Shown: positions 1 through 64,000 of the stretch, one piece after another | Layout: each line of letters starts with the position of its first letter | How positions within the stretch are numbered: the first letter of the stretch is position 1 | Assembly (NCBI GenBank): GCA_008632985.1 | Contig: QPGO01000128.1 | Location: 124,001-188,000 of the forward strand | Reading direction: 5' to 3' | DNA length: 64,000 nucleotides | Origin: Psammoneis japonica | Lineage: Eukaryota | Translations under genes and position numbers: made by a program | The notes under the pieces: generated by a model | The model's database searches: none | What the model was told of the DNA's origin: nothing | Seen by the model: the letters and a program-made list of their open reading frames with translations, nothing else

Positions 1-499
1 GAACATGGGACGAGGCACAATCAAGACTATTAATTCGTCCTATACATACGAGGAAAACGATGGCCATTGAACCAGTCCATTGAATTCTGTCCCCTTCTTC
101 GGCCTTTTTGACGGGACGTACACAGAATTATCCCAAGCCTTGCTGAGGTCTTTCTCCACTATACCGCCCCTACATACAAATTAAGGCTTGATACTCCTTC
201 TACTTCATACCTGAGAGCCAATGTCGCCCATTACAGTGCACTTTAAGCTTGACTAGCAGTTCGATTAAGTCGTAGAGCATGCCATTGAGACTCTTCGAGA
301 TCAATTCTCTATATATTGGTGGGATCCTCTCAAAAACGAGACTCATAATTCTAGTCAGAATTGGAAATCACACGCGGGTAAGGAAGGTCGTCATAAAGCC
401 CCCCGAGGCCAAATATGCTGAATCAGTTTCTTCATCCGCATCGTTTTCACTGTTGCCAGATTTCGAATTCTCTCATTCCAAATCCAGGATTGTGATTAT

Positions 500-3400
500 G
501 TGACATTGGCTGCCGGGTTGGGAAATTTAGTGCGTTTGAAACTTGCAAGTTTGGAGGATCCTGAAACATGGAACCAGGAAGTTAGACACAAGACGTTGTC
601 GATGTTTGGAACTCCTGTTGTGCAAAAGAACAATCGAGCATCAAGTCGATCCGAGTGGCGCCAATGAGCGTCTCTGCATCGAAGAAAAAAAAAGACTTCG
701 GTGCACGCATCGTTGGGGCTCGAGACTTGGCCTGTTTTGGAATTGAACACTGAGAAAAGCTTGCAGCAGTCGTTAGAGTTGCTGTGAGTCACAACAACCG
801 CCAACAGATGTGGACAAATGGACTTCCTTTTGTCTCGCCCTTTGCCGGCATCGAATTGATTGAGATGTGTCGTCCTTTGCGGGTGCGCGGTGCAGTGCCG
901 CGTGCCGCCGCGACACTGCACATGGCGCAGACAGCAGCAAGTGGGCCGCTCCGAAAAAGCACAGAGCTCCGAAGGGCGAATGGAATCCTGTGTTTCATCC
1001 CAAACCACCATGACGTTCAGCGCCCATGATGGCTCAATTGTTGCCACCTTTTGGTGACAAGAACAACCTTTGTGGAAGAGAAGCAATTGATTTGGTCTCA
1101 CGCAGGTGTCACCTCGGCAACATGAAACATGCTCAGGGTCTGTGTCCCCATCTCCTTGCCAGCTTTTCCTTGTTGGATTGGCTTGCTTTTGCAGCCACTC
1201 TTCATTGCCACATGATCAGCATGCTGGCACTTGCCACCACTGTCTTTTGTTGCCAAGCAGCTGCAGCCTGCAGCTTGCCTCCATTTTCTTTCACAGTCTT
1301 TGGTGCTGCGACTTCCAAGCACATGGCTTGACATTGTTTGATCTGGGGTGCTTGTTTTGACAAAGTGACTTGACACATGCAACCCCAAAGCCACAAACTT
1401 CCATTTGATGCAAGCTTGGCATGATCAGCACTGTGCAGGTTGAGTGACTCTATCATGCTTGAAGGGGTGCCAGCTTGACAGAGGATGCTTGCACAGAGCA
1501 CGCTCCTCACTTTGTTCTTTTTTGCAACTTCAAACCACGCTCCAACTCATCTTGAGCTGCACGTCCAAAGTGATTGGCTGAGTGCAAAGTCCTGCTTGCC
1601 AGGTGCACTTTCAAGTGCCAACTTGTTGTGCCAAAAAGGAAGAGTGAGCTTGTGCACTTACAGCACTGCTTGACAATTTGCAGCTTTCAATGCTTTGGCA
1701 CTCTTGCTGCCCATCTGCCACAAAAGAAAGTTCTTGACATTCTTGTGAAACTCAGTTTTTTGTCATGGCAGTGAATGCCCAGCCAACATGCTGTTTAGTG
1801 GTGGGTCAGATGAGGCAAAAGTTCTTGTCTTGTCTCTCATCCTGCACTGCTTCTGCACACACCTTCTTGCACTGACCAAGTGCTGCAACAACAAGACCAG
1901 CTCCGCTGTGCTTGGGACCAGCTGTTCCTTGCAGTGGTTGAGCAAACCAAGGCTCACAACCTTGTTTTGGCTGCTTGCAAAGCTCAATGCTGGCATTGAC
2001 AAACACTTGCACTCATGAAAAAGCAAAGGAGAAAGCTGAGGGCACTTCTTGGTCTCTTGGCTTTCATCTTGCTTGGATGCTGAGGGATGGAATGCATTGT
2101 TGTGTGACAAATTTCTTAACTCAACTGCTGTGCAGCTGAATGATCTGTTCCAGCTGGTCCAGCAACAATGCTGCACATGCAAGCAAACTTGGCCAGAAAC
2201 TGTGGTTTTGTTGTGCTTGCACTTCACAACAAGCCTGCCCCAAAAAGGTTGCCAAGAAGTCTGCGAGCTGAATGAAACAGAGAACCATCATGAGGAGATC
2301 AGTGGCACCCATTTTGGCAGCCCCGGTCAAACTGATGACAGGTGCCAAGCAAAACAGCAAACATGTGGTCAATCAATCAGAGCAAGTGCAGCTGTCAAAT
2401 CACTTGTTTTTTTCTGTTGTTGGCATGCAAAGTGTGCCCCAAAAAGGTTGCCAAGTCTGTGAACTAAAAATTGGGTGTCTCAGCATTGACAGGAGATCAG
2501 TGGTGACCATTTTGGCAGCTCTGCTCCTAAACACACCAACAAGCAACCAGATGAAAAAATTGTGGCTGCATGACTGCTGCTTTTTTTGCTTGTGTTGCAA
2601 ATGCAGCAAGTTGACGACAGCTGGCAAAGTGTGCCAGCAGATGCAGCAGCAGCAGCAGCAGTGGCATGGCAAGAGCTGGAAGCAGCAACAAAGAAGCACA
2701 AAAATCTGGCAGCAACAATGACATGGTGCCAAAGGAGGCAGCAGCTAATCATGAAAATCATTGTCAAGTGACACAGCAGCAAATGAAGTGGCAGATGACC
2801 CAGCTGTTTGAGCCAAGTGCAGAGAGAAAATCACAACAACAATGCAAAAATGGGGGCACAAGCAACAACAGCAACAGATGGGGCAATGCATCTTTGCCAC
2901 TGTTGCTGCTGCTGTTCACAAGATGATCATGTTGTGGTCATCGTTGTTGTGCTGCATGAGTGGCCACAAAAGCTGTGAGCTCTTCTTTCTGACTTGCTTG
3001 TGCCAGTGACGAGAATGGACATTTTCAACTCATGTTTGTCAGCACATCAATGCACTCTTTTGTCATTGAACAAAGAATGCAGAAAACACAAGCTCTGCCA
3101 TTTGCTGCAAATTTGGCCAGTGCTCAAATCTTTGCAGCAGTGTGTGAATGTCCAAAGGCATTTCACATGGGAGCTCACCTGGAGCTGGAGCACACTGCTG
3201 CTCATCTTGGTGCAGTGGGGTGTGTGAGGAGATGGGCAGAATTTGCCTGCTTCAGTGGAGAGCTGTGCTGAGGCAGAGACATGTTCTTTTGATGATGCAG
3301 GTGCACAAAGAGTGCAGATCACCTGGTGCAGCAAAATGACGTGAAAAGAGCACAGGCACCACTGGGTTGTGTGACACAGAAATTTCACAAGAATGTGGGC

Positions 3401-4800
3401 TTGCAGCCATGGCCTCTCTGGCACATGCACTTGTGCTTGCACCTTCCACTCTCAGCCCATGGTGCCTTCTCCCCACATGCCAAAAATGGGTGTGGAGAGA
3501 TCAGCTCATTTGCAAAGCTGTGCCCAGGCTGGGGCACATTTTTCAGACAAAACAGCACAAGCTTTGATCAGCCCTCTATGTTGACCAGTTGAGCATTGCC
3601 TCTTTTTAGCCCTGCCTTTTTCTGTGCATGGCATCATGGCATGCAGGGCACATGATGCCAGCTGCTGACAGCAAGCAACAGCATCACCCATGTGGCTCTT
3701 CTCTCACAACTTTTGCAATTTCCCTTTTGGGCAGAACTTTTTGTTGTGCAGCCACATGTTGCAGATGGCAACAGCTGCATCACCTGGCATTGAGCTGGTG
3801 CTGAGTGCAGCTTGTGTCATGAATTTGACAACTCTCAGTGCCCTTGTGTTGCACCAAGATTGTGAGGGTTCTTGTCAATGCCTTGGGAGATTCTGGGGTT
3901 TTGTGGAGCCTGATGCTGGCATTGCTGAGATGGAAGAGCATCTTGTGGCTTGCAAGAGTGCAGAAAAGTGCACTGGCACTGCCCAGATTAAAAAGAGGAT
4001 TGGCGCACTAGTTTGGCAGATTTGTGATGAGCAGCGGTGCAAAGTGCACAGAGCCTTCATTGGTGTGGCAGCTGGCAAAGAAAGCAGCGGCAAACAAAGA
4101 AATTGCAACTGTCAGAAAACATGCAAGCTGCAGGCAAAGAATCACCAAACAATGGTGTGTGATGCCAACCAAGTGCTCAAGAATTTCCAAAGTCAAAGCA
4201 ATGACCAGGGAACATGCCAGGAGGATGCACAGCAAGCAGAGACGAGCAGCTTCAGTTGAGCAAGCCAGGAGGCCTGTCAGGAATGCTCAAAAATCAAAAG
4301 AGCTGCTGGGAAACCCTCCAGAATGTGCCTAACCCAACTGAAAAAAAATGCTTTTGCTGGCAAGGTTGCAGACCATCAGGGGCACAAAAAGGGGTGCTGA
4401 GGTCAGTGATTTGCCCCACACATGTGAGAGTGATTTTGGTGTTGTGAAGTTTCCCACATGAAGAAATGGAACTCCTTCCTTTTTGTGCTGTTTTCCCTTG
4501 ATTCCTTGGTGGACCAATTGCAGAGTCAAAACTTTCAGAGCACCAATTGTTTACCATCACTTCCCAAACATCACAGGTGTCGTCCACACTGGGTCAAACT
4601 CTTTTTGAGATGGGATGAGCTGCAGATTTGTTCATGTTAAGACTGCTGACGAGGAGGGTGTGTGCAATCATTCGAGCATTGCTCCCACTGACAAGGACGC
4701 AGGCTCTGATGGCCATGACGATCTGCTGAACTATCACCAATGCGGTTGAACTTTGGTGCCGTCTTTCTTGAATGGACCCATCACAGGTGTTTAATCACTG
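500..4800. other. TpA-depleted (and, from ~1100, CpG-depleted) eroded domain of unknown origin
   Basis: Only ~16 TA dinucleotides seen in 1100-4800, about 11 of them YTAR; TG/CA-rich; overlapping Cys/His/Gln-rich ORFs without recognisable product; internal ~90 bp imperfect duplication at ~2235 and ~2435. Confidence 0.8.
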
Positions 4801-4935
4801 CTGGTAGAGCACACCAACTCTAGTGTAAAAATGGATGACCTTGTTTCTCATCGAGAATGCTATTCACTAAAGCCAGTTTATATTTCTAATCTTTGTACGC
4901 AAAACAATCCCAAGTACCAACTACAAAAATTACAT

Positions 4936-6237
4936 TTATTTCCACAATCGCTGCAAAGAAACATTGTTGTCACCCTCCTTCTTCATGACCTTGGCAACTG
5001 CCTGTTCAAAGTCTTCTTGAGTGACATGGACACGTCGTTCACGCAAGGCAAACATGCCCGCTTCGGTACAGACCGCCTTACACTCAGCACCACTTGCATT
5101 AATCATTTTCTCGGCAATCACTTTCAAATCAATGTTTCGGAGCAAATTCATTTTGCGCGAATGAATCTTCATGATGCTGACCCGGTTCTCCACGTTTGGA
5201 TTGGGGAATTCAATCTTGCGGTCAATACGGCCAGGCCTGAGCAGAGCATTGTCCAAAATGTCTATCCTATTGGTGGCCATGATCACCTTGATGTTTTGGG
5301 CCGGTTCAAAGCCATCCAATTGATTCAAAAGTTCCAACATGGTCCTCTGTACCTCGGAATCACCGCCACCACTGCCGCGAGACGAACCGATGGAATCGAT
5401 TTCATCCATGAAAATAATGGAAGGAGCAGCTTCACGAGCCATGACAAAAAGCTCTCGCACCATGCGACTGCCTTCTCCGATATACTTCTGCACCAACTCG
5501 GCTCCCGACACACGGATAAAGGTACAATCCGTATGATGAGCAACAGCACGAGCCAACAACGTCTTTCCAGTACCAGGAGGACCATACAACAAGACACCCT
5601 TGGGCTGTGCGACTCCCAAACTTTCAAACAGTTCGGGGTGCTTAATGGGCAATTCAATCACCTCTTTGATTTCCATCACTTGCTTCTCGAGACCACCAAT
5701 CATGTCATAAGTCGAGTCTGGAACAGCTTCAACCTTCATCAAACTCACTAGCGGATCCACCTTGGTGGGAAGCATCTTGTGCAGCGTATAAGAATCATTA
5801 CGCAACGCTACTCGCGTGTTTGGTTTCAAATCCTTGACATCGACTTGTCCCTTTTCGACATCCACCACGTACTTGCCCTCGGGATGAATTTTCACGAGAA
5901 TTTTGTCTTGACCCATTTGTTTAATCACTTCACCGACGTAAGAACCGGGTTCTTGTAAATGATGTAATTCTTCACGAAGCATACGAACCTTGGCATTCAA
6001 TTCGTTACGACGAGCCTTGAGGCGTTGCAAATCCGCCGTGCGTTCGGCCAGAGACTATTTTTTTGGGCGTGCAGTAGAAATGTACGTGAGAACAGTACTA
6101 AAAAACAGCAGAAACATACCAATCAATCTATACAACGACCTTACCGTGTCTAATTCACCAATCTTGCTAGAATAGTACTTTGTCATGGTGGATGCACTTG
6201 GCTTGTCGCCATTGAGAATAGTAGTAGCCGTCGACAT
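4936..6237 (-). CDS. RPT6: 26S proteasome AAA-ATPase regulatory subunit Rpt6; exons 6237-6145 and 6054-4936
   Basis: [70 protein letters not shown] intron 6144-6055 joins MSTAT..ELDT to [12 protein letters not shown] in frame. Confidence 0.97.
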
Positions 6238-6575
6238 GGTGTTCTAAGGAAGTTATATGGATGACAACAACAAGAAGAGAAACCGTTGCACAAAAATGCC
6301 GTCGTGTTGTCGCGCGGTGTTCGAACCGCGACGATGAGGATCGAAACAATCGCGCGAATCGACGCGATCCGCCATCAACTCACGACTTACAGTACGATAT
6401 GACACACGACGATTTGCCACGACTGAAGTTTCTCACAAGTTTCTCACTTGATGCCACTTCCAACTTCGCTTCAACGCGTGGCGAAAAAGCAACGAACATG
6501 AACGAAACGTAGGTTCATGTTGACTCGCTGTTTTATGGTTGACCACGTGAACCGTGATTCTGAGACGTACAATCG

Positions 6576-7232
6576 GTGCAATCGATGCGCTCTCTTGAAA
6601 GAATCATTCTAAAAATGCGTGCAACAATGGCCATTCTACATGTCGACAAGGCTCTTCCAAGTAGCCGGCATCATCCTCATGACGACGACGTTCTTGCGGA
6701 TTTGTGCAAGCCACTACCCACACCACGCTCACCTAAAAAGAACAAGCATTTCTATTGTGGAAAAAGAAAGCACATGCAAAAATCAACAATGACAACGACG
6801 ACGCGTCATTTTGTTTCTAACAAAAAGAACGTTGCCACTACCAAAACGGCAATTGACAAGAAGAATCAAGAAAAAGTAGGGTTGAGCGCAAACAGTAGTA
6901 CCAACAAAATGAGTGTCGAAAGAAAAAACAAGTGCATCATTTCAAAACAAGATCCACACGTTGTAGTCTTCAAGAGAATGGAGACTCGAAACGAACAAAA
7001 CAACAATGAATCGCGCGATGAGTCAGAGTCGGTTCAAGAGAACGAATCCGCTGGTCAATGTTGTGAAGAAGAAGAAGATCAAAGCGCTCGTATGGCAATA
7101 AAAATGGAAGAGTCTACGGATGATGCTTTTTATCAAGAGACGGTTGAGCTTTATAAACGTTGCCCCGTCAAGTTAGAAGAGGACTATTTCGGAAAGTACT
7201 TTGATCGCATCGAGGGGGTTGAGTACATTTGA
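6576..7232 (+). CDS. hypothetical low-complexity charged protein
   Basis: 218 aa ORF divergent from RPT6, normal TA content, no recognisable domain. Confidence 0.4.
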   Translation: MQSMRSLERIILKMRATMAILHVDKALPSSRHHPHDDDVLADLCKPLPTPRSPKKNKHFYCGKRKHMQKSTMTTTTRHFVSNKKNVATTKTAIDKKNQEKVGLSANSSTNKMSVERKNKCIISKQDPHVVVFKRMETRNEQNNNESRDESESVQENESAGQCCEEEEDQSARMAIKMEESTDDAFYQETVELYKRCPVKLEEDYFGKYFDRIEGVEYI

Positions 7233-7332
7233 ACAGTCTACACAAGGACAATGGTTCTTCTAGAGCTTGATCGCATCAAGGGGGGTGAGTACATTTGAAC
7301 AGTTTACAAAACGACAATGATTCTTCTAGACC
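7201..7332 (+). repeat. tandem duplication of ~66 bp spanning the stop codon
   Basis: ttgatcgcatcgagggggttgagtacatttgaacag...ttcttctaga occurs twice (7201-7266, 7267-7332). Confidence 0.9.
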
Positions 7333-7679
7333 ACTTTCTTTCATAATAGTACACGGCACATAATAAATTTTGTGTCGGTTGTATTGAGACTTTTTCTCTC
7401 GCGCTTCTGCCATTCATATTTGTATTGCAAAGTTGAGTGACTAAAACAATCGCTTGTATCCAAATTAGGCACAAGAAAGTTGAACTTTCTCACACTACAA
7501 CACTGTTTCTTACTACAATACACTCACACACTATCAGACCATTTCCCTCAACAGCATAGTCCATTCCTGGCTACAAGGAATAGCGGTCGTTTGATCGATC
7601 AAAAACAAAAACGTTTCAGCAGAGCCTGAACCATCTGCTGCAATAGAGAATCAGAACGCATTCGAATCAAGCGTAACTT

Positions 7680-10323
7680 TTATTCACTGTCGTCGCCTTC
7701 ATCGACGTCGTGCATCATGCAAAGATACATCTCCTTCACGGTAGGTCTCCTCATCATTTGTTCCTGAACCGTTACGGACTTGCGTCGTTGCCTTGACCTC
7801 TTGGATCTCCTGTCAGACATGGAGATTTGTACCAGGCTGCACAAGCGACTGTAACTTATCTCGTGGTCTGCTTCAACGGCATTCAACATATCCATCAGGT
7901 GTTTCTTTTCAGGAGGCTTCATGGTCAGCGGGTTTGACGACGAGCCCAAGGCCTCTTTGATATTCCCAACCTTAGCGACCATATAGTGCCACTGACCCGA
8001 TGGATGCTCAGGACTGGCGTTGTCAAACAGCTGCCTCACGTCACGCGCAACGGAAAATGCTTCCAACACCTCCCAGCGTCGAAGCGGCGGAGGAGGAGGA
8101 CGCGCTTTCATCATGGTCATCTCGTGCTGAAGTGCTTCCGTCGGATGCACCTCCACCTTGCGGAGTGGGTCAATGCAGTAGAGGCGAGTGGTACCCCTGT
8201 ATTGATTGCTATAACCCGTCAAGATGCGATCGATCAAGTACATGAAGGCATACCCAAGGTAAGTCAGAAAATACACGATCCCTTGACCAATCCCAATGAA
8301 GAACCCAACTGCTCCACATTGGCGAGCCAAGTTGTCCGGTCTAACAAAAAGCTGCATCGGAGCTTTACAGAGGATGATGAACCAACCGAGAAATCCGGCG
8401 CGGCATCCTTGCGAGAGATCATTCACAGATCCCAAAGCGTATCGCGTGACCGAGTGTCGGACAAACCATTTTTTGCGTTTGACCCTGTAACGAGACAATA
8501 GCCCGGTATCCGAACTATCTTTTTCTACGATAGAGACGTCAAGATTACCCGGTTTCTCTTTCGAAGAATGTTTTCGTTGCAGTAGAGCGGCCATTTCCGT
8601 GGATAATTTGATTTTGTAGTCTGGAAGAATGTACTTGGCGACTCGCGACTCTCCCAAGAGAATACTCACATCACAAAGCATGTTGTCTCTAGGCAAATCG
8701 TCCAAAAAGTGTTCAAGTCCACCAATAATTCCATCCTCTTTGGACATCTTTTCCGCCATCTCCTGAGCGGCCACTTGCGTTTCTTCCTTCTGCAACTCTT
8801 CGAATTTTTCAGTCAAAATCTCTGTCGTCAATTCGGTGACGGGGCACGGGCTTGGACCTACACCGGCACGTTTAACCATTTCCGCCCTACAAACAGAGAG
8901 TCAAGCACAAGAACATTTAGGAAAGCAATTTTCCACGGACGGCGAATACCAAGTTTGTGTAGTAGTGGTAAGCGAGTTGTCGCCTCAAGATCAAGGCGCA
9001 CTTACCACATGAATTGATCTCCGAAAAACGGACACACCAACGTCGGGAGGCCGTATCGCAGTCCTGCAGCAGTTGTTCCAGCACCACCGTGGTGCACCAC
9101 TGCCGAGCACAACGGCAACAACCAATCATGTGGGCATGGCCCGACGTTGTGGCAAAGTGGGGCATCTCCGTCATCCGGGGAGCTGACATCCAACTTGGAC
9201 CAACTACTCTGTACCACAACACGATGCCCAGACGCCTTGGCAGCACCCTTGATCATGCTTTCAAGAGACGGTATGTCCTTGATAATCATACTTCCAAAAC
9301 CCACAAAGATGGGCTTGGGGCCGGCCTCCAGCCATTTGATTAAGTCCTGAAAGCCACTCAAGTCATACTCAGACTTCTTCTTGTCCTTATCCAAAACGAA
9401 GGTCCCAACCACTCGACACTGCTCGGGCCAATCTGCCGGCTTGGGAACAAAAGCAGGCGACCACATGGCGCTAAAGGGGATCTTAGACCGGACAATGGCT
9501 TGTGCTACGCCAGAAGACAGGATCCTTGGTATCTTCAAGGTCTTGTATCTCCAATGATTGATTTGTGGGCCCATGGAGGCCCATAAGATGGACTCGAATG
9601 CACCATATGACTGGGCATTCCTGTCCCTCTTCTGCACATATGACAGACCCGCCATGGGATGCGGGAAGTCGTTGGTCCCGTAATACCACGGTTGTGGGAA
9701 CATTAGATGGAGTGGAATACCGAGAGCTTCGCATACCTGTATAGAATGATCATGAAAGTGCCATCATAAGTCAAAACGTTAGAGAGGAAAGACAGCAGAA
9801 GCAGTTACGGTCTCTTACGCACATGAATATGTCCCACGGAAACCGGATTGGTAATGACGGCGTCGGCCAAGAATGGCTTTGCTTCAAGGTCCTTGGGATC
9901 AGGCTGTGACACGGCGGGCCAGCAGGACTCCGTGATTTGCCTGACCATCTCTGTCTTTTCAGGAATCACTGATGGACTCATAGCTTCGCCCCAAACGGAG
10001 CCACCCGTTTGTACCATCCATGCAGATAGCTGCTTCGGGTCTCCTGCGAGGGGGTAGAACTCAATGTTGCGGGCCATCACGGTCTTACGGTGAACCTCGT
10101 GAGTTGCAATCCGCAGACGATGCCCCTTTTCTTGAAGCTCTAGTGCGAGCCCTACAAAGGGCAAAACGTCACCGTGCGTTCCGCATACGAGGATGCAAAT
10201 AGAAAGCGGTGGGACCTCCAACTCGGGCAGAGGGGATTCTGCATCCATGGCGGTCTCTTTAATGTCTGCCTCAGTCAGCTCCTTGCCAGATGGGATCGAC
10301 GCAAGAGGGGTGCTGCTAGCCAT
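7680..10323 (-). CDS. sterol 3-beta-glucosyltransferase-like GT-B glycosyltransferase, paralogue 1; exons 10323-9823, 9736-9006, 8886-7680
   Basis: [73 protein letters not shown]; two GT-AG introns restore a single frame. Confidence 0.92.
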
Positions 10324-10929
10324 GTTGCCGATGGAGACCTGCAGGCGAATAGAGCGATAATGAGTATGGCAATAACTTGCTGCAACAAAGGCGGCAAGCG
10401 GAGAGAGATGATGTTGCTACAATTCGCCCTTCTTTGCTTGATGCAGCTTATTGCAGAGATGTGAGAAAGATTGCGCTGGACGATGTCTTCGACACCACTC
10501 GCGCGCAGATCAGTCGAAGAAGATCTGACCGCCAGTACGATTTGAGGGGTTTCTCAGTACAAATTGAACGAAGTAATAACACGTGACTGATAGGGTCTGT
10601 CCCGCGACAAACCCCAAACCACTGTACAATGTTCTTTTAGTACAAATTCTACGTAAATTTCTTCGACCAATCTTATGTCAAATTCTTCCAAGGTGGCAGC
10701 TGCGACGCAATACAATGAAATTATACAACCATGAGCAAACGAATGAAGAATTCATACTCCCGATTATTTGCCTGTGTGTGTGTGCGTGTGGCGCGCGAAA
10801 TTCGGACGGACGATCAGAGGGATGTTGCATGTGTTCGTAATCGTTAGACTCTCTAGCTGCTAGAGCAGTTGATGATTCTTCCTTTATTGCCGGCATGCTT
10901 TCGGCTGCACACATACGTTCGGTGTGCAT

Positions 10930-13110
10930 CCATTTCGCGTGCTGAGGTCAACAGTCATTTCTCAACAACATTGGAAGCTGTTGATGATGCTGTGATGATG
11001 GTCATGGCTGGTGTCGTGTGTTGCAAGCTCCTCTGGTGAGCTGTCTTAGTCTTTCGAAGAGACAACAGTTGCTCACCATGTTTTGCTGGCAAACAGCTGG
11101 AAGAACTTCTTCACAAGCCAGCTGTTGAGCAATGGCGCGATGCAGGCCACCACGTGTTGGGGCCGCTGCAAGGGATCCTGCATCATGAGTCGTCCTCTGT
11201 GGAGTCAAGCCAACAAATGCATTTGGAAGGTGACGTGGTTTTCCTTGGTGTGCATGTCAAGAAGCAACAGGGAACCTCCCTGCTGTCTTGCTCCACAGCT
11301 GTGCTGTTGTTGGGACAAGAGACTGCAGCCAGAAATGTTCCGTGCAACGTTGGCTGGAGTGGGGGCTCACCTGCATGCCTGGCACATGTGGGCCCAGACA
11401 ATTTCTTCAAAATGATGGAAGAGGAGTTGGATGCACCAACCTGGAACAATGTCAAGAATCTGCAGTCAGCCAACAAAGCAGACAAGATCTCTCCTCTGAC
11501 TCGATCGGAGTCGGCAGTCAAAGACGGGTGCCCCCAAGAACAAGATGCGTGGCTGTTGCTTGGTGGTGGCAACCCATCCAATGATGGGCAACTCCACCCC
11601 CCACACCTCCTGAACCTCCCCACATGACATGCCAGCAGCCCCAAGCAACATGTGCATGCTGTGTGAGCTCGCCTGCCAACATTGAGTCAAGAGGCGCTCA
11701 GAAGCAACGAGAGGATCAAGCTCCCTCTTTCAAACTCCCACCTTTGTCAGATTGAAAGGATCAAGTTTCCATTTCACCAATGACCCCTCAAGACTCAAAG
11801 ACCCAATGAGAAGATCAAGTTCTGCCTTGCCATTTGATGCCATCCACTTGCTCACAACAAACAACAGCTCCTCTTCATCCCCAGATGCGACACAAGGAAC
11901 CGCTCAATGTGAGAGCCTGGATGGCACAAAGAAGCAAGCATGTGAGCAACAAGAAATGACACAGCACGAGATGCTTGGTGAGCACACTGGCCTGCCTGGT
12001 GGGGGGCATTGAGCTGCAGAACAGTGACTCTCAAGACTCGGCAGTGACAATGTCAAGTGTGCCAAGACATGGACTCATCCTCCATTGCAATGCAAAGGAC
12101 AACCCCAAGGCACCCAAATCTGAACAGCCACACTCTCAGAATTATGACCCGCAGATCCCACCAAAATGCCCCTGGGCTTGGCAGATCTCAAGGTCTTTGA
12201 ACCCAAATGGTGCTCTCCTCAGAAGCACAGAGCAGAACCTGCCGAACAGCCACCTTTTCAGGCTGACCTGGGATCCCTCTCAGGCATTGAAATCTGAAAA
12301 GTCTTTCTCCAAGGTCAACATGGCAGAGCATCTCTCACACAGCCAGCCACATCCCAGAGCTGACTCACACACCACACTGACTGCTCAACTTCAGCTGATC
12401 AGTCACATGACCTTGCAACCCCACGACTGCCATCAAAACCAATCCTCTCCTTTGAGCCTGCAAAAAAAGCTGAAAAATGAAACTGGATGTTCTTGTCTCA
12501 GCAACTCAATCTTGATCTTGAGAAAGCACTGCAAGCTCAGCAAACATCCATCCCAGGCTGCGGCTCAGAACTCTGATCCATTGACATGTGTTGTGGACCC
12601 TTGTCCACCATCATCCACTCCTGTGACACAAAGTTGAACAAACACCTCCCCATGGAGCCAAGCATCCTCTCAAACCAATCAAGGAAACTGTGCTAGAACA
12701 AGACAACTGGCAAGAAGCAATCAAACAAGGAGATTGCAAGTCAGCAGTGCAGCACGTGTCCATCCTGAGAGAGAAACTTCATGACAAAGTTTGCGAAGGC
12801 TGGGAACCACCTTTGCCAAAAGACAAGATCCACAGCCTTCCCAAAGCCTTGGTGGCCCCAATCGGAGGGGCCGATCAAGACATGTCAATCAACGAACGGG
12901 GTGAAGCAATCCCACCCAAATGCATTGGTCACAACCAATCCTTCAAGTTCTGATCAGGGACATCAGGGAACTCAAGGGTCATCTCTGAGGAACTCACCCC
13001 CGGCATGTGCAGAAACATGCTGTGCCACTTGACACATTGCATTGTGTCAGTTCATCTCCATCACCTGCAGACCTGGGTGCTCCTCCAGAAGATTGACTGC
13101 AAGTCAGCCT
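10930..13110 (+). mobile_element. eroded retroelement remnant, probably DIRS/Ngaro-like reverse transcriptase region
   Basis: Broken frames at 12540-13110 read GCGSEL.., ALVAPIG..Q..SINERGEAIPPK..HNQSFKF.SGTSGNSRV.., then DCKSA (RT D-x-K-S-A motif); the only TA seen are TTAG and CTAG. Confidence 0.6.
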
Positions 13111-13586
13111 GCCTTCATACTCAGGATTGGAATCCGACTTTGTTCGATGGGTCATCGCGCCCGGCACGACGTTGAAGCAGAGGGCGGCTGCGGGTACATG
13201 TTATGTGCGGCTCTGGAGAGCATGGCAATGGGCACTGAAATCCCTCAGCAACCCAAGCAGCTAAAGCAGGGCCTGAGTGGGAGTAATAAAGGGAAACGGT
13301 ACCTCACACTAACTACTTCTACACACTTTCTAGCTCCATTCAGTCAATCAGAATAGAAGCGACACAATGGCACAACTCCACGTCTGGTGTGTCCAGCTAC
13401 TTTCTAAAAGCGTTGGACTTGGTCCTCGGAGTTTCGCAAAGACGCACTCGAGCTACATTGCAAGTGGGCGGGCGAGGCAGAATTGACTGAAGCAACTCGC
13501 AAAGTTTTCAAACACAAAGTCATTCAGAGGTGAAGGCAACATAATTACAACTATGCGCAAAAAGAAAAGAGCCCAGCAATGCATCT

Positions 13587-16208
13587 TCATTCTTCCTCTT
13601 CCTCCATTATGTCAAGAAACATCTCCTTTATGGTTGGTCTTCTCATCAATTGTCGCTGGACCGATACAGAAGCACGACGTTGTGTAGTCCTTCTCGATGT
13701 CCTTTCAGCCAATGCCACCTGTACCATGCTACACAAGCGGCTGTAACTAATTTTATGATCAACTCCAACTCCATTCAACATTTCGATCAAGCGCTCTTTG
13801 TCTCGCGGCTTCATGGATAAAGGACAGGAAGAAGAATTTAGTGCTCCTTTGAGCTTTCCTGCTGGAACTACCATGTAGTGCCAATGCTCGGGTGGAAAAC
13901 GAGGATTGGCACTATCAAACACCTGTCTAACGTCCCGCGCAACCGAGAATGCCTCCAACACTTCCCATCGTCGAAGAGCCGGTAGAGGAGGACGAGCCTT
14001 CATTGCATCCATCTCCTGTTGGAGCGCGTCAGTCTGGTGCACTTGTACGTTGCGGGAGCGATCAATGCAGTACATTCGGGTGGTATTATGGTATTGGTTG
14101 CTCCCTCCAGTCAAGATGCGATCAATTAAGAAAACAATCGCATAAAGCATATAGTAGATCATGTAGAAAGGAGACGCAATAAGTCCCCATAAGCAGCCAA
14201 ATGCCCCGTACTCTCGAGACCATTTATCTGGTCGAATGTAAATCTGGAACGGAGCACGAATGAAGGTGACAATGCATCCAAGAAATCCAGCTCGACACCC
14301 CTGAGAGGTAGTTTCAACGTGTCCAAGGGCATATCGAGTTACCGCGTGCTTGTGGTAGAAATACTTGCGTTTGACCGTGACACGACCAAACCAACCCGAG
14401 CTCGTCTTCTCGTTCACGTTTACATTAAGATCAAGCTCGGCGGGTGCGGCTGACAAGCGACGGCGACGCTGCTTTTTCTCCAAGACGGCAGCCATTTCCG
14501 TCGACACCTTGATCCTGTAATCCGGAAGAACATACTTGGCAACTCGGGATTCGCCTAAAAGTATGCTTACGTCACACAGCATATTATCTCTGGGCAAATC
14601 CTCCAAAAAGTGTTTGAGTCCACCCTTGATTCCGTCTTCCAAAGCCATCTTCTTGGAAAGCTCTTGCGCCGTCTCGCGGGTTTCTTCCTTCTGTAACTCT
14701 TTGAACTTTTCTACGAGAATCTCTTGAGTCAACTCGGTGACGGGGCATGGGCCGGGACCTACTCCAGCACGTCTGACCATCTCCGCCCTATGGAGCAAAC
14801 GAATGATGTAGGAATAGAATATGGTTAAAACTTTTGTTCACCACCGGACGATGTAGGGGAGCTGTGGCCCCTAGCTAGTACTTACCACATGAATTGATCT
14901 GCGAAAAACGGACAAACCAACGTCGGAAGGCCGTATCGTAGCCCTGCAGCTGTTGTTCCAGCGCCACCATGATGCACCACTGCAGAACAAAGCGGTAACA
15001 ACCAGTCATGTGGGCATGGCCCAACATTGTGACACAGTGGGGAATCGCCATCATCCGGGGAGCTCACATCCATCTTGGACCAGCTGCTTTGAACCACTAC
15101 CCTATAGCCAGTCTCCTTGGCGGCGCCCTTGATGATGCTTTCAAGAGTCGACGTGTCCTTAATCACCATACTTCCAAAGCCCACAAAAATAGGCTTGGGA
15201 CCGGCATCGAGCCATTTGATCAAGTCTTTAAACGGACTCAAATCGTATTCAGACTTTTTCTTGTTTTGGTCAATGACAAAGGTTCCAACCACTCGACACT
15301 GCTCGGGCCAATCCTCTGGCTTTGGGACAAACGCAGGTGACCACATGGCGCTAAAGGGGATCTTAGACCGGACAATGGCTTGTGATACGCCGGACGCCAT
15401 GGGGACCTTTGGCAGTTCCAACTGCCGGTTCCTCCATGAATTGATGGACGGACCCATGGAGGCCCACATGAGTGATTCAAACGCGGCATAGGACTGGGCA
15501 TTTCTGTCACGCTTTTGTACATAAGAAAGACCGGCCATGGGATGCGGGAAGTCGTTTGTTCCGTAGTACCAAGGTTGTGGGAACATGAGATGTAGCGGAA
15601 TGCCAAGAGCTTCACATACCTATAATTGAGACCCAAGAATAGCAGAATGCTGTAGTTAGCTTCCATGGTCGATTGTATATGGTACAACAGAGCATAAGAA
15701 TCGTTTCACATACATGAATATGGCCAATGCATGGCGGGTTTGCAATGGCGGCATCCGCTAAGAAGGGCTTTGCATCAACGTCTTTCGGATCGGGCTGTGT
15801 AAGTGCGGGCCAACAAGATTTTAGGATTTCCTTTACCATTTCTGTCTTTTCGGGAATCAACTTTGGATTCATGGCTTCACCCCAAACAGAGCCGCCCGTT
15901 TCCACCATCCAAGCAGACAACTTTTTGGGATCTCCCGCGAGAGGAAAAAACCCGATATTGCGCGTAACGACAGACTTGCGATGAACCTCGTGCGTCGCAA
16001 TACGGACTCGGTGTCCTTGATCTTGAAGCTTTAGCGCAAGTCCACAAAAGGGCAAGACGTCTCCATGTGTTCCAGTCACGAGAATGCAGATGGAAAGAGG
16101 AGGAAGCTCCAATATCGGGAGAGGGGATTCGGTGTCCACGCTGTCGTCAATGTCGGAATCCAGCAGCACCGCGTCCGACGGGATGGTCGCCAGAGGCGTG
16201 CCAGACAT
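13587..16208 (-). CDS. sterol 3-beta-glucosyltransferase-like glycosyltransferase, paralogue 2; exons 16208-15714, 15619-14886, 14787-13587
   Basis: Same motifs and the same intron positions as 7680-10323. Confidence 0.92.
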
Positions 16209-16427
16209 TTTATCGTAGTATGAGCTTAGCACGAACACTCGATGTCGGAGGTTTTAGAGGTACTGTACTGTTGAAGCAAGCAAGAATTGGGGATTGTTAG
16301 TTGTTGCAAGGTTGTTGGCTACAGTATTGCCGTTGTCGACGTGGATCAATCGAATCCCGTGTGAAGGAAGTTTTGCGCGTTGAACTGAATTTTTTGGAAA
16401 GATTTCGGCAAAATGAAAACGGGTAAA

Positions 16428-16514
16428 AAATCGTGTATTAGTGTGTCCCGGTTTTTGATTTTTGAAAATTCAATATGATCCTTCGTGCTCGAATAAAATG
16501 CCATTTTCTCATAT
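16428..16514 (+). repeat. 87 bp direct repeat, left copy
   Basis: aaatcgtgtattagtgtgtcccgg...ccattttctcatat matches 18509-18595. Confidence 0.93.
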
Positions 16515-16519
16515 TATCT

Positions 16520-18471
16520 GTCGCGCGCAACCGTTCGAGCGAAAAAAAAGTTGAACGGCCCACGCGGGCGCAGAATTTTTTTCAATTTTGCGTGTGTCGG
16601 AAGGCAAAATCTGCCTCCATGACGGTCATTTGCCGTCTCTTTCGCTTTTTTAGATGGTTTGAAGCCGATAAACCAAGCAACATCGTTGGCGCTTGATCTG
16701 AAGAACACTACAGGCGCTTCAAATAAACAAATGCATCCACTGGAAGCTTTTTAATCCATTCAACACACGCTTGAAAAGGGCGAATTGACACGGCGCATCA
16801 CGCATCATGATGGTCGAACATTGCACTGCTTGCCTTCAACTCAATCGCATCCATTCGCCACATGCAACATGGACGAGGCATGTAAAATGTGTTTGGTTGT
16901 TGCAGTGAGCCAACGACTTGCATTCCTGATTTTTGCACGAGTGGGTGCCGAGCCAAACACATCATTTTCGATGGCTCCATCCTGTGTTTGCAGGCAAATG
17001 GCACGGCAAAGACCGTGTCAACTGTGATTTGCAATGCACGCTTGAATGAGGCGGCTGATGTTGGAGCCATGCCGGCAGTGGCTCAATGGTTGCTCATTCT
17101 TGCATTGACAGAATGAACCTGAAGCCGCCGATGAACGTGCCGAGCAGGCGACAATGACATTTGGAGGCATGGTTGTGGGAACATGTTCGAGTGTGCCTTC
17201 TGACGCTCCCACCTCGGGCACCTGAGATGAACCCGATTGAGCTGCTGTGGAGTTGTCTGGTGGAGTGTCTTTCATGTCAGTCCATTTGGATGACTGCCTT
17301 TTTGGGGAGAGCACCGGGTGGCCTGCCACGCAGCTGCTGTCATTGGCTGCCTGCCGCCACTGTGACTGCCAAGTCTAGCCACTGGCTGCAGCAGAGTCAA
17401 CTCTGACACTGTCATCTGTGATCATCAACACATTGCACTCTTTTGCCATTTTTAAAGTGCACTCTAGCTGGAGTGCAGTTGCTGGTGGATGCGGGACAGC
17501 AGGATGAAAAGCCTGCTTCGGATTCTCCCAGCTTGCTTCTCCCGTTGTCGAATTGTGACAGCATGCCATGTCACTGGCACCATTCCAGCCCAGAGGACTC
17601 TCTCTTCCTGCAACGGTGGCAGAGGTGGGGGGGAATGGAACTGGGGGTGGCCTGCTGTGGGTTCGTTCCCGATTTTCACCCGCAGCGCTGTTGCAACAGT
17701 GCAGTCTGTTGCTGGCATTGTCATGCACGGCTCTCCAGCCCACTGCAGAGAAAGGACTGGCTGTGCTGGAGGCAGAGGCGGTGGCGACTGAGACGGCATG
17801 GCATGACACTGACTGCCTCCCATGACAGAACTCAAAAAATTGGGGATGCTGCTGTGGCCGCTGGCGAGAGTTTGCTGTTGCGTGTCCTTGCCAAAAAAGG
17901 AGCGACAAAAGAGTGTTGAGCATTTGCAAGACACAACACAAGACACACAATCAATCAACAACTTACAACATGGGGCATGTCATTTGAATTTGAGCCAGCG
18001 AGAAACCATGGGAACTGCTTTGTTTGTGATGAGACAAAACTCCATTCAGCCGCAGTTCTCTTCGTCGTCGCATTCGTCAAGGCGGCTCGATGACCAATTT
18101 GCTCAGCGCATGACTTCTTGAAGAGATCCTTCATCACTGCTGGCAACAGAGGAGTCTGCAGGGCTTTCGGGCAATCGCTGCACATTCGCAGCAGCTGGGA
18201 TTGCACCAACACCGCGGCGATCCGCGGAATCTTCGTAGTCAGATTTTTGACTCAACTCGTGGTCCAATTCATCCTTTCTTGATGTCACATTGTCGCACTC
18301 AACAAGCGAAACAGGGTTGTGGCCATTACAGTGGAACGAGACATGTCGCGGCGAAAGACGGTAAATGACCGTCATGGAGGCAGATTTTGCCCTCAAATGC
18401 AAGATTGGAAAAAAAAATTCTGCGCCCGCGTGGGCCCGCTCAACTTTTTGTCGCTCGAACGGTTGCGCGCG
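16520..18471 (+). mobile_element. defective IS630/Tc1-mariner-type DNA transposon with ~125 bp imperfect TIRs
   Basis: TIRs tcgcgcgcaaccgttcgagcg...gcctccatgacggtcattt (16520-16646) and its reverse complement (18351-18471); transposase C-terminal motif LPPRAPEMNPIELLW at ~17200-17250. Confidence 0.85.
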
Positions 18472-18508
18472 ATTGACAATAACATGTTACTTATATCTTA
18501 TAACTATC

Positions 18509-18595
18509 AAATCGTGTATTAGTGTGTCCCGGTTTTTGATTTTTGAAAATTCAATATGATCCTTCGTGCTCGAATAAAATGCCATTTTCTCATAT
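18509..18595 (+). repeat. 87 bp direct repeat, right copy
   Basis: Matches 16428-16514. Confidence 0.93.
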
Positions 18596-18794
18596 CTTTT
18601 TCGTCTCTCTATCGCGTCTCGCGTGTGTCGAAACCAAAGACTCCCCAACACGCTGCTTTGCCGCTGTCATCATGAGGTATGAGGTTGCAATGGCATCCAT
18701 CCTTTGTTTGGTTCATTACAGTTTGCTTTTCCTACACTTCGGAGCCCGCTTTGTGACTGACGTGATTTTCATCCAACGAACGAGTCGCGATGAT

Positions 18795-19257
18795 GCTAAG
18801 TCGCAAATCGTACAATCCCTGTTCGGTCCAGTCTTCTACTTGGTACTTGGTTGTTGTTGACATTGTAAAAGAGCGAATGAATCGTCAAGTCTCGTCGACA
18901 GGAAGACCGAAAGGCTATTACCCACATAGAACGCTTCATTCTTATTCTATGTAAATCATGACAGCTTGGTCCATGGCTTGATGAAAGAGCGCAAAAATTC
19001 ACTGAGTCGATAGTCGTGCTTACTAATAACACAAAATTTTCATTACACGAGATGGGAATGGCAAAGAACATGGGCGCTAATAAATTTGAGCAGACTAAAG
19101 AATGAACAAATGAAAGCTATATCCACCAAATCGACAATCAAGTAAGACTCGTCGAAAGGGATAGTTCATTATGGTCCATTTTTCTTACACCGTTGTGCGT
19201 GCGCAACTAGTTGCGAAACATTTCGGAACGACTTCCTCTTGACTGAGATCCTTGTCG
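18795..19257 (-). pseudogene. short duplicated fragments of the CCA-adding enzyme gene (18795-18902) and of the LamG gene 3' end and flank (19072-19257)
   Basis: caatccctgttcggtccagtcttc..cgtcaagtctcgtcg matches 33455-33531; gggcgctaat.aatttgagcagactaa..caactagttgcgaaacatttcggaacg matches 29014-29206. Confidence 0.8.
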
Positions 19258-20010
19258 TAGGGTACGACGACGATGATGAATGTGAAGAAAGAGGGAGAAG
19301 GGGATGATGATGAGTGAGTGAATGAAGCGCATTTCACGGCTTTTACAAGTCCAGGTTTCTACGTTTATCTGGCATCTGTTCTTTCGTTGATGCCAATTAA
19401 TACCACCGATCGAAACGGGGTAAGTGACATAAAGTTGTTTGCTTACATGCGCAAATAGTTTACCCCAAGCCTCATTGGATCAAACATTCGGTTTATTCTT
19501 TTACTCGGGTTTTCTATGCTTCGTTCAATGGAGATTGTGTCATTTCAAGGAACGATATAATATTCCCGGGGACAGAGGCTTCGTTACTTTATGTGATGCT
19601 GGACATGTTGGATTGGTTATGGAAGTGGAAGAAGCAATCCATCAGAGGTTTCGCCGACAGACTCCTAGCCGATTCGTTGCAACGAAGAGGGATCGTGATC
19701 TCGTTCACAATACTTTTGAAGCTTACCATCTCTGCCGTCAGTAAATTGGGCTTGTTAGAATAGCGGTCGTATGATAGAGCCAATCTATCTGATAGGTGTG
19801 ACGTGTTTGTGAACTTTTCTATGCACGCACCGTATGACTATGCTGTATGGCACGAGTTGACAATTTTCAAATGTAATCAGTAAGCAAAATTACTAATAAC
19901 AAACAAGAGCAAGCGACAAAACACTCAAACAACGCTATAAACAATTTTTTGTTTTATTTAGAGAAGCATTGAAAACTTTCTTGAATCCTACAGCAATCAG
20001 TCCTTTCTCA

Positions 20011-22185
20011 CTATTGAAGCTCAAAAACAGACACTTGACCAGTGTCACCATCACTTCTTGGAGATCCGATAACAACCATTTTGCCATCACCAGAGAGTGA
20101 CACAGCGATGCCAAACCAACTGCCGCTCAAGCTAGAATCAATGTCTTGCCCGATCCGCTCCCAGACAGTTCCTGTCCATCCAAAAGCTCGGACATGCCCA
20201 GTGCCAGTGTTTAAACTGCCACCAGCAGCAACGATGTTACCATTAGACGACAAAGAAACAGAAACGCCGAACCTATCGCCGAGGTCTTCTCCATTTAAGT
20301 CATCACCTAGCTGTGCATACACATTGCCATTCCATCTAAAGACACGAACAACACCTGGTTTCGTTCCGCTGTCGTTGTTTGGAGCACCGACTGCAACAGT
20401 ATTTCCATCATTGGACAATGAGACGGCCCAACCAGACCAGTCATTGCTGTTCTTGCCATCAATATCGGCCACCAAGCTCCAGGCTCGTCCTGAGCGCCTA
20501 TATATACGAACATTTCCAGCATTAACTTGTCCTGCACTGTCATGGTAACGACCTCCAACTGCAAGAACAGACCCATCCTCGTTAAGAGACACATCACAAC
20601 CAGCTTCGTCTTGGGCTTGACCATCAATATCTCCACCTACTTTCAGCCACGAATCTCCAACACGTTCATACACCCGAACATGCCCTGACCAATTACCGCC
20701 TCCGTCGTTATAAATTGCTCCAATGGCAACCGTCGTGCCGTCCTTCGACAATTCAACTTTGCCAGAAAAATCTCTTGACGCTTCTCCTTGGATTGGCTCT
20801 CCCACCTGCAAGAAACCACCTCCACTATTCTCGAAGATACGGACAGTTCCTGATTCAAGCCCATTGTTATCGTCATGGGATGCACCAACAGCAAGAACAG
20901 AGCCATCCGCTGAAAATGAGACTGAGGCACCAAATCTGTCCTGAGGGTCCTGACCTCGTAGCTCTTGGATGAATCTACCATCAGGAAGAGCCCTAATCTC
21001 AACGTACCCTTCATCGACGTCCGAGCCTCGTTGATTGCCACCTACAGCAAACAAGCTACCATCTGCTGCAGTTGTGACAGACGTACCAAACCAATCGCCT
21101 GATTTTCCACCCGAGCTAGAAAAAATGCTTCTCCATGTGCCACTTGGAAGTTGAAATGGAGTTGGAGATACGGTCGAGGGTGGCAATGTGGTCGGTGATG
21201 CGGTGGGAGATACGGTCGAGGGTGGCAATGTGGTCGGTGATGCGGTAGGAGATACTGTCAAGGGTGGCAATGTGGTCGGCGGTGCGGTAGGAGATGCAGT
21301 CGAGGGGGGCAATGTGGTCGGCGGTGCGGTAGGAGATACAGTCGAGGGGGGCAATGTGGTCGATGGTGTGGTCGTGGGAGCGAGAGAAGGCGCTGGGGTC
21401 GGTACGGTGCCATTGCCAGCGATGCCAGATGGCGACGTCTCTTCGTTCTTGTTAATGACAATCGGCGTAACAATTGCAACAACTAGACACACGACTGCTG
21501 CAATGATTACCGCGAGTATCGCACAGGCTGCAACATCCCTTCCGCAAATGCGAACCGTGCGCCTCTCATGGGGGGCACCATCATTACTCGGAATGATTTC
21601 GGCTTGAACCATTTCCATTTCTCCCATTTCTTCTTCTAGCGCCTGGCGAACATGATTGCGAATGTCTTGGTGTTCTTGAGCACTGTCGACACGATGTGCT
21701 GTAGCCATGTAGGCAGAGGTAGGAGGATCAATAGAGCTCGAGTCGGAATTTCCAAATGTTGCATTGGAAATGCTACCTTCTTCAGGGTTGGTCCCCGGCA
21801 GTGCCCATGCTCCAGGACGCTGACCACCATTGCTGTCGTTCACAAATTCATGAATGCCTGGTGGTTAACATTCAGCTTGAGCATCAAGATCAATCTCTTG
21901 AGGTGTCTCGGGCGTTTCAAGCACGGCCCTTTCATTGCTAGAAACTTCAACTGGTCCCTGTGTTGTCTCTTCCAATGACACAGTTCCGTCTCGCCTCTCT
22001 CTTTGTGCACGTCGGTATCCACGCTTCGTTGCTGGTGGTGCTGGTTTCGAATCGTCAGCATTCGCGGGAAGCAACCCTTGTTCTTGCACATGACTACGAG
22101 GAGGCTGCAATGATTCCAAACCACGGTCACCAGTGTCATGTCCGCCGTACGATCTTTCCTCTTTTTCATCCGTGTGACGATCCAT
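20011..22185 (-). CDS. single-pass membrane protein with Pro/Thr stalk and FG-GAP-like beta-propeller repeats; one in-frame TAA at 21865-21867
   Basis: TM segment AILAVIIAAVVCLVVAIVTPIVI; repeats FGxSVSLSxDGxxLAVG..GxVRVF; ORF 21865-22185 is in the same frame as ORF 20011-21843. Confidence 0.85.
21161..21380 (-). repeat. coding tandem repeat, 42 bp unit (PTTLPPSTVSPTAS/P), about 5 copies
   Basis: Repeated ggtcgagggtggcaatgtggtcgg.g.tgcggt.ggagat. Confidence 0.9.
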
Positions 22186-22299
22186 GGTTGCGTCGTTTAC
22201 AGTTTAGAGCAGCCACCCTCTTGCTCAATCACTCTAGATCAGCTTACGGTTTGGCGTTGAATGTCGTATTGTTGTGCAACACAGAAGAAAAATTATGGA

Positions 22300-25200
22300 C
22301 TGACCCACAAGACGCATCATGATGGTGATTGGGTGTGTTTCTCCGATTGGAGTGGCGAACGCGGTTGCGCACATCACCAAGAGCCCGCCACCCCACATGA
22401 ATCGAAAGTCGTTGGTTCTGAAATTGGTCGCAAGTTTCAGGTCAACAAGAGCCCGACTCCATTGTGGAAGCAGCAGCGGGTTCCAGCCAAATGTGTTTGA
22501 GAGACGTGCATTGAATGGCAGGGGGGCCAATGCATGAAGCGGCTCATGTCACGAAATTGTTTGAACTGACGGGTGTTGGTGCTCTTTTGGCAGGCACTTT
22601 GCTGATTGCACAGATCACACTGTGCCAAACTGGCAAGCCCAGCTGATGCAGCACATCTTTGGCCTGTTGGCCACTGACAAACACTCTGCGCCACATCAAA
22701 AACGTGGCTGTGCGGCACTTTTTTGCTCACCATCTCAACAACAGCACGAGATGGAGGTTGGGAAAGATTGGATCAAATGGGCAAAAAAAGCAGGGGCAGG
22801 TGTGACAGACAAAAATGATCATGAGCTGGGTGAGATCAGCTGCAGCAAGTTTTGTTGGGGGGCTTGAGAGCAGCTTGATGGGGCTGTGCTTCAGCTGGCA
22901 AGTGTTCTTTGTTGGTGCTCAATGACCCGCAGTTGTCTCATTGGAGAGGCAAGCAAATTGGGGGGCAGCTGATCATGCACTGTGCACAAGATTTTTCAAC
23001 ATGGCTCATGGCAGCATTTTCTTTTTGAGTTGGCTTGATCCAACTTGCAACAAACACTGTTTGTTGTTCAGTGCACTTCACATGGTGTTGAGAAAATCGG
23101 CAAGCAGAAAAGCCATTCTTGACACAGCAAAAAAATGAGAGGCCAGATTGTCTGCTGTCATGCTCTGGTTGCCCATGATTGAGCTGCAGTCTCTAAAAAA
23201 TCGCACCTGAAAAGCCCAATGTTGCCTGCATGCCACACATGGCAGCCACTGACAACTTGTCATGTCTCTGCTGAGCACTGGCTCAGACTTGTTTGACACT
23301 TTCATCATTTGGGCAAAGCAACCCAAACATTTGGTGGCTGAAAGTTCCAAGCCAAAAACTTTGAGGCTGTGTGCTCAAGCATGCAGTGCAGGGTGATCAA
23401 AAACATTCAAACAAACACCTGTTCAAACAGACCCATTTTGGTGGGGTTGACAAGATGCGAGCACAGCTGCCAGCATCCTGCACTTGGGGCCAGCATCTTG
23501 TGAGAACAGAGCAGGAATGAACTCTTTGGTGCATTGAGCATTTGAAAATGAAGCCAACTTTTCATGGAAAAGCCTTGTCACACAGGAAAATGTGAGGGAC
23601 AACAAACTTTGGCAACCTCTCCACAAGTGACAACTGACATGACCCTCTGCTTGCAGACCCAAAAGTCATCAGAGTTTTGCATTGGCTTGGCATTGCTTGG
23701 TTGGAAATGCATTTGGTGGATGTGAGGTGTTTTTGCTTGGAGCAGTTGGAGCAATTTGTGGTGCAAGAGGGGTGGGCTGGTCGATGCTGTGGGCAGAAGG
23801 AGTGGCGCAGCAGTGAAGAAGGTGAGACCAGTGGTGCACACAGACCATCCAGATGAGGAAGCAGTGGAGAGGCAGCAATGAAGGAACAAGGGCTCACAGG
23901 CAGAGAGATGGTTGGGGAGAGTCAGGCCAATGTTGAGACTGAGGAACTGGGCAGCCCACACAACTGGAAAGTGGGGCACAAGCAGGAGGATCTGAAACGG
24001 TTGGCAGAAAGCTGTTTCCAGGCAACAAGAATGTCAGCATGAGCAAGAAGCTTGTTTGGGGTGAGGATCAAAGTTTGACATGCAGAGCAAGAAGCCTGAG
24101 AGTTGGAAAAATCAGAGGGGGGCAGTCCAAGGTGGTTTGGGAGGAGGGGGGCAGGTGGGGGCAATGTGAGAATGCCCAAAAAGGAAAGTGCAGAAGTGAC
24201 ACCCAACTCCTCCAAGGTGATCAAAAGCAAATGAGAGAAGAAAAACACCAGCTCAATTGATGGATGAAATGACAGTGGAGCCACATGAGGATTGGGTGTT
24301 GTGACAAAGCTGCTTGTCCCACGCACTGCTGAGGTGAGCCTTGGACAAAAGATGGCTGGCAGCCCAGGGGCAGGCAAACCAGGTGGCTGAAGGGGAGGAG
24401 CCAGGGGTGTGGTGACATCAAAGTGGCAATGAAATTTTGCAAAGAAAGGGCAGTTGGGGGAAAAGAGATCATGGCAAGTTGGGTGCCAGTGCCAACATTG
24501 GTTGGTCTCTTGAGAGGAAAGTCAGGGAGAGAGGCCCAACTGGCCCCATCAGGAAGACATGTTGTCAGGAACAACAAGACCAGAGTGACAGGGTGCCAAG
24601 GGTCTCAATGATTGTGCAGACAGTGTTGCAAATGTGGTTGGAAAGGGGGCACATTGCCCTTGTGCACCCAGGAGCGGGAGAAGGTGTGGTGGCCAAAGGG
24701 GGCAGGAGTGCAGTGCCCATGGGCAGAGGGCAGCAGGAGGAGGAGTTGTGGCAGGTGTGGAGAGAGGAAGCAAATGGAAGAGTGGCTGCGCATCATGTGG
24801 AAAGAGGATGATGAACGAGGTTGCAGCCAAGTGCTTGGAATGGCCCATTGGGAGGGTGAGGTGGTGTGATGCATGCTGCCAAAGTGGTTGCTGGAGAGAC
24901 TGTTCCAAGTGAAATCAGTGAAAGAGAGGAGGGCAGATGGAGATGCCAGGGTGCAGAGGAAGGCAGAGCAGGAGGCAGGCAGCAGAGTGAGGCAGATCTG
25001 AAGAGGACCAGGGAAGCTTGGGTTGGGAGCAGGCAAAGGAGAGTGAAGAGCCAAAGAGCCAAAGAGAAAGCAATGGCTGAAGAAGCCGAGACCACTGAAG
25101 TGATCAACAACAAAGGGAACAGAGGCAGATGCCATTGGCAGGGGAGACAGCAGAAGGCCCAAGGAACTTCCATCACATGTGGAAGCATGGTGTTGGACCT

Positions 25201-28200
25201 CACAGCGTGCAGCTGCATCAGGCTGGAGTCGTCAACTCCCATGCATCCCACGCGCCTCTCACGTGCATCTTGGGTCACACATGAGATGCAGTTTTGATCT
25301 GCCGACGAACTGCAATCCACGCATTTCCATCCACGAACTCATCCCACATGCGGTTCACACAAAAACACACCATCTCTGCTGACTTGCATTCCAGTCATGA
25401 GTTGTTGCAACCTCATTTTGAATTTGACTGCCGATGCCTCTGCCTGCATCTTGCTGGGACCTTGAAGTTGGCATGATGTAGAATGTTCCGACCAGTTGCT
25501 TGTTTTCAAGTTGCTGACTTGGGGAACTGACCATCAAACATGGTTTGTTTGGCATTGAAAAATTGGAGACAGCTTGTTGAGATCATCAGCCTGAAAGAGA
25601 GCACATTGACTTGGTTTCACTGCAGGACAACCAGTGCTTGTGTGGTCAATGATGCTTGGAGAGACACATGCTTGCCAATGATGAACTCATTGCTTGCTCA
25701 AAAACAGACATGTGTGATGTCAATGACTTGCTTTGTCCTTTGCACAATGCTGGCCATGCTGGCTTCTTTTTGCCAAGGCAAAGATCACATTTTTTGTTCA
25801 ACGGCAAATTCAACCCCCAAGTTCCATGAACTGTCTTTTGCCACACCTTTCATTCAAAAGCACACACATGTTTTGCCTGGCTCTTGTTCAAGTCATGAGA
25901 AGTTGCAACATTGTTCAGAATTTTTTGTTCTGCCCCTTGCCCATGCCACAATGTCAGGGCAACACAGTGCATTCCAGCAAGTCACTTCAAGTTTCTGACA
26001 TGTGAAGTTTGCCTTCAAACTTGGCTCATTTTGTGCGAAGAACCACTCTGTCCCCACCACTGACTTTGGGGAGCTCTGCCATGATGCTGCTGTGCTGAAG
26101 AGAGAAATGGGAAAAATTGACAAAGGAGTGTTGCAGCACTGCTGTCATTTCTGATGCCAGGCTTTGTCACTTGACATCATTCAGGGCACTGCTGGAGAGT
26201 TGCTGCATGACTGCATGCTCCTGTGTGTTGCACACATGCTTTGTTTCTGCCCAATCATCCATCATCATGCAAGCCAGTGGTGGTTGTGCACAATGTGATG
26301 CTGGAAAGGTCTCAACAGCCACATGTTCTCAACCAGCTTGGTTTCTTGGGAGCTTCTGTTGTTGTGGGCATTGGTTCCAGAGCAATCACACCACATGCCT
26401 GCCAGACACATGCCACTGCTGTGAGCAGGGCCTTCAGCACTGGGCTGTGACAAAACATTTTTTGATCATGCGCTGCATTTCACACACATGCGCACCTTTC
26501 CATGTGATGGGTGAATTGGCTGGGTTGCAAAATTGCCTCTTTTTCTGCTGGGCATCAAATGCTGGTTTGTTTGCCACACCTGATGTTTTTGCTGCAGAGC
26601 TCATGTGCAGAATTCTGCAGGCCCAGTGTCACACACATGCAGCCCCACCTTGGGCTGGAATGCATTGCCACTCCATTCTTGCCTTGTTGCACTTTTGTGA
26701 TTGTTTTTTGTTCACAAAAATCCAGCACCTTCTTGCGCTGCTTTTGAGTTGCTCTGGTCAAAAATGTTGTCATTCAGACCCAGCCAATCCACCAGCAATG
26801 TCACTCAGCCTCAATGACAGAGCAAGTTGACAGACTCGCACCAAGATCTCAGTGACCAGGCACTTCCACTGCCTCAAAAGGAGCAGCTCTTTCTAAAATG
26901 GACAAGCTCCTCCAGCAAAATGAGCACTCAATTTTGCAAGGCACTGTGTGAGTGGCTGCTGACTTTGTGCAAACATTTGGAGATGTCTGAGGCACACTTG
27001 CTTTTTCTTTTCATTGTGCCCACTTTGGTCAACTGGGTGTTGCACCATGCTGGCAGATTTTGACCCGCCCATGGAATGAGCAAGAGTTGGAGAACAACCA
27101 GATTGGCCCATTTCTTCAACTCCATTTGAAGCCTCAAAAAGCTCAACAAGCATTTCCAGAGAAGTGAACACCAAGCATCTCTGTTGCTTGTTGCAACAAT
27201 GAAACTCACCCAAGACATCCATGCATGAGAAAACAACACACACAGAGGTGGGCCCTGCTCTTGCACTGGTGGTGATGCCTCCCCAGTTTGCCCAATGTTT
27301 TTCAGGAAAACCAACAAATGTCACACTGGTTTTCACTTGAGGTTGCACTCCTCTCATGGAGTCAAGGGTTTAAGACATCATGTCAATTTTGTCTCCAGTG
27401 TGAGAACAAGGTGCCTTTTTCTTCAGCAGAGCCTGTCCTGCATGATGGCTTGAGGCTGACTGGTGTGTTTGTTCACATCTGGGCCCATAGAGAAGCTGAG
27501 CTGCAGTGCAAAATGAGCGGCAGATCAAATTTGTGGCAAACCCTCCAGCAGCATTTTGCAAGCAGTGCTGTCAAAGTTGTGACAATGTGTCATCTCACTG
27601 CAAATCTTGCAACCCCTGCTCAGCCCAGTTTTCTGCTTGGCTGGTGCTGGTGCTCTCTGTGCAAAAAAGAGCAAACTGGCCATCAAGTGTTGTCCCCAGG
27701 CACTCGTGCACTCTTTGTTCATCTCAATGGTTTTGGCCTTCATTGCAAGAGAGTCAGAGCATTTCTCTTTTTTTGTCAACTTGTTGCAGCATAGATTGAA
27801 AACTCTGTCAGCCTCGAGACTTGTGCCAAGAATGCCGGCACTCGCCTTGGGTGTGGCAACACATCATGGAGGTTGAGGACACCAGCCTCAATGCTCTCAT
27901 GATGCCCACCTCTGCTGCCTTCCACACACCTTGATGAGTGTCCCATCCAAGAAGTTTTGTTGGGCAAAGCAGCAAGCAGAGATGAACCACCAGTGAGCGC
28001 CACACTTCCGTTTGGCCAGGAGAGGTGTGCTGCTCCTCTTCCACACAGCTGCGCTCACCAGCTGTGGGCCAGTGCTGTCTGAGGCAAATCTGGTGACTGA
28101 CATGAAGAAGCCATTGTCTCACACATCTCTGCTGCAGAAACTGGCACATCCAGGTGATCTTCACACAACTGCACTGGCTGAAACAAAAATTTGTGGTGTG

Positions 28201-28480
28201 AGAGCCAGTGCCAGAGCCATGAGAAAAAACCATTTTCTTGCATCGCACCTCCTCTGGCTGTTGTGAAAACACCAGTGCATCCATGGAGGTGACCATCTCC
28301 ACAACAATCAGACCAACACTTCTGAATGAGACCACAGTTGTGGCACAGGTCAACGACGATGACAATGGCCTGGTGGCGCTGTCTCCTCCTTGACCACGCC
28401 ATTGAGTCATGTGACTTCGTCGGTCCATGCAGGACACTTGTGTGCGTGGACCGATGAAGCTTCAATGTCCAGCTGCAGAC
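22300..28480. other. TpA- and CpG-depleted eroded domain (TE and gene relics)
   Basis: Only a handful of TA and few CG over ~6 kb; purine-skewed stretch at 24000-25150. Confidence 0.85.
25490..27750 (-). pseudogene. eroded paralogous copy of the CCA-adding enzyme gene and its 3' flank
   Basis: Colinear matches to 32040-33540: ggctttgtcacttga, cttgggagcttctgt..gtgggcattggttccag, ctggtcaaaaatgt..tcattcagaccca, tgcaaatcttgcaa. Confidence 0.8.
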
Positions 28481-28579
28481 AGTTGTAAAGTGGACAGCAT
28501 TGCCGTTTTCAGCTCTGCAGCTGTCGCCAAACGGACAGTGCAGCACATAGAGAGCAGAGAGCAGAGAAGAATTGCGAAC

Positions 28580-28900
28580 CATCCCTGCTCATTTTTCACG
28601 AGCTCTGGTTTGCACACGAACCACATGCTGGTTCCTGTGCATTTACGTGCATTTTACACCAGTCGCATCGTAGAGGGGTGTTGTTCGCCGGCCCTGACGA
28701 ACTCTTTCTCAGACACAAAATGCTTTTCACGACGTTCCGGCACATGACTGCCGGCTCGGTGGACACTGTTTCGAGTGCGTTTTCACGTAGAGCCTGCTGC
28801 AGATGTAGGCATTCAGATTTAATTCGGTACAAATCTACGCAGCATTTTGCGTAGGGTGCACACGAACCACCAGGTGGTTCGTGTGCATAAGCAGGGTTAA
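28580..28900. mobile_element. possible piggyBac-like terminus with palindromic subterminal repeats
   Basis: Perfect 14 bp-stem hairpin tgcacacgaaccac-cag-gtggttcgtgtgca (28857-28887), degenerate copy at 28611-28641, ending ...AGGG TTAA. Confidence 0.45.
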
Positions 28901-29154
28901 AACAACAAAACCCACTACTAGGGCCCTATGAGTCGAAAGTCGTGCTTGCTGCTACAGTACCGGTATCACAAAATGTTCACTCGAGATAGGAAATAGGAAT
29001 TACAAATAACACGGGGCGCTAATGAATTTGAGCAGACTAAAGAAAATGAACAAACAAAAGCCATATCCACCAAATCGAGAATTAGGTAAGACTCTTCGGC
29101 GGCTAAACGGTCATTTCATTTTGGTCCAATTCTTACACAGCTGTGCGCGCACAA

Positions 29155-30234
29155 CTAGTTGCGAAACATTTCGGAACGGACTTCTTCTTGACTGAGATCC
29201 TTGTCGAAGACGCGGACCGAGTCCATGTACCCGCCAAAATAGCCCTTAGATTCGGATGCCGTCTCGCGATAATTGGAGCCAATCACAAACGGTCCCAGGT
29301 TGGCGCAGTGAGGTTTACTCGTCGGCAGTGTTGCCTCTCCACTCAAGTCTCCATTGATATAGATCTTCAACGAGTTACGGTCGTTGGTGACAGCAACGTG
29401 GGTCCAATGCTCCTTGGGGACTGGTTTGGTGCTTGTAACCTTGAACAAGTCCTTTCCACCGCAACCACCGAAGAAGCCACCTCCGTTTACAGCTCGAGTT
29501 TCGACGTTGATGTTGAGCCAAATGGCACTCGACTTTTGAATTATCTGATACGCAAAGTCTTTTGATCCAGTATCACGGTACCACACCCATGCCATCATGG
29601 TGTATTCGTTCATGTTCATCTTGGTAGAGTCGGGGATAATCATAGTGTCATCCCTACCATCAAGATAAACTGACCGTCCTGCAAAACCTGGACTGTGGGA
29701 CCCCACATAGCGGCCTCTTCCCGCCTTGCCATCAAATCCCTTTTCTCCCGAGTCTTTGTAGACGTTGTTTGAAGTATCAAAGAGGTATTCGAGCACTGGT
29801 CCGTCACACGGCTTGAAGCTAGGGAGCCTGACTGACTTTGAAGATAGCTGCACACGGTTCTTACCAACATAGAGGGGTGCGTCGTCGGGCGAGTTGAGAG
29901 TAAAGCATGCTTCTCCCTTTTTGAGACGGAAGGTGAAACCATCGACATCCTTCTTGTCCACATCAATGGTGAAGTCCTTGTTCTTCACAACGACTCTTGC
30001 GTTTTCCTCTGGCATAAGTGTGCCATTGACGGATAAAGTCTGCCGACCACCAGTAGCTTGCACGAACCACTGATCGGAAAAGCCGCACTTTTTCGTAAGA
30101 AAAACGCCCTTATCCTTTCGCTTGTTGATCGGCGGGAGACCACATAGTGGTGTTTCAGACGCCACAGCACGGTGGGATCCGATCCAAACTAGGGAGGAGA
30201 GGACGAGGAGGTGATGGTAAATGGTGGTTTTCAT
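29155..30234 (-). CDS. secreted protein with C-terminal LamG/concanavalin A-like domain
   Basis: Signal-like MKTTIYHHLLVLSSLVWIG; SVYLDGRDD, YTMMAWV, WTHVAVT..LKIYINGDL, FVIGS..FGGYMDSVRVFDKDLS. Confidence 0.85.
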   Translation of the reverse strand: MKTTIYHHLLVLSSLVWIGSHRAVASETPLCGLPPINKRKDKGVFLTKKCGFSDQWFVQATGGRQTLSVNGTLMPEENARVVVKNKDFTIDVDKKDVDGFTFRLKKGEACFTLNSPDDAPLYVGKNRVQLSSKSVRLPSFKPCDGPVLEYLFDTSNNVYKDSGEKGFDGKAGRGRYVGSHSPGFAGRSVYLDGRDDTMIIPDSTKMNMNEYTMMAWVWYRDTGSKDFAYQIIQKSSAIWLNINVETRAVNGGGFFGGCGGKDLFKVTSTKPVPKEHWTHVAVTNDRNSLKIYINGDLSGEATLPTSKPHCANLGPFVIGSNYRETASESKGYFGGYMDSVRVFDKDLSQEEVRSEMFRN

Positions 30235-30980
30235 CTTGTCGTTTCGACTTTCTCGCCGTTTCAATTTTGTGAGATAGAGCAATCATCATCAGGAGACAAG
30301 TCGAATGATTTGATCCTCGAAATAACCCAAAAGCAAATAGATTTGATTTCACTGCGGGACAAGCTGTTTGTGTGGGATAGTGATGCAGGGACATGGGAAA
30401 AGCGAAGAGAAACATGCTTGCTATCGGTAGACGCACAACTTGCTTACTTAACTTGCTCGAACATATGTCGATGATTCGCTTCGAAAATTTACTCAGTACC
30501 GGCAATAGTTCGCGGATCCCAATAATTATGCTTGGCCGTCCGACGGTCAAAGATCGCTTTTGATCCACGAACTTCAATCCGCGAACTCAGTAGCGCGCGA
30601 AAGAACATTGAACATCCGTCATTTCACCAGTCACGAGTTGTTGCGGCTTTGAATTTGCGAGCTTGTTGTCGCCAATGTGTTCTATGGTTTATCGGTTGCC
30701 TCCCCGATGGTCAAAAGATTTTGAAGGCCCTAGAGAGTATGCCACAGGAGGTCGCACAAAGGTGGGTGATTGCATGAGTGCTGTTGAGAATGCTGTCTAT
30801 GGCATTATGGAACAAAGGGCGGGAAAGGAGTTGCATCTATTTTGAATTTGCAGAGAAGAATAACGCTGAGCCATCGCATAAGCGACCGGGTTTCATCCTC
30901 ACACCTTACTACGACGTGTTGCAGTCTCGAGATTGCCCTTTCAAGAGGAACAAAAGATCTTCAATGAACGCTACTCGATA

Positions 30981-31727
30981 TTATAACTTTTCGAGAACAT
31001 CGGCCATTCCTTTTTTCACTTCATCCAAACCCAAGACGTTGTCGTAAACACGCATGCACTTTGGGTATTTCGTCATATCTACCAGATACTTTTTCGCTCC
31101 GATCACCTGAGGAACAAGCGCGCAGTCTGCCAATGTGACCGTGTCACCAAAGCAAAACTTGCTGCTGTCGTTGTCAATAAGTCCTTCAATGCTGCTCAGT
31201 CCACTCATAATCCACTCATGTGGCCACAAAATTGGCGTTTCTTCAGACTCGCCAATCGTTCCTCCTTCAATGTGATGCTTGACGGCCTTGGGCAACCAAT
31301 CTGCCAATGCTTCATCCATTTCTGCAATTTTCTCTACAGTCAATTTATTCTGCATGGGCTGAATATACGAATTGACAATCTCGACAACTTCCCTGACCTT
31401 TGCTCTTTGAATAGGGTCGTCTGGTAGCAATTTCGGTGCGTCGGGATATGCCTCTTCGAGAAATTCATTGACTGCCACAGATTGACGCAGCAGCACTTCT
31501 GATTCTCCACTAGTTTCTACCTTGAGGACAGGTATTTGACCCAAGGCATTCATTGTCTTGCAATACTTGTCGCTTCGTTGTTCGTTTGTTGCTCCAATGT
31601 CGACCGGGACAAACTTGTATGGGATGCCTTTGACTGCGAGCGCAATTCGAACACGGTTTGTTGACGAAGATCCATGGAAACCAAACAACGTCAGTGAACT
31701 GGCAACAGACTTGGCTAGAGATATCAT
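30981..31727 (-). CDS. GSTZ1: glutathione S-transferase zeta / maleylacetoacetate isomerase
   Basis: SSSTNRVRIAL, GQIPVL, LRQSVAVNEFLEE, IQPMQN, FCFGDTVTLADCALVPQV. Confidence 0.85.
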   Translation of the reverse strand: MISLAKSVASSLTLFGFHGSSSTNRVRIALAVKGIPYKFVPVDIGATNEQRSDKYCKTMNALGQIPVLKVETSGESEVLLRQSVAVNEFLEEAYPDAPKLLPDDPIQRAKVREVVEIVNSYIQPMQNKLTVEKIAEMDEALADWLPKAVKHHIEGGTIGESEETPILWPHEWIMSGLSSIEGLIDNDSSKFCFGDTVTLADCALVPQVIGAKKYLVDMTKYPKCMRVYDNVLGLDEVKKGMADVLEKL

Positions 31728-32337
31728 TATATTGGTGAGTTCGAAAGGCTTTTGATGTAGCTGTCAATGCAAAAAGAGCGGTGGGCGATGGACCAAGTGA
31801 AGTGTTCAGGATTTCAGAGCCGCACAATCCTGCTCAGGGGTGGGGTGAACTTCAACCCGCCGCGAACCGCGAACGCGCGCGAACGCCTAAAAGTAGTAAT
31901 CCGCGAACTCGACTGACACTTCATAGCACTTGTTTCGAGTCACGATAGTTGTTGCAACATCATTTTTAAAATTTGATTGCTGCCTCTACCTACATCTTGC
32001 TGAGATCTAGATATCAGCCCGATACAATACCTTCGGACAAGTTGCTTCATGTTGCTGACTTGTGTCTTGCGTAATTGACTATCAAACATGGTTCGTTTGG
32101 TGTTACAAACCTTGCCGTCCCGCCGTTGACCTTGAGTTCCACGACGTCGCCGTTCTGATGGATTGGACAAGATGCCGAGGCAATTGCTTCGCTGACAGGA
32201 GTCATTAGCGGTGTGAAGATATCGACGAAGGGACGTAGATATATGCCGTGTTGTCGCCGATGCTAGGCTTTGTCACTTGATATCATTGACAACGAACCAC
32301 TGCTTTGTTCCCACCCGATTATCCATCATCTTGCGAG

Positions 32338-34216
32338 CTAGCCTGTATATTCTGGAAAGGTTTCAACCAAGTATTCAATCAACTTGGCTTCTTGGGAGCT
32401 TCTGTCGTGGGCATTGGTTCCAGCGAAATCGTACCGTACCTGCCATTCCTCTTGCGCTTTCATTATTTGTTTAAATCCTCACCTTGAACTCCCGGTAAGG
32501 CTCGTTGTTGGATTTCAGACCCATTCAATAAGGGCTTCAAGTAATTCTGGTCAAAAATGTCATCATTCAGACCCAATCGATCTACCATTAACGTCACCCA
32601 GTGATGGAACAGATTGATAGCCTCGCCGAGCTCTTGATTGGGCATGGCCAAGGCCAAAAGGAGCGATTCTCTCCAAAATGGTCCAATTTGTTTCAATATT
32701 TTGTAACTTGCCCAACGAAAATCAGAAAGGTCGTTCCAACGAGAATCGTGCTCTGAAAGAGTTCCAAAGTGAATACTCGATATCATAAGGTGTTGAACGG
32801 CTGATGACTCCGCGTAAGCCTTTAGAAACGTCTGAAGCGCATTTGCTCCTTTGATTATGCCTTCAATCGATTGGGTGTCGCACGTTGGTTGCTTTAACCC
32901 ATGTATCAGAGCTGATACAAGATAGATCCGTTTCGACGACTCCTTTTGAAGCCTCGAGACTCGACAGGTATCTCCGTCGATGTCGTCATGTCTACAAATG
33001 GCTTGAAAAAGGCTGCATACCAGAGAAATCGACGTCGAGTATCATTCCATTGTGACGGCTCTACAAAGATGCGACTCACAAGGGCCTGTGTACGAGATAA
33101 AAGGCGGATTCCACTCTTGTAAATATACATTGGTGACGCCTCCAATTTCCAGTGTTTTCCTTTGAGAGGAAAAACAAAAGGCATCACGTTGGTTTCCATT
33201 AACAGTTGTACTCCTCTCGTGGGATCACGGGTTTGAAACATCAAATCAATTTCGTTTCCGATACGAGACTTGGATACCTTTTGTTCTAGAGCCCGTCCCA
33301 CGCGCTGATTCAAGGCTGCCTTCTTCAGGTCTGGGTCCATGGAGAAACTGAGTTGCGCCGCAAAACGAATGGCCCGAAGAATTCGTAGCGGATCCTCCAG
33401 CAGTGTCGCAAGCGGTGCCGTCGGAGTCGCAATGATGCCAAGTTGCAAATCTTGCAATCCCTGTTCGGTCCAGTCTTCGACTTGATTGGTGTTAACATTG
33501 TAAAAGAGCGAATTGATCGTCAAGTCTCGTCGCCAGGCATCTTCGACAGCCGAAGCCATGCCTGTTTTCTCCGGAACGCGACTGTCGGGACTGTACTTTT
33601 CAAATCTCAAGTTGCAAAAGTCAATCCAAAAGTTGCCATATTTGACACTGGCCGTTTGCAAGTGTTGAGATCTCGAGCCGTATTCCTTCAGCAACGAATT
33701 ATTGGATGATGCTTCTGATGAAATCTCACAAGCGACATTTTCTTGGTCATCCGTATTGTTGTTGTTTTGTAGAATGTAATTATGAAACAGTTTTGCAAAT
33801 TCACTACCGGACTTGTTGTCAAGTACAAAATCAATGTCGTGTGAAACAGTTGGTTGATAATGATGCAGTAGCTTATCCCGAACCCATCCGCCTGCAATTC
33901 GAACGGTGGTGGATGGAGCGTACTCATCTCGCACTTGTCGTACCAAGTAAAACAGATCCTCTTCTTCCTTCGTCAGTACTATTTTGTTCGTCAAGGGCTT
34001 TGTTTCATAATCATACTGGTAATATCCGCCACTGTCTTTGAGTTTGTAGGAAGATATGTCTTGCAGAAATCTAGAAACACTCGGTGAAGGACGAGGCAAA
34101 TAGCGACAAAACGGCAACTGAAATGCCACTGCAATCCCGGCAGAAATCAGCAAGAAGAAGGATATTTGTGCCTGCATAACAATTGGTGCCGCATTACAAC
34201 GACGGTGGCTTGTCAT
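32338..34216 (-). CDS. CCA1: tRNA nucleotidyltransferase (CCA-adding enzyme, class II); two apparent 1-nt deletions at ~32908 and ~32472
   Basis: VRIAGGWVRDKLL, DIDF, IDFCNLR, EDAWRRDLTINSLFYN, EDPLRILRAIRFA; frame continues LIHGLKQP.. and KQIMKAQEEWQVRY..TFPEYTG* after -1 shifts. Confidence 0.88.
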
Positions 34217-34510
34217 GGGTCATGGGTTGCCTATGTTAGTATCTATAACTATCGCGGCTGCTACATTCAACAAGACGGTGCGTTTTGGTGTTTTTCGTGT
34301 TGGAGGCAAATCGAAAAAATCAAAAATCGGGCACGAATACGTCAGCATCCGGTACTGAGAAACACGTAGAATCTACCTGTGATAAAGCACGTCAGCCCAT
34401 TGTTGCAACAGCAGCAACAAAACAGCAACAGCAATAACATCTCATGTTGACGTTATTTGTATTCTCTTGTCGTTGCGCTTTATATCACTTACTACTCTTA
34501 CAACTACGCA

Positions 34511-34882
34511 ATGAGCGACTCTCCTCTATTTACTCCTCTCCACGAAACGTCCCTCTACCAGAAAGAGCGATTCATCCCGAAAAAATGACAACCAATCCAT
34601 CACGCAGTCCCTGCGTCGCACGCAGGGCTTGTTGCGCCAAGAAATGGAGCGAACCGAGCACGTATCGCAAACCATTGTGGCGGATGGAAAGTTGATTGGA
34701 AAAACAAAATCACACCATTCGGAACTTCAGAATGATATATCGGGAGCCAAGGGGCGCTGTCGGGGTTGGAACGAGAAAAGCAAAAAGAACGATGGATTCT
34801 CATGGCGGCTGTTGTTTTCTTTTATTTGTCGGCTCTCTATGTCTTGTGGACACGAATTCGAATACCCTTTTTATTGTGGTAG
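34511..34882 (+). CDS. SEC20: SEC20-like tail-anchored SNARE, frameshifted in this sequence; start position uncertain
   Basis: Manual translation: SITQSLRRTQGLLRQEMERTEHVSQTI..GAKG / ALSGLEREKQKERWILMAAVVFFYLSALYVLWTRIRIPFLLW*; needs one extra G in the G-run at 34751. Confidence 0.7.
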
Positions 34883-35373
34883 AATGAATTTGACAAGCGA
34901 AAATTGATGCAAGAGAATACATGTACTGTATGCCAGCGGTTGTGTACCGAGGTCTAGCTAGAGAGAGTCATAAATAGCGATATACTAGATTCCCTCTGAC
35001 ATTTCCAAGCCAGACATCCGCTGAATCGCAGAATTTTTTGGGAAGCGAACTTATGGTCTGTAATTCGTATAGATCTGAGAGGAATACTTTTCCAATAATA
35101 CTCTCTCTTGATTCATGGTGTGCGACTCCCAAAACAAGTTCAGTACGAGGATCAAAGTGATTTTTTGTAGGCTGAATGCAGGATGAGAGCAAGGGAGACC
35201 AACAAGATCAGATTTTATGTAAAGAATTTCTAATAATACTTTTGAAAGTATGCTACGAGTTATATCGAATGATTGAATCATGAGGAACTTACAAGAAAGT
35301 TCTCATCCGCTCCTATAACACATCATTTATTCATTGCAGCCATCTCCAAGCCATATCCCAGCTATGTTTCTCG

Positions 35374-35826
35374 TCACGCAAAGCTCCCCACATGCGCCGC
35401 AGCACTCTCACTTGCTCCACGTTGGACTTGAGTCTGTTCGTATTTGCGTTGCGCACGCTTTTCACCCGTTTTGCAAATTTTACGCGTAACCGCCGCAGCA
35501 CCCACGCCACCGGCAATGGCACCGATTGGACCCAACACGATCCCACCCACCACAACTCCACCCACAGCGGCACCCGCCGTACGACGTTTACGCTGCTTTT
35601 TCATTTTCTTGCGTTTGGGATGAACACATGTTTGAATGCCTCCAGTTTCGGCTGGATTAGAATAACTGGAATGACTGTGATGATGATACGGAGAGACAGC
35701 CGTCTCGTGATAGGGGACTATGGCGTCGCTTGACGGTGTCGTGGAATAATCTTGCATGGGTGTTGCAGATGCAAAGGGAGCCGAAGGCTCTGGTGGTACT
35801 GGATCGAACTTGTCTGTGTACGCCAT
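35374..35826 (-). CDS. small protein with glycine-zipper hydrophobic segment
   Basis: MAYTDKFDPVPPEPSAP..RRTAGAAVGGVVVGGIVLGPIGAIAGGVGAAAVTRK. Confidence 0.7.
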   Translation of the reverse strand: MAYTDKFDPVPPEPSAPFASATPMQDYSTTPSSDAIVPYHETAVSPYHHHSHSSYSNPAETGGIQTCVHPKRKKMKKQRKRRTAGAAVGGVVVGGIVLGPIGAIAGGVGAAAVTRKICKTGEKRAQRKYEQTQVQRGASESAAAHVGSFA

Positions 35827-36229
35827 GGTGTCGAGTGTTTGTGAGCGTTGAGCGTGACACTTTTCTTTGCGGCGAATCATCGAACGTTCTTTCCTGCACA
35901 AGCGAAATCCAAAAAAACACCTTTACGTAGAAAGCAGTACTGCTTCTACGTGAAATTGAGTGAGTCGTGGAGACGCCGAGCGAACAAAAAGTTGTCTGTG
36001 TCACGGTGGCCGTGTAAACAGTGGCATGGTGCCCATTTTTGTCCATCATGCCAAGCCACTGATGACTTTTCGATCATTGATTATCTTCAGTACGTAGAAA
36101 ACAATATTGATGCCCCCTCTAATCGCGCGCACCCCATTCCTCACAATATTTTTCATCACACGCGGCACATAGTGCAGTGTTATTGTTGTTGCTGTTACTG
36201 TTTGTGAAGAAGAACAACAACAATACATT

Positions 36230-37791
36230 ATGCCGACAAGAGTTGTGATTCGACAACCGTCACCTACTCCTGAATCAGAGCCACATCATCATCATGAAGC
36301 TCACGACAGTATTACGGGTGGTGATAATAGCGTGTCGTCGGATTTGATCAAACGCAACACAAAAACACCCATTCGAGGTGTGGTGGGGTTTCGTTCTTCG
36401 TGTCGAGATGGCCGTGGCGATACTGCTGCTGCTGCTGTAAAACCAAAAAAGGCGGGATTGAGTAGTATGGATCTTAGGGCATCACCAAGGTTACAAGGAT
36501 ATCTCTTTATGCTTGTAGCAAGCATCGTGAATCTAGTGACGGTGGCGTGGTTTCTGGCGAATCGAAACAAAGTGGATGAAATTCGACGAAGCTTACAAGA
36601 CACCAGCAACAACGAAACGGAGATTATTGATGAGGATGAGGCAGATAACCCCTCTTATACGGAAATTGCTTCTGGTACGTTTAGTCTGTGGTATTAAAAA
36701 AAAAACTGCAGAAATTAAGTATTGTGAACATGTGACTTGTGTACTCACAAATTTGTTGTTTTATACGTTCTCTCTCTGAATACAGGTGACATTGTGTTGA
36801 CTTGGAAATTATACGGCGCCCTGGTGGTATCCGCCTTGGGGGTCTTTATCTCATTCCTTGTCGTCATGGTCCATTTCGATTTTGTCTGTTACCCTTTGCT
36901 TTGGAAGGCCATTTTTCGCGACGGGTCCAAGGTGGAGTTGTACTTTTTGATTTTCATGTTTTTTTTCTGGGCAGCCGGTTTGCACATTTGTACCAGCACC
37001 TTTTCCGTTGGTGTCGTGGCTCCCAATGTCTACTTTACTACCTGGACTGCCTTTGCGACGGTCCCCGTGAATATCAATGTCTGGAGAAAAGGAGCAGGAC
37101 AACATACGCTAGCCGATCGGCTTTATGCTCATCACCGAGAAACCATGCACAATTGGTTCTATGTCTTTATTTTTACAGCCATTTTGGCTCTTGCGATCGC
37201 CGACCTGTTTGCCAATCGCAATGAAGTGGAATACTTGTTTGATGGAGAGGTGCAAGAGATTCCTCTCTTTATCTGGCGCAGAGGGCTCTGTATCGCCTTT
37301 GCCAGTTGGGGTCTTTCCATCATTACCATTGTCTGTGATCATTACTTGACGGGATCGCGGACTCTGAAGTTTTGTGGATGTAAATTAAAGCTGGAATGGA
37401 GACAAGCCGAAGGACTTATTGCATTGTATTTGGTGGGGTGTCGTACTGGATGATTGTGGAGTGTAAGTGTGGACGACTACTGTGGGGCAAGTGTTGAGTT
37501 GTTTTTGTTTTTGCATTCTCTCACACACAATCTTCTCTTGAATCAGACACGGGTGTCAATTTCCCTCTTAACGGTCCTTCGAATGCGTACTTTGGCGCAT
37601 GGGGTGTCTTTTTTTCGTCCATTTTTACCTTTGGGACGTGGTTGCACGAGAACAAGGACACGATTGAGATTTTGACGCATCATGGTGAAGCCGAGGAGCA
37701 GTCTCGTAGCAACAACAATAATGGGGCGAACAACGAAGCATCCAAGAAATCATCTGTCAATCCGTTTGGTCGTTTTACTCGCAAACACTGA
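36230..37791 (+). CDS. multi-pass membrane protein, paralogue A; introns 36675-36785 and 37463-37546; 1-nt deletion at ~37435
   Basis: Shares SPRLQGYLFMLVASIV, FRDGS, LHICTS.FSVG.VAPNVYFTTW and GPSN.YFG.WGV.FSS..TFGTW with paralogue B. Confidence 0.8.
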
Positions 37792-38160
37792 GGTTGTTGC
37801 AGTCCATAGGGAGTAGGTATGCCGCGACATGTTGCGTTTCTCACAATGAGGTTGTGCAAAACGCAAACTCGAAATCTTTGGGTGGACCTCATTTCCGAAA
37901 TATCCATGCGTTAAAAAATCAAATGCACGTTAAATGAAGCATTCGCTGATTAGGAAAGAAATCGTCATACTATATTCAAGCTTGAATAAATGTTAATTAA
38001 AATGGTTTCTGTTGGCGGGAAGTCAATCGAGCCCAAGATTTTTCCATTCACATCACCCATCGAGCGAACTTCATTGAAACAAAACGAAACATCAGATGCG
38101 ATCGTGATGTCATAACAGTCCGCATTGTAAAGAAGAAATCAGCTACATTATACAAACATA

Positions 38161-39572
38161 ATGCCCACTCATGTCCTTATTCGAGTTCCTCCACCGCCGC
38201 AAAGCGAAACTGATACGCCGCGTGCTCGTCGTCCTCGGCTAATCCACAAGAACGATCGTGATGATGCTTTTCAGCATGAGAACCAGCAGATCTCAGAAGA
38301 TGGGGCGGCAGCGGCTGCACAACCCCGATCTCCCATTACCAAGACACCCATTGCAGGCGTGGTTGGATTTCGCTATTCGGTGCGTCATACGAGCAGCAAT
38401 CGATCGTTGCAGCAGCACGTGAGTCGTGATGATATTCGGGGTTCACCACGATTGCAGGGATACCTCTTCATGTTGGTGGCAAGTATTGTCATGCTTGTCT
38501 CGGCCGTCCGCTTTTATATCGATGGTGATGATAAAGATAGTGTTCAAGTCGTACGACGAGAACGTGGGTTAGAAGAAGACGATGAAAACAACGACAATTT
38601 ATTTACTCATACATTTGGTAAGACGATTCCTGGAGACAGAATCGATTCGTGGAAAGACAGTAATTTATTTTTGTGATGCTGGTAGCACTTACTCTTTGGT
38701 GTTTTTTATTATTCCTGCAAGGCTCTCGTGTACTTACATGGAAGTTAGATGGAGCCGTAGTCGTGTCGGCTGCAGCCGTGGGTATCTCAGTCTTTGTCTT
38801 GGTAGTTCACTTTGACTCGGTCTTGCTTCCACAATTCTGGAAAATTGTCTTTCGCGATGGCAGTTACTGGGAACTGGCCCTATTGATTGGATTGCTACTC
38901 TTTTGGATGGGCGCCCTGCACATTTGTACCAGTGCCTTTTCCGTCGGTGAGGTTGCTCCAAACGTCTACTTTACTACATGGATTGCCTTTGCCAGTGCGT
39001 CTGTCAATATTGGTATGTGGAGGAGGGGTGCCGACTTGCCGCTGCTGATCGACATGGTTCGAAACGACAAGCGTGAAACTGTCTATGGGTGGTGTACTGT
39101 CCTGGTCTTTAGTTTGGTGACGGCGTGTTCCATTCTAGAACTCTACGCGAATCGGGATGAATTGGAAATCTTGCTGGAAGGGGTCGTTCAGCAAGTACCG
39201 CAACGCGAATGGAACAAGGCATTGGGAACATCCTTTTCCGCCGTGGGTGTGTCGCTCTTGAATGCTGTTTGCGTGCATTATCTTTCTGACAAGCCCCTGA
39301 GAATTCGTCTTTGTCGAGGCTGGATACTGAACTTGGATTGGAGACAAGTGGAAGGCTTTTGTGTCGTATCCGTTCTGGGCTTGTTTTCGTGGTTTATCTA
39401 TGAGTACACTGGCGTCAATAGCGCTCTCAGTGGTCCATCCAATCCATACTTTGGTTCGTGGGGCGTTTGGTTTTCGTCAGTTCTGACCTTTGGAACGTGG
39501 ATGCGTGAAAACAAACATATTGCGTTTATTCTCCGCAATTCTGAGGATGACACGACAGAAACGGAGAGCTAA
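38161..39572 (+). CDS. multi-pass membrane protein, paralogue B; intron 38618-38721
   Basis: Spliced frame is intact; multiple hydrophobic segments; homologous to 36230-37791. Confidence 0.85.
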
Positions 39573-39843
39573 TAGAGTATTGATCGTATGAGCCTCTACT
39601 TGTTGGCGGGGTGTAAGTATCGACAAGTGCTATCTAGAATGAGTCTATCTGCATCAAAGGCTCTTTCCAAATGCATTGCCTTGAGCTAGAGTACCACCTG
39701 TTCCTGGTGTTGGATAGAGGAGCTATTGAACTACTGCTGATACGGAAGCGTTGAAAATCGGTCCGTTTCATGTATGAGTAGGACGAACAAAGAGTTTGTA
39801 ACGGTGATATCACCAATGGCTAACTTATATCGATAAACCTACA

Positions 39844-41140
39844 TTATTTTCCTCCCTCACCCTTTAGCATGCGCTGTGCCACGGCCGGGGTTAAATACAG
39901 AAGCTTTGAATCGGGAGAAAACATCATTGCCCACATGTGATTGGGCTCTAACGAGGGAACTAATTCAGCTTGAGGCTTATTGCCATCCTCATTGAGATGA
40001 GCCTCGGCGTCTTCGTCTTCACCTTTATGCAACAGGAAACCAGCCATGCCCGCCACAAGCGTGGCTGCATCTGAAATGTTGCTCCAAGCCAAGCTGACTT
40101 TCATCGGGACTTGGTTCCAAACACTCAGCTGCTTCTTGACATAGTCTGACAAACCACTAAAATCGAAACCATTTTCCAAATCCTCTGCCAGAATCTTCTG
40201 CCTGCCCGTCAGGAAAGGGATCAACCACCCGTTGCAGGCCTTTGCTTCCATTGGCTTGCCCGGAAAGCTGCCTCCACCACCCACACATTTTGCACCGGTG
40301 GTGTCCATGAGGATGTTGATCCAGAACTTTGCCACCGCGGGATCATCAGGATTCTTCCTGGCATTCGCCAGATTTGCAAAGACATCCGAGACAGTTTTCC
40401 AAAAATTCGGTCCAAGGCCTGCTTCGGTTTGTATGGGGTTCAAGATCTGGCGGACTCACTCCAGTTTGGTTGACAGACTCTCCCAATCCGCAACACTTCC
40501 CGACATTTCTAGCCCACGCAGACCACAACCACAGCAACGCATCTCGTAGGTGAAGAATTCCTGCAGACTTCCCATCAAGTTAATCTGAGATGCAATCTTG
40601 TGCTCAGCACCAGACGTGCCAAAGTCATTCTGCATTTCTTTTGCAAACTCGGGCATTTTTATCTTGTTCCCAATTTCATGGGCAAATGCTTCAAACAAAA
40701 AGTCGCAGTCTGCATCGCACATGATGTGGCAAGGGAGGTTGATGACAGCAAAATTTGTTGTTGGCTTTTCCAGAATCAATGGGGTGCATCTTGTTGGGAA
40801 TGAGAAGATTTGCCAACCGCTCTGATGGCAGCTTTTGCGTGGGGGTGTCTTTTTCCAAAGCTGCTGCCAAAGATGGCTTCAATCACACATCAAGCTTCAA
40901 ATCAACCAGCACATCACAGTTTCCTTTTTTCTTTGCAATCCTGCGGCTTGCTGCTGTGGAGGACAACTCAACTCAACACAACGATTGCCAGTTGGCACTG
41001 GTGCCCTTTGCGGACTTTGGCCCCCATTGGACCCGACCGGCTGGGGTGCAGAACTCCTTGAAGAAAAGTTCCAGACCGGCATCTAAGAAACAAAAACAGA
41101 AGAAGGGTGTTTTGCGATCGTGCTCAACCCGAAGTTGAGG
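39844..41140 (-). pseudogene. DUF4419-like protein gene, partly eroded
   Basis: QINLMGSLQEFFTYEMRCCGCGLRGLEMSGSVADWESLSTKL motif; in-frame TGA at 40456; 5' half reads PCHIMCDADCDF, consistent with Tyr->Cys. Confidence 0.65.
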
Positions 41141-42129
41141 AGCAACACCGTCAGTTGTCCATTTTGTCAAATTGCGACAGGTCCCTGGTGCAGATTGCCA
41201 CAGTGTTGCCGATGGGTTCCAGTCCCAGCTGCCGAATCAAAAAATTTGCGACATCGCAAAATTTGCGACAAATTCCGAATCCCCGCACAATCATCGTGCG
41301 GCGAGTCGAGAAACAACCCTTGTCACCCTCCAAGATCATCTTTGCGACGCGGCCAACATCCTCTGGTGCAATTCAAGGTGCAGGCGTTCTTTCTACTTCG
41401 ATTAAGAAAAGGCACGATGCACGAGAAATGACAAAAAATCCTTATTTTCAAAGGAAATTGCCTTCTCGTGACAGCAACTCATGCCGACGCATCGCAAGAT
41501 TTCAACAAAAAATGACCTTTTTGGATGATTGCACCGCCTTTCCTCACAAACAAAACGTCGTGTGGCTCTTCATAATGATGACAATCTGATTGGTTTGTTA
41601 TTTCATGTCACTTGCAGACCTTCGGTTGTCGAAACAGTGGCATTTGCTCATTTGAAGCGAAAAATGAAGCACTCAGAGACCTCGCACGTGCTTTCATCGT
41701 GAAAAAATTCGAGCCATTTGTTTTTATGAATTAATTTGCGATTCGCAAATTTTGCGTTTCAGCAGCCAGGTGGGACTTTTTGTGACATTTGCCCCGTAGA
41801 ATTCTGCGTGCGAGCTCTGCAGTTCGTACTGTGGTCAATGAACACACTCATCTTCGACACAAAATGAACGGCCAAGTTTGCAGTGCATGTGTCTCTGTTC
41901 GTACTCGCAGTTTTGGACAATGCGCCTGCCCTGCGCCATTCTTAAGACACTCGAGAATGGCGCAGAAGAAAAAAACATTAAAAGTTGTTGAATGGATCAC
42001 CTGACAATTGCACTGTAAAATGATGCAAAATTTCGCCAAAATCACGTAGAAATGTGCGTGCGCGACATGCGACGTGATTCAAAAAACTGTCAATGTCACA
42101 GTTCAGTGGCACCATGCGAGGTCCCACCT

Positions 42130-45100
42130 AGACCTGGAACACGTCCGCCGGTGAAGCCGTCGGTTTTCCAGACATGTCAAGTGGGTCCCTGGTGCAGCTG
42201 ATGAAATGGAGAGTTGCCAATCTGCCACGATTGTCAGGAGTCAGAATGCTCCTGTGCTTGTGCCTCAACCTCCTGTTCCTGAGAAATGCAACGACGTTTG
42301 GAGGGAGGTCTTACATCGTCATTGCAATTGTTTGTCGGATCAAATTCCTGAATCCTGGGTTGACTGTTGACCCATCTGCGCAGAGCCGCTCGTTCGTCCT
42401 GGAGTTGCACACCGACCCCAAGTTTGCGGGACAGCCGTTCTCGGGCTGCCACAATGTTTGCCAGCCAAGAGCGTTTGAAAGAGGTGGACTGAGAGAGCAG
42501 GGAGACAACGTGACCGCAGAAATGACAGGCAAATTCCCCTGGGAGTCCCTCTCAGCCTCGCTGAAAATGGCGGCGAATCCATGAGTCTAGCTTGTCTCTG
42601 GCTGGCTGGCTTGCTAATTTGAGGATGAGCGGCAGCATTTCTGTGTTCCCACAACCGTTGCGTTGTTCCAACAAGTTGGTGGACCCATCTTCTGACCCAT
42701 TTCGAACCCAATTTTCTAGAGCCTCGGAGCCGAAAATGTTCCTGTTGTAAAAGAGCCCACTCCTTTGCCACACAGCCTTCCAGAAGTCTGTCCCAGCCAA
42801 TGATGCACTGTGACTCAACTGCCTGATGAAGGATTGGGCTAGCGCGAGGGTCGAGGCGGATGTTGATGTGTTGATGACTGCGCCAGGCGGTGAGATGTTC
42901 CTGGATGGTGCTCGCCAGGCCAAAAGCCGCATCGTTGTGATCCACCCAGCGGACATGTTTGCGCAAGAGCGACCTCAACTTGTCCGCAGCCTCTGAGCAG
43001 GTGACAACGTGCGCAGTGTCTTCGTTGTCAGCATCACACCGGGGGCATCGCAAATGATCCTGAACCTTCCAGCGTTTCAGCCATTTGCCCACTCCACACA
43101 TTCCTGCCACGTGTTTGGCCATCCACCGTCATTTGCCGATGCCAAGATTCTTGGCGACTGTCTCGATGACGTCCCAATCGATCCTGCGGAAGCCCTCATT
43201 CGCAAAGCATCGTTTTTGTTCGATCCAGCATTTTGCCAGCCGTGTGCCGTGAACATGATGATGCAGCCGCTCACCAAGCTTTGTCGAGATCTTGTGTCCT
43301 CCAATGAAAACACCCCACATTTCATCTTCGATGTCAAACTGTCGTGGAAGCCTTTCCTGAGGGTCCAGTTGAGCTTCATGTTGCCATCGTGCTTTAGCCA
43401 GGTTGTCCATCTCAACATTCAATCTTGCCCATCTGTCGAGTCTTCTGCATCGTAGAGTGTCTTGATGTCCTTTGACCCACCGGAATTTCCACCGCAGTGG
43501 GCTCTTGGCAATTTTTTCCTTGATGGCGCTTAAAATGTCAAAGTCGTTGGACCGGGCAGTGATGGGAAGAGTGGGGTCCGACGATTTCCGTGGGGCTTGT
43601 TTGCCATCACAGGCGATTTCAATTGCTCCTTGTTGAACATTGTGATGCAGACAGATGTCTTCAACCGTGCAGACAATGCTGTGGAGACCTGCTGTCTCCG
43701 CTTGGCAGGAATTGGCATCACCAGGGTGACCTGGCAAAATGTTGGCACCCGTCACTGGGTGAGTTTCTCGTTCCCCTCGGACAGTGAATGCCGATGTTGC
43801 AAGATTGTCTTTGGCTGACCCATCACTGACCGCAATGGCTGCGCCTGACTCGGTGGCATTGGCAACATGCAGTCCATCATCATCGACAGTGACTTTGTCG
43901 TTTGCCCACTGTCGGGCCGGAGGTCGTTGACGGAGTCGCTGAAGAAGATTGATCGGACCTGGAGCTTCCTGTCTGGGTCTCGTGCTGGTGGACCCCGAGT
44001 GACAAATTCCCCATCTGTCCTTGCCTTTGCAGCATGCGCGAGTGCGTTGAATGTCGTTGGGCGGTTCGGTCAGTCCAGACGGAACAAACCGGCAATGATG
44101 ATTCCTCGTTTGCCTGCTGCTCGACAACCTGAATGAGTGCCACAGGTTGTTCTGACCCCATTGACACAGACGCTGTTCCGACAGAGAATGGAGCCACTGC
44201 CAGTGGGAATCGTCAACTCCAGCATCGGGAAGCCAGTTCCCTGAGGATTGGTGTGATCGCCTTGCATGGACACTGGTTGCCCATGTAAAGCAGTGCCTCA
44301 GAGCAGTGCGCCACGTTGTCCAATCTGTGGCCTTCGGACATTGTTGCGGGGGCCATTTGCATTGTGGCCAAAAAAAGGTGTCCTTCTTTCCATTCCACAT
44401 GTCACAAAGAATTTCACACCCGTTGCCAGTTGAGATGTCAGCAAGTGTTGCGACATTCAGGAAGGCACGGCACCGATTGAGAGCCTGCAGCTTGGCCCCC
44501 CTGAAGCCTTCATCTGCAAATCTTTCCATGAGAAACGCGTCATTCTCACGTGAGAGAGTCAGCGACGGTGCATCCTCGTTGTTGCTGATGTTGTGGCTGG
44601 ACAGACATGTCTGCAGATGCTTGACCCATGACTTGGCAGCCAGGCATCCAATTGTTTGTGACATGAGCTCGCAAGGAAGGAGCTTCCGATTCCGATTTCC
44701 AGCTTGTGTTTCTCCACGAGTGCTCGGAGAAGTTGTCCCGTGATCGTGTCTGCTTTTCCGTGTTTGACAAATGCCTCGACGTGTTTCCTGTACATGGTGG
44801 AGGCAATCCATTCGAATCCGAGGCCTTGCAGTCGGATCGGAACCGCGCACAACAGCACGGGGAAAGGAGCTGCACAGACCCAATCTCGGAAGGCCTTGTT
44901 TGAGAAGTGGTGCTTCGACACATCTGCATTCTTTCGACGACAGAGTGAGGGCAAGGAGAGGGCAGTTGAGTGCCTTGCAGACTCTTTGAGTCAGGGCAAG
45001 CCACGCATCAGCCTTAGAAAGATGACCCGATCGAGCCCGATCCGCCCAACCTTCAGCGTGTTTCCGGAGTTCTTCCACCGCAGTCCTGCAGTTTCCATCG

Positions 45101-45360
45101 GGGGCCAACCACACTCCTGGAGTTTTCTTGGTGATGGAAGGCGAAAGTCGTTCAATCAGGTGTCTTGTTCCCTCGTCATCCTCTGCGCACATCTGTGGGT
45201 CATCCTGATCATCGGGGTTGCTCTCCTTGTGAACGCACTCCCATCTGCCATTGGTCCATTTGAACTCTGTTAAATGCCACCAGCATTTGTCCGGGCGGGT
45301 GTCGCCTCCCGCAACTCTCATGAAAAGAGTCCGTGTGACTCTACGCCAGACTGGCACTCA
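42130..45360 (-). mobile_element. non-LTR retrotransposon (LINE) ORF2 3' part with RNase H and Cys/His knuckle
   Basis: GGDTRPDKCWWHL.EFKW.NGRW, AIAVSDGSAK, IEIACDG, FRWVKGHQD, LNVEMDNLAK, CPRCDADNEDTAHVVTC; no Tyr in the 742 aa ORF. Confidence 0.88.
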
Positions 45361-45364
45361 CAGA

Positions 45365-48300
45365 CGACTTTGGTCCTGTGGCGCCAAATGGATGTGTGAT
45401 GTCCGACGCATGATTGCGACCAGTGCATTGGACATGGGAGGATGAGTCCCAGAAGAGGAGGTGACAGGTTCAACACCCGACATCTCTTCCCTCTCTCTCT
45501 TTGATTGGCATCAACCTGTGCATTGCCACATGCCTGTGGCAGAGTTCCCACACGAAAAGAAGTGCATTGGCCGTTGGCTCGGCGCAGCTGACAACTGCAC
45601 TGACAACATGGCATTCATCATTTTGCCCGAATCAGGCAAACCCATCATTCGGAAGGATGTGTGGGCCACACCGGAGGATGACCTTAAAACTCCGGCGATC
45701 CAGACGGATCTTGCATCGGTCGATCAAGCTTTGATCAAACGGCTCAGCATCCCGGAAAAGGGTGCCAGTGCTGACTTCCCTGAACTCCCTGACGACTTCA
45801 TGGACGAATGGGACGATGCCGTTGAACCCGTGGAACCCGACGCTTCCAAACTGGAAGCTGATGAGCACACCCCGGAAGGGCTAGATGAATGTCTCACAGC
45901 TCAAGTCATGTTGCCACGAGGAGGCGAGCTGACTCATGCCAGGGTCATTGCACGCAAGTGAGACAGCGACGGGGTGCCTGTTGGCACTGGGAACGACAAC
46001 CCTGTCCTAGACTCGAGGACATGCGATGTGGAATTCCCTGACGGATCCACCGATTCCTTTGCTGCCAACGTAATTGCAGAGAACCTGTTCACTCAGATCG
46101 ACTCTGAAGGGAATGCCTGCCAGATCATGAAGGAAATGGTTGATCACCAACGTGATGCCCATGCCGCAATGGCCAATGATGGGCACACAACGACTGAGAC
46201 TGGCAGGCGTGCTCCCAGGAGGACGACCGCAGGCTGGGACCTGCAAGTCAAATGGAAGGATGGGGCTGCATCCTGGGTTCCTCTCAAGGATTTGAAGGAG
46301 TCCAATCCAGTCAAGATTGCTGAGTGCGCTGCAGCGAACAAAGCAGTTGGTGAACCAGCCTTTGACTGGTGGGTCCGAGACGTCTTGCGTCGCAGGTCAA
46401 GGATCCTGAAGAAAGTCAAGTCACGTTGCTGGAAACGTGCGCACAAGTTCGGAATTGAACTCCCAAAATCTGTTGAGGAAGCCATGGAGATAGACAACAG
46501 AACGGGGACCGACTTCTGGTTCAAGGCCATTGAGAAGGAAATGCGTGACGTCATGCCTGCGTTCGAATTCCGCGATGACGACACTGTGCCGGTCGGGTGC
46601 AAACACATTGATTGTCATGTGATCTTTGACATCAAGAGCACCCTCCAACGTAAAGCGAGGTTCGTGGCCGGAGGCCATCAAACCGATCCACCCAAGGAAT
46701 CGACACATTCCAGCGTGGTGTCGCGTGACAGCGTTAGGATGGCATTCACTGCAGCAGCTCTGAATGACCTGGAGGTCCTGAGTGCTGACGTTCAGAATGC
46801 CTGCTTGAACGCACACACCAAGGAAAAGTGTTGCACCACTGCTGGCCTGGAATTTGGGAAGCAGAACGAGGGAAGGCCGGTGATCATTGTCCGTGCCTTG
46901 TGTGGTCTCAAGTCTTCAGGTGCAAGATTTAGGGAACATGTGGCAGCCACTCTGCGGGACGCTGGGTTCGAGTCTTGCAAGGCTGACCCGGATGTCTGGA
47001 TGTGGGCTGTGGTTAAGCCGGATGGCTTCAAGTGCTGGGAACATGCACTTGTCTGTGTGGACGACTTGTTGTGCGTCTCCCATGAACCTCAGAAGGTCAT
47101 GGATTGTGTGAGCTCCAGGTGCACGCTCAAGGACGGAAGTGTCTGCGAACCGGAAGAGCACTTGGGCGCCCAGATCAGAAAGTGCCAGCTGTCTGACTCG
47201 GATGGCAAGACACGCTGGGCCATGTCCTCTGACCTTCATGTCAAAAAGGGCATCAGCTGATGTTGAATTGGAGCTTAAGAAAACTGACAGGCATCTTCCG
47301 ACGAAGGCGTTGACGCCCTTGAGCTCGGGACATGGGCCTGAACTGGACGGTTCACCTGAGTTGAATGCCAAAACGGCTAACTGCTGTCAAGGCCTTGTTG
47401 GTGTGCTGCGGTGGGCAGTTGAACTGGGGCGAGTGGACATTTTTGTCGCTGTCTCGCTCATGTCCTCCTGCTTGGTGGCACCACGAGTTGGACACCTGGA
47501 CGAGGTGCTCCATGTCTTTGCATGCTTGAAGGCTCGCTCCAAGTCTGCGCCAGTGTTCGACGACACTGAGCCCGTCTTTGACGGGAGTCACTTTGCCAAG
47601 TGTGATTGGGAAGAATGTTGCCCTGGCATGGCTGAACCAATGCCGCCGAATGTGCCGGAGGCACGCGGGAACAGCGTGACCACCACTTGCTTTGTCGATG
47701 CTGATCACGCCGGATGCCGTGTGACGCGCAGGTCCCACACTGGGATCCTGACATTTGTCCAATGAGCGCCCATCTTGCATTGCTCTAAGCGGCAGAATGC
47801 CGCAGAGTCCTCTGCTTTTGGGTCGGAGTTCGTGGCCATGAAGACTGCAGTGGAGCAAATCGAAGCCTTGCGTTGCAAGCTTCGGATGCTCGGAATCCCC
47901 CCATGGATGGGGCCACTGACGTTTTCTGCGACAATGAAGCTGTCTTCAAGAACTCAACTAAACCGGAGTCCACTTTGAAGAAGAAGCATGATGCAATTGC
48001 CTGTCACAGGACTCGTGAGGCACAAGCCGCTGGAACAGTGCGCATTGCTTGGGAAGACGGATGCACGAATCTGGCGGACGTGCCAACCAAGTTGTTGCCT
48101 GGACCGAAGCTCCGGGAAATCACAAGTCATGTCCTGTGGTGAGTCCCAAAAGGGGACAAACCAAACGGGTTTGCCGCGCAGGTGCGGCTTTTCCCACCCC
48201 CAAAACACAACTGCCACCCTGGAATGGGGCAGCATCAGGTTGCATTTGTCTGTCGATCTGACCCAAGCGGAGCCAGTGTCAGTTCGAGGGGACTGAATAA

Positions 48301-48400
48301 ATGCTGATGTGCTGTCACGAATGTGGGCAGTTTATGCACTGTTGGCAATTGGTCCACTGTCACTTGATCAGTGGCCCCAGCAGCGCAACATCTCACAATT
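45365..48400 (+). mobile_element. Ty1/copia (CoDi-like) LTR retrotransposon, 5'-truncated: integrase tail, RT, RNase H, PPT and start of 3' LTR
   Basis: TGSTPDIS, RKARFVAGGH, SSVVSRDSVR, DVQNACLNA, ALCGLKSSGA, VCVDDLL (YVDD), FVDADHAG..TRRSHTG, FCDNEAV, NLAD..TK; gaggggac then TG at 48294. Confidence 0.93.
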
Positions 48401-48404
48401 CTAG

Positions 48405-49430
48405 AACCTGTTGATGCTGTTCAACACTCTGTCTTGTCTTGCACCCAATTCTTGGCTGTCATGGCAGCATTTGTTCAGATCCATGGTCTCATGCTCACAT
48501 TGCAGTCAGACGGGTGACGCAGATGCGACAGGTGTTCTCTTGCGCACTGCGTCGCTCCTGGTGGAAATTCATGCGATCCATCCAGAACAGCATTGGAGTG
48601 GGGGCCAACTCCAAGAAATTGCACATCATCAATGAGAGGCTCCTGCACAAGAGCGGTGTGATGCGTTTGGTGAAGTCTTGACTTGCAGTCTTGAAGCGCT
48701 GGAGCTTCCATTTCCTCTTTTTCAGCAATCTCTTGATCGGAGCCGTCTGCTTGTTTCTTGAGGAGGCGTGTGAGTGGGGATCGGAGAGGTTTGCCGGAGA
48801 TCCAATTTGCTCTGTGATTCTGCTCCCTAGACTCTTCGCAGTTGATGAGCACTCGCAGTTGTGTTTCAGCATCAGAGTTGTTGGCTCTGGCCAGCTGATC
48901 TGCTCTTTTCTCCAGAAACTTGCGTCGGTGGTCGGGAGCGTCTTTGGCGATTGCTCGACATTCTTCACAGCGTTGTGATGGATCTGCCTCTAACTGGACA
49001 AGAGTGAGGTTGTGCACTTCAAAGTCTCTTGATTTTCTTTCCAGACGGCACATTTTCCGAGAACTGATCGTGAGGCGTTTCCATCGGCGAATTAAAGCGT
49101 GGTGCAATTCGATGCGTTTGGACGCTCGTTTGAGCTTGGGAGACCAGGACTTGCCTCCCATGCGAAGCTTTCTGCATTTCTTGTCGGCAAGCCACATGCC
49201 TTGAACTCGGAGTTTGTCAATTCTCTCCCATTCATCGGTGAGTTTGGGTTGCGGGGGACAAGTGGCCTGCTTTTCATTTCGAATGCTCCTGCTGGGAAGA
49301 TTGTGTGCTGGTGCATGGTCTTTGCGGATTTTGTTGAATCTGCTCACTGTGACTGGATCATCAAGTTTGAGTCTCCGAGTGGGATGCCTTTCGAGTTCCG
49401 GAGGAAGAGTGCCAAAAGCGGTCTGATGCT
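48405..49430 (-). mobile_element. LINE ORF2 upstream part (endonuclease-RT linker)
   Basis: RRLKLDDP, ADKKCRKLRMGGKSWSPKL, same strand as 42130-45360. Confidence 0.75.
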
Positions 49431-52400
49431 GTGGAGGACAACATTGCATGAGGGGGGGGTTCCTGCAAAGGGAGTGATTCAAGGACATTCTCATTTGACT
49501 CTTGCCGCTGCCTGCAAAGTTGCGCAACATCTTCTAAATGCAACAACTGAGTTGCACAATGATGCAACTCAATCAGTTGCAAGTTGATGGTCAGAGAGAG
49601 CAAAGCAAGTCTTGCCTGATGGAGCTGAGGTGATCAAGTCTCGTTTTGACAGGTGACAAGCTGCAGAGCAAGCTGGAGAAAGTCAATGCCGTGCACAAAG
49701 AGATGTTCCATCTGTCTGACAGTGTCGACTCTGATCAGTGAAAGTTCAGTCATGTTTTCCTGGATGATGACAATGTTCGATCATGAGGTTCTACACAAAG
49801 CAAAGGAATGTCTCATTTCCTGTCACTCTCCACCCCCTTGAATGGAGTGAGTGAATGTGGACAGCATTCAGGGAAAGAATGTGAGCAGGAACAAGCCAAA
49901 GGGCACATTCAATCATCACCCAAATTGTTTTCTTGGTGCCTTGAGTTTTTGCAAGGATGTCTCTGTGAGTTGACTGTCTGTGGGGCCCACACCAGGACAT
50001 GATGCTGGTGACCCACACAAGAGGAAAATGCTGTGACCCCCTCTCGTCAGCTGACATGTTGGCAACACTGCTCAATGTGTCATGTGCACTTGGTCTGCTG
50101 ATCATTGGTGCTCATCTGAACAGTGACCTTGTTGTCCAGAAAGAGAATGGCAGGAGCAGCAGCAAGACATTGGGGGGCTCAGTTGAGCACTTCTCTTGGC
50201 CAACCCCAACAAGGTGCAAGCGAAGTCTTGCAAGCATGGCAACATGCAAAAGTGAGCAACTGCCACAGCACTGGCACAAGCACCCATCCACTCAGACTCT
50301 GCAGAAGATGTTGTGAAAAGGGTGGAGAGAGATGGGCTGGCGCGTCAAATGTTGCCCCATTGAAGAAAATCACAGTTCCGACAGTTTTGATCTCCTGGCA
50401 CATCAGGGCAGCCCTCCTGCCAGCTCTCATCTCAGTGAACACAATGGACTCCAAATGACTGATGTTTCAAGCTTTGCAAATTGTCAACACTGGGCTCTTA
50501 GATGAAAAAACCAGATCTAAATTTTGCAGTGCCATCACTCCTTTGCCAGCTGTGCTGGTGCCGGCTGACCCACACCCCCAGCACACAGCAGTCAATTGAG
50601 GCAGGAGCGCTTGCATGGGATCAGCTGGAATGGGCATTGCCAGAAGGTGTGACACCCCGCCAAGACAACAATTGAAAAGGAATGATTCACACGAGGGATT
50701 TGTTGCATGCTTGTTGATGACAGCCACAGAAGGCACACCACAACTGTGGTGGACAATTGCACTCGGATGTGTTTTTAGAACAGTCCACAAAAGGAGCCTT
50801 GAAGGTGAGACAAAAGCAGGTCATCGGAGAAAACATTCATGGCATGTAGAAACAACACTGAGTCTTGCATGGAAAAGCTGATGAGAGCAGCAAACTGAAG
50901 ACAATCAAATGGCACCACAGGATGACTTGCGCTCTTGCTGAAAAGGGCCGCAACAGAAGCAGCACATTCGCTGCAAAGAGTGAAGTGCTTGATTGCACAG
51001 CAGAGAAAAGAAGAGAGGTTGAAGACCAATTGGCAAGGAGACAAAAGAAGCAGTCCAGTGAAGTGACACACAGACAGTCAGTGGCAACACGCAGAAACAA
51101 CACCAGATCTTGCATGGAAAAACCAATGGGAGCAGCAAATGGACGACAATCAAGTGGCGCTTGCACCACAAAGAGTGAAGGACTTGATTGCACAGCAAGG
51201 AAAAGAAGCAGCATTGAAGACCGATTTGAAAGGACAAACGTGGGCCAGCGAAGTGACGTGCAGATTGTCAGCAGCATCTGCAGATCCGTGCAGAATTTGC
51301 ACTGGAACCTGTGTGGAAAATTTTGCAGACAACAGAAAATTGTGAGAAACAACAACCAGCATGCAAGCCAACAGGTCACAACACTCATTTTGTTTTCCAC
51401 TGATGAGCTTTGCTCATCATGCTGCAACAAGGATGCACCATTGGCAAACGTGGACAGAATGGGCTTGTTGGAGCCAAATCAACACCATCTGAGAATGGCA
51501 ACATCAGCATGAGAACACGCACAGAAACACATGTGGGAGGTTGCCAGTGGGTGCTCATGCAAAAGAGCACTGGGCTCTTAGATGGATCCCAGCAAAGCTC
51601 AGCTGTCAGATCCTGGTGGCTCTGAAGACAGCCAAAGAGATGAACAAGGGCATCAAAGTCATCAATGCCAAGGCCAGCGACAGAGCCTTGGCAAGCTTGC
51701 AAGTGTCCCAGAGGATGTTTGCATGGGTGTCACAGGCAAGGCAGATGATTGAACAGAGGACAGGCCAAAAATTCAAGCCAGGGTGCTTGGCAGCAACTGC
51801 CTTGGCATCCACCTCTGACTTGAGATGACTTCTTGCCTTGGAGCACACAACGGACAGGAGCTGGTGCATCTTGGAATGCTGGGCTGTCCTGGCAGCCCAG
51901 TGCTGTGGCAAGTCATGAGCAAAGAGCAACAATGTTCAAGGGGGAAGGAGCCATCCTTGTGTCAATGGATGTGCATCCTCTGAAAAAACCAAGTCACATG
52001 GTCGCTGAACATGGCGCTGGTGCATTTGGACTTGACGAGTTGATCAAACTCATCCTTTTCAACTTTCAACATGACAATTGCCAGAGCCAAAACTGATGAT
52101 GTCATTGGCACAGAAGATCAACTTGAAACACAAGCTGTCAAGGAATTGTTGAGCAAAGGGACAAGAAGGAGGGGGGCGCAGGTGCAGACATGCAATGTTC
52201 GGAACAAAAAAGGTGCGTGCCCATCACCAAAAATCAACATTGTTGTCATGTTGTTCATGCAATGCTGACATGAAACAACTTGTTTGCTGCAAAAGAAGGG
52301 GCCAAGAACAAGCTGCAGTTGAGGTCCAGAATGTGCCACACAACCAAAAAAACAAGGTTGGTGGGAAAGCCTTGATCATCCTTGAAGCAGAGCACAGTTG

Positions 52401-54130
52401 AAACTTTTGTTGCATTGAGAGCAGTGCTCAGCAGTGTTGGCAGGGACCCAACAATCAGTGCTGTTCTCAAGATCATCATGTTGCACATTGTGAGAGGACA
52501 TGTCAGAGTCAACCATCCAGCTGCAAATGTTGCTGAGGTTGGTGTTGCTTGACAAGGGATGTTGCAGGCATGCAATCAAAGAACAGTCAAAAGGACATTT
52601 TCTTGAATTCAGAGAGAGAGAGAGAGAGAGCAAAGCAGGCCTTGCTTGATGGAGAGCTGAGGTGATCACAAATCTCATGCCAAAGAAGGGCAAGACAAGC
52701 CAGAGCAAGTGGAAGAAAGTCACACAAAGAGATTTTCCAGACATTGTGAAAGGATCAAAAGCCAGCCTCTGATCCAAAACAAAGTGGTTGACAGAGTTGT
52801 GTTTGAGAGAGCAAGGAGCCTCTCCAAGAACTGTGTCAACCCCAATCAGCAAAAGTTCAGGCAGCCATGGCTTTTTGGATGAGGGTGACAATGTCTGGAC
52901 ATGATGAGGTTCTGCACAAAGCATGGGAATGGTCATTCCCTGTCACAAGTGCACTGCAGAGTTTGCAAGACACACATCCAGTTGTGGGGCATTGCAGATG
53001 TGTGGACATGATGCTTCATGCTGTGCAAGTGCAGTTTGTGGGCACTGTTGCTGCGGGAGCTGCTCCAGTGCATGCTGTTGCTCAGCTCATTTTTTGAAGT
53101 GTCTGATTTTTGGCTTCACCATCATTGTCATCTCATGTGCATTTTGGCCATTGCAGAGAATTTTTAATCTTGAAAACAATCACAAAGAGTGTCTTTTGGG
53201 TTGGCAGCATCAAACAAACATGCACTCAGTCAGAAGTGCCACAGAAACAGAAAAAAGTGCCAATCTGTCTCCTGTGGAATGATGTTCACAACACCCACCT
53301 GCCAAGGAACAACAAGCACAAGGGTTGGAAATGTGCTCTGAATTGGAGCAATTGCAGCCAGATGCACTGCTGTTTGCTGGCATGATGTGCAGCATTTGCC
53401 ACAGACTCTGGGTTCTGATTCTGCAACTCTCACTCCAGGTTTTGTCTGACAGAAAAACTCTACAAAATGCTGCACTGCTGCAGTGCTCACACAACTTGTG
53501 CACAGAGAAACACCCAAGAACATGCCAGTTGTGTTTTCATGACACCCTTGACTTTAACCATTGTCAAATGGAAACACTCCTCATTTGCAAAGCATTGCGC
53601 TGGCATCTTGCAAATGTGCATTGACAGTTGTTGCCATGCTCAAGCAACTCCCACAAGGCAAAGCTGCTCTCAAGTGTCATCACACCATGTGCAGCAAGCA
53701 GGCATGCAAGGGTCATTGCAAGTGGTCATGATCAACATGACTAATTTGCCAATCTTTGGATGCATCATCAAAACAATCTGGGGTTCTGAACTTCTGTGTT
53801 TTTTTTTGTTGCCAGAAGCACCAGGAGCGGCATCACCTTTGTTCTTCTTGTGCAAGCAGCCTGCTTCTGACAATGCCTGAATGGCCTCCACCACTGCGTG
53901 CCATCCTTTTCCCTCAAGGTCAGGAAACATTTGTCCCAAATTCTTTGAGGAAGACATCCTTCAAACTCCTCTGCCTCACAGCAAGTGCACTGGAGCTCTT
54001 CACTCACCGGAGTGACAGCAAAATGGCAATTGCCTCTGCAGTCATCTGCTTGGAGGGCACCTGAATTTGATGCACCTCAGAGGCAGAGATGAGATGTTGG
54101 ACTTGTGGGCAGAGTCCTGGGATGTTTGTG
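49430..54130. repeat. heavily eroded repeat mosaic
   Basis: 49594-49830 resembles 52624-52945; 49434-49560 resembles 55966-56090; 50863-51040 resembles 51109-51235; both TA and CG depleted. Confidence 0.7.
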
Positions 54131-54137
54131 TGCACCA

Positions 54138-55965
54138 TCTTTCTGCGACAAGCTGCTGAGAATTCGTCTTTGTTGGTGTTGGATGCTGAACTTGGATTAA
54201 AGACAAGTGGAGGGCTTCTGTGTCACATCCATTTTGGGTTTGTTCTCAAGGTTTGTCTGTGAGCACACTGAGTGGTCCATCCAATCCATGCTTTGGTTTG
54301 TGGGGCATTTGGTTTTCGTCAATTCTGACTTTTGGAACGTGGGTGCATGAAAACAAGCATGTTGCATTTGTTCTCTGCTGTCGGAAGATGACACAACAGA
54401 AATGGAGAGCTGGCAGAGTGTTGATTGCATGAGCCTCTGCTTCTTGGCGGAGTGCAAGCATTGACAAGTGCTGTCTAGAATGAGTCCATCTGCATCAAAG
54501 GCTCTTTCCGAATGCATTGCCTTGGGCCAGAACATGCTGAAAACAACTTGTTCCCAGTGTTTGACAGAGAAGCTGTTGAGCAAGCACTGTGGTTGCTGCA
54601 GAAGCATTGGAAATGGGTGCGCACAATGTACAAGCAGGAAGAACAAAGGGAGTGCAATGCTGACATCATGAGTGGCTAACTTGTGTCGCTAAACCTGAGT
54701 CATTTTCCTTCCTCACCCTTGAGCATGCACTGTGCCATGGCCGGTGTTAACTGCAGAACCTTTGAGGTTGGGAGAAAACATCATTGCCCACATGTGATTG
54801 GGCTCTGACAAAGGAACCACTTCAGCTTGAGGTGACAACTTGTTGCCTTCCTCAATGAGATGAGTGCCGGCATCTTCGGATTCACCTTCACGCAGCATGA
54901 AACCAGCCATGCCCGCAACAAGCGTGGGCGCATCTGAAACGCTGCACCAAGGCAAGCTGACTTTCATTGTGACTTGGCTCCAACCACTCAGCTGCTCTTT
55001 TACATCCTTTGAACCACCAATTTCCATGGGCTCACCCGGCATGCTGCCTCCACCACCCACCACACATGTTGTGCCCCGTGGTGTCCATGAGGATGTTGAT
55101 CCAGAACTTTGCCACCGCAGGATCGTTGGGATTCTTCCTGGTGTTGGCCAGATTTGCAAAGACATCCAAGACGGTTTTCCAAAAATTCGGTCCAAGGCGC
55201 ATTTCGGTTTGCATGGGCTTCAAGATCTGGTGGACTTGCTCAAGTTTGGTTGACAGACTCTCCCAATCCGCAACATTTCCTGACACTCTGGCCCACGCAG
55301 ACCACACCCAGCAATGCATCTTGCAGGTGAAGAATTCCTGCAGACTTCCCATCAAATTAATCTGAGATGCAATCTTGTGCTCAGCGCCAGACATGCCAAA
55401 GTTGTTCTGCATTTCTTTTGCAAACTCGGGCACTTTGATCTTTTTCCCAATTTCACAGGCAAATGCTTCGAACAAAAAGTCGCAGTCCGCATCGTGTGTG
55501 GTGCAGCAAGGGAGATGATGGCAATGTTTTCTTTGCCTTGATGAGAAACAAACAAGTCTCTCACCTTTTGCGATGATGCACGGTTTGGCTTGGTGGCCTC
55601 ATTGACAGCCTTCGCAGTGCAACAGGCAATGGGAAACCGCCAGTCTTTGGGAGATGTGCACAGGATCTAATGGTTTTTCCAAGCTTCAAAGATGCACCCA
55701 AAGAGACCAAAATGCCAGGACAGCAAACTTTGTCATTGGACTTTCCAAAAAACCAACTTCGACGTTGGAAGTTGGACTTTCCAGAACCAACAGCGCACGT
55801 CTTGTCGGGAATGAGAAGATTTGCCAACCGTTCTGATGGCAGCTTTAGTGCAGAGGTGCTTTTTCAAAGCCTGCTGCCAAAGATGGCTTCAATCAGGCAT
55901 CAAGCTTCAAATCAACCAGGATGTCATAGTTGCCTTTTTCTTGGCAATCTTGGGCTTGCTGTTGA
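54138..55965. pseudogene. eroded segmental copy of 39281-40965 (3' end of membrane paralogue B plus the DUF4419-like gene)
   Basis: Colinear alignment: gagaattcgtctttgt, tggtccatccaatccat, gtgtccatgaggatgttgatccagaactttgccaccgc, ctgctgccaaagatggcttcaatca. Confidence 0.95.
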
Positions 55966-56829
55966 GGAGGACAACATTGTGAGAGGGGGGTTTCCTGCAA
56001 AGCAAGTGATTCAAGAGCATTTTTTCAACTCTTGTCGCCACTTCTCTCCAACTGCAATGGATTTTTTTTAGAAAAGCATGGAGTTGCACAAACCTCATGC
56101 GAGTTCAGTCATGCTGTGACTCATTCAGTCGGGAGCACAGGTGTGATGTGCGGAGCTCATCATCCGAGATGCAAATGCCTTCCACAGTCAATCACGACAC
56201 TGATCAATCAATCGCGGATGTGCATTTTGGGCATCACCACACATCGTCAAGGCATGCACCAGGGTGCCAAATGCATCATGGTTGACAAAACTACGAAGAG
56301 CAGGACTTGAGACGATGCCAGACAGTGGGTTGTTGAGAGACAACTGGCCAATGCCATTGTCGCGCATTCCATGTGGTTCGCACGCGCGGCGAGGCATGAA
56401 CTCGAGTGGTTTTTTCATGAAGGTCTCACATTTGGATGTGGTCATGTCTTGTTTTGTGCACTTTCTGCAAAGCCATGCAGAAAAACAAGGGAGTTTAGAG
56501 CCGGGTTTCAGAAAAAAAGATTTGATTTTGTGGGTCATGTTTTCGTCATTTCCTCAACACCCATCGCCTCAGCCAATGGGCCACACCCAAGCTCTTTTCC
56601 TTGTTGCACTGAGTTTGCAATTTACGTTCATGTCGACGTTTCAGTTGACAAAAATCAGACAAACAAGAGCAAATGCAAGGAGATGCGGTGGTGCTTTTCA
56701 CCTCTCAATGTGGCAAGCATTTGAGATTTTGAATGATGCAGTGTCTGAAGCATGTTTTGAACCAGCTGCAAATGACGCACATCTGACTTGCAACAGGCCA
56801 GCTTTCAAATTGTCTTCTTCCACAGAGTG

Positions 56830-59283
56830 CTGTCACGGCAGATGAGATCGCATGAGACCTGCAGAACCAATTTTGGCAACCTCGTCAGAGTCACGTTCAA
56901 GTGCATCAGAGGGAAAGCAAGAAGAACACAAAGAGCAAGACAATCACCACAATGAAATTTTAGATTCAATTGTTCAACACTTCTGCAAAGACAAACCACC
57001 ATCTGTGGAGGAGAAAGTGGAGGCAACAGTCTGAATGGCAACACCAAACATTCTCTAGATTCTCTCAGTGACGTTCCCAGGGCAAACGTCCAGCTGCCAC
57101 CGGGATGGGGCAAAACGCCGCTTGCCTTGAAATCAATCAAAACTTTTGCATTGGATGGCTCAGGTCCAAGAAGAGCAAGACTCCAGTCAGTCATTCATGT
57201 GACACCAACTCTGAAACTTGTGGATCAAGTTCTGGGTGACTTGGGTCAACTCGGGGCATTTGATCATGTGCCTCACTTTCGATCAATTGTGGCAAGTCAG
57301 ACCAATCAAACCAAAACATGCACAACCTCTTCTGACATGTGAGATCATTGCGACTTTTCTGAGCTCTGACAAAAATGCACTGTCGTTTGTTTGCTGCACT
57401 TGCAAATCTTCACCCAAGGTTGGAGAGGCACCAAGGCAGCTGGACGCCAGCATGGGTTTGCCTGTTTTTGATGAAGCACAAGAGATGGAAGGGATTGGCA
57501 AATCATCTGGCTGTGGTCTCCATGACTCAAATCTTCCAGTTGATTGTTGCCTGTTTGCAACAGCTGCACCTTGTGGGTGCACCGACAATCCACAACAACC
57601 CAGCATTGTCGGTGACAAACTTTGCAAGGATGGTTCTCGAATGCTCATTTCCAAGAGAAATTCAGAGCCCAAGAAGGATGCTGGTGTCCTCAGCTTAACC
57701 ACAAGACTCTGTTTGGACCATGCCTTGCAAAATGGATGCTGGGTGATGCTGTGAGTCAAAATGTCACCACTCCGATTGCGCTGTGTGTTTTGGATGACAA
57801 AGAAATCACTCAATTTCTCTGCAACAATCACACGGCTGGTTCAGAAATTCATTCAAAGGACTTCATGCTTCCACTCACCATCCAAGCAGCATTTCACAAA
57901 CTCAATGTGAGCCGCGCTGTTTCCTTTCATTTGACAAACTGCTGCGCATGGGCTTTTGTGCATGATGCAGAGCATCGGTTCTCAAGATGGACAATGGACA
58001 ACATCGCCGCATTTGCTGTCTGTGGCAGCTCTGACATGTCTCCTTCCAAGTGGGAAGAAATCTTGTCGAGAGCCAAAAGAGCTGCCAAATTGATTGTGGC
58101 CAATTGCAGAGCTCTGGTGACTGGTGTGGACGAGGTGGATTGGGATTTGGCGGTGATGGCCGATCCCGTCCAAAGTGCCATTGACGCTCGCCAAATGATT
58201 GGATGTGTTGGCCGGAAAGCTCCTGGCAAACAACATGGCTGTGTGCTTGCACCAGTGCCTGCAAATGGTGATGAGGGGCTCATGCAAGACAAAGGTGGCC
58301 ATGAATCTTTTGTGTTTGCATTTGATGCAATAGTCAGATTGGACATTGAATTGCGGGAGGATGTCGTGTTTGTGATTGATGAGAGTGCCAGGCTTGGAAG
58401 GCCTTTGCGTGATGCAGAGTTGCCCTCTTGGGCACTTGAATCATTCTCATGCTTCCAGACTCAATGTTCCTTGAAACAATGAATGACATCATGAATTGGG
58501 CAATCACAAAACACAAGAATTGTGAAAGTGACTGGGATCAAATGCGTGAATTGCTTTTGGTTTATAAAAAAGAGAAGGAAAAAGCAAAGTTGCACAAAAA
58601 AGCACAAAGAGGATGGAAAGAACCTTGGAGTGTGGTCAAGTGGGCAACGTGTTTTGAGGAATGCTGGGAAGCTTGACAGCACTCTTGAGGAACTTCTCAA
58701 AGGCATTGGCATTCTTTGGGATGTTCCTTTTGAACAATGGGAAAAAATGTTTCGACTCCTCGTGCAACACAAGAAACACGAGAAACATTGCAATGCACCA
58801 AGAAGGCACATGAAGAGGATGGGAAGAACCTTGGAGGATGGTTGCAAATGCAATGAGCGGCAAGAAAATCCAGCAAGCTCAAACATTTCTGTGAGAAACA
58901 GCCAAAATTTTTTGGCATTGTTTGGGGTGTTGCTGCTGAATTCGGGGAAGCAATGTTTTGACTTCCCGTCCAGTGCAAGAAATGTGAAAGGGGTTGCAAC
59001 GTTCCACGTGTTCACGTTGAGAATGGGAAGAAACTTGGACAATGGTTGGGTGAACAGCGCTCAATGAAAAAAGGTGGGAAAGCTCAACCAGGTGCTCGAA
59101 AAGCAACTCTGGGATGTGGGCATTGTTTGGAAGCCTCTTTCGCAACAATGGGAGACAATGTTTTCGCTTCTTGTTGAACTCAAGAAACGGGAAACAACCG
59201 AAGCAATGAAATACAATCACTACGAAAACGTCATTGAGAAGGATTTGCTCCTTCTGAAGGCTTGGTGTGTTGCCTTTCAGTAG
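56830..59283 (+). pseudogene. SF2 DExH helicase with C-terminal helicase-associated (HA) repeats, pseudogenised
   Basis: LPPGWGKT (Walker A, ~57094), VIHVTPTLKLVDQ, VFDEAQ..LFATAAP, TGVDEVDWD..QMIGCVGRKAPGK; repeated WEKMF.LLV..K..HCN.P..G..LG.W units; frameshifts. Confidence 0.8.
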
Positions 59284-59343
59284 CAGCAACTCACCATCTA
59301 GGGTTTGCAAAGCTGAAATAACTAAAAAGCGTTGTAGTAATGG

Positions 59344-60015
59344 CTATTCGTCTCGTGGACGCTTACGAGTATTGTCGCTCGATAGAGTCCCCGAACCAAT
59401 GTTTGCATGTTGCTGTTCCAGTCGCAAAAATTCTGATAGGATCTCTTGTCGTTCCTTGGCTAGTCTCATTTCAACTCGTGCTGTATACATGTTGTTGCTT
59501 TTGTTTTCTTGTGTTTTCTTGGTGTCTTGCTTGTCAATTTTGTGGTTTTGATAGGGCACCACAAAGTGCGCGTGAGGCATGAGGAGCGAGTGCACCTGTT
59601 GTAGCGTATCACGGTATTGTTTGCTTAGCTCTGAAACCTCATCTTGGTTGAAATTCAAATCCGAAAGCGACTGCGTCGTGGTGGATGCCAATTCCAACAG
59701 TTTCCAAGTCTTTTGCTCTGCCACCTCCAAATCTTTTAGTACAGATTGGCGTTGCTCGATTCGCTTCTGCAAGGCTTCCTTTTGTTTCTGTTTGATGAAT
59801 TCGTCATTATTAGTATCCTTTTTCGTCTCTGATGCAGCACTCTCGCTGGAAGCAGACCTTTCTCGGGCTGCCGTCATGCTTGCAAACTTTCCGCGACGTG
59901 GTGGTGCTGATGCAGGCGGTGCCGACTGTTGTTGTTGTTGCTGCTGCTGCTGAGCTGCAGCCATGCTTGCAAACTTGTCGCGTTTTGGGGCCGCAGGCTT
60001 GTTTGAAGGTTCCAT
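59344..60015 (-). CDS. coiled-coil protein, possibly Mediator subunit 11-like
   Basis: Intact 223 aa ORF with polyQ N-terminus; L.DLE.AE..TWKLLELA..YRDTLQQVH..Y.AR pattern resembles MED11. Confidence 0.6.
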   Translation of the reverse strand: MEPSNKPAAPKRDKFASMAAAQQQQQQQQQSAPPASAPPRRGKFASMTAARERSASSESAASETKKDTNNDEFIKQKQKEALQKRIEQRQSVLKDLEVAEQKTWKLLELASTTTQSLSDLNFNQDEVSELSKQYRDTLQQVHSLLMPHAHFVVPYQNHKIDKQDTKKTQENKSNNMYTARVEMRLAKERQEILSEFLRLEQQHANIGSGTLSSDNTRKRPRDE

Positions 60016-61070
60016 CTTTCAATAATATATACCGGTAGAATTGTAATGGCAGAGAAGGAACAGCAATGAATGAATGACGGTTGCGTTGTTAGGTGATACC
60101 TGGTATGTTTTATGTTTACAGTATGTCATGGTCATGGTCCGAAGGCGACAGTTACAACGCCGCAACAACCGTAGCAAGTGCTTTAGAAAACCTCGTACCT
60201 CGTACTCTCTCTCTCTCTCAACCTCCGTCGTCTGTTATCACCCGTGTGCCAGGGCTCACAATGGAGTCCCTTGTATCCGCACTCTCTAGCAGCAGGAACT
60301 AGACTACCGTGAAGCACCGAGAGACTCAATACATCCTTGACAGCACCGGTTGGTTGGTCTTCTATTGCCATTTGACTGCACTGTGCCATGCGGGCCTGTG
60401 GAAAATGTTGCAAAACAAAAGAAGAAGCAGCTGCGTGTTGCCCAACGACATCTCAGGAGCTGCGAAACTGTTGAACCTGTCCCCACAACCAAAGAAAATG
60501 GAGGAGCTGCAAACCAGCTACATTCATCTCCACAAGACTCCATGGAACAACGTGCATCCTTCATTTGCCAAATGAAAAAGAAAAGAGCAAGGGTGTCTTC
60601 GTTGAAACAACCGTGAAGGGTCTTGTGTCTTTTTCCACAGCACGAGAACAACCAATGCAAGACACACCCTGTTTGGTGCTCCACCAGTCCCTTTTGAAAT
60701 GGTGAGCCAGGATCGTGGAATGCTGATGCGAGAAAGCCAGACGACAAACAAGAGCCACCAGAGGCGATTCCCCATTGGTCGGCAAATCTTGGCGGATGCA
60801 AAGGCCTGCAGACAATTGACAAGGACAGTGCAGAGGATGACAGTTCACCAGATTCACAAAATGGTGTTCTGGTGGAATGAGCATGCCAACGGCACAAAGT
60901 GTTTGAGAAGAAAGAAACAGAATCTGTGGAGCAGTCCAAAGCAGCAGAAAGGCTTGGCGCCCTCATGTTTGTTTGGTGTTGACGATTGCCGTGCTGTTGC
61001 CGTTCGTGCCGAACTGGCATGTGCCAAAGTGAGAAAGTCAGACTGCCAAGAGAAGTGAACATTGGTGTGT

Positions 61071-63058
61071 TCAACTGGTCAAACGAGCCTGCTGGGCATT
61101 GATCTGCCGCTGGAGTTCATCGACTTGAGCTTGCATCACCACAACTGTGCTGTCTGCATCCTCAGCTTCCGCCAGAATTGAACATTGGGAAAAGCTAATG
61201 TCGTCACACGTTGCCCTCTCAAGAGTTGCCAGTTGAGCTTGAAGGGCCTCAATTTGAGCTCGCAAATCCTCTCTGGTGGGTGCAAGTCCAGCTTGAACAA
61301 CAGCAGGTCGTGCTTGATGGGATTGAACATTTGCACCACACACGGAAGGAGGAGGCTCGTCCTCACGTCGTGTCAGATCATGCCGCACAGTTCTCTGTCC
61401 AGATGTCGCATGCGTGCCAGGAGCAATGACTTGTCGTGGATCCTCTTGTGCAACCACAGGCTCCTGTTGAATGGTCACAGTGTGAATTGGTGGTGGCTCT
61501 TGCTCTCCTTGATTGGCCACCTCTTCTTGAATCGGTTGTGGGCTTGTGATCTGAACGGCAGACGAAACCATTGGCTGCTGCGATTCTTCACTTTGGCTGG
61601 GCTCTGCAGACAAATTGACTGACCGCTGCATCTCTTCCCGGTGGCCAGGCTCAGCAGGTTGTTCCAAAGGGGCTTCGTTTTCACTGCTGTCAATGCCATG
61701 CTCACCGGTGCAGCATGCATGCAGACAAAAGGTCATTTTTGTCACGCCCTTTGTGACATTTAAAGGCTGCAACACGTCGCCGTGATGCATTGGCTCTTGT
61801 CAGCAGCTGTGTGTTGCACTCCTCCCCATGTGTCACGCGTCCATGCGGCTCTTTTCCAACGTGCACTGACACTGCACGGTTTTGGTGGAACAGTGTGGGT
61901 ACGCACGAAGGAACACACAGAACTGCACAGAGTTTTGCGCGTTCGACAGTGATCAACGTTGCTGCAGACAACTCCCACTCAGGGTTTCGAACCCCTGGCC
62001 TCCTGCCCAATGGTTGCGATGTGCCACTCTGCTGTGAATTCACAACGCAGCATGCATGCAGACAAAAGGTTGTTTTTGTCACGCCCTTTGTGACATTTAA
62101 AGGCTGTAACACGTCGCCGTGACACACCAACTCTTGTCAGCAGCTGCATGTTGCACCGGGCTTTGCTGCTGGGGCTTGAACATTTCTTGCTTGACACGAT
62201 CGTTTCTTGTGGAAAAAGAACATGGCCCCAATGGTGGCTGCACTTGACACGGCAACCACCACGGCAATGACTGCAGAATTGACTCCACCCGAATGTTCAT
62301 CGGGACTCGTTGAAGGGAAAAATGTTGGTTCACACGAGGGAGAACTGGTGGGTTCCATGGTCGAAACACACCTGTTGGCCATTTTGTTGGGCTCACAGAT
62401 GGTGTTTTTGCAGGTGCAACAAAAGGAACAAAACTGGAGGGTGATGTTGGAAAAAAGCTTGGAGGGTCAGTTCCCTCAACAACTTTTGATTCGACATGAA
62501 AGGCTTCCAGCACATCGGTCAAGCCCGCTTCATTTGGCCTGTCCATGGGTTCGTCCAGATCAAAGTTGACTTCGTCACGATGTTCTCTTGGCAACCAACT
62601 TGCATTTGTGTGAAACAATTTGTAAGATGCTGCACAATCCACTTCCAATGCCAGTTCCTGAAGTCCCCTGCTGGCAAGAGAGTGGGTCAAGGTGCGACGA
62701 ATGCGTTCAACCCAGTGTGGTTCCATCCAGAGATGCCTCCGTGTGATTCCACCACGTCTGATTGAGAAACAAATGCTGTCACATTGATGCGGTCTTCAAC
62801 TGCAATGTCAGGGGCACAGCCTGCCACCATGGATTCAAACATCTTTTTTTCCGTTTCATTGAAGGGACGCACATCTCCCATTTGGAGCTGCTGTTTGAAC
62901 GATCCGCGGGGCCGCTGCACAAATTCAAAGGTTGGCACCACCGTTGGAGAGTAAGACGGTGTCGGTGACGGAGCCAAGGTCTGACTTTTTGAGTGCGAAG
63001 TGATGAAACCGATCAGAAAAACTCTGTTGAATAAAACGCGGGACAACATCTTGGCCAT
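61071..63058 (-). pseudogene. eroded type-I membrane protein gene (signal peptide, P/T stalk, TM, cytosolic tail)
   Basis: MAKMLSRVLFNRVFLIGFIT..APSPTPSYSPT; TM VIAVVVAVSSAATIGAMFFF; several frameshifts; TA-depleted except at the 5' end. Confidence 0.6.
61820..62046 (-). mobile_element. putative tRNA-derived SINE between 110 bp direct repeats (61710-61819, 62047-62156)
   Basis: Minus-strand B box GGTTCGAAACCC (61982-61993) and A-box-like CAGCAGAGTGG (62024-62034), 30 nt apart. Confidence 0.5.
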
Positions 63059-63555
63059 CAAAGAGAAAGGTTCACGATTCCTCCCTTTGGCTTGTTGGAA
63101 GTCGTGTCAGTTGGTGCAGTGGGGCAATCGTTTGCGATGCCAAAGTTGGGTCTCGGAGTGCGTCTCGGCGGTGCTTCACGGAGAGTGTGAGAGAGTTACG
63201 ATGAACGACGAACCACGACCATGTCACAGCGGGATGATGCGGATAATGGATGCGAACGCGAATCCAGAATCGGATCGAACTCACAATGCGCAGGGAGCGC
63301 AAATTGTGACGGCGAGAAGAAGGAAACGAGCCTTCTCAAAGTTATTTTATACGTAGTTGAATATATAATATACCGGCGTGATAAAGTGTCGATTTCGTTG
63401 CTTTATCATTGCAACCTGGTATTCCCTAACCAATAAAAAAAATCGCAACAGACTCAAAACCATCATCATCTTTAGATCGGTGTTGTTGCTGTTGTTATTG
63501 CTGTCGTCGTCGCCATACATACCTTACACTAACACTGCTCCACCCTCACACAATC

Positions 63556-64000
63556 ATGTCGTCACTACTTTTGGAAGATTCTCCTTGCGGCTTACCGCAC
63601 GAATTGTGGCATGCCATTTGCGAATATGTGGCAACCGAAGTTTCGGTGCTGTGTTCTCTGGATGCGACTTGCACTTATTTTCGACACCTTCTCACCGATA
63701 CATTTTGGAATGCATTGTCTACCCTAAAATTCGGAACGACACGGGGAAACAAGCGAGCGTATATTTCCGGCATGGCTTTGACTTGTTTGCCACCCACGAA
63801 ACAACAATACGACGGGGCGCTGGTTGGTGGAGATGTAAGCTCGCGAGCGGCATGCAGTGCGGCAAACAAGTCGATCGTGGCGATTGGTATTTATCCTCGA
63901 GCCCTTCGTGTTCGCGAAAACGATCGTACACATTATCCACTGCGCATCTTTTCTCCGAGAAAATGGAATGAATCGCTATTTCTATGGCAAAATGTATCAC
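63556..64000 (+). CDS. F-box protein, N-terminal part (runs off the window)
   Basis: Manual translation MSSLLLEDSPCGLPHELWHAICEYVATEVSVLCSLDATCTYFRHLLTDTFW; open to 64000. Confidence 0.7.
   Translation, partial: MSSLLLEDSPCGLPHELWHAICEYVATEVSVLCSLDATCTYFRHLLTDTFWNALSTLKFGTTRGNKRAYISGMALTCLPPTKQQYDGALVGGDVSSRAACSAANKSIVAIGIYPRALRVRENDRTHYPLRIFSPRKWNESLFLWQNVS

Follow-up and report, generated by a model that had tools for sequence, protein, structure and literature searches.

Why is the dinucleotide TpA almost absent from long stretches of this diatom DNA, when the genes beside them keep it? We analysed 64 kb of Psammoneis japonica (contig QPGO01000128.1), hereafter the window. A preliminary description had reported that TpA is nearly absent, and TG and CA abundant, at 40550-59200, and the counts bore this out. 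These 18,651 bp held 83 TpA (observed/expected ratio, o/e, 0.071), against 757 expected from the TA-normal segments of the window (Poisson log10 P about -214), and 200 mononucleotide shuffles of the same sequence gave a mean of 1169 and a minimum of 1099. The o/e of TG+CA was 1.61 in this region versus 1.21 in the normal segments.

The whole 64-kb window was then segmented with a 2-state HMM on TA counts. Instead of the single domain of about 18 kb first described, the model returned seven TpA-depleted segments with sharp edges, together 35.9 of the 64 kb, and eight normal segments. The TpA o/e was 0.056 over the depleted 35.9 kb versus 0.576 in the normal segments, where the CpG o/e was 0.99, and the depleted/normal frequency ratios were 0.09x for TpA, 1.36x for CA and 1.41x for TG. 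TA density was 1.3-7.9 TA/kb in the depleted and 25.7-54.3 TA/kb in the normal segments, and the position of the edges could be fixed on a scale of tens to a few hundred bp. Pfam-matched host genes sat outside the depleted segments, and LINE, Copia and terminal inverted repeat (TIR) elements sat inside; the earlier claims of TpA-normal neighbouring genes and of near-saturating conversion in transposable element (TE) and pseudogene sequence thus stand, in sharply bounded domains. The segments and their subdivisions were:

601-4700: depleted segment, 3.7 TA/kb, CpG o/e 0.21 (HMM and composition)
10951-13100: depleted segment, 1.4 TA/kb, between two TA-normal tandem copies of a glycosyltransferase-like gene (HMM, self-BLAST)
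16801-18450: depleted segment (HMM)
22301-28600: depleted segment, 1.3 TA/kb, CpG o/e 0.19 (HMM, composition)
40051-41700: depleted segment, the continuation of the duplicated segment 39266-40967 (HMM, alignment)
41701-42050: TA-normal island of 350 bp, 25.7 TA/kb, within the depleted domain (HMM)
42051-59200: depleted segment (HMM)
49501-54100: TpA o/e 0.036 and CpG o/e 0.16, an old portion of the depleted domain (composition)
60401-63300: depleted segment, 3.8 TA/kb (HMM)

The island at 41701-42050 coincided with a very-high-depth bin (41669-42335) of the public run X1, and short internal repeats were present at 50.8-51.3 kb, within the old portion. A Pfam scan of two ORFs at the first segment, 496-1215 (minus strand) and 3669-4259 (plus strand), gave no match.

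Genes and host-derived DNA in and beside the depleted domain, of which the duplicated host segment served to read the direction of change, were:

39266-40050: the copy of a duplicated host segment that is TA-normal, comprising the 3' end of gene 38664-39572 and a spacer (self-BLAST, alignment)
39844-40878, minus strand: DUF4419 pseudogene copy, interrupted by an in-frame stop where two ORFs meet at 40455/40456 (Pfam)
54123-55975: depleted duplicate of host segment 39266-40967 (self-BLAST, alignment)
55032-55598, minus strand: DUF4419 copy within that depleted duplicate (Pfam)
56956-59067, plus strand: degraded helicase gene in the depleted domain, with weak DEAD/ResIII and Helicase_C matches and an HA domain (Pfam)

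With 39266-40050 as the reference state and 54123-54865 as its depleted duplicate, the 41 TA of the normal paralogue had become TG in 19 cases and CA in 16; five were kept and one was otherwise changed. Both TA to TG and TA to CA had been proposed earlier as one event on either strand, and the 19:16 split agrees with this. Changes at TpA were transitions in 34 of 35 cases. A>G changes in the pair affected 34/80 A after T, 9/111 after A, 4/100 after C and 6/98 after G.

The depletion edge at about 40050 falls inside the contiguous homology of the duplicated host segment. TG-versus-CA discordant sites numbered 16 between the two depleted copies and three where one copy is TA-normal. The edge could alternatively have formed when a mutated copy recombined with an unmutated one. 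At the other end, depletion stops at about 59200, roughly 130 bp past the helicase gene. Segment 22301-28600 likewise carries a degenerate duplicate, in pieces 67-72% identical, of host segment 31934-33539, which takes in part of a PolyA_pol-domain gene. The 2.6-kb tandem gene copies, 71% identical, had untouched TpA, as did the normal paralogue copies. Judged from these copies, hypermutation is probably not triggered by homology.

The base 3' of the mutated TA was T, C, G or A at a preference of 5.4 : 4.2 : 1.4 : 1, and the target is 5'-TAY-3'. Survival was 0.025 for TAT, 0.042 for TAC, 0.164 for TAA and 0.144 for TAG. A context model acting independently on the two strands described the data (deviance 4.66, 6 df, p = 0.59) and was strongly preferred to a single rate (likelihood-ratio test 141.8, p = 1.6e-30); this fit approximates the original TE composition by the host segments, and some of the TAs that remain may have arisen anew. 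The product bias in the paralogue pair, 11:5 at YTAY versus 1:5 at RTAR, was in the predicted direction in small numbers. TG was about equal to CA in five of six depleted blocks, the exception being 10951-13100 (TG 177, CA 240). Both strands are hit.

CpG decay to TG or CA overlies the TpA loss in the depleted blocks. In the paralogue pair 23 of 36 CpG had become TG or CA, and the CpG o/e was 0.70 in 42051-49500 and 0.16-0.21 in 49501-54100, 22301-28600 and 601-4700. The TA o/e dropped along with the CpG o/e among segments, from 0.086 at CpG 0.70 (42051-49500, where about 91% of TpA is gone) to 0.020 at CpG 0.19. Because CpG decay varies widely among TpA-depleted blocks, the two processes are separable. 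Deamination of 5-methylcytosine at CpG also yields TpG and CpA and operates in these blocks, but it is unable to remove TpA and its extent is independent of TpA loss; the earlier view that the signature is not 5mC decay is supported by the CpG o/e of 0.70 where TpA is at 0.086.

The mobile elements within the depleted segments were:

16512-18481: element of about 2 kb with 134-bp terminal inverted repeats, 85% identical (self-BLAST)
42330-45423, minus strand: C-terminal two thirds of a LINE-type retroelement (RNase H-like region, zf-RVT; tblastn, Pfam)
45317-48139, plus strand: Copia-type (RVT_2) fragment, inserted in the LINE and free of tyrosine (Pfam, tblastn)
48484-49434, minus strand: N-terminal part of a LINE of the same family as 42330-45423 (tblastn)

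The Copia sequence had an RVT_2 match at E 8e-9, above the domain's cut-off, and 2495 homologues at E<=1e-10, with PF07727 in 120/120 among the matches listed; self-BLAST found no LTR pair around it, and it is therefore a fragment. Depletion at the TIR element (16801-18450) starts and stops tens to a few hundred bp from the element ends, and the 87-bp direct repeats that flank it (16428-16514 and 18509-18595) are 100% identical and retain their TAs.

Since the tyrosine codon is TAY, the elements' reading frames record the process. The open frame of the LINE at 43129-45357 has 742 codons and no tyrosine, and five ORFs of the TE blocks have 0 tyrosines in 2081 residues. Against 150 homologues, all 5 conserved-Tyr columns of the LINE ORF were C or H, and the 19 columns in which Tyr reached 25% or more read C6, H5, F4, R2, E1, A1 and Y0; control residues were kept at 21/24 W, 11/14 F and 6/6 C. 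Against 120 homologues among the matches listed, the 17 conserved-Tyr columns of the Copia ORF read C10, H4, F2, W1 and Y0, with 11/11 F, 6/6 H and 9/10 W kept. In comparison with the metagenome relative L001 (TA o/e 0.79), 19 tyrosines of Copia had become C in 9, H in 4, F in 3 and another residue in 3 cases, and the catalytic YVDD motif had become CVDD. On the known coding strands of LINE and Copia the outcomes were 16 C to 9 H. None of the 270 public homologues of the two elements appeared hypermutated; C or H occupied 34/1894 cells at the conserved-Tyr columns for Copia and 12/265 for LINE.

We propose, with a probability of roughly 0.7, that the TE domains of this diatom undergo in-place, DNA-level TpA to TpG/CpA hypermutation, putatively by adenine deamination. 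The sequence itself shows the signature, its direction, the symmetry between the strands, the domain edges and the sequence context: TpA on either strand undergoes an A:T to G:C transition within sharply bounded domains of LINE, Copia and TIR elements and embedded host-derived DNA, and neighbouring genes are spared. The process prefers 5'-T-A-Y-3', is more than 90% saturated before CpG decay is far advanced, and appears to continue over time. Hits abolish tyrosine codons, catalytic ones included, so that the elements would be disabled. Targeting may be by silent-chromatin state or by small RNAs rather than through homology of copies. The chemistry may be enzymatic deamination in which a TadA/ADAT2-like or other deaminase converts A to inosine, which is read as G; we give this a little under even odds. 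The near-pure transitions at TpA fit deamination.

Because TpA is its own reverse complement, all counts are equally compatible with R-T-A and T-A-Y. The sequence signature is the same whether A is hit at T-A-Y or T at R-T-A, and a TET/JBP-type or other enzyme might instead modify the T of 5'-R-T-A-3' in silent chromatin (e.g. to 5hmU or 5fU), with mispairing to G giving T to C, seen as A to G on the opposite strand. Dinoflagellates carry 5hmU preferentially at TpA and TpC, and G is a mispairing partner of 5-formyluracil. Oxidised-thymine lesions are nevertheless expected to add transversions, and 34 of 35 TpA changes in the pair were transitions. Pfam scans of the window showed no T-modifying gene, though a deaminase gene was equally absent; the preliminary description had likewise seen no causal gene. 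We regard a thymine-directed event as unlikely.

The same description had listed error-prone repair synthesis of the Pol eta type, here recruited to heterochromatin, as a candidate. Pol eta mutates A to G in WA motifs. ApA was no hotspot, with A>G at 9/111 after A versus 34/80 after T (Fisher p = 4e-8), which argues against this polymerase. The near-pure transitions, the symmetry of the strands and the almost complete removal of TAT and TAC (survival 0.025 and 0.042) also disfavour it, and we consider it very improbable.

A-to-I editing of retroelement RNA by an ADAR- or ADAT-like enzyme, fixed by reverse transcription so that copies land already mutated, has in its favour that LINE and Copia are retroelements and that U is the favoured 5' neighbour for ADARs and for fungal ADAT-based mRNA editing (in part after the text of 10.64898/2026.01.13.699255). 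ADAR hyper-editing and the A-to-I mRNA editing of the fungal sexual stage also resemble the window in that inosine is read as G, but they act on RNA and favour a 3' G or purine, whereas here DNA is changed, on either strand, with non-retroelements included and a pyrimidine favoured on the 3' side. RNA editing predicts sense-strand A to G only (Tyr to Cys), and Tyr to His made up 9 of the 25 C/H outcomes. The TIR element, the spacer DNA and the host duplicates, whose genes lie on either strand, are equally depleted, and a duplicated host segment runs without a break across the edge at about 40050. Editing of retroelement RNA is contradicted by the Tyr to His outcomes, the depleted TIR element and the depleted genomic duplicates, and is scarcely credible. 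Both strands, the TIR element, the host duplicates and the edge within a duplicate therefore place the change in DNA, in place, and not in retroelement RNA.

An artefact of assembly or base-calling, which modified bases can cause as systematic A/G miscalls on some platforms, or a native composition of the elements (selection against TpA), deserves hardly any credence: contigs of about 370-610 bp from run X1, which may be the assembly's own sample, had 0 differences to depleted stretches 44013-44403, 49233-49638, 49612-50079, 53006-53377 and 55973-56578, the 742-codon LINE frame is still open, and both the paralogue pair and the disappearance of conserved tyrosines, catalytic ones included, rule out a native composition.

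In-place hypermutation shares with the fungal RIP of ascomycetes its DNA-level, both-strand, dinucleotide-specific transitions, the missense and nonsense changes in TEs and the sharply bounded blocks. RIP differs in that its C to T changes fall mainly at CpA and generate TpA, whereas the window loses TpA and gains CpA and TpG; RIP also hits both duplicates, and here only the copy in the TE domain is mutated. RIP is rejected, as it had been at the outset, on TpA at 0.09x, CA at 1.36x and TG at 1.41x normal, on normal 39266-40050 versus depleted 54123-54865, and on the edge within homology.

No described system with this signature had been known to the preliminary description, but it has been measured in the chlorarachniophyte Bigelowiella natans (Mettrop et al., bioRxiv 10.64898/2026.01.13.699255). 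According to the main text of that 2026 preprint, in mutation-accumulation lines the NCLDV and virophage DNA that has integrated shows a mutation rate about 1000-fold higher, the changes being almost exclusively A to G and T to C and all at TpA; genome-wide clusters show TpA depletion together with enrichment of CpA+TpG, and TpA-poor coding sequences are enriched in RT, DDE and endonuclease-RT domains. An ADAT2-like A-deaminase is proposed there as a candidate, and DNA editing by BjADAT2 is cited. The likeness lies in A:T to G:C at TpA, with TpG or CpA by strand, confined in B. natans to foreign DNA. The window has the TpA specificity, both products and the foreign or mobile DNA, and embedded host duplicates are also hit.

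The two cases differ in host, B. natans being a rhizarian and P. japonica a diatom and thus a stramenopile. The depleted DNA here includes TEs and a TIR element together with the host duplicates embedded among them, and in B. natans integrated viral DNA. The rate was measured directly there, in a viral region that is partly depleted (Rho TpA 0.45), whereas the window is near saturation (o/e 0.02-0.09). The main text of the preprint gives the dinucleotide context only, and the TAY preference comes from the window. We found no literature report of TpA to TpG/CpA hypermutation in diatoms, nor a mention of diatoms in the text of the preprint, and a mutation-accumulation study of the diatom P. tricornutum reports, in the text considered here, a GC to AT bias and no TpA hotspot (PMC6604790). 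The signature has otherwise been reported once, in the unrelated alga B. natans.

TadA and ADAT2-ADAT3 naturally act on A34, which follows U33 in what corresponds to a T-A context. U-A-C-G, the sequence read by bacterial TadA, is similar to the window's T-A-Y preference, but the substrates of eukaryotic ADAT2/3 are not known to favour a pyrimidine at position 35. The window contains no gene for these enzymes or for their DNA-editing relatives (BjADAT2, laboratory ABEs), which are a candidate link only. More tentatively, and less likely than not, diatoms and chlorarachniophytes might share an ancient dedicated defence enzyme, either a natural deaminase of adenine in DNA or a base modifier of the same specificity, guided to silenced transposon and viral chromatin and turning 5'-TAY-3' into TGY on both strands of the duplex. 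If true, this would amount to a 'reverse RIP' across the SAR supergroup, with a catalytic protein that is a naturally occurring enzyme for A-to-G editing of double-stranded DNA.

Dinucleotide counts along the window showed that TpA fell from 15-30 to 0-4 per 500 bp in abruptly edged blocks, and that TG+CA rose from ~70-80 to 100-130 per 500 bp inside the same TpA-poor blocks. A two-state HMM fitted to the TA counts across the window assigned 35.9 of the 64 kb to seven depleted segments, with 1.3-7.9 TA/kb compared with 25.7-54.3 TA/kb in eight normal segments. No half-depleted segment was found among the HMM segments of the window, and the depletion state looks switch-like.

TpA-depleted segments of the window (HMM on TA counts)
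601-4700
10951-13100
16801-18450
22301-28600
40051-41700
42051-59200
60401-63300

The preliminary description had reported TpA as nearly absent from 40550-59200. This was confirmed, with 83 TpA in the interval (observed/expected, o/e, 0.071) compared with 757 expected at the normal-segment rate (Poisson log10 P ~ -214) and ~1169 expected from base composition alone. The depletion stood, but the interval was not a single domain: it was one instance of a pattern covering more than half of the window. Of the blocks, 10951-13100 alone had products in clearly unequal numbers (TG 177, CA 240), perhaps owing to the TAY/RTA content that its sequence had originally.

The Rpt6 proteasome gene at 4936-6054 showed 87-93% identity to diatom proteins, and the named matches were mostly pennate. 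The genes of the TA-normal segments were of ordinary kinds: an AAA proteasome ATPase, tandem glycosyltransferase-like copies, an FG-GAP protein, a Laminin_G_3 protein, a GST and a PolyA_pol-domain nucleotidyltransferase. Within the 64-kb window we saw no gene for a deaminase, a polymerase or a base-modifying enzyme, and scans for Rfam families and tRNAs gave zero matches.

Genes, duplicates and mobile elements of the window
7713-10313 and 13605-16201: tandem glycosyltransferase-like gene pair, 71% identical, EryCIII-like_C domain
16512-16645 and 18351-18481: 134-bp terminal inverted repeats of a ~2-kb element that contains depleted segment 16801-18450
Within 22301-28600: degenerate duplicate of host segment 31934-33539
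42330-45423 and 48484-49434, minus strand: LINE-type element, in the nested-TE core of the large depleted domain
45317-48139, plus strand: Copia (RVT_2) fragment interrupting the LINE
Within the large depleted domain: 1.8-kb duplicate of host segment 39266-40967, with a DUF4419 pseudogene
Within the large depleted domain: degraded helicase gene with DEAD/ResIII, Helicase_C and HA matches

Pfam scans of the window gave no family match for the remaining depleted DNA, and self-comparison of the window found no LTR pair for the Copia fragment. Three of 20 TE-block ORFs had any Pfam match at E<=0.01, and one of 20 was above the curated cut-off. The hypermutated LINE ORF gave 0 matches by word-indexed protein search and 5054 homologues by exhaustive HMMER search. 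A single-protein search of metagenomes with the Copia ORF recovered one related locus (L001), and contig scans found no relatives of either TE protein in viral contigs.

We determined the direction of change by comparing a TA-normal host copy (39266-40142) with its depleted duplicate (54123-55005). The 41 TpA of the normal copy had become TG at 19 sites and CA at 16, with 5 kept and 1 other, while its 36 CpG had become CA (12) or TG (11) or were kept (11). TG and CA of the normal copy were 84% conserved in the depleted copy, and none had become TA. Grouped by 5' base, A>G occurred at 34/80 sites after T, 9/111 after A, 4/100 after C and 6/98 after G (39266-40000, strands pooled), and 34 of the 35 changes at TpA were transitions.

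The proteins recorded the same change. The LINE frame at 43129-45357 (742 codons) contained no Tyr. Measured against the best 150 of its 5054 homologues, all five columns with >=50% Tyr were now Cys (4) or His (1), and the 19 columns with >=25% Tyr read C6, H5, F4, R2, E1, A1 and Y0; control columns were kept at W 21/24, F 11/14 and C 6/6. Among the 120 Copia homologues listed (47-68% identity), 17 conserved-Tyr columns read C10, H4, F2, W1 and Y0 in the window, and control columns were kept at F 11/11, H 6/6, W 9/10 and C 2/2. The 19 Tyr of L001, which has a TpA o/e of 0.79, corresponded to C9, H4, F3 and 3 others in the Copia ORF, and its catalytic YVDD to CVDD. Five TE-block ORFs held 0 Tyr in 2081 residues, and three host ORFs held 7, 6 and 18. 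Stop trinucleotides, counted on both strands, were TGA 1651, TAA 109 and TAG 87 in depleted blocks, and TGA 1124, TAA 504 and TAG 460 in normal DNA. The duplicated pair, the Tyr columns, the Tyr-free ORFs and the stop counts therefore establish the change as TA to TG and TA to CA, as had been proposed.

A base-calling artefact, which the preliminary description had raised, was checked against Logan contigs of a public sequencing run (X1). Contigs of ~370-610 bp at depth 30-40 showed 0 differences to the depleted stretches 44013-44403, 49233-49638, 49612-50079, 53006-53377 and 55973-56578; this speaks against an artefact but answers the question in part, as X1 is perhaps the assembly's own sample and its platform is not on record. 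Other contigs, representing related copies, departed from the window nearly always through transitions (A>G 126, T>C 125, C>T 159, G>A 162); no transversion class exceeded 15. Among the variant rows listed (40 of 698), the window had CA or TG against TA in another contig at 8, and 19 differences were CpG-related.

Two equal-length X1 contigs covered the LINE stretch 44013-44403 at depths of 30 and 32, with 0 and 38 differences (a genic contig had depth 50). They could be two haplotypes ~10% diverged in the hypermutated domain, or a paralogous copy. A 350-bp TA-normal island (41701-42050, 9 TA) lay within the large depleted domain, and its bin (41669-42335) had a summed X1 contig depth of ~38,900 versus ~110 nearby, which marks the island as a short repeat present in very many copies. 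The island may be a recent insertion that hypermutation has yet to reach, or an element below targetable length.

The depletion depended on the base following TpA. Trinucleotide survival relative to normal segments was 0.025 for TAT, 0.042 for TAC, 0.164 for TAA and 0.144 for TAG. The 124 surviving TpA were enriched in Y-TA-R, with TTAA over-represented 4.9-fold, CTAA/TTAG 4.05-fold and CTAG 2.9-fold; ATAT had 0 survivors versus 81 in normal DNA, and ATAC/GTAT 1 versus 181. We fitted a model of ten site classes in which the A of each strand mutates independently and the base 3' of it determines the rate. With host DNA as a proxy for original TE composition, and with some survivors that may be new TAs, the two-strand fit was good (deviance 4.66, 6 df, p 0.59), the relative rates by 3' base were T 5.4, C 4.2, G 1.4 and A 1, and the model was preferred to one with the same rate for all neighbours (likelihood ratio 141.8, 3 df, p 1.6e-30). 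Products in the duplicated pair agreed in direction with the TAY preference, in small numbers (YTAY gave TG 11 and CA 5, RTAR gave CA 5 and TG 1, and YTAR was kept at 3/9). On the known coding strands of the LINE and Copia elements, Tyr to Cys (sense-strand A to G) occurred 16 times and Tyr to His (the antisense event) 9 times; the TAY preference accounts for the excess of the former, as all Tyr codons read TAY in the sense direction.

Several observations suggest that the chromosomal DNA itself was mutated in place. Both strands were affected, with TG:CA at 19:16 at former TpA of the pair. In the inverted-repeat element depletion started close to the element ends, and the 87-bp direct repeats beside it kept 4-5 TAs each. 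The depleted genomic duplicates hold genes on both strands and spacer DNA. The left edge of the large domain (~40050) fell inside a contiguous segment homologous throughout to 54123-55975: left of it the copy starting at 39266 (copy A) was TA-normal, and right of it both copies were depleted. This internal edge could instead have arisen if a mutated copy recombined with an unmutated one. Sites discordant for TG versus CA numbered 16 where both copies were depleted compared with 3 where copy A was normal; the 16 are the footprint of independent events on the same ancestral dinucleotides, although CpG ancestors may contribute some. Editing of retroelement RNA, as distinct from mutation in place, is contradicted by the Tyr to His outcomes, the inverted-repeat element, the host duplicates and the internal edge.

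The 87-bp direct repeats (16428-16514 and 18509-18595) were 100% identical, and their length is far above that of a usual target-site duplication. A single in-frame stop, at the 40455/40456 junction, split the DUF4419 frame at 39844-40878 (minus strand). The 3' end of this frame lay in TA-normal DNA and the remainder was depleted, so it appears to be a host-type gene overrun by the domain edge. Contigs of a second public run (X2, ~30 Mb, kind not on record) fell within 39001-41668 and 54342-56342 and were restricted to the gene 38664-39572 with its downstream spacer, where exact matches reached 39794, and to DUF4419 segments at 90-95% likeness, from which DUF4419 appears to be a multi-copy family in the genome.

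A RIP-like homology trigger was rejected, since of two homologous copies the one inside the TE domain was mutated and the 2.6-kb tandem genes (71% identical) were untouched; both tandem copies (7713-10313 and 13605-16201) were TA-normal, with depleted segment 10951-13100 between them. Homology is thus no guide to the copy that is mutated, and targeting would for this reason probably proceed via chromatin state or small RNA.

CpG o/e was 0.70 in 42051-49500 and 0.16-0.21 in 49501-54100, 22301-28600 and 601-4700. As the CpG reduction varied this widely among depleted segments, the TpA loss is no by-product of CpG decay and runs ahead of it. In 42051-49500, TpA o/e was already 0.086 at CpG o/e 0.70 with the 742-codon frame still open, so saturation was fast relative to ordinary decay. 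TpA o/e dropped with CpG o/e across segments, to 0.020 at CpG o/e 0.19, which suggests that TpA removal was continued or recurrent rather than a single burst.

At the level of sequence, the window documents TpA(Y)-specific A:T to G:C transitions on both chromosomal DNA strands in sharply bounded, TE-containing domains. We infer that the underlying chemistry would be deamination of adenine, giving inosine. Modification of the thymine at R-T-A, instead of an adenine-directed event, is possible; deamination is favoured because the changes are near-pure transitions (34/35 at TpA), the two strands behave independently and the T-A context is TadA/ADAT-like. The substrate of the TadA/ADAT family is U33-A34, which matches the T-A context of the window, and bacterial TadA reads U-A-C. 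Fungal repeat-induced point mutation (RIP), CpG (5mC) decay alone, RNA editing of the ADAR or fungal type and Pol eta were each at odds with the window in a tested feature that defines them; native TE composition was rejected as the cause, as were GC-biased gene conversion, for its lack of TpA specificity, and, by reasoning only, UV damage, expected to be neither TpA-pure nor domain-bound.

The direction and scope of action had been read correctly and the finding is real, but the claim that no such system had been described did not hold, as the same TpA hypermutation was reported in Bigelowiella natans in 2026 (Mettrop et al., bioRxiv 10.64898/2026.01.13.699255). According to the available text of that preprint, integrated NCLDV and virophage regions mutated at ~6e-7 per site per generation in mutation-accumulation lines, ~1000x background; 210/211 single-nucleotide mutations in the NCLDV region and 20/20 in the virophage region were A to G or T to C, all on TpA; TpA-poor CDS were enriched in RT, DDE and endonuclease-RT domains; and the authors proposed an ADAT2-like A-deaminase. 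The preprint's main text gives dinucleotide context only, in contrast to the TAY preference obtained here, and its available text makes no mention of diatoms or stramenopiles. The preference for a pyrimidine after T-A, acting separately on each strand, is new from the window. Literature searches, with subscription journals mostly outside their scope, found no diatom report of TpA hypermutation, and the available text of a diatom mutation-accumulation study describes a GC to AT bias and no TpA hotspot (PMC6604790). Among 270 public TE homologues none looked hypermutated; the best candidate for a partly hypermutated relative (P0332) had 4 C/H at 13 conserved-Tyr columns and was not convincing.

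The finding is best placed as a further member, from a new lineage and at saturation, of a kind of process that had a single earlier description (2026), and it adds constraints on how specific the process is and how it is targeted. Beyond the mutation-accumulation data, it shows that edges track element ends within tens to a few hundred bp, that reverse transcription is not required, that a homology trigger is absent, and that T-A-pyrimidine is preferred with independent strands. TE annotation fails in genomes of this kind (3/20 TE-block ORFs with a Pfam match), divergence-based TE ages will be wrong there, and Tyr-free, Cys/His-rich 'orphan' ORFs with TGA stops only are liable to misprediction as genes. 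A natural duplex-DNA A to G editor would be of interest to genome engineers, and diatoms include transformable, CRISPR-amenable species that would allow direct tests of candidate deaminases or base-modifying enzymes. Targeted A:T to G:C hypermutation of mobile DNA is a defence logic without precedent before the single 2026 preprint. Its saturated footprint in a diatom, where it shapes more than half of a 64-kb window, means that the process extends beyond a single chlorarachniophyte and beyond integrated viruses.

Follow-up and report, generated by a model that had tools for sequence, protein, structure and literature searches.

The window analyzed here is a 64-kb stretch of a diatom (stramenopile) genome, ~36 kb of which consists of sharply delimited blocks eroded at the dinucleotide TA. 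The observed/expected ratio (o/e) of TA is 0.02-0.15 in the eroded blocks vs. 0.58 in the normal DNA of the window, CA/TG o/e within them is raised to 1.4-1.8, their GC content is slightly higher, and their CpG o/e is 0.18-0.76 vs. 0.99 in normal DNA, with a loss that varies by block. Six of the eroded blocks adjoin normal DNA at sharp edges, indicating that the erosion is regional. At the 10930-13110 block, for example, TA sites at 10914 and 13118 lie outside the block and those at 11047 and 12694 inside it. The features of the window are listed in Table 1.

Table 1. Eroded blocks, mobile elements, and duplicated segments of the 64-kb window
Feature	Position	Strand	Details
Eroded block	501-4750		TA o/e 0.06, CpG o/e 0.23; 18 TA, 13 of them YTAR
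Eroded block, 2.2 kb	10930-13110		Flanked on each side by a normal tandem paralogue; 3 TA in all
Small eroded block	16751-18250		TA o/e 0.08, CpG o/e 0.62
Most eroded block	22251-28500		TA o/e 0.02, CpG o/e 0.18
Duplicated segment, normal copy	39266-40142	+	Eroded copy at 54123-55005; polarised reference
Normal/eroded edge, sharp	39978-40026		Inside duplicated segment; 20 TA in 39715-39978 vs. 9 in 40026-41084
Largest eroded domain	40001-59250		TA o/e 0.04-0.15, CpG o/e 0.22-0.76, CA/TG o/e 1.4-1.8
DUF4419 pseudogene part, eroded	40244-40967	-	Paralogue at 55020-55975
Very high-copy element, partly eroded	41285-42568		TA o/e about 0.17, CpG about normal
LINE-like (non-LTR) retrotransposon fragment, 5'-truncated, eroded	42130-45360	-	14 TA, 8 YTAR
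Copia-type pol fragment, eroded	45361-48290	+	RVT_2 match
Eroded frames	57616-59064	+	Faint Helicase_C match and helicase-associated (HA) domain repeats
Eroded block	60501-63250		TA o/e 0.07, CpG o/e 0.64

The consequences of the erosion are most readily seen in the two retroelement fragments of the largest domain. The Copia frame at 45962-47260 has no Tyr among its 432 residues (4.1% in relatives), all 13 of its conserved Tyr columns are changed (nine to Cys, three to His, and one to Phe), and its YVDD box now reads CVDD. Tyr is likewise absent from the 742-aa LINE frame at 43132-45357 (0/742 vs. 2.7% in relatives), in which both conserved Tyr are now Cys. A total of 5,054 LINE relatives were found, and the window frame aligns to about their residues 920-1640; six of these relatives (1,827-1,937 aa) jointly match Exo_endo_phos, RVT_1, and zf-RVT, mostly below the Pfam cut-offs, and there is a weak zf-RVT match in 42340-43128 of the window. 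Named relatives of the Copia fragment are found in the diatoms Fragilaria and Epithemia, with identity of up to 66%. The Copia fragment has a summed word depth of 4,800-7,200 vs. about 40-170 in most of the other bins examined, and that of the 41285-42568 element is 11,468-30,502. Erosion is absent from all 80 related Copia loci (together 403 kb, TA o/e 0.46-0.87) and no Tyr-poor relatives occur among 120 Copia and 150 LINE sequences, which argues that the erosion is not intrinsic to these element families.

The original prediction was that the target is 5'-TAY-3' and that YTAR survives, and both the survivors described here and the polarised pair described below bear this out. The 36,000 bp of eroded DNA retain 139 TA sites, comprising 77 YTAR (55%), 54 mixed (YTAY or RTAR), and eight RTAY, while 27,500 bp of normal window DNA contain 1,116, comprising 169 YTAR (15%), 602 mixed, and 345 RTAY (Fisher odds ratio for YTAR 7.0, p = 6.8e-24). 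The YTAR share lies above baseline in all ten eroded blocks, with p < 0.05 in seven. The chance share had been put at about one quarter, which is too high: YTAR makes up 15% of TA in the normal DNA of the window and 17% in the 80 uneroded Copia loci, so the YTAR excess is larger than was claimed. For the Copia fragment, the earlier count of 13 TA, ten YTAR (TTAA, CTAG, TTAG, and CTAA), and no plus-strand TAY is exact, the other three sites being RTAR (GTAA twice and ATAG once). For the LINE fragment, the earlier figures of about 15 TA and nine YTAR are each one higher than our recount (Table 1), whereas the 10930-13110 block, said to hold only TTAG and CTAG, does contain both but also an overlooked TTAT.

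Relative to normal DNA, the density of TA in eroded DNA is 0.35 for YTAR, 0.07 for YTAY/RTAR, and 0.02 for RTAY, and uniform TA depletion is rejected (p = 7e-28), as is a palindromic target consisting of RTAY only (p = 3e-17). A multiplicative model that treats the two strands independently and assigns a single survival factor to each TAN does fit all ten NTAN classes (deviance 4.4, 6 df, p = 0.63) and yields survival per strand of 0.67 for TAA, 0.50 for TAG, 0.15 for TAC, and 0.09 for TAT, with the original TA level of the old blocks estimated from normal DNA and the related Copia loci. By these factors, TAR is attacked as well, albeit ~4-fold more slowly than TAY, and the TAY motif is therefore graded rather than absolute. 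Because both of its strands read TAR, YTAR is the longest-lasting class of TA. The products follow the same rule, as the predicted class (YTGY/RCAR) gains 10.2 per kb and the unpredicted class (RTGR/YCAY) gains 3.1 per kb. Fresh creation of TA cannot explain the bias, since the precursors of YTAR and RTAY are equally abundant (25.6 and 24.7 per kb) and their survivors number 77 and eight. In the oldest block, A before Y is changed even without a 5' T (99/513 NAY vs. 43/637 NAR). Both strands are affected equally, with equal counts of RTGY and RCAY in nine of the ten blocks.

The direction of change was read from the duplicated segment at 39-40 kb and its eroded partner at 54-55 kb (pair A), a small sample of 46 TA sites, 41 of which belong to its subset A1. 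Among these 41 sites in the normal copy, 19 are TG and 16 are CA in the eroded copy, five are kept, and one is otherwise changed. With 35/41 sites now TG or CA, and with 13/13 conserved Copia Tyr columns changed, TA is, as judged from these comparisons, the ancestral state and TG/CA the derived one. Four of the ten YTAR sites of pair A are kept (five became TG or CA and one changed otherwise), compared to 2/36 of all other TA sites, which agrees with the earlier caution that the protection of YTAR is not absolute. When scored by strand, A became G at 16/19 TAC, 13/31 TAT, 5/20 TAA, and 4/22 TAG, for a total of 29/50 TAY vs. 9/42 TAR (p = 6e-4). The mixed sites are particularly informative, as YTAY mostly changes its A (ten TG, four CA) and RTAR only its T (six CA, no TG), in agreement with the strand-wise model at 16/20 sites. 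TAC ranks above TAT as a target in this young pair, while the order is reversed in the survivor fit. The A-to-G rates in pair A are 0.58 for TAY, 0.21 for TAR, 0.17 for CAY, 0.10 for AAY, and 0.04 for GAY, giving a 5' order of T>C>A>G that resembles TadA editors, comes from this pair alone, and may owe part of its CAY-to-CGY component to CpG loss in the "normal" copy.

Mobile elements are not the only DNA affected, as the targets also include DUF4419, helicase-like, and CCA-enzyme pseudogenes; viral genes were not found among the erosion targets of the window. The two DUF4419 copies (E = 1.5e-17 and 2.8e-17) differ at 16 sites that are TG in one and CA in the other, which indicates that they were eroded independently and in place. 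A domain search of the helicase-like frames at 57616-59064 found no transposon domain. The region 25400-27705 is a decayed copy of the normal 31947-33542 that includes a piece of a CCA-adding enzyme gene (tblastn of the minus-strand frame 32909-34219 against the window, match at 27292-27654, E = 3e-11), while the functional copy of that gene lies in normal DNA. The tandem paralogues at 7713-10313 and 13605-16201 are both normal. Within the duplicated segment itself, the left 730 bp (39266-40000) is normal, while its own right half and its partner copy are eroded. From the equality of the strands, the erosion of non-transposon pseudogenes, and an edge that falls within a duplicate, we conclude that the process acts at the DNA level and follows domains, rather than RNA or homology.

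The blocks have thus undergone a hypermutation of TA to TG/CA that acts on DNA, in a defined sequence context, symmetrically on both strands, in place, and within domain limits. On balance, we think it somewhat probable that this is a process directed at silenced DNA of the diatom (transposons, their remnants, and adjoining pseudogenes) and that its lesion is adenine deamination. Such a process would read a single strand at a time, would convert A to G fastest in T-A-Y, at about a quarter of that rate in T-A-R, and slowest in other N-A-Y contexts, and would be confined within the same sharp-edged domains that lose CpG. A deaminase brought to silent chromatin, most likely a TadA/ADAT-like enzyme but perhaps another, would convert adenine to hypoxanthine. 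The original prediction took the trinucleotide specificity to point to an enzyme; the context rule itself is upheld by three independent tests, and the pattern is what would be expected of a DNA-editing enzyme, which makes the enzyme a reasonable inference from sequence context.

A change of A to G in TAY is formally equivalent to a change of T to C in RTA on the opposite strand, and sequence cannot separate the two. Modification of the T in 5'-R-T-A, e.g. by a TET/JBP-type oxygenase generating 5hmU or 5fU as a silencing mark that mispairs with G, therefore describes every count equally well, and the by-product of an epigenetic mark would also be expected to share its domains with CpG loss, as the erosion does. 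The 5hmU of dinoflagellates is, moreover, said to favor TpA. However, we know of no thymine-modifying enzyme with an R-T-A rule, and we consider this explanation unlikely, as the graded preference for Y-A-Y over Y-A-R matches that of a TadA-derived DNA adenine editor, which prefers YA, and YAY over YAR (PMC12528748), and the authors of a study of Bigelowiella natans too prefer adenine deamination (Mettrop et al., 2026 preprint, bioRxiv 10.64898/2026.01.13.699255). A homology-triggered process akin to fungal RIP, in which duplicates are sensed, perhaps at a sexual stage, and every copy then has its TA sites mutated, strikes us as a little more doubtful. Most of the eroded DNA is, or once was, repetitive, the Copia fragment and the 41285-42568 element have very high summed depth, and the eroded pseudogenes are duplicates; yet the duplicated 39266-40000 is untouched, as are the functional CCA-enzyme copy and the tandem paralogues, heavy erosion of 48989-50272 and 51557-59250 coincides with low summed depth, and the base change is opposite to that of RIP.

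ADAR-like A-to-I editing of transposon RNA, fixed through reverse transcription and insertion, would suit the Copia and LINE fragments, both of which are retroelements, and ADARs are noted to prefer a 5' U in the discussion of the preprint (bioRxiv 10.64898/2026.01.13.699255). This reading is very improbable, because it is contradicted by the equal erosion of both strands, by the occurrence of Tyr-to-His (T-to-C on the coding strand) alongside Tyr-to-Cys, by the erosion of intergenic DNA and non-retroelement pseudogenes, and by the independent, in-place erosion of the two DUF4419 copies. To our knowledge, ADARs have also been reported from animals only. Least credible of all, and in our view scarcely tenable, is the absence of any targeted process, such that the blocks would owe their pattern to the native composition of the elements, to selection, to GC-biased gene conversion, or to errors of base calling or assembly where bases are modified. 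Most genomes are short of TA, which has an o/e of 0.58 even in the normal DNA here, and GC content is slightly raised in the eroded blocks, but TA o/e is 0.46-0.87 in the 80 related Copia loci, the loss of every conserved Tyr gives the change a polarity, selection for change is ruled out by loss of function, and gene conversion would neither single out TA nor depend on the 3' neighbor. Indels and transversions are present in eroded copies as well (39/148 differences in A1). As for an artefact, contigs of run X1 (depth 30-43) are identical to eroded stretches; it should be noted that X1 may be the window's own assembly data, so that this agreement does not independently exclude a sequencing error.

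Several known systems bear comparison. RIP in ascomycete fungi is homology-triggered and converts CpA to TpA, enriching TA and lowering GC. The process described here shares with it a transition-only change in a dinucleotide context, action on both strands, in-place destruction of transposons and duplicates, and compositionally odd blocks. In contrast to RIP, it destroys TA and makes CA/TG with no gain of TpA, and whereas RIP mutates all copies, here 730 bp of duplicated sequence were spared, with block boundaries set by domains. The editing of retroelements by animal ADAR and APOBEC is, like the process proposed here, a deaminase-driven hypermutation of mobile elements with neighbor preferences, but it affects one strand (RNA or cDNA) and retroelements only, unlike the erosion of both strands and of pseudogenes seen here. 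The TadA/ADAT2 family are tRNA enzymes with a natural context of U33-A34, and we know of no natural role for them in genome defence in diatoms. Together with the TadA-derived editors, which are engineered fusions to Cas9 that work on exposed single-stranded DNA, they share a 5' T (Y), a preference for 3' Y over R, and an A-to-G product with the signature that is present here in genomic DNA.

The closest parallel is B. natans, the only organism in which TpA-to-TpG/CpA hypermutation has been reported, where it affects integrated viral DNA and arises de novo in bursts in mutation-accumulation lines, at ~1000-fold the background rate in cultured lines (bioRxiv 10.64898/2026.01.13.699255). Both systems show almost exclusively A-to-G/T-to-C changes at TpA confined to particular regions, and an adenine deaminase is proposed for both. 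The TpA-poor, CpA+TpG-rich clusters of B. natans are enriched in reverse transcriptase and transposase domains; the targets here include Copia and LINE, but also pseudogene copies of host-type genes. B. natans is, however, a chlorarachniophyte (rhizarian) rather than a diatom, and the erosion described here is near-saturated and known from its end state alone. The main text of the preprint makes no mention of the 3' neighbor rule, strand-wise reading, CpG co-decay, or pseudogene targets. We tentatively suggest, with somewhat less than even confidence, that diatoms and perhaps more SAR protists possess a natural TAY-reading DNA adenine deaminase that is recruited to silent chromatin and puts transposons and dead genes permanently out of action through TA-to-TG/CA changes. 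If so, it would be a genome defence that mirrors fungal RIP and a natural counterpart to the engineered adenine base editors.

The CpG loss in the same blocks resembles the decay of 5mC-methylated transposons, in that CpG becomes TpG/CpA and the change is limited to silent domains, and it presumably proceeds via 5mC. Decay of 5mC accounts for the CpG part only, as TA loss is ~5-fold faster in the younger blocks (from o/e values), and we know of no link between TA loss and 5mC. Among the 36 CG sites of A1, 23 became TG or CA and 11 were kept, and the decay has a context of its own, with WCG ranking above SCG.

We divided the window into normal DNA and DNA nearly emptied of TA through changes to TG or CA (hereafter, eroded) using per-kilobase dinucleotide statistics together with a 250-bp segmentation, which yielded six eroded blocks totaling 36 kb of the 64-kb window. 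Normal DNA has an observed/expected ratio (o/e) of ~0.5–0.7 for TA, ~1 for CpG, and ~1.2 for CA/TG, while the eroded blocks have 0.02–0.15 for TA, 1.4–1.8 for CA/TG, and anywhere from 0.76 down to 0.18 for CpG. The edges of the blocks are sharp relative to the spacing of TA sites. CpG decay and TA decay always co-occur, and in the younger blocks (40001–49000 and 60501–63250) the o/e values place TA decay at ~5 times CpG decay.

Eroded blocks and tandem arrays of the window
Feature	Position	Description
Eroded block	501–4750	
Eroded block	~10930–13110	
Eroded block	16751–18250	
Eroded block	22251–28500	
Eroded block	40001–59250	Largest; contains the Copia/LINE region in which the pattern was noticed
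Eroded block	60501–63250	
Tandem array	21164–21362	42-bp unit, 4.7 copies, within an FG-GAP repeat gene
Tandem array	7201–7330	66-bp unit, 2 copies

The eroded sequence is matched by contigs from a DNA sequencing run (X1) that we compared with the window. At depths of 30–43, these contigs show zero differences from eroded stretches such as 44013–44403, 49233–49638, and 55973–56578, although the assembly may have been built from X1 itself, which makes the match supporting evidence rather than independent proof. Contigs that do differ from the window do so at 644 places, 566 of which are transitions; among 40 of these places that were classed, TG or CA in the window stands opposite CG in other copies at 14 and opposite TA at 7. 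An apparent joint from 54826 back 14808 nt to 40019 is best explained by the comparison stretch starting at 40001, with a contig from the 39–40 kb copy aligning its left part to the 54-kb copy.

The original prediction was that TAY is the target motif and that YTAR, the class that reads TAR on both strands, survives. This was confirmed, as the 139 TA sites remaining in all eroded DNA comprise 77 YTAR, 54 mixed (YTAY or RTAR), and only 8 RTAY (TAY on both strands), versus 169, 602, and 345, respectively, among the 1,116 sites in normal DNA (odds ratio for YTAR 7.0, p = 6.8e-24). All ten eroded sub-blocks show the YTAR excess, which reaches significance on its own in seven of them. The Copia element (45361–48290) retains 13 TA, comprising 10 YTAR, 3 RTAR, and zero plus-strand TAY, exactly as predicted, while the LINE (42130–45360) shows the predicted YTAR bias with slightly different counts (14 TA with 8 YTAR, rather than ~15 with 9). 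At 10930–13110, the reported TTAG and CTAG are both present, but a third site, TTAT, had been overlooked. In addition to the 36 kb of eroded window DNA, the NTAN tests drew upon 403 kb from 80 related Copia loci in metagenomes as a second baseline. These loci have a TA o/e of 0.46–0.87 and contain no eroded 1-kb windows, and this Copia lineage is not inherently TA-poor. Their NTAN sites are 33.5% RTAY, 49.7% mixed, and 16.9% YTAR, which provides a YTAR baseline that is independent of any transposon-versus-gene comparison.

The ten distinct NTAN classes are well described by a model having one survival factor per strand, set by the base 3' of that strand's own A (deviance 4.4, 6 df, p = 0.63), and the fit is equally good with the Copia-loci baseline (p = 0.66). 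The survival factors are 0.67 for TAA, 0.50 for TAG, 0.15 for TAC, and 0.09 for TAT; expressed as exponential decay, TAY is lost ~4–6 times faster than TAA and ~3 times faster than TAG. Across the ten classes in eroded DNA, uniform TA depletion was rejected (p = 7e-28), as was a palindromic RTAY target with all other classes behaving alike (p = 3e-17). Unlike YTAR, the mixed classes show a 14-fold depletion, which indicates that a half-site on one strand is recognized. Re-creation of TA was likewise rejected as a source of the bias, because YTAR precursors (YTGR/YCAR) and RTAY precursors (RTGY/RCAY) occur at matching densities in eroded DNA, 25.6 and 24.7 per kb respectively, yet 77 YTAR and 8 RTAY are found. 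Thus, the trinucleotide specificity originally proposed is supported in a refined form, with a motif that is graded rather than absolute. Among the surviving TA sites of the eroded blocks, the second base after the A is also A in 45% of cases versus 28% in normal DNA, with T correspondingly enriched two bases 5' of the T, and the context may extend past the trinucleotide.

Both protein alignments and duplicates within the window show TA to be the ancestral state and TG/CA the derived one. We aligned the Copia frame (45962–47260, 432 aa) with 14 of the 120 relatives listed for it; the named relatives belong to the diatoms Fragilaria crotonensis and Epithemia. All 13 conserved Tyr, among 199 columns conserved at ≥80%, are changed, nine to Cys (TGY), three to His (CAY), and one to Phe, and the YVDD box reads CVDD. 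Tyr makes up 0% of the frame versus 4.1% in the relatives, and Cys 4.2% versus 1.2%. The LINE frame (742 aa, on the opposite strand to Copia) similarly has no Tyr (2.7% in relatives); in an alignment with 19 of the 150 relatives listed for it, Cys occupies both columns where Tyr is conserved. None of the 120 Copia or 150 LINE matches listed is itself Tyr-poor. Because Tyr-to-His reflects a change of T on the coding strand and occurs alongside Tyr-to-Cys, editing of sense transcripts is excluded. A search with unrecoded letters found no LTR pair for the Copia element.

The window also contains duplicates with one normal and one eroded copy. In the first segment (A1) of the 39–41 kb region and its eroded 54–56 kb copy (39266–40142 versus 54123–55005), the 41 TA in the normal copy read 19 TG, 16 CA, 5 TA, and 1 other in the eroded copy, and its 36 CG read TG or CA at 23 sites and are kept at 11; 39 of the 148 differences are indels and transversions, as expected of old pseudogenes. 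Counted per strand over all three segments of this pair (A1–A3), A-to-G change affected 16/19 TAC, 13/31 TAT, 5/20 TAA, and 4/22 TAG, with every other context at ≤0.19, and TAY was changed significantly more often than TAR (29/50 versus 9/42, p = 6e-4). The base that changes at mixed sites is likewise predicted by the strand-wise model; YTAY became TG ten times and CA four times, while RTAR became CA six times and never TG. Sites were kept at 4 of 10 YTAR but at only 2 of 36 others. For A preceding a pyrimidine in this pair, the changed fraction by 5' base was 0.58 for T, 0.17 for C (possibly too high if the reference copy has itself lost CpG), 0.10 for A, and 0.04 for G. In an older pair (31947–33542 normal, 25400–27705 eroded), A followed by a pyrimidine was changed even without a 5' T (AAT 0.49, AAC 0.34, GAT 0.32, and CAC 0.31, versus 0.03–0.13 for NAR), and pooling all pairs gave 99/513 for NAY and 43/637 for NAR (p = 1.4e-10). 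Therefore, the 3' pyrimidine rule is broader than TA, with the 5' T serving as a strong enhancer. The blocks with the heaviest erosion have a deficit of AT and AC/GT and an excess of GC, consistent with this wider NAY target. CpG loss has a mild context of its own, with CpG decaying faster after A or T (ACG 0.42 and TCG 0.44, versus CCG 0.28 and GCG 0.20, in the eroded/normal pairs 25400–27705/31947–33542 and 54123–55975/39266–40967).

On the plus strand, CA is approximately equal to TG in most eroded blocks. The two are unequal at 42001–49000 (p = 2e-5), but replication or transcription asymmetry was not adopted as the explanation there, as the context-free pair RTGY versus RCAY, which is balanced in nine of ten blocks, shows no bias. 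Erosion extends beyond transposons to two copies of a DUF4419 pseudogene, to frames carrying helicase-associated domains, and to a fragment of the neighboring CCA-adding enzyme gene (tblastn E = 3e-11). Between the DUF4419 copies (40244–40967 and 55020–55975), 16 sites have TG in one copy and CA in the other, indicating that the same ancestral sites eroded independently after duplication and that the process acts in place. Within the 39–41 kb copy, erosion begins abruptly near 40000; its left 730 bp, though duplicated, retains 20 TA within 280 bp. The CCA-enzyme segment is likewise uneroded in its functional copy, as are two paralogous gene segments in tandem (7713–10313 and 13605–16201). Summed X1 contig depth, which is not equivalent to copy number, is low in several heavily eroded stretches and very high in Copia and at 41285–42568. 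These results point to a process that acts on DNA and by domains, and the combination of untouched duplicates, low-depth eroded stretches, and in-place erosion favors the targeting of silent chromatin domains over the sensing of homology, as occurs in RIP.

This erosion has direct consequences for annotation. TAA and TAG are nearly absent in all eroded blocks (at 22251–28500, the six frames contain 317 TGA versus 6 TAA and 5 TAG), which presents gene finders with long false open frames in all six frames, while the loss of Tyr codons together with changes to Ile, Val, and Leu hides domains from Pfam. We scanned 73 of the 74 eroded-block frames of ≥130 aa with Pfam, the remaining Copia frame being scanned separately; 68 of the 73 had no match, including the LINE frame, and none of the 73 matched a viral hallmark gene. 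The long open frames of eroded DNA are by-products, not genes. Long, intron-poor frames fit a diatom host, and the proteasome Rpt6 frame (4936–6054) is 91–93% identical to proteins of Bacillariaceae, Cylindrotheca, Craspedostauros, and other diatoms, with no identical entry in the protein collections searched. Together with the diatom relatives of the Copia element, this leads us to regard the host as a diatom with proteins absent from those collections.

The pattern is transition-only, strand-symmetric, graded by half-site, domain-limited, and far faster than CpG decay, as would be expected of an enzyme that modifies a single base on a single strand. We put adenine deamination first, with a TadA/ADAT-like or other deaminase as the candidate. 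In the natural tRNA targets of TadA/ADAT2, U33 precedes A34, and TadA's own tRNA target is U-A-C. Engineered TadA-derived DNA adenine deaminases are described as preferring YA, and YAY over YAR, with YAC preferred by an early version (PMC12528748), a hierarchy similar to that of the window. It is this likeness, together with the 5' order in the 39–41/54–56 kb pair and the tRNA contexts, that places adenine deamination first. The same sequence data fit equally well with a T-to-C change in R-T-A, for instance via oxidized thymine as a silencing mark.

Targeted A:T-to-G:C DNA hypermutation was first described in a 2026 preprint on one chlorarachniophyte, Bigelowiella natans (10.64898/2026.01.13.699255), the one report that a search for TpA hypermutation yielded. 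Its main text describes 231 mutations that arose de novo within an integrated giant-virus region and a virophage region, in only some mutation-accumulation lines; all but one were A-to-G or T-to-C, and every such change was at TpA. It further counts 124 clusters poor in TpA and rich in CpA+TpG and finds reverse-transcriptase and transposase domains in excess among TpA-poor genes, and its authors propose an ADAT2-like adenine deaminase. The process described here is therefore of a known, very recently described kind, now extended to a distant second lineage and with added detail. Our literature search found no report of TA-directed hypermutation in diatoms, and its occurrence in a second, unrelated, and ecologically weighty lineage would mark the process as more than a curiosity. 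The words "trinucleotide," "context," "flanking," and "CpG" are absent from the preprint's main text, although its supplementary tables might list neighboring bases. Relative to that main text, what is added is the three-base rule of TAY over TAR for each strand separately, the evidence for whole silent domains as targets rather than homologous repeats or viral DNA per se, and the tie to CpG decay, which probably reflects a link to DNA methylation. The three-base, strand-wise rule points to an enzyme handling a single base on a single strand and offers a concrete test for candidate deaminases; should a natural DNA adenine deaminase be responsible, it would also be of interest as a tool.

Several other features of the window were observed. 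Its only two tandem arrays both lie in normal DNA, and a scan of the window detected none in any eroded block. At 24001–25000, in the most eroded block, the plus strand has a strong purine skew (GC skew 0.39, AT skew 0.27), and no tandem repeat was found there. The tandem paralogous segments are 71% identical and both of normal composition; their 406-aa and 416-aa frames match no Pfam family, and the eroded 2.2-kb block that sits between them looks like an insertion. The eroded stretch 58495–59194 carries helicase-associated (HA) domain repeats, within which direct repeats (58596–58989/58802–59194) are visible only after purine/pyrimidine recoding. The element at 41285–42568 has a summed X1 contig depth of 11,000–30,000, versus ~40–170 in most other bins, with partial TA erosion and near-normal CpG, and could be either a solo LTR or a younger repeat of very high abundance.

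Follow-up and report, generated by a model that had tools for sequence, protein, structure and literature searches.

Directed A:T>G:C hypermutation of a genome is documented so far in one preprint and in one chlorarachniophyte, Bigelowiella natans. From mutation-accumulation lines, the preprint text reports that mutations arising in two viral regions integrated in the genome were A>G or T>C in 230 of 231 cases, with all of those located at TpA (bioRxiv 10.64898/2026.01.13.699255). The same text describes coding sequences of low TpA content as enriched in reverse transcriptase (RT) and DDE domains, and proposes an ADAT2-like adenine deaminase as the candidate agent (Mettrop et al., bioRxiv 10.64898/2026.01.13.699255). 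A search for TpA-directed hypermutation in diatoms, covering the literature outside subscription journals, found no report and surfaced the B. natans preprint alone.

Two other systems offer partial likenesses. Fungal RIP, in Neurospora and others, strikes DNA in a burst of dinucleotide-specific transitions; repeats end up riddled with missense changes, and repeat islands next to normal genes acquire a strong dinucleotide skew. It turns CpA into TpA (C>T), reduces GC, introduces stops, and is distinguished by its RID/DIM-2 machinery and premeiotic timing. The editing of animal retroelements by ADAR and APOBEC is a deaminase-type, context-dependent hypermutation recorded in integrated copies, acting on RNA or the reverse-transcription intermediate and marking one strand of retro-copies only.

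The DNA analyzed here is one 64-kb stretch of a diatom genome (the window), from which all inference is drawn. It contains a copia retrotransposon remnant without a single tyrosine (Tyr) codon in its frames. Judged from sequence, this Tyr-less copia is very probably a symptom of a regional, domain-targeted hypermutation that acts at the DNA level and converts TpA to TpG or CpA. The process appears to be of the same kind as that acting on integrated NCLDV and virophage DNA in B. natans. As far as the preprint text describes it, the likeness lies in exclusively TpA>TpG/CpA transitions on both strands and in local clusters of TpA depletion with a gain of CpA and TpG that spare normal genes. All six depleted blocks of the window lie far past the cut-offs given in that text, 0.43 for Rho TpA and 1.52 for Rho CpA+TpG, and here too selfish or foreign targets stand beside spared host genes.

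The host is rhizarian in one case and a diatom (Stramenopila) in the other. According to the preprint text, the targets in B. natans are giant-virus inserts, with a Rho of 0.45 in the NCLDV region and 124 small clusters spread over 95 Mb of genome. In the diatom, LTR and non-LTR retroelements are hit together with unannotated repeats and duplicates of host fragments, with a TA o/e of 0.02–0.08, near saturation, over 57% of one window. De novo mutations were measured in the B. natans lines, while the diatom process is known from its sequence footprint alone. A 5'-T-A-Y-3' rule is resolved here; the words 'trinucleotide' and 'context' do not occur in the running text of the preprint, figures and supplements aside. 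Compared with RIP, the diatom process runs in the opposite direction, as TpA is destroyed (A:T>G:C), GC is raised and stops are removed. The RIP pattern of C:G>T:A transitions, mainly CpA>TpA, with AT-rich and TpA-rich repeats as the outcome, is not that of the blocks, and a homology dependence as in RIP finds no clear support in this one window. Unlike ADAR and APOBEC, the process hits both strands, non-retro duplicates and the DNA between elements, and prefers a 3' pyrimidine. Change is not confined to retro-copied sequence or the transcribed strand: TG and CA outcomes number 18 and 17, and depletion is continuous across orientations.

TA-depleted blocks across the window

Segmentation with an HMM, supported by a 1-kb dinucleotide profile, divides the window into normal DNA and six blocks that cover 36,668 of 64,000 bases (57%). 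Within the blocks ∼90% of TA is gone and TG and CA are gained.

584..4731: TA-depleted block 1; TA o/e 0.06, CG o/e 0.22 (HMM segmentation)
10915..13194: TA-depleted block 2; TA o/e 0.03, CG o/e 0.31 (HMM segmentation)
16753..18479: TA-depleted block 3; TA o/e 0.08, CG o/e 0.70 (HMM segmentation)
22295..28643: TA-depleted block 4; TA o/e 0.02, CG o/e 0.19 (HMM segmentation)
40027..59211: TA-depleted block 5, 19.2 kb; TA o/e 0.07, CG o/e 0.53, TG o/e 1.61, CA o/e 1.60 (HMM, 1-kb profile)
60364..63342: TA-depleted block 6; TA o/e 0.06, CG o/e 0.66 (HMM segmentation)

Taken together, the blocks have a TA o/e of 0.06 (134 TA in 36,668 bp) compared with 0.58 outside (1125 TA in 27,332 bp), and their TG and CA o/e are 1.68 and 1.66 compared with 1.19 and 1.21. 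The AA/TT o/e is 1.22 in blocks versus 1.16, and other dinucleotides are little altered. GC is 0.49–0.53 in blocks and 0.44–0.48 in normal DNA. Across the six blocks TA o/e varies from 0.02 to 0.08, TG/CA o/e from 1.5 to 1.9 and CG o/e from 0.19 to 0.70. The 89 open frames of at least 120 aa in the blocks encode 20 Tyr in 15,815 residues, compared with 230 Tyr in 9,034 residues in normal DNA.

The blocks include copia, a LINE-like element on the opposite strand, unannotated repeats and duplicated host-gene or pseudogene fragments. Block 5 contains copia, the LINE-like element and a duplicated host segment, and block 4 carries a pseudo-copy (27270-27702) of the gene for the host CCA-adding enzyme. 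The segments of normal TA harbor genes for a proteasome ATPase, a glycosyltransferase, a GST, the CCA-enzyme and others, and the host genes of the window are diatom-like. Two glycosyltransferase paralogues, both with normal TA, flank block 2. Native TA avoidance or selection was considered as a cause and ruled out, as conserved and catalytic Tyr are lost and duplicates of host genes are changed alike.

Contigs of a DNA sequencing run (X1) contain 68% of the sampled words. A second, cDNA-like run (X2) shows one GT..AG joint at 38616/38721; its contigs fall on 35.0-41.3 kb and none on 42.6-54 kb, an absence that is not counted as silence.

Tyrosine loss in the copia remnant

The element that drew attention to the window lies within block 5.

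45317..48139, + strand: Ty1/copia pol remnant, 5'-truncated (tblastn to relatives, Pfam RVT_2, Tyr columns, codon counts)
47054..47056, + strand: RT catalytic-box Tyr codon, TGT (Cys), making the box CVDD, not YVDD (Tyr in 119 of 120 relatives)
48143..48477, + strand: purine-rich tract and presumed 3' LTR, 3' of the pol stop (sequence; X1 contigs)

The remnant comprises the C-terminal part of integrase, RT and RNase H, and tblastn with full-length relatives resolves it into three frame pieces (45317-47257, 47244-47900 and 47900-48139). By the same alignments it corresponds to residues ∼436–1384 of a ∼1384-aa polyprotein, colinear with relatives of ∼1,350–1,430 aa, and is without the ∼435 N-terminal residues (gag, protease and part of integrase). 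The open frame 45962-47260 matches the copia-type RT domain RVT_2 of Pfam (PF07727; E 8e-09, 35.9 bits, cut-off 31.6). Two relatives, P0015 and P0119, have PF00665 ahead of PF07727, as in the copia order with integrase upstream of RT, and the remnant is colinear from residue ∼436; a Pfam search gave no rve match on the window's own frames, and the N-terminal ∼435 residues are absent from the remnant. Relatives number 2,317 at a threshold of E<=1e-3 (best E 1.6e-201), the closest at 69% identity, and those with a species name are diatoms (Fragilaria crotonensis and Epithemia). A single metagenome relative, L001, is 56% identical and, with a TA o/e of 0.79, serves as a normal control.

Diatom Ty1/copia retrotransposons reportedly bear the name CoDi, after Maumus et al. 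in 2009. The remnant resembles CoDi-type elements in its RVT_2 pol, colinear polyprotein and diatom relatives, a likeness drawn without phylogenetic placement in a clade, and differs from them as a 5'-truncated, frameshifted and Tyr-less relic. Its 5' end is truncated at about 45317, and only a presumed 3' LTR is present, with no LTR pair. That LTR would end in ...TTGTTCA at 48477; past this point 10 X1 contigs differ from the window, which suggests the 3' end. The two frameshifts stem from small insertions, as other copies in X1 are shorter by 1 base at 47243 and by 2 at 47897. In addition, in-frame TGA stops occur at three columns that are mostly Arg in relatives. The summed X1 word depth is 5,500–8,400 over the copia region and about 57 on single-copy flanks, an order-of-magnitude hint at ∼100 related copia copies and no true copy number.

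A preliminary description of this locus had proposed that the conserved tyrosines of copia pol are recoded to Cys or His. The seven strings on which it drew (KSRCWK, DVQNACLNA, ALCGLKSSGA, CWEHALVCVDDLL, LRCKLRM, AIACHR and QNAAESS) are all present in + strand frames, and its long open frames are indeed free of Tyr: the three pieces contain 0 Tyr in 940 codons, where the 3.6% of relatives predicts 34 (P about 1e-15). Cys and His make up 4.0% and 3.4% of the remnant, compared with 1.3% and 2.4% in relatives. An alignment of 120 relatives defines 522 conserved columns, 26 of them Tyr and 496 other. At the Tyr columns the remnant has Cys 19 times, His five times, and Leu and Phe once each, with no Tyr left, while 438 of the 496 other columns (88%) are identical to relatives. 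The relatives have Tyr at these columns, and the change by TAY>TGY or TAY>CAY is strongly directional, reaching the catalytic YVDD of RT as proposed (TGT at 47054). Among 240 relatives examined in protein collections none is Tyr-poor, the minimum being 2.3%.

Counting the TA-type changes against all others agrees with the proposed recoding. A single TA>TG or TA>CA step accounts for 40 of the 84 changed conserved columns, and a CpG change for one. The 40 columns comprise 24 Tyr, three Val (GTA>GCA), two Ile (ATA>ATG), one Leu (CTA>CCA) and 10 others, these last being first-position A>G changes where the preceding codon ends in T. The Val-to-Ala change that had been pointed out is therefore present, at three conserved columns, and the anticipated Ile-to-Thr change occurs at none.

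Other readings in the preliminary description hold to differing degrees. That CpGs are largely intact is true of copia (CG o/e 0.70–0.73 versus about 1.0 in normal DNA), and the frames are intact in part, apart from the two frameshifts and three TGA stops. The event was taken to be one of copia, but the same conversion of TA to TG or CA extends over 57% of the window. Inactivation had been ascribed to missense change rather than decay; the order of events is unreadable in a copy that is also 5'-truncated, frameshifted and interrupted by stops. Youth had been deduced from the long open frames. Loss of TA strips TAA and TAG from all six frames, lowering their number from 17.4 to 2.7 per kb-strand, and never creates a stop, which makes the length of the open frames a poor sign of youth here.

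A LINE-like element on the opposite strand

42340..45357, − strand: LINE-like fragment of a non-LTR retroelement, directly next to the point where copia is truncated (ORFs, Pfam, relatives' columns)

This neighbor of copia has an open frame of 742 aa with 0 Tyr and a weak zf-RVT match downstream. Its four conserved Tyr columns all hold Cys or His, and 146 of 180 conserved columns are identical to relatives. Two unrelated retroelements on opposite strands have thus lost every conserved Tyr, 26 of 26 in copia and 4 of 4 in the LINE-like element.

A duplicated host segment as a record of the mutation spectrum

The most direct view of the mutation spectrum comes from a host segment that is present twice and crosses a block boundary.

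54123..55975: TA-depleted duplicate of the host segment 39266-40967 (self-BLAST, dinucleotide fates)
39266..40026: unmutated part of the other copy, with normal TA, the ancestral reference (self-BLAST, dinucleotide fates, HMM)

The segment begins in one gene, of which it holds the 3' end, and continues through intergenic DNA into a convergent gene for a DUF4419 protein, whose Pfam match is present in both copies. Because it extends over both of these genes and the spacer between them, it arose by duplication of DNA rather than as a retro-copy. The boundary of block 5, at about 40027, falls within it.

Comparison of the normal copy (39266-40142, taken as ancestral) with the depleted copy (54123-55005) reveals the fate of 42 ancestral TA: 18 have become TG, 17 CA and two something else, and five are still TA. 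Retention of TG (66/77) and CA (42/50) is high. On both strands taken together, A>G is found at 35 of 43 A preceded by T, compared with 13/136 after A, 7/129 after C and 8/118 after G. The change hence has a direction, a dinucleotide specificity and strand symmetry, and acts on sequence that is no retro-copy, within a pattern of domains; the trinucleotide specificity is described below. Where both copies are depleted (40246-40747 and 55022-55523), there are 11 TG<->CA swaps, as would be expected if each copy had resolved the same ancestral TA independently.

Sequence context of the target

The TA dinucleotides that survive in the blocks reveal a wider motif. Among the 124 survivors analyzed, YTAR makes up 57% compared with 15.5% in normal DNA (OR 7.3, p=6e-23), and RTAY 4.8% compared with 30.8%; these statistics set block survivors against TA of host DNA, and the true ancestral composition may have differed. 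As survivors are mostly YTAR, the target is 5'-T-A-Y-3' on either strand. Fitted survival per strand is 0.07 when the 3' neighbor of A is T, 0.15 for C, 0.49 for G and 0.65 for A. The direct pair, with 46 sites only, displays the same trend: YTAY became TG nine times and CA four times, and RTAR became CA five times and TG once. In copia, Tyr codons after Y changed to Cys 12 times and to His once, and those after R to Cys seven times and to His four times. The excess of Cys over His follows from the T-A-Y motif. Change of the adenine in T-A-Y and of the thymine in R-T-A on the opposite strand would leave the same sequence signature.

CpG decay

A separate process, slower than the loss of TA, also operates in the blocks and provides no explanation of that loss. 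In the two duplicate pairs, 23/36 and 23/27 CG have become TG or CA. This decay is as expected if 5mC is deaminated, and the three TGA stops of copia probably arose by such a CpG-type change (CGA>TGA). Survival of CG is lowest in TCGA, ACGA and ACGG (0.42–0.48) and highest in CCGG and GCGC (0.9). A second activity of the same enzyme was considered as a source of CpG loss and set aside; there is no sharp motif, and the loss is read as ordinary methyl-CpG decay.

Proposed mechanism and alternatives

The proposed process would be a transition, A:T>G:C, that affects the A of the motif 5'-T-A-Y-3' on either strand. It would act on whole silent, repeat-rich domains, where LTR and non-LTR retroelements of either orientation lie among unannotated repeats and fragments of host genes that were duplicated into the domains, and would run to near saturation, with ∼90% of TA lost, while sparing neighboring expressed genes and ordinary intergenic DNA. 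Tyr codons (TAY), themselves the preferred motif, would turn mostly into Cys and less often into His. GTA, ATA and CTA codons would come to encode Ala, Met and Pro, and TAA and TAG would vanish with new stops impossible. CpG>TpG/CpA decay would proceed in parallel and more slowly, supplying the three TGA stops. The agent may be an enzyme that deaminates adenine to inosine in DNA, an attribution whose chances are near even. Candidate enzymes include ADAT2/ADAT3 paralogues, TadA-like proteins and the deaminase-SAM-Tudor proteins that are confined to stramenopiles (Iyer et al. 2011, PMC3239186). Mainly one duplication, in which homology runs 760 bp past the block edge, suggests that targets are chosen by their chromatin or silencing state and not just by homology.

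Homology-dependent targeting would make the process RIP-like, with duplicates recognized and both copies mutated, and only the chemistry (A:T>G:C at TpA) different. Everything identifiable in the blocks is indeed repeated or duplicated, as the copia depth, the DUF4419 segment and the CCA-enzyme pseudo-copy attest, and both copies are mutated in the pair 40246-40967 / 55022-55975. However, the homologous 760 bp at 39266-40026, outside the block, keep normal TA although their partner is depleted, and the host CCA-enzyme gene (33131-33539) is unaltered though a fragment copy sits in block 4. The tandem paralogues 7713-10313 and 13605-16201, 71% identical, both have normal TA, and 42609-45144 is fully depleted despite a low summed X1 depth (117–224), which together leave this kind of targeting unlikely. 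The chemistry itself could be read from the other strand. TpA is its own reverse complement, and T>C at 5'-R-T-A-3' is indistinguishable in the data from A>G at T-A-Y; the thymine might be altered by an enzyme, TET/JBP-like or of another type, for example to 5-hydroxymethyluracil (5hmU), which is then read or repaired as C. In dinoflagellate DNA, 5hmU preferentially replaces T in TpA and TpC steps. It normally still pairs with A, though, and the window gives no evidence for a diatom base or enzyme of this kind; altered thymine is accordingly judged improbable. A polymerase could also bring about A>G, if methylated repeats were patched repeatedly by a Pol-eta-like enzyme with errors at WA. Pol eta has a WA>WG bias in somatic hypermutation, and the CpG decay of the blocks (CG o/e 0.19–0.70) implies that repair of T:G mismatches must be frequent. 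Yet the half of WA in which W is A is spared (AA/TT o/e 1.22 versus 1.16; A>G at 13/136 AA versus 35/43 TA), and TA loss is saturated where CpG loss is mild, as in copia with a TA o/e of about 0.1 and a CG o/e of about 0.72. Error-prone repair is quite unlikely on these grounds.

Two further accounts would remove the event from genomic DNA, and each is barely credible. ADARs have a 3'-G preference. If an ADAR-like enzyme hyper-edited retroelement RNA (A>I) ahead of reverse transcription, the copies would carry the change before integration. A preference for 5' U in A>G change resembles ADAR, as stated in the discussion section of bioRxiv 10.64898/2026.01.13.699255, and at copia Tyr codons A>G on the sense strand (19 Cys) exceeds T>C (five His). 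This excess is accounted for by the 3'-pyrimidine rule, however, and the 3' preference observed, in which T and C are strongly favored over G and A, is opposite to that of ADAR. Two convergent genes that were duplicated as DNA, along with their spacer, are also converted (TG 18, CA 17), one continuous 19-kb block is depleted both in elements of either orientation and in the DNA that separates them, and mutated copies with a box such as CVDD could not have given rise to roughly 100 relatives. A sequencing or assembly artefact, in which a modified base in repeats is miscalled and TA is written as TG or CA, would explain an effect limited to domains that are likely epigenetically marked; such a miscall is hard to credit for several reasons. 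Two X1 contigs assembled from k-mers, of 406 and 468 nt and with word depths of 36–38, match the depleted stretch exactly with 0 differences (49233-49638 and 49612-50079), although X1 is maybe the window's own assembly data and so gives no independent proof against a systematic sequencing error. A strand-dependent miscall would give a two-way branch at each ancestral TA, roughly every 25 bases. The CpG decay, indels and stops of the same blocks reflect real evolutionary age, and in B. natans the same spectrum is reported in the preprint text as true de novo mutation in Illumina data (bioRxiv 10.64898/2026.01.13.699255).

Implications

Repeats from which TA has been erased contain long spurious open frames, encode Tyr-less 'proteins' and give weakened Pfam matches, and may thereby mislead gene prediction and the annotation of transposable elements. 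The thousands of mutated sites per genome provide material for reconstructing how targets are chosen, and T-A-Y is a sharper target motif for testing candidate enzymes. Diatoms offer genetic tools and many sequenced genomes, so that the deaminase repertoires of species with the footprint can be compared with those of species without it. If such an enzyme proves to be a natural DNA adenine deaminase, it would be of interest to the base-editing field.

With a diatom footprint that is saturated over transposon islands, the process is neither peculiar to one species nor restricted to giant-virus inserts. A T-A-Y deaminase that is directed to silenced repeat domains, turns essentially every target A into G and removes Tyr codons and TAA/TAG signals from transposons would amount to a diatom double-stranded DNA adenine base editor that serves in genome defence and, together with the rhizarian footprint, might represent an ancient, SAR-wide form of immunity by editing, a counterpart of fungal RIP with the chemistry reversed; this is a tentative idea that has somewhat more against it than for it at present.

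Tyrosine loss from a copia polyprotein

A Ty1/copia polyprotein is represented by its C-terminal two thirds, in three frame pieces, delimited by alignment to full-length relatives (protein-collection homologues, ∼1,350-1,430 aa) whose residues ∼436 to the end are colinear with the remnant.

45317-48139, + strand, Ty1/copia polyprotein remnant
45317-47257, + strand, first frame piece
47244-47900, + strand, second frame piece
47900-48139, + strand, third frame piece

A Pfam RVT_2 match in the ORF 45962-47260 (E 8e-09) exceeds the curated cut-off, the closest relative is 69% identical, and those with a named source are diatom sequences (Fragilaria crotonensis, Epithemia). The 5′ end is truncated at its junction with a LINE-like minus-strand fragment (42340-45357). 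The 3′ end probably lies at 48477 (...TTGTTCA), as judged from ten contigs of X1, a DNA run compared with the window, that part from the window there.

The three pieces contain no tyrosine in 940 codons, whereas 34 would be expected at the mean frequency in the relatives, 3.6% (P ∼1e-15), and are rich in cysteine (4.0%) and histidine (3.4%) compared with the relatives (1.3% and 2.4%). Against 120 relatives, 522 columns are conserved, defined as at least 70% agreement among at least 60 aligned sequences. The 26 conserved tyrosine columns hold 19 cysteines, five histidines, one leucine, one phenylalanine and no tyrosine, while 438 of the remaining 496 columns are identical to the relatives. The tyrosine of the YVDD motif, present in 119 of 120 relatives, is encoded by TGT at 47054. 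Nearly half of the changed conserved columns (40 of 84) can be reached by one TA>TG or TA>CA step, comprising 24 tyrosine columns, three GTA>GCA, two ATA>ATG, one CTA>CCA, and 10 A>G changes at the first position of codons that each follow one ending in T; CpG change accounts for one of the 84. The preliminary description, made by a model from the sequence alone, had reported tyrosine recoded to cysteine or histidine. That observation is confirmed in the absence of tyrosine, the replacing residues and the direction of change, and all seven peptide strings it quoted are found on the + strand of the copia region. It had also considered that active family members might natively carry cysteine or histidine; none of 240 relatives examined is tyrosine-poor.

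The remnant carries three in-frame TGA codons (45443, 45959 and 47763), at which the most frequent residue of the relatives is arginine (98, 81 and 63 sequences, respectively); they fit CGA>TGA, and so would represent a CpG-type change. The two frameshifts match sites at which other X1 copies are short by one base (47243) and two bases (47897), and are thus small insertions that this copy shares with a subset of the others. The earlier statement that frames and CpGs are largely intact therefore stands for CpG, where decay is modest (CG o/e ∼0.72) compared with a TA loss of ∼90%, and holds only partially for the frames.

TA-depleted blocks

In a 1-kb dinucleotide profile, extensive stretches of the window have a TA o/e of 0.00-0.18, and the rest 0.4-0.8. 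Two-state segmentation of the window delimits six depleted blocks.

584-4731, block 1
10915-13194, block 2
16753-18479, block 3
22295-28643, block 4
40027-59211, block 5, with the copia and LINE-like elements
60364-63342, block 6

The blocks total 36,668 of 64,000 bases (57%). TA o/e is 0.02-0.08 within them and 0.54-0.77 in the seven normal segments, and they contain 134 TAs, whereas the normal part, although smaller, has 1125. Dinucleotides other than those tabulated are at most ∼17% off their normal values.

Dinucleotide o/e in normal DNA and in depleted blocks
Dinucleotide; normal; depleted blocks
TA; 0.58; 0.06
CG; 0.99; 0.44
TG; 1.19; 1.68
CA; 1.21; 1.66
AA; 1.16; 1.22

The loss of tyrosine extends across the blocks. 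Their 89 open frames of 120 aa or longer contain 20 tyrosines in 15,815 residues, and 71 contain none; the 42 such frames in normal DNA contain 230 in 9,034. Within the minus-strand LINE-like element, a 742-aa frame has no tyrosine (mean of its 150 relatives, 2.8%); all four of its conserved tyrosine columns are changed, three to cysteine and one to histidine, and 146 of its 180 conserved columns are identical. The normal segments carry genes for a proteasome AAA ATPase, two glycosyltransferase paralogues, an FG-GAP protein, a laminin-G protein, a GST and a CCA-adding enzyme. The Pfam-recognisable content of the blocks is limited to copia, a weak zf-RVT match, two DUF4419 fragments and an HA domain. 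Normal intergenic DNA is undepleted, for example at 19-20 kb and 34-35 kb (TA o/e 0.69-0.71). The preliminary description was thus mistaken in scope: rather than one peculiarly inactivated copia, a TA-erasing change spans repeat domains in all six blocks.

Several further features were observed. A ∼1.2-kb, very abundant repeat in block 5 (41341-42608; summed X1 word depth 17,000-32,000, against ∼57 on single-copy flanks) retains more TAs than the rest of the block (∼15 between 41394 and 42312), and may therefore be a younger or less fully converted family. At 50850-51500 there are internal repeats, with long open frames and reiterated peptide motifs on both strands; X1 contigs go back by 171-225 bases or skip 68-195 bases, and TRF reports nothing at score 80. 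The frame 58495-59064 (+), with a helicase-associated match (HA, PF03457) and no tyrosine, may be another decayed member of a multi-copy diatom gene family. The tandem glycosyltransferase paralogues at 7683-10416 (-) and 13590-16253 (-), with Glyco_transf_28 and EryCIII-like_C domains and 71% identity over 2.6 kb, are TA-normal though blocks 2 and 3 directly adjoin. Also in normal DNA are a 66-bp repeat in two copies (7201-7330) and, within the FG-GAP repeat protein gene, a 42-bp tandem repeat (21164-21362; 4.7 copies, 93% matches). The neighbouring membrane-protein genes at 36173-37453 (+) and 38131-39572 (+) are paralogous and have no Pfam match. Contigs of a second run, X2, omit 36674-36784 and 38617-38720 (the latter GT..AG); X2 is probably cDNA, because the skipped stretches look like spliced introns.

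Mutation spectrum in duplicated host DNA

Self-comparison of the window reveals a duplicated host segment (39266-40967 and 54123-55975) in which a spacer separates the 3′ end of one gene from a convergent DUF4419 gene, an arrangement that indicates duplication at the DNA level rather than a retro-copy. Positions 39266-40026 lie outside block 5 with normal TA; the partner copy lies inside. The 42 TAs of the normal copy appear in the depleted copy as TG (18), CA (17), TA (5) or other (2), and its 36 CGs as CA (12), TG (11), CG (11) or other (2); 66 of 77 TGs and 42 of 50 CAs are unchanged. Over both strands, A>G affects 35 of 43 TA, 13 of 136 AA, 7 of 129 CA and 8 of 118 GA sites. Eleven TG<->CA swaps separate the doubly depleted stretches 40246-40747 and 55022-55523, the expected signature of a single ancestral TA resolved independently in each copy. 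The CCA-enzyme gene (33131-33539) has a fragment copy in block 4 (27270-27702), in which 23 of 27 CG and 4 of 6 TA sites are converted. The two glycosyltransferase paralogues, a control pair in normal DNA with 71% identity, display no TA/CG conversion bias.

The DUF4419 gene copy at 39847-40878 (-) spans the edge of block 5 (∼40027), its 5′ half TA-depleted and its 3′ half normal, and has an in-frame stop at 40456-40458; it is probably a pseudogene eroding from the block side. The X2 contigs here differ by 24-30 letters in ∼350 and so derive from paralogues.

Target motif and relative rates

The TAs that survive in the blocks (n=124, edges trimmed) are 57% YTAR and 4.8% RTAY, against 15.5% and 30.8% in normal DNA (chi-square p=3e-28; YTAR OR 7.3, p=6e-23). 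All 16 contexts are reproduced by a multiplicative model in which protection of the A on each strand depends on the base 3′ to it, giving survival of 0.07 for T, 0.15 for C, 0.49 for G and 0.65 for A. The target is thus 5′-T-A-Y-3′ on either strand, or equivalently R-T-A. In direct pairs, YTAY became TG nine times and CA four times, RTAR became CA five times and TG once, and YTAR makes up three of five unchanged sites. Tyrosine codons of copia became Cys 12 times and His once after a pyrimidine, and Cys seven times and His four times after a purine; cysteine is in excess because tyrosine codons, being TAY, present the preferred motif on the sense strand. A purine follows 15 of the 17 TAs left in copia.

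From normal DNA to blocks, TAA plus TAG fall from 17.4 to 2.7 per kb-strand and TGA climbs from 18.9 to 23.8. Loss of TA deletes TAA and TAG and never makes stops, so long frames in all six phases are partly automatic. TA is saturated across the blocks at any CG o/e (0.19-0.70); we infer that the TA process is much faster than CpG decay and that copia is younger than blocks 1 and 4. The long open frames of the element lend little support to the youth attributed to it earlier. Surviving block CpGs are flank-biased, with CCGG and GCGC kept at ∼0.9 of normal and TCGA, ACGA and ACGG at 0.42-0.48, which may reflect quicker methyl-CpG deamination at AT-flanked sites or a methyltransferase preference.

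Mechanism and alternative explanations

These data show a directional, strand-symmetric, DNA-level A:T>G:C change that is confined to T-A-Y and acts on contiguous domains while sparing adjacent genes. The agent would be an enzyme, since spontaneous damage would hardly convert nearly all sites, in so pure a context, next to DNA left untouched, and the simplest chemistry would be deamination of adenine to inosine. In the natural TadA/ADAT substrate, A34 is preceded by the invariant U33, and the bacterial TadA recognises U-A-C; by analogy, these contexts would fit the T-A-Y rule. Targeting appears to follow a silent-domain state rather than homology, as the homology of the duplication extends 760 bp beyond the block edge and low-depth sequence within the block is fully converted. 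An ADAT2-like enzyme is proposed for Bigelowiella natans in the main text of a preprint (bioRxiv 10.64898/2026.01.13.699255).

Modification directed at the thymine of R-T-A reads the same in sequence as an adenine change at T-A-Y, and is considered improbable. A Pol-eta-like process with errors at WA is disfavoured by the sparing of AA, and RNA editing ahead of retrotransposition is contradicted by the strand symmetry and by conversion of a non-retro duplicate. Native TA avoidance was rejected on the loss of the catalytic tyrosine. A sequencing artefact, in which strand-dependent miscalls of a modified base write TA as TG or CA, is very improbable: every ancestral TA would become a two-way branch, and exact contigs would hardly be obtainable. 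X1, which may be the assembly's own data and so falls short of independent proof, has two contigs that equal the depleted block with 0 differences (49233-49638 and 49612-50079), and holds 68% of sampled 31-mers of 39001-48900. Between the window and related X1 contigs, transitions (A>G 413, G>A 464, C>T 441, T>C 356) dominate over transversions (37-54 each), the pattern expected of copies that have gone to TG at some sites and to CA at others.

Comparison with known systems

In literature outside subscription journals, no report of TpA hypermutation in diatoms was found, and the sole match was the B. natans preprint on integrated viral DNA. Its main text reports that, in mutation-accumulation lines, 230 of 231 mutations in integrated NCLDV and virophage DNA were A>G or T>C, all on TpA, at ∼6e-7 per site per generation, and that the genome has 124 TpA-poor, CpA+TpG-rich clusters, with low-TpA CDS enriched in RT and DDE domains (bioRxiv 10.64898/2026.01.13.699255). 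The window host is a diatom and not Bigelowiella, as judged from the CCA-adding enzyme ORF (32906-34219, -), which has a top match of 64% identity and whose best named relatives are Thalassiosira species (48-51% identity) and other diatoms.

As far as the preprint's main text describes it, the B. natans system has its chemistry and footprint in common with the diatom window. The diatom differs in belonging to a different supergroup branch, in its targets, which are transposons and duplicated host fragments, and in conversion that is saturated over much of the sequence. The 3′-pyrimidine rule is resolved in the diatom, whereas the words 'trinucleotide', 'context' and 'diatom' are absent from that main text. 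Fungal RIP is a functional analogue with opposite chemistry and compositional outcome. Read from 64 kb, the window offers a view of a hypermutation that erases TpA from the repeat domains of a diatom and looks genome-wide. This case belongs with the recently described TpA hypermutation, to which it adds a refined motif and a new target class, and it makes the mechanism and distribution of TpA hypermutation testable.

Follow-up and report, generated by a model that had tools for sequence, protein, structure and literature searches.

TA-depleted islands in a diatom genome and a hypermutated duplicate of a host gene end

We analyzed a window of 64,000 nucleotides from the diatom Psammoneis japonica (contig QPGO01000128.1, positions 124,001 to 188,000; positions below are those of the window) and identified a duplicate of host DNA from which the dinucleotide TA has been nearly erased. 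With good confidence, this duplicate (copy B) is a pseudogene version of the end of an intact gene and of the DUF4419 gene convergent to it, lies within a 19-kb island of dead retroelements, and owes its composition to a process acting at the DNA level that erased TA in such islands. There are six TA-erased islands with sharp limits in the window, covering 34 kb of the 64 kb, in which TA is at around 5-10% of normal:

497-4552, no strand: island 1, TA-erased
10914-13118, no strand: island 2, TA-erased, between two tandem glycosyltransferase genes
16883-18236, no strand: island 3, TA-erased
22294-28486, no strand: island 4, TA and CG both gone, TA observed/expected 0.01-0.08
40160-59212, no strand: island 5, TA-erased, 19 kb, contains copy B
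60519-62952, no strand: island 6, TA-erased

The islands hold 123 TA in 34,255 bp, compared with 1,110 in the 28,990 bp outside, and the dinucleotide maps place their TG and CA at 1.5-2.0 times expectation. They hold dead retroelements and host pseudogenes, the former including remnants with RVT_2 and zf-RVT domains. A Pfam search of the 113 island open frames of at least 110 aa gave matches for five of them (DUF4419 twice, RVT_2, zf-RVT, and HA), and 23 more frames from outside the islands revealed glycosyltransferase domains only. Two retroelements of island 5 illustrate the effect on coding sequence:

45962-47257, plus strand: dead Copia-type reverse transcriptase remnant (Pfam RVT_2), no Tyr in 432 residues, CVDD in place of YVDD
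42343-45357, minus strand: second retroelement, two long Tyr-free open frames with a trace of zf-RVT

The single metagenome relative of the Copia reverse transcriptase, an environmental sequence aligned with X at its internal stop, has a normal TA content, with 63 TA vs 7 in the frame of the window. Its 19 aligned Tyr correspond in the window to Cys (9), His (4), Phe (3), or other residues (3), and never to Tyr. Among the best 120 database relatives of this reverse transcriptase none is Tyr-free, each having at least 2.3% of Tyr (median 4.0%).

Self-BLAST and local alignment pair 39266-40967 (copy A) with 54123-55975 (copy B). The duplicated unit has at its left end the last 307 bases (3' end) of a membrane-protein gene that is spliced and intact, and it also comprises the DUF4419 gene convergent to it:

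39266-40967, no strand: copy A of the duplicated unit, TA normal from 39266 to ~40160 and poor from ~40160 to 40967
54123-55975, no strand: copy B, hypermutated pseudogene copy, with an in-frame stop in place of an invariant Trp, 17 bp deleted, and an indel of 1 bp
38161-39572, plus strand: intact membrane-protein gene without Pfam family, exon 1 38161-38617, intron 38618-38721, exon 2 38722-39572
39847-40878, minus strand: DUF4419 gene of copy A, now a pseudogene, convergent to the membrane-protein gene (Pfam DUF4419 E = 1.5e-17 over 40459-40878)
54716-55598, minus strand: DUF4419 remnants of copy B, two frames without Tyr (Pfam DUF4419 E = 2.8e-17 over 55035-55598)

The alignment falls into three segments, 39266-40142 with 54123-55005 (79% identity over 901 columns), 40246-40747 with 55022-55523 (87%), and 40760-40967 with 55771-55975 (84%). 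The range in which the difference between the copies was first noted, 54138-54760, makes up the first third of copy B only. The membrane-protein gene has a normal TA content and an intron of 104 nt with GT..AG borders; once spliced it is in frame and starts with MPTHVLIRV, comparable to the MPTRVILRE of its homologues. The splice joint 38616>38721 (GT..AG) is present in one contig of sequencing run X2. The source gene of copy B is probably expressed; this contig is the one respect in which the run behaves like RNA, and parts of the window lacking cover in this run were left out of the evidence.

Over 39266-39990, the 41 TA of copy A became TG (19) or CA (15) in copy B, with five kept and two changed otherwise, whereas in the reverse direction a single TG of copy A is TA in copy B (34 vs 1, p = 2e-9). 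TA changed at 36 of 41 sites, as compared to 14 of 97 for TG and CA together (Fisher p = 1.7e-16), and the 30 CG gave 21 TG/CA, seven kept, and two other. An initial annotation of the window, made from the letters alone, had reported that 16 of 16 TAY/RTA sites were changed, that CTAG was kept, and that CpGs also went to TG/CA. We recovered all of this: among the 18 aligned TA of copy A in 39321-39660, the TAY/RTA sites are changed in 16 of 16 cases (9 TG, 7 CA), the single CTAG is unchanged, and the single CTAA is changed; the CG counts above extend the third statement to 39266-39990. Its description of the donor as untouched is correct from 39266 to ~40160 and fails to the right of this point, where the donor's DUF4419 gene lies inside the island and TA falls to 4 per 500 bp (~40160 to 40967). 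Where both copies are TA-depleted, 11 sites are discordant, one copy having TG and the other CA, which points to independent mutation of the two. In the same way, an in-frame TGA of the copy A DUF4419 gene (40456-40458) faces CAA in copy B, the pattern that would be expected of an ancestral CGA codon.

The initial annotation had called for outgroups to polarize these changes, and the outgroups indicate that TA is ancestral. We used seven homologous proteins with 35-49% identity to the product of the membrane-protein gene. At three sites where copy A has TAT or TAC and copy B has CAT, CAC, or TGC, the outgroups have Tyr in 5 of 7, 3 of 5, and 6 of 7 cases, and none of them has His or Cys; they are uninformative at the fourth Tyr site, so that three of the four sites are polarized. 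Given the outgroup Tyr and the stop and indels of copy B, TA is the ancestral state and copy B is the mutated pseudogene. Copy A itself has no derived TA-to-TG/CA changes in 39266-39990, and hence does not carry the equal load that would have spoken against a mutated copy B. In its untranslated 3' flank (39573-39990), all 26 listed aligned TA sites are kept, and protein-level selection therefore cannot account for the asymmetry between the copies.

A second before-and-after pair is found further left in the window:

26753-27702, no strand: "after" copy, hypermutated pseudogene of a PolyA_pol/CCA-adding enzyme gene, inside island 4
32546-33539, minus strand: "before" copy, part of an intact PolyA_pol head-domain gene (open reading frame 32906-34216), TA and CG normal

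Here none of the 24 aligned TA was kept, 16 of them being TG or CA in the island copy, and 43 of the 51 CG became TG/CA, with one kept. Together with the composition of the islands, the two pairs show a mutational process that acted on DNA and turned nearly every TA of the islands into TG or CA.

The TA that remain are not a random sample. When residual sites are compared between the islands and the rest of the window, YTAR is found 74 vs 169 times, RTAY 6 vs 339 times, and mixed contexts 43 vs 602 times (Fisher p = 6e-26). Within the islands, TAY is down to 1-5% of normal and TAR to 11-20%. As YTAR is also reduced, to 0.3-0.6 of normal, the 3' pyrimidine is a preference and not a requirement. 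The direction of change also depends on context: in the first pair, YTAY gave TG 10 times and CA 3 times, and RTAR gave CA 5 times and TG never, i.e., 15 of 18 sites follow the expected direction (p = 0.0075); there are 3 exceptions in these 18, and the rule is weak in the second pair (4 of 6). The target that emerges from these counts is A in 5'-T-A-Y-3', whichever strand carries it, with YTAR partly spared; by the product rule, YTAY mostly becomes YTGY, RTAR becomes RCAR, and RTAY becomes either. Since the 19 TG and 15 CA products are interleaved, both DNA strands were struck. Strand-resolved counts of the products (TGY vs TGR) go in the expected direction and are not clean, because CpG decay yields identical products.

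The loss of CG in the same islands resembles the CpG decay of methylated transposons, which matches the CG part of the changes (21 of 30 and 43 of 51 to TG/CA) and explains only that part, because islands with TA erased can keep ~70% of their CG. Within island 5, TA is lost with ~70% of CG retained at 40.2-49.5 kb, both are lost at 49.5-54.5 kb, and 55-59 kb is intermediate; where decay of the islands is most advanced, CG has fallen to 0.15 of its normal level. The change of CpG to TG/CA shows little dependence on flanking bases, and a search in the islands for context or direction rules similar to T-A-Y found none. In islands still retaining CG, the ratio of the rates of TA and CG loss is ~7.7. 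CpG loss thus appears to be a separate and roughly 8 times slower process, presumably ordinary decay of 5-methylcytosine.

What chemistry could have produced the TA change? The reading we tentatively prefer, at somewhat less than an even chance, is that an enzyme deaminates adenine in DNA to inosine. Inosine would be read as G, silenced and probably methylated chromatin would recruit the putative enzyme, and the outcome would be a genome defence that removes Tyr codons from invaders and breaks their reading frames. The tRNA adenosine deaminases TadA and ADAT2 naturally target A34, which follows the invariant U33; the bacterial TadA substrate is U-A-C-G, and early base editors derived from TadA preferred YAC, a preference resembling the T-A-Y of the islands. 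Eukaryotic ADAT2/3 differ in this respect, position 35 of most of their substrates being a purine, as opposed to the 3' pyrimidine found here. The same pattern of letters would also arise from thymine, if an oxidation of the TET/JBP type converted the T of 5'-R-T-A-3' into 5-hydroxymethyl- or 5-formyl-uracil that mispairs with G. It is known that 5-formyluracil induces A:T>G:C changes and that dinoflagellate hydroxymethyluracil is enriched at TpA. An A>G change at TAY, read on the opposite strand, is a T>C change at RTA, so counts of context and direction cannot separate the two chemistries. None of our results favours the thymine route, which we regard as unlikely. The authors of a preprint on TpA hypermutation in the chlorarachniophyte Bigelowiella natans (Mettrop et al., bioRxiv 10.64898/2026.01.13.699255) prefer adenine deamination and have an ADAT2-like candidate in that species. 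The same source cites tRNA adenosine deaminases able to edit DNA, amphioxus BjADAT2 and Trypanosoma TbADAT2. It cites the amphioxus ADAT2 as editing both A and C, and one enzyme could thus in principle also be responsible for the CpG loss.

Our data support the view that place rather than homology governs the erasure, as the initial annotation had proposed when it set the process apart from RIP as asymmetric. Fungal RIP is likewise a hypermutating genome defence that makes transitions in a dinucleotide context, riddles transposons, and leaves a compositional scar. Its changes are C>T, for the most part at CpA, and they add TpA, whereas TA is destroyed here; it is triggered by duplication and mutates both copies, whereas here one partner is spared (copy A, 39266-39990) and unique DNA is struck. 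One might nevertheless imagine a RIP-like process recognizing repeats, with mutation spreading into adjacent unique DNA. The islands do contain high-copy retroelements, with depths of 1,200-38,000 in DNA sequencing run X1 vs ~50 (3300-7900 for the Copia reverse transcriptase family), and the DUF4419 part is mutated in both copies of the duplicated unit. Against this, the gene end of copy A is clean although its 79%-identical partner is saturated, and a 2.6-kb tandem gene duplicate (71% identity) is free of TA erasure in both copies. Moreover, 51.9-53.8 kb is fully erased at a summed depth of 57-116 vs 143-215 over the gene region, a present-day single-copy depth that may differ from past copy number. 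TA erasure ends 0.4-0.7 kb short of the nearest open reading frame. These regions show that the erasure, to judge from present depth and homology, reaches host-derived and single-copy-depth sequence and not repeats alone, and they make the RIP-like scheme a rather improbable one. In B. natans, the region of giant-virus DNA that is hypermutated is also single-copy according to the preprint, which likewise goes against a trigger by homology. Place stands as our preferred determinant, and chromatin state may be what defines the islands.

We also considered that the letters themselves could be wrong, in that a long-read base-caller may have taken a base modified within TA (and 5mC within CG) for G or C while the true sequence is TA. 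Such an error would also yield TG or CA depending on the strand, would stay limited to domains, and could show a context rule; the platforms of the assembly and of run X1 are not on record. Run X1, with 657,387 records and 140.7 M letters in its contigs and a depth of 33-58 where the DNA is unique, comes from the same sample as other listed runs, may be the source data of the assembly, and has no library on record. Its contigs, at a depth of 33-38, match 49233-50079 and 55973-56578 with 0 differences, and identical letters in contigs of a DNA run make an artefact unlikely. This run excludes a base-calling artefact only if it consists of short reads, as its contig statistics suggest. Among the 40 differences listed out of 1,658, 26 lie at 40516-55504, and there the other, paralogous copies restore TA at 11 sites and CG at 5, with none removing TA. 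Finally, copy B has indels and a stop besides its TA changes, and we consider the artefact very unlikely.

Even less probable is an origin of copy B and the dead elements from transcripts that underwent ADAR-like RNA editing and were then retro-copied. Animal deaminases do cluster deamination-type transitions on invaders, APOBEC3 on DNA with C>T changes and ADAR on double-stranded RNA, where the transcript strand is edited and a 3' G is preferred. The ADAR scheme would fit the A>G changes next to a 5' T and the predominance of retroelements in the islands. However, the change is in resident DNA and on both strands, T>C being equally common on one strand as judged from the interleaved TG and CA; the preferred 3' neighbour is a pyrimidine and YTAR is spared; and copy B covers two convergent genes and their spacer rather than one transcript. 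The 5' U/T preference of ADAR is given in the Discussion of the same preprint (10.64898/2026.01.13.699255). A reversed polarity, with TG/CA ancestral and TA gained by copy A through RIP-like C>T at CpA, has nothing but the symmetry of a two-sequence comparison on its side and is refuted by the outgroup Tyr, the CVDD motif, the normal TA of the metagenome relative, and the intact, spliced copy A, just as selection against TA in the islands is contradicted by pseudogenes and broken frames that are under no compositional selection.

Directional DNA hypermutation is an established genome defence in fungi (RIP, C>T) and in animals (APOBECs). For an A>G counterpart, or for a TA scar in diatoms, our literature search returned only the B. 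natans preprint (10.64898/2026.01.13.699255). It describes a localized TpA hypermutation in giant-virus and virophage DNA that has integrated into the genome, with a TpA to TpG/CpA signature measured de novo in mutation-accumulation lines at ~1000 times the background rate, and its authors propose a deaminase-based genome defence. Our islands share with it near-exclusive A:T>G:C changes at TpA, with TpG or CpA as the product depending on the strand (here with CG to TG/CA in addition), on both strands (here 19 TG and 15 CA interleaved), confined to discrete regions of foreign DNA (here six islands in which host pseudogenes are also struck), and acting on single-copy DNA (here on DNA of present-day single-copy depth). 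Genome-wide clusters poor in TpA and rich in CpA and TpG are also described there, enriched in reverse transcriptase and transposase domains. There are differences as well. B. natans is a rhizarian and the host here is a stramenopile, the word "diatom" being absent from the text of the preprint; the targets are retroelement islands and captured host pseudogenes instead of giant-virus inserts; and the erasure is near saturation (TA observed/expected 0.01-0.1), compared with a Rho of 0.45 in the virus region. Mutations were measured de novo in B. natans, whereas the scar here is read from sequence and yields a relative rate only (~8 times CpG decay). The 3' pyrimidine preference, the co-decay of CpG, the sharp limits on the gene side, and the before-and-after pairs of paralogues are absent from the main text of the preprint.

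An A>G scar described so far, in the literature searched, for one chlorarachniophyte and in a preprint only, is now seen in saturated form in a diatom, a member of an ecologically dominant lineage with genetic tools. It offers three handles on the mechanism: a strand-resolved T-A-Y motif with YTAR spared, a TA erasure separable from CpG decay, and natural before-and-after controls in which place, and not sequence or homology, appears to decide and the erasure stops a few hundred bases short of active genes. A broader proposition, which we put forward as speculative and somewhat doubtful, is that an enzyme native to diatoms edits adenine in DNA and that, with B. natans counted in, such an enzyme may extend to much of the SAR supergroup. 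This editor would be sent to silenced chromatin, change A to G in T-A-Y on both strands until targets are exhausted, act independently of repeat homology, run on into host genes that have been captured or lie alongside, and halt at active ones. If true, this would be a genome defence with a mechanism different from those of RIP, piRNA, and methylation, and it would offer a naturally occurring deaminase for A-to-I changes in DNA, an activity that to our knowledge has otherwise been obtained only via directed evolution of TadA.

The islands also matter for annotation. They escape homology-based repeat detection, as 108 of the 113 island open frames of at least 110 aa had no Pfam match. They also give rise to long, stop-poor, Tyr-free, and Cys/His-rich false open reading frames: Tyr makes up 0.10% of the residues in island open frames, compared with 2.38% outside.

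Stretches of normal DNA, where 500 bp contain about 20 TA and 25-30 CG, alternate in the window with six islands in which the same length has 0-4 TA. Their limits, defined from the gaps between TAY-type sites, are:

497-4552, island 1
10914-13118, island 2
16883-18236, island 3
22294-28486, island 4
about 40160-59212, island 5
60519-62952, island 6

Islands contain 123 TA in 34,255 bp, and the 28,990 bp outside them contain 1,110. The most extreme stretches have a TA observed/expected of 0.01-0.08, and TG and CA rise to 1.5-2.0 times expectation in islands. At every island end, the closest long open reading frame is 0.4-0.7 kb away. TA erasure is a property of domains, rather than of the hypermutated duplicate (copy B) alone. 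The observation made in the initial annotation stands, as does its main inference of an asymmetric change that follows the locus, unlike RIP. Because erasure strips TAA and TAG stops, long overlapping open frames occur on both strands throughout the islands (113 of at least 110 aa, e.g., in 43132-45357 and 48478-49533), and gene callers would report these Tyr-free, Cys/His-rich frames as proteins.

The duplicated unit and its genes are:

38161-39572, + strand, membrane-protein gene with one GT..AG intron (104 nt, 38618-38721)
39266-40967, copy A, with the intact gene end
54123-55975, copy B
remainder of the unit, - strand, convergent DUF4419 gene (Pfam E = 1.5e-17 in copy A, 2.8e-17 in copy B)

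Window self-comparison and local alignment identified copy B as a diverged copy of copy A, aligned in three segments (79%, 87% and 84% identity). The left end of copy A falls within the last exon of the membrane-protein gene, whose N-terminus (MPTHVLIRV) resembles that of homologues (MPTRVILRE). Contigs of sequencing run X2 cover 38069-39794, and one carries the splice joint exactly. RNA-like X2 contigs (depth 150-460) also match both DUF4419 copies (40307-40653, 55650-56067). Since they differ from both at 24-30 places, the expressed DUF4419 seems to be a third paralogue elsewhere in the genome; it has TA at listed sites where copy B has TG or CA.

In 39321-39660, copy A has 18 aligned TA. 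All 16 TAY/RTA sites previously described as changed are indeed TG (9) or CA (7) in copy B, and CTAG is kept. We restricted the counts for this pair to 39266-39990, where the composition of copy A is normal. There, the 41 TA of copy A became 19 TG, 15 CA and 2 other dinucleotides in copy B, with 5 kept, 4 of these in YTAR context (as read in copy B). Among 30 CG, 21 are TG/CA and 7 are kept; the initial annotation had noted that CpG, too, goes to TG/CA. The reverse is seen once, at a TG of copy A that reads TA in copy B. Changes between TA and TG/CA thus run 34 to 1 (p = 2e-9), and 36 of 41 TA sites changed versus 14 of 97 TG+CA sites (p = 1.7e-16).

To polarise these changes, a codon-level alignment of both copies with seven outgroup proteins (35-49% identity) was used. 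At three sites where copy A has a Tyr codon and copy B has CAT, CAC or TGC, Tyr is present in 5/7, 3/5 and 6/7 outgroups; none of the seven has His or Cys at these three conserved sites. A fourth Tyr site of copy A is unconserved among them. Copy B has TAA in place of a Trp that is invariant in 7/7 outgroups; it also carries a deletion of 17 bp and an indel of 1 bp. Amino-acid differences between the copies favour copy A in 8 cases, copy B in 3 (all Val/Ile) and neither in 11. TG/CA is not the ancestral state, because the outgroup Tyr agrees with the TA of copy A and copy B carries the Trp-to-stop change and indels. Protein selection does not explain the clean copy A, since its untranslated flank (39573-39990) keeps all 26 aligned TA sites.

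The claim that the donor copy is untouched holds as far as 40158; beyond this point, to 40967, copy A has 4 TA per 500 bp. This limit lies about 0.4 kb past the point where RNA-like cover of the intact gene stops. Around 100 bp of copy A (40142-40245), missing from copy B, sit exactly at the TA drop. In the part depleted in both copies, 11 sites are TG in one and CA in the other, most simply because ancestral TA or CG was hit independently in each copy after duplication; the unit was therefore ordinary DNA at the time of copying. Similarly, the DUF4419 frame of copy A has an in-frame TGA (40456-40458) where copy B has CAA, as would be expected from a common CGA ancestor. After duplication, copy B was erased over its whole length, and copy A on the DUF4419 side only, the side abutting retroelements.

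Island 4 provides a second internal control:

26753-27702, PolyA_pol/CCA-adding enzyme pseudogene, island 4
32546-33539, intact counterpart gene, 72% identity to the pseudogene

In the pseudogene, 24 of 24 aligned TA are gone, 16 of them to TG/CA and the remaining 8 to other letters; of 51 CG, 50 are gone (43 to TG/CA). Hence, host-derived sequence is affected whenever it lies inside an island.

Residual TA in islands are mostly YTAR, and the classes differ inside and outside (p = 6e-26):

TA sites by context
YTAR: 74 inside islands, 169 outside
RTAY: 6 inside, 339 outside
mixed: 43 inside, 602 outside

Per base, the island/normal ratio of TA is 0.36 for CTAA/TTAG, 0.28 for CTAG, 0.50 for TTAA and 0.00-0.08 for all other contexts. 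If the A of T-A-Y is the target, TG is the obligatory product of YTAY, and CA that of RTAR. In the copy A/copy B pair, YTAY gave 10 TG and 3 CA, and RTAR 5 CA and no TG, i.e., 15 of 18 as predicted (p = 0.0075); in the older, weaker PolyA_pol pair, 4 of 6 sites follow the prediction. RTAY sites gave either product (7 TG, 5 CA). Since TG and CA products are interleaved on one strand, both DNA strands are substrates.

CpG loss is a separate process. TA is lost with about 70% of CG kept in 40.2-49.5, 55-59 and 60.5-63 kb, and both are lost in 1-4.5, 22.5-28.4 and 49.5-54.5 kb; CG loss without TA loss occurs in none of the six islands of the window. CpG loss depends little on flanking bases. If islands started with the composition of normal DNA, non-YTAR TA was lost at about 7.7 times the rate of CG.

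In the islands, the A of T-A-Y has thus changed to G on either strand, directionally, at the DNA level and within island limits. The change is near saturation, outpaces CpG decay, and reaches host-derived DNA as well as DNA that is unique today. Adenine may be deaminated enzymatically in DNA, by an enzyme that would be recruited by a silencing mark, possibly in a defensive role. The preferred T-A-Y resembles U33-A34-C35, on which TadA acts. Thymine oxidation, giving T>C at R-T-A, matches the sequence data as well as adenine deamination does. A base-calling artefact is unlikely, because contigs of run X1 match the islands and copies differ toward TA. X1 (one sample, one study, library type unrecorded) has 657,387 contigs, at a depth of 33-58 over unique DNA, and in this resembles a short-read assembly; it may be the source data of the assembly itself, and so does not confirm the organism independently. 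At 49233-49638, 49612-50079 and 55973-56578, X1 contigs and the window have zero differences. Among the 26 differences listed in 40516-55504 (40 of 1,658 rows listed), 11 are window TG/CA that are TA in other copies, 5 are CG there, and none removes TA. Summed X1 depth in 51.9-53.8 kb (57-116) does not exceed that of the gene region (143-215); this erased stretch is therefore unrepeated today at 85% identity or higher. A single edited transcript as source is excluded by the interleaved products.

The retroelements of island 5 are dead and carry the same scar. The RVT_2 (Copia) frame (45962-47257) has no Tyr in 432 residues, and a 742-residue Tyr-free frame adjoins a zf-RVT trace. Copia elements have a YVDD motif; the window reads LVCVDDLL there, and L001, an environmental relative (56% identity, 22-42 TA per 500 bp), reads LLYVDDIL. 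The 19 aligned Tyr of L001 are Cys (9), His (4), Phe (3) or other (3) in the window, never Tyr, and the aligned frame has 63 TA in L001 versus 7 in the window. None of the best 120 database relatives is Tyr-poor (Tyr at least 2.3%, median 4.0%). Overall, island open frames have 0.10% Tyr, 5.3% Cys and 4.6% His, versus 2.38%, 2.8% and 3.5% outside.

The host is a diatom and not Bigelowiella: its Rpt6 proteasome ATPase (4936-6030) is 88-94% identical to diatom proteins (source-named as Bacillariaceae sp., Cylindrotheca, Craspedostauros, Seminavis, Amphora, Odontella and others), most of the Atlas clusters closest to the membrane protein belong to Bacillariophyta, and Copia relatives with a named source come from Fragilaria and Epithemia. 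TpA>TpG/CpA changes were described in mutation-accumulation lines of Bigelowiella natans, where 231 of 302 single-nucleotide mutations fell in two places, an integrated giant-virus region and a virophage region; with a single exception these 231 were A:T>G:C at TpA, arising there at about 6e-7 per site per generation, or about 1000 times background (2026 preprint, 10.64898/2026.01.13.699255). The same study reports 124 clusters of TpA-poor, CpA+TpG-rich windows, an enrichment of reverse-transcriptase and transposase domains, and an ADAT2-like candidate enzyme; CpG, flanking bases, limits, paralogue comparisons and diatoms do not figure in the preprint's main text (10.64898/2026.01.13.699255). 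In a full-text literature search, no publication turned up that describes this scar in diatoms, and none that describes a different genome defence based on A>G. Hypermutation of this kind was described very recently; the window is a second, independent and more extreme case, from a major lineage new to it. It adds the target motif, shows that TA loss can be separated from CpG decay, and places the island edges relative to neighbouring genes. RIP is a functional analogue, but it makes TA, which is destroyed here, and hits both copies of a duplicate, whereas the gene end of copy A is spared. ADAR shares the 5' T; strand pattern and 3' neighbour differ.

Other features of the window are as follows. 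Summed X1 depth is 1,200-38,000 at 41170-42437, 44974-48777 and 50680-51947 (unique DNA about 50), which are high-copy repeat families; their copies differ at about 300-370 places per transition type versus 24-42 per transversion type. At the right-hand end of island 5, 57616-59064 (+ strand) has a weak Helicase_C match (E = 0.0085) and an HA helicase-associated match (E = 2.9e-9), and may represent one more host gene, captured or decaying. Island 2 lies between tandem copies (7683-10416 and 13590-16253, - strand) of a two-part, sterol-glucosyltransferase-like gene (Glyco_transf_28 N-terminal and EryCIII-like C-terminal domains); 71% identical over 2.6 kb, with normal TA in both, they offer a useful negative control for mutation triggered by homology. 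Island 3 sits between the arms of an inverted repeat of about 130 bp (16512-16645 versus 18481-18351, 85% identity), with a perfect 87-bp direct repeat just outside (16428-16514 = 18509-18595). These flanks (16428-16645, 18351-18595) have normal TA (6 and 13) and may be the ends of an inserted element or a duplicated promoter region.
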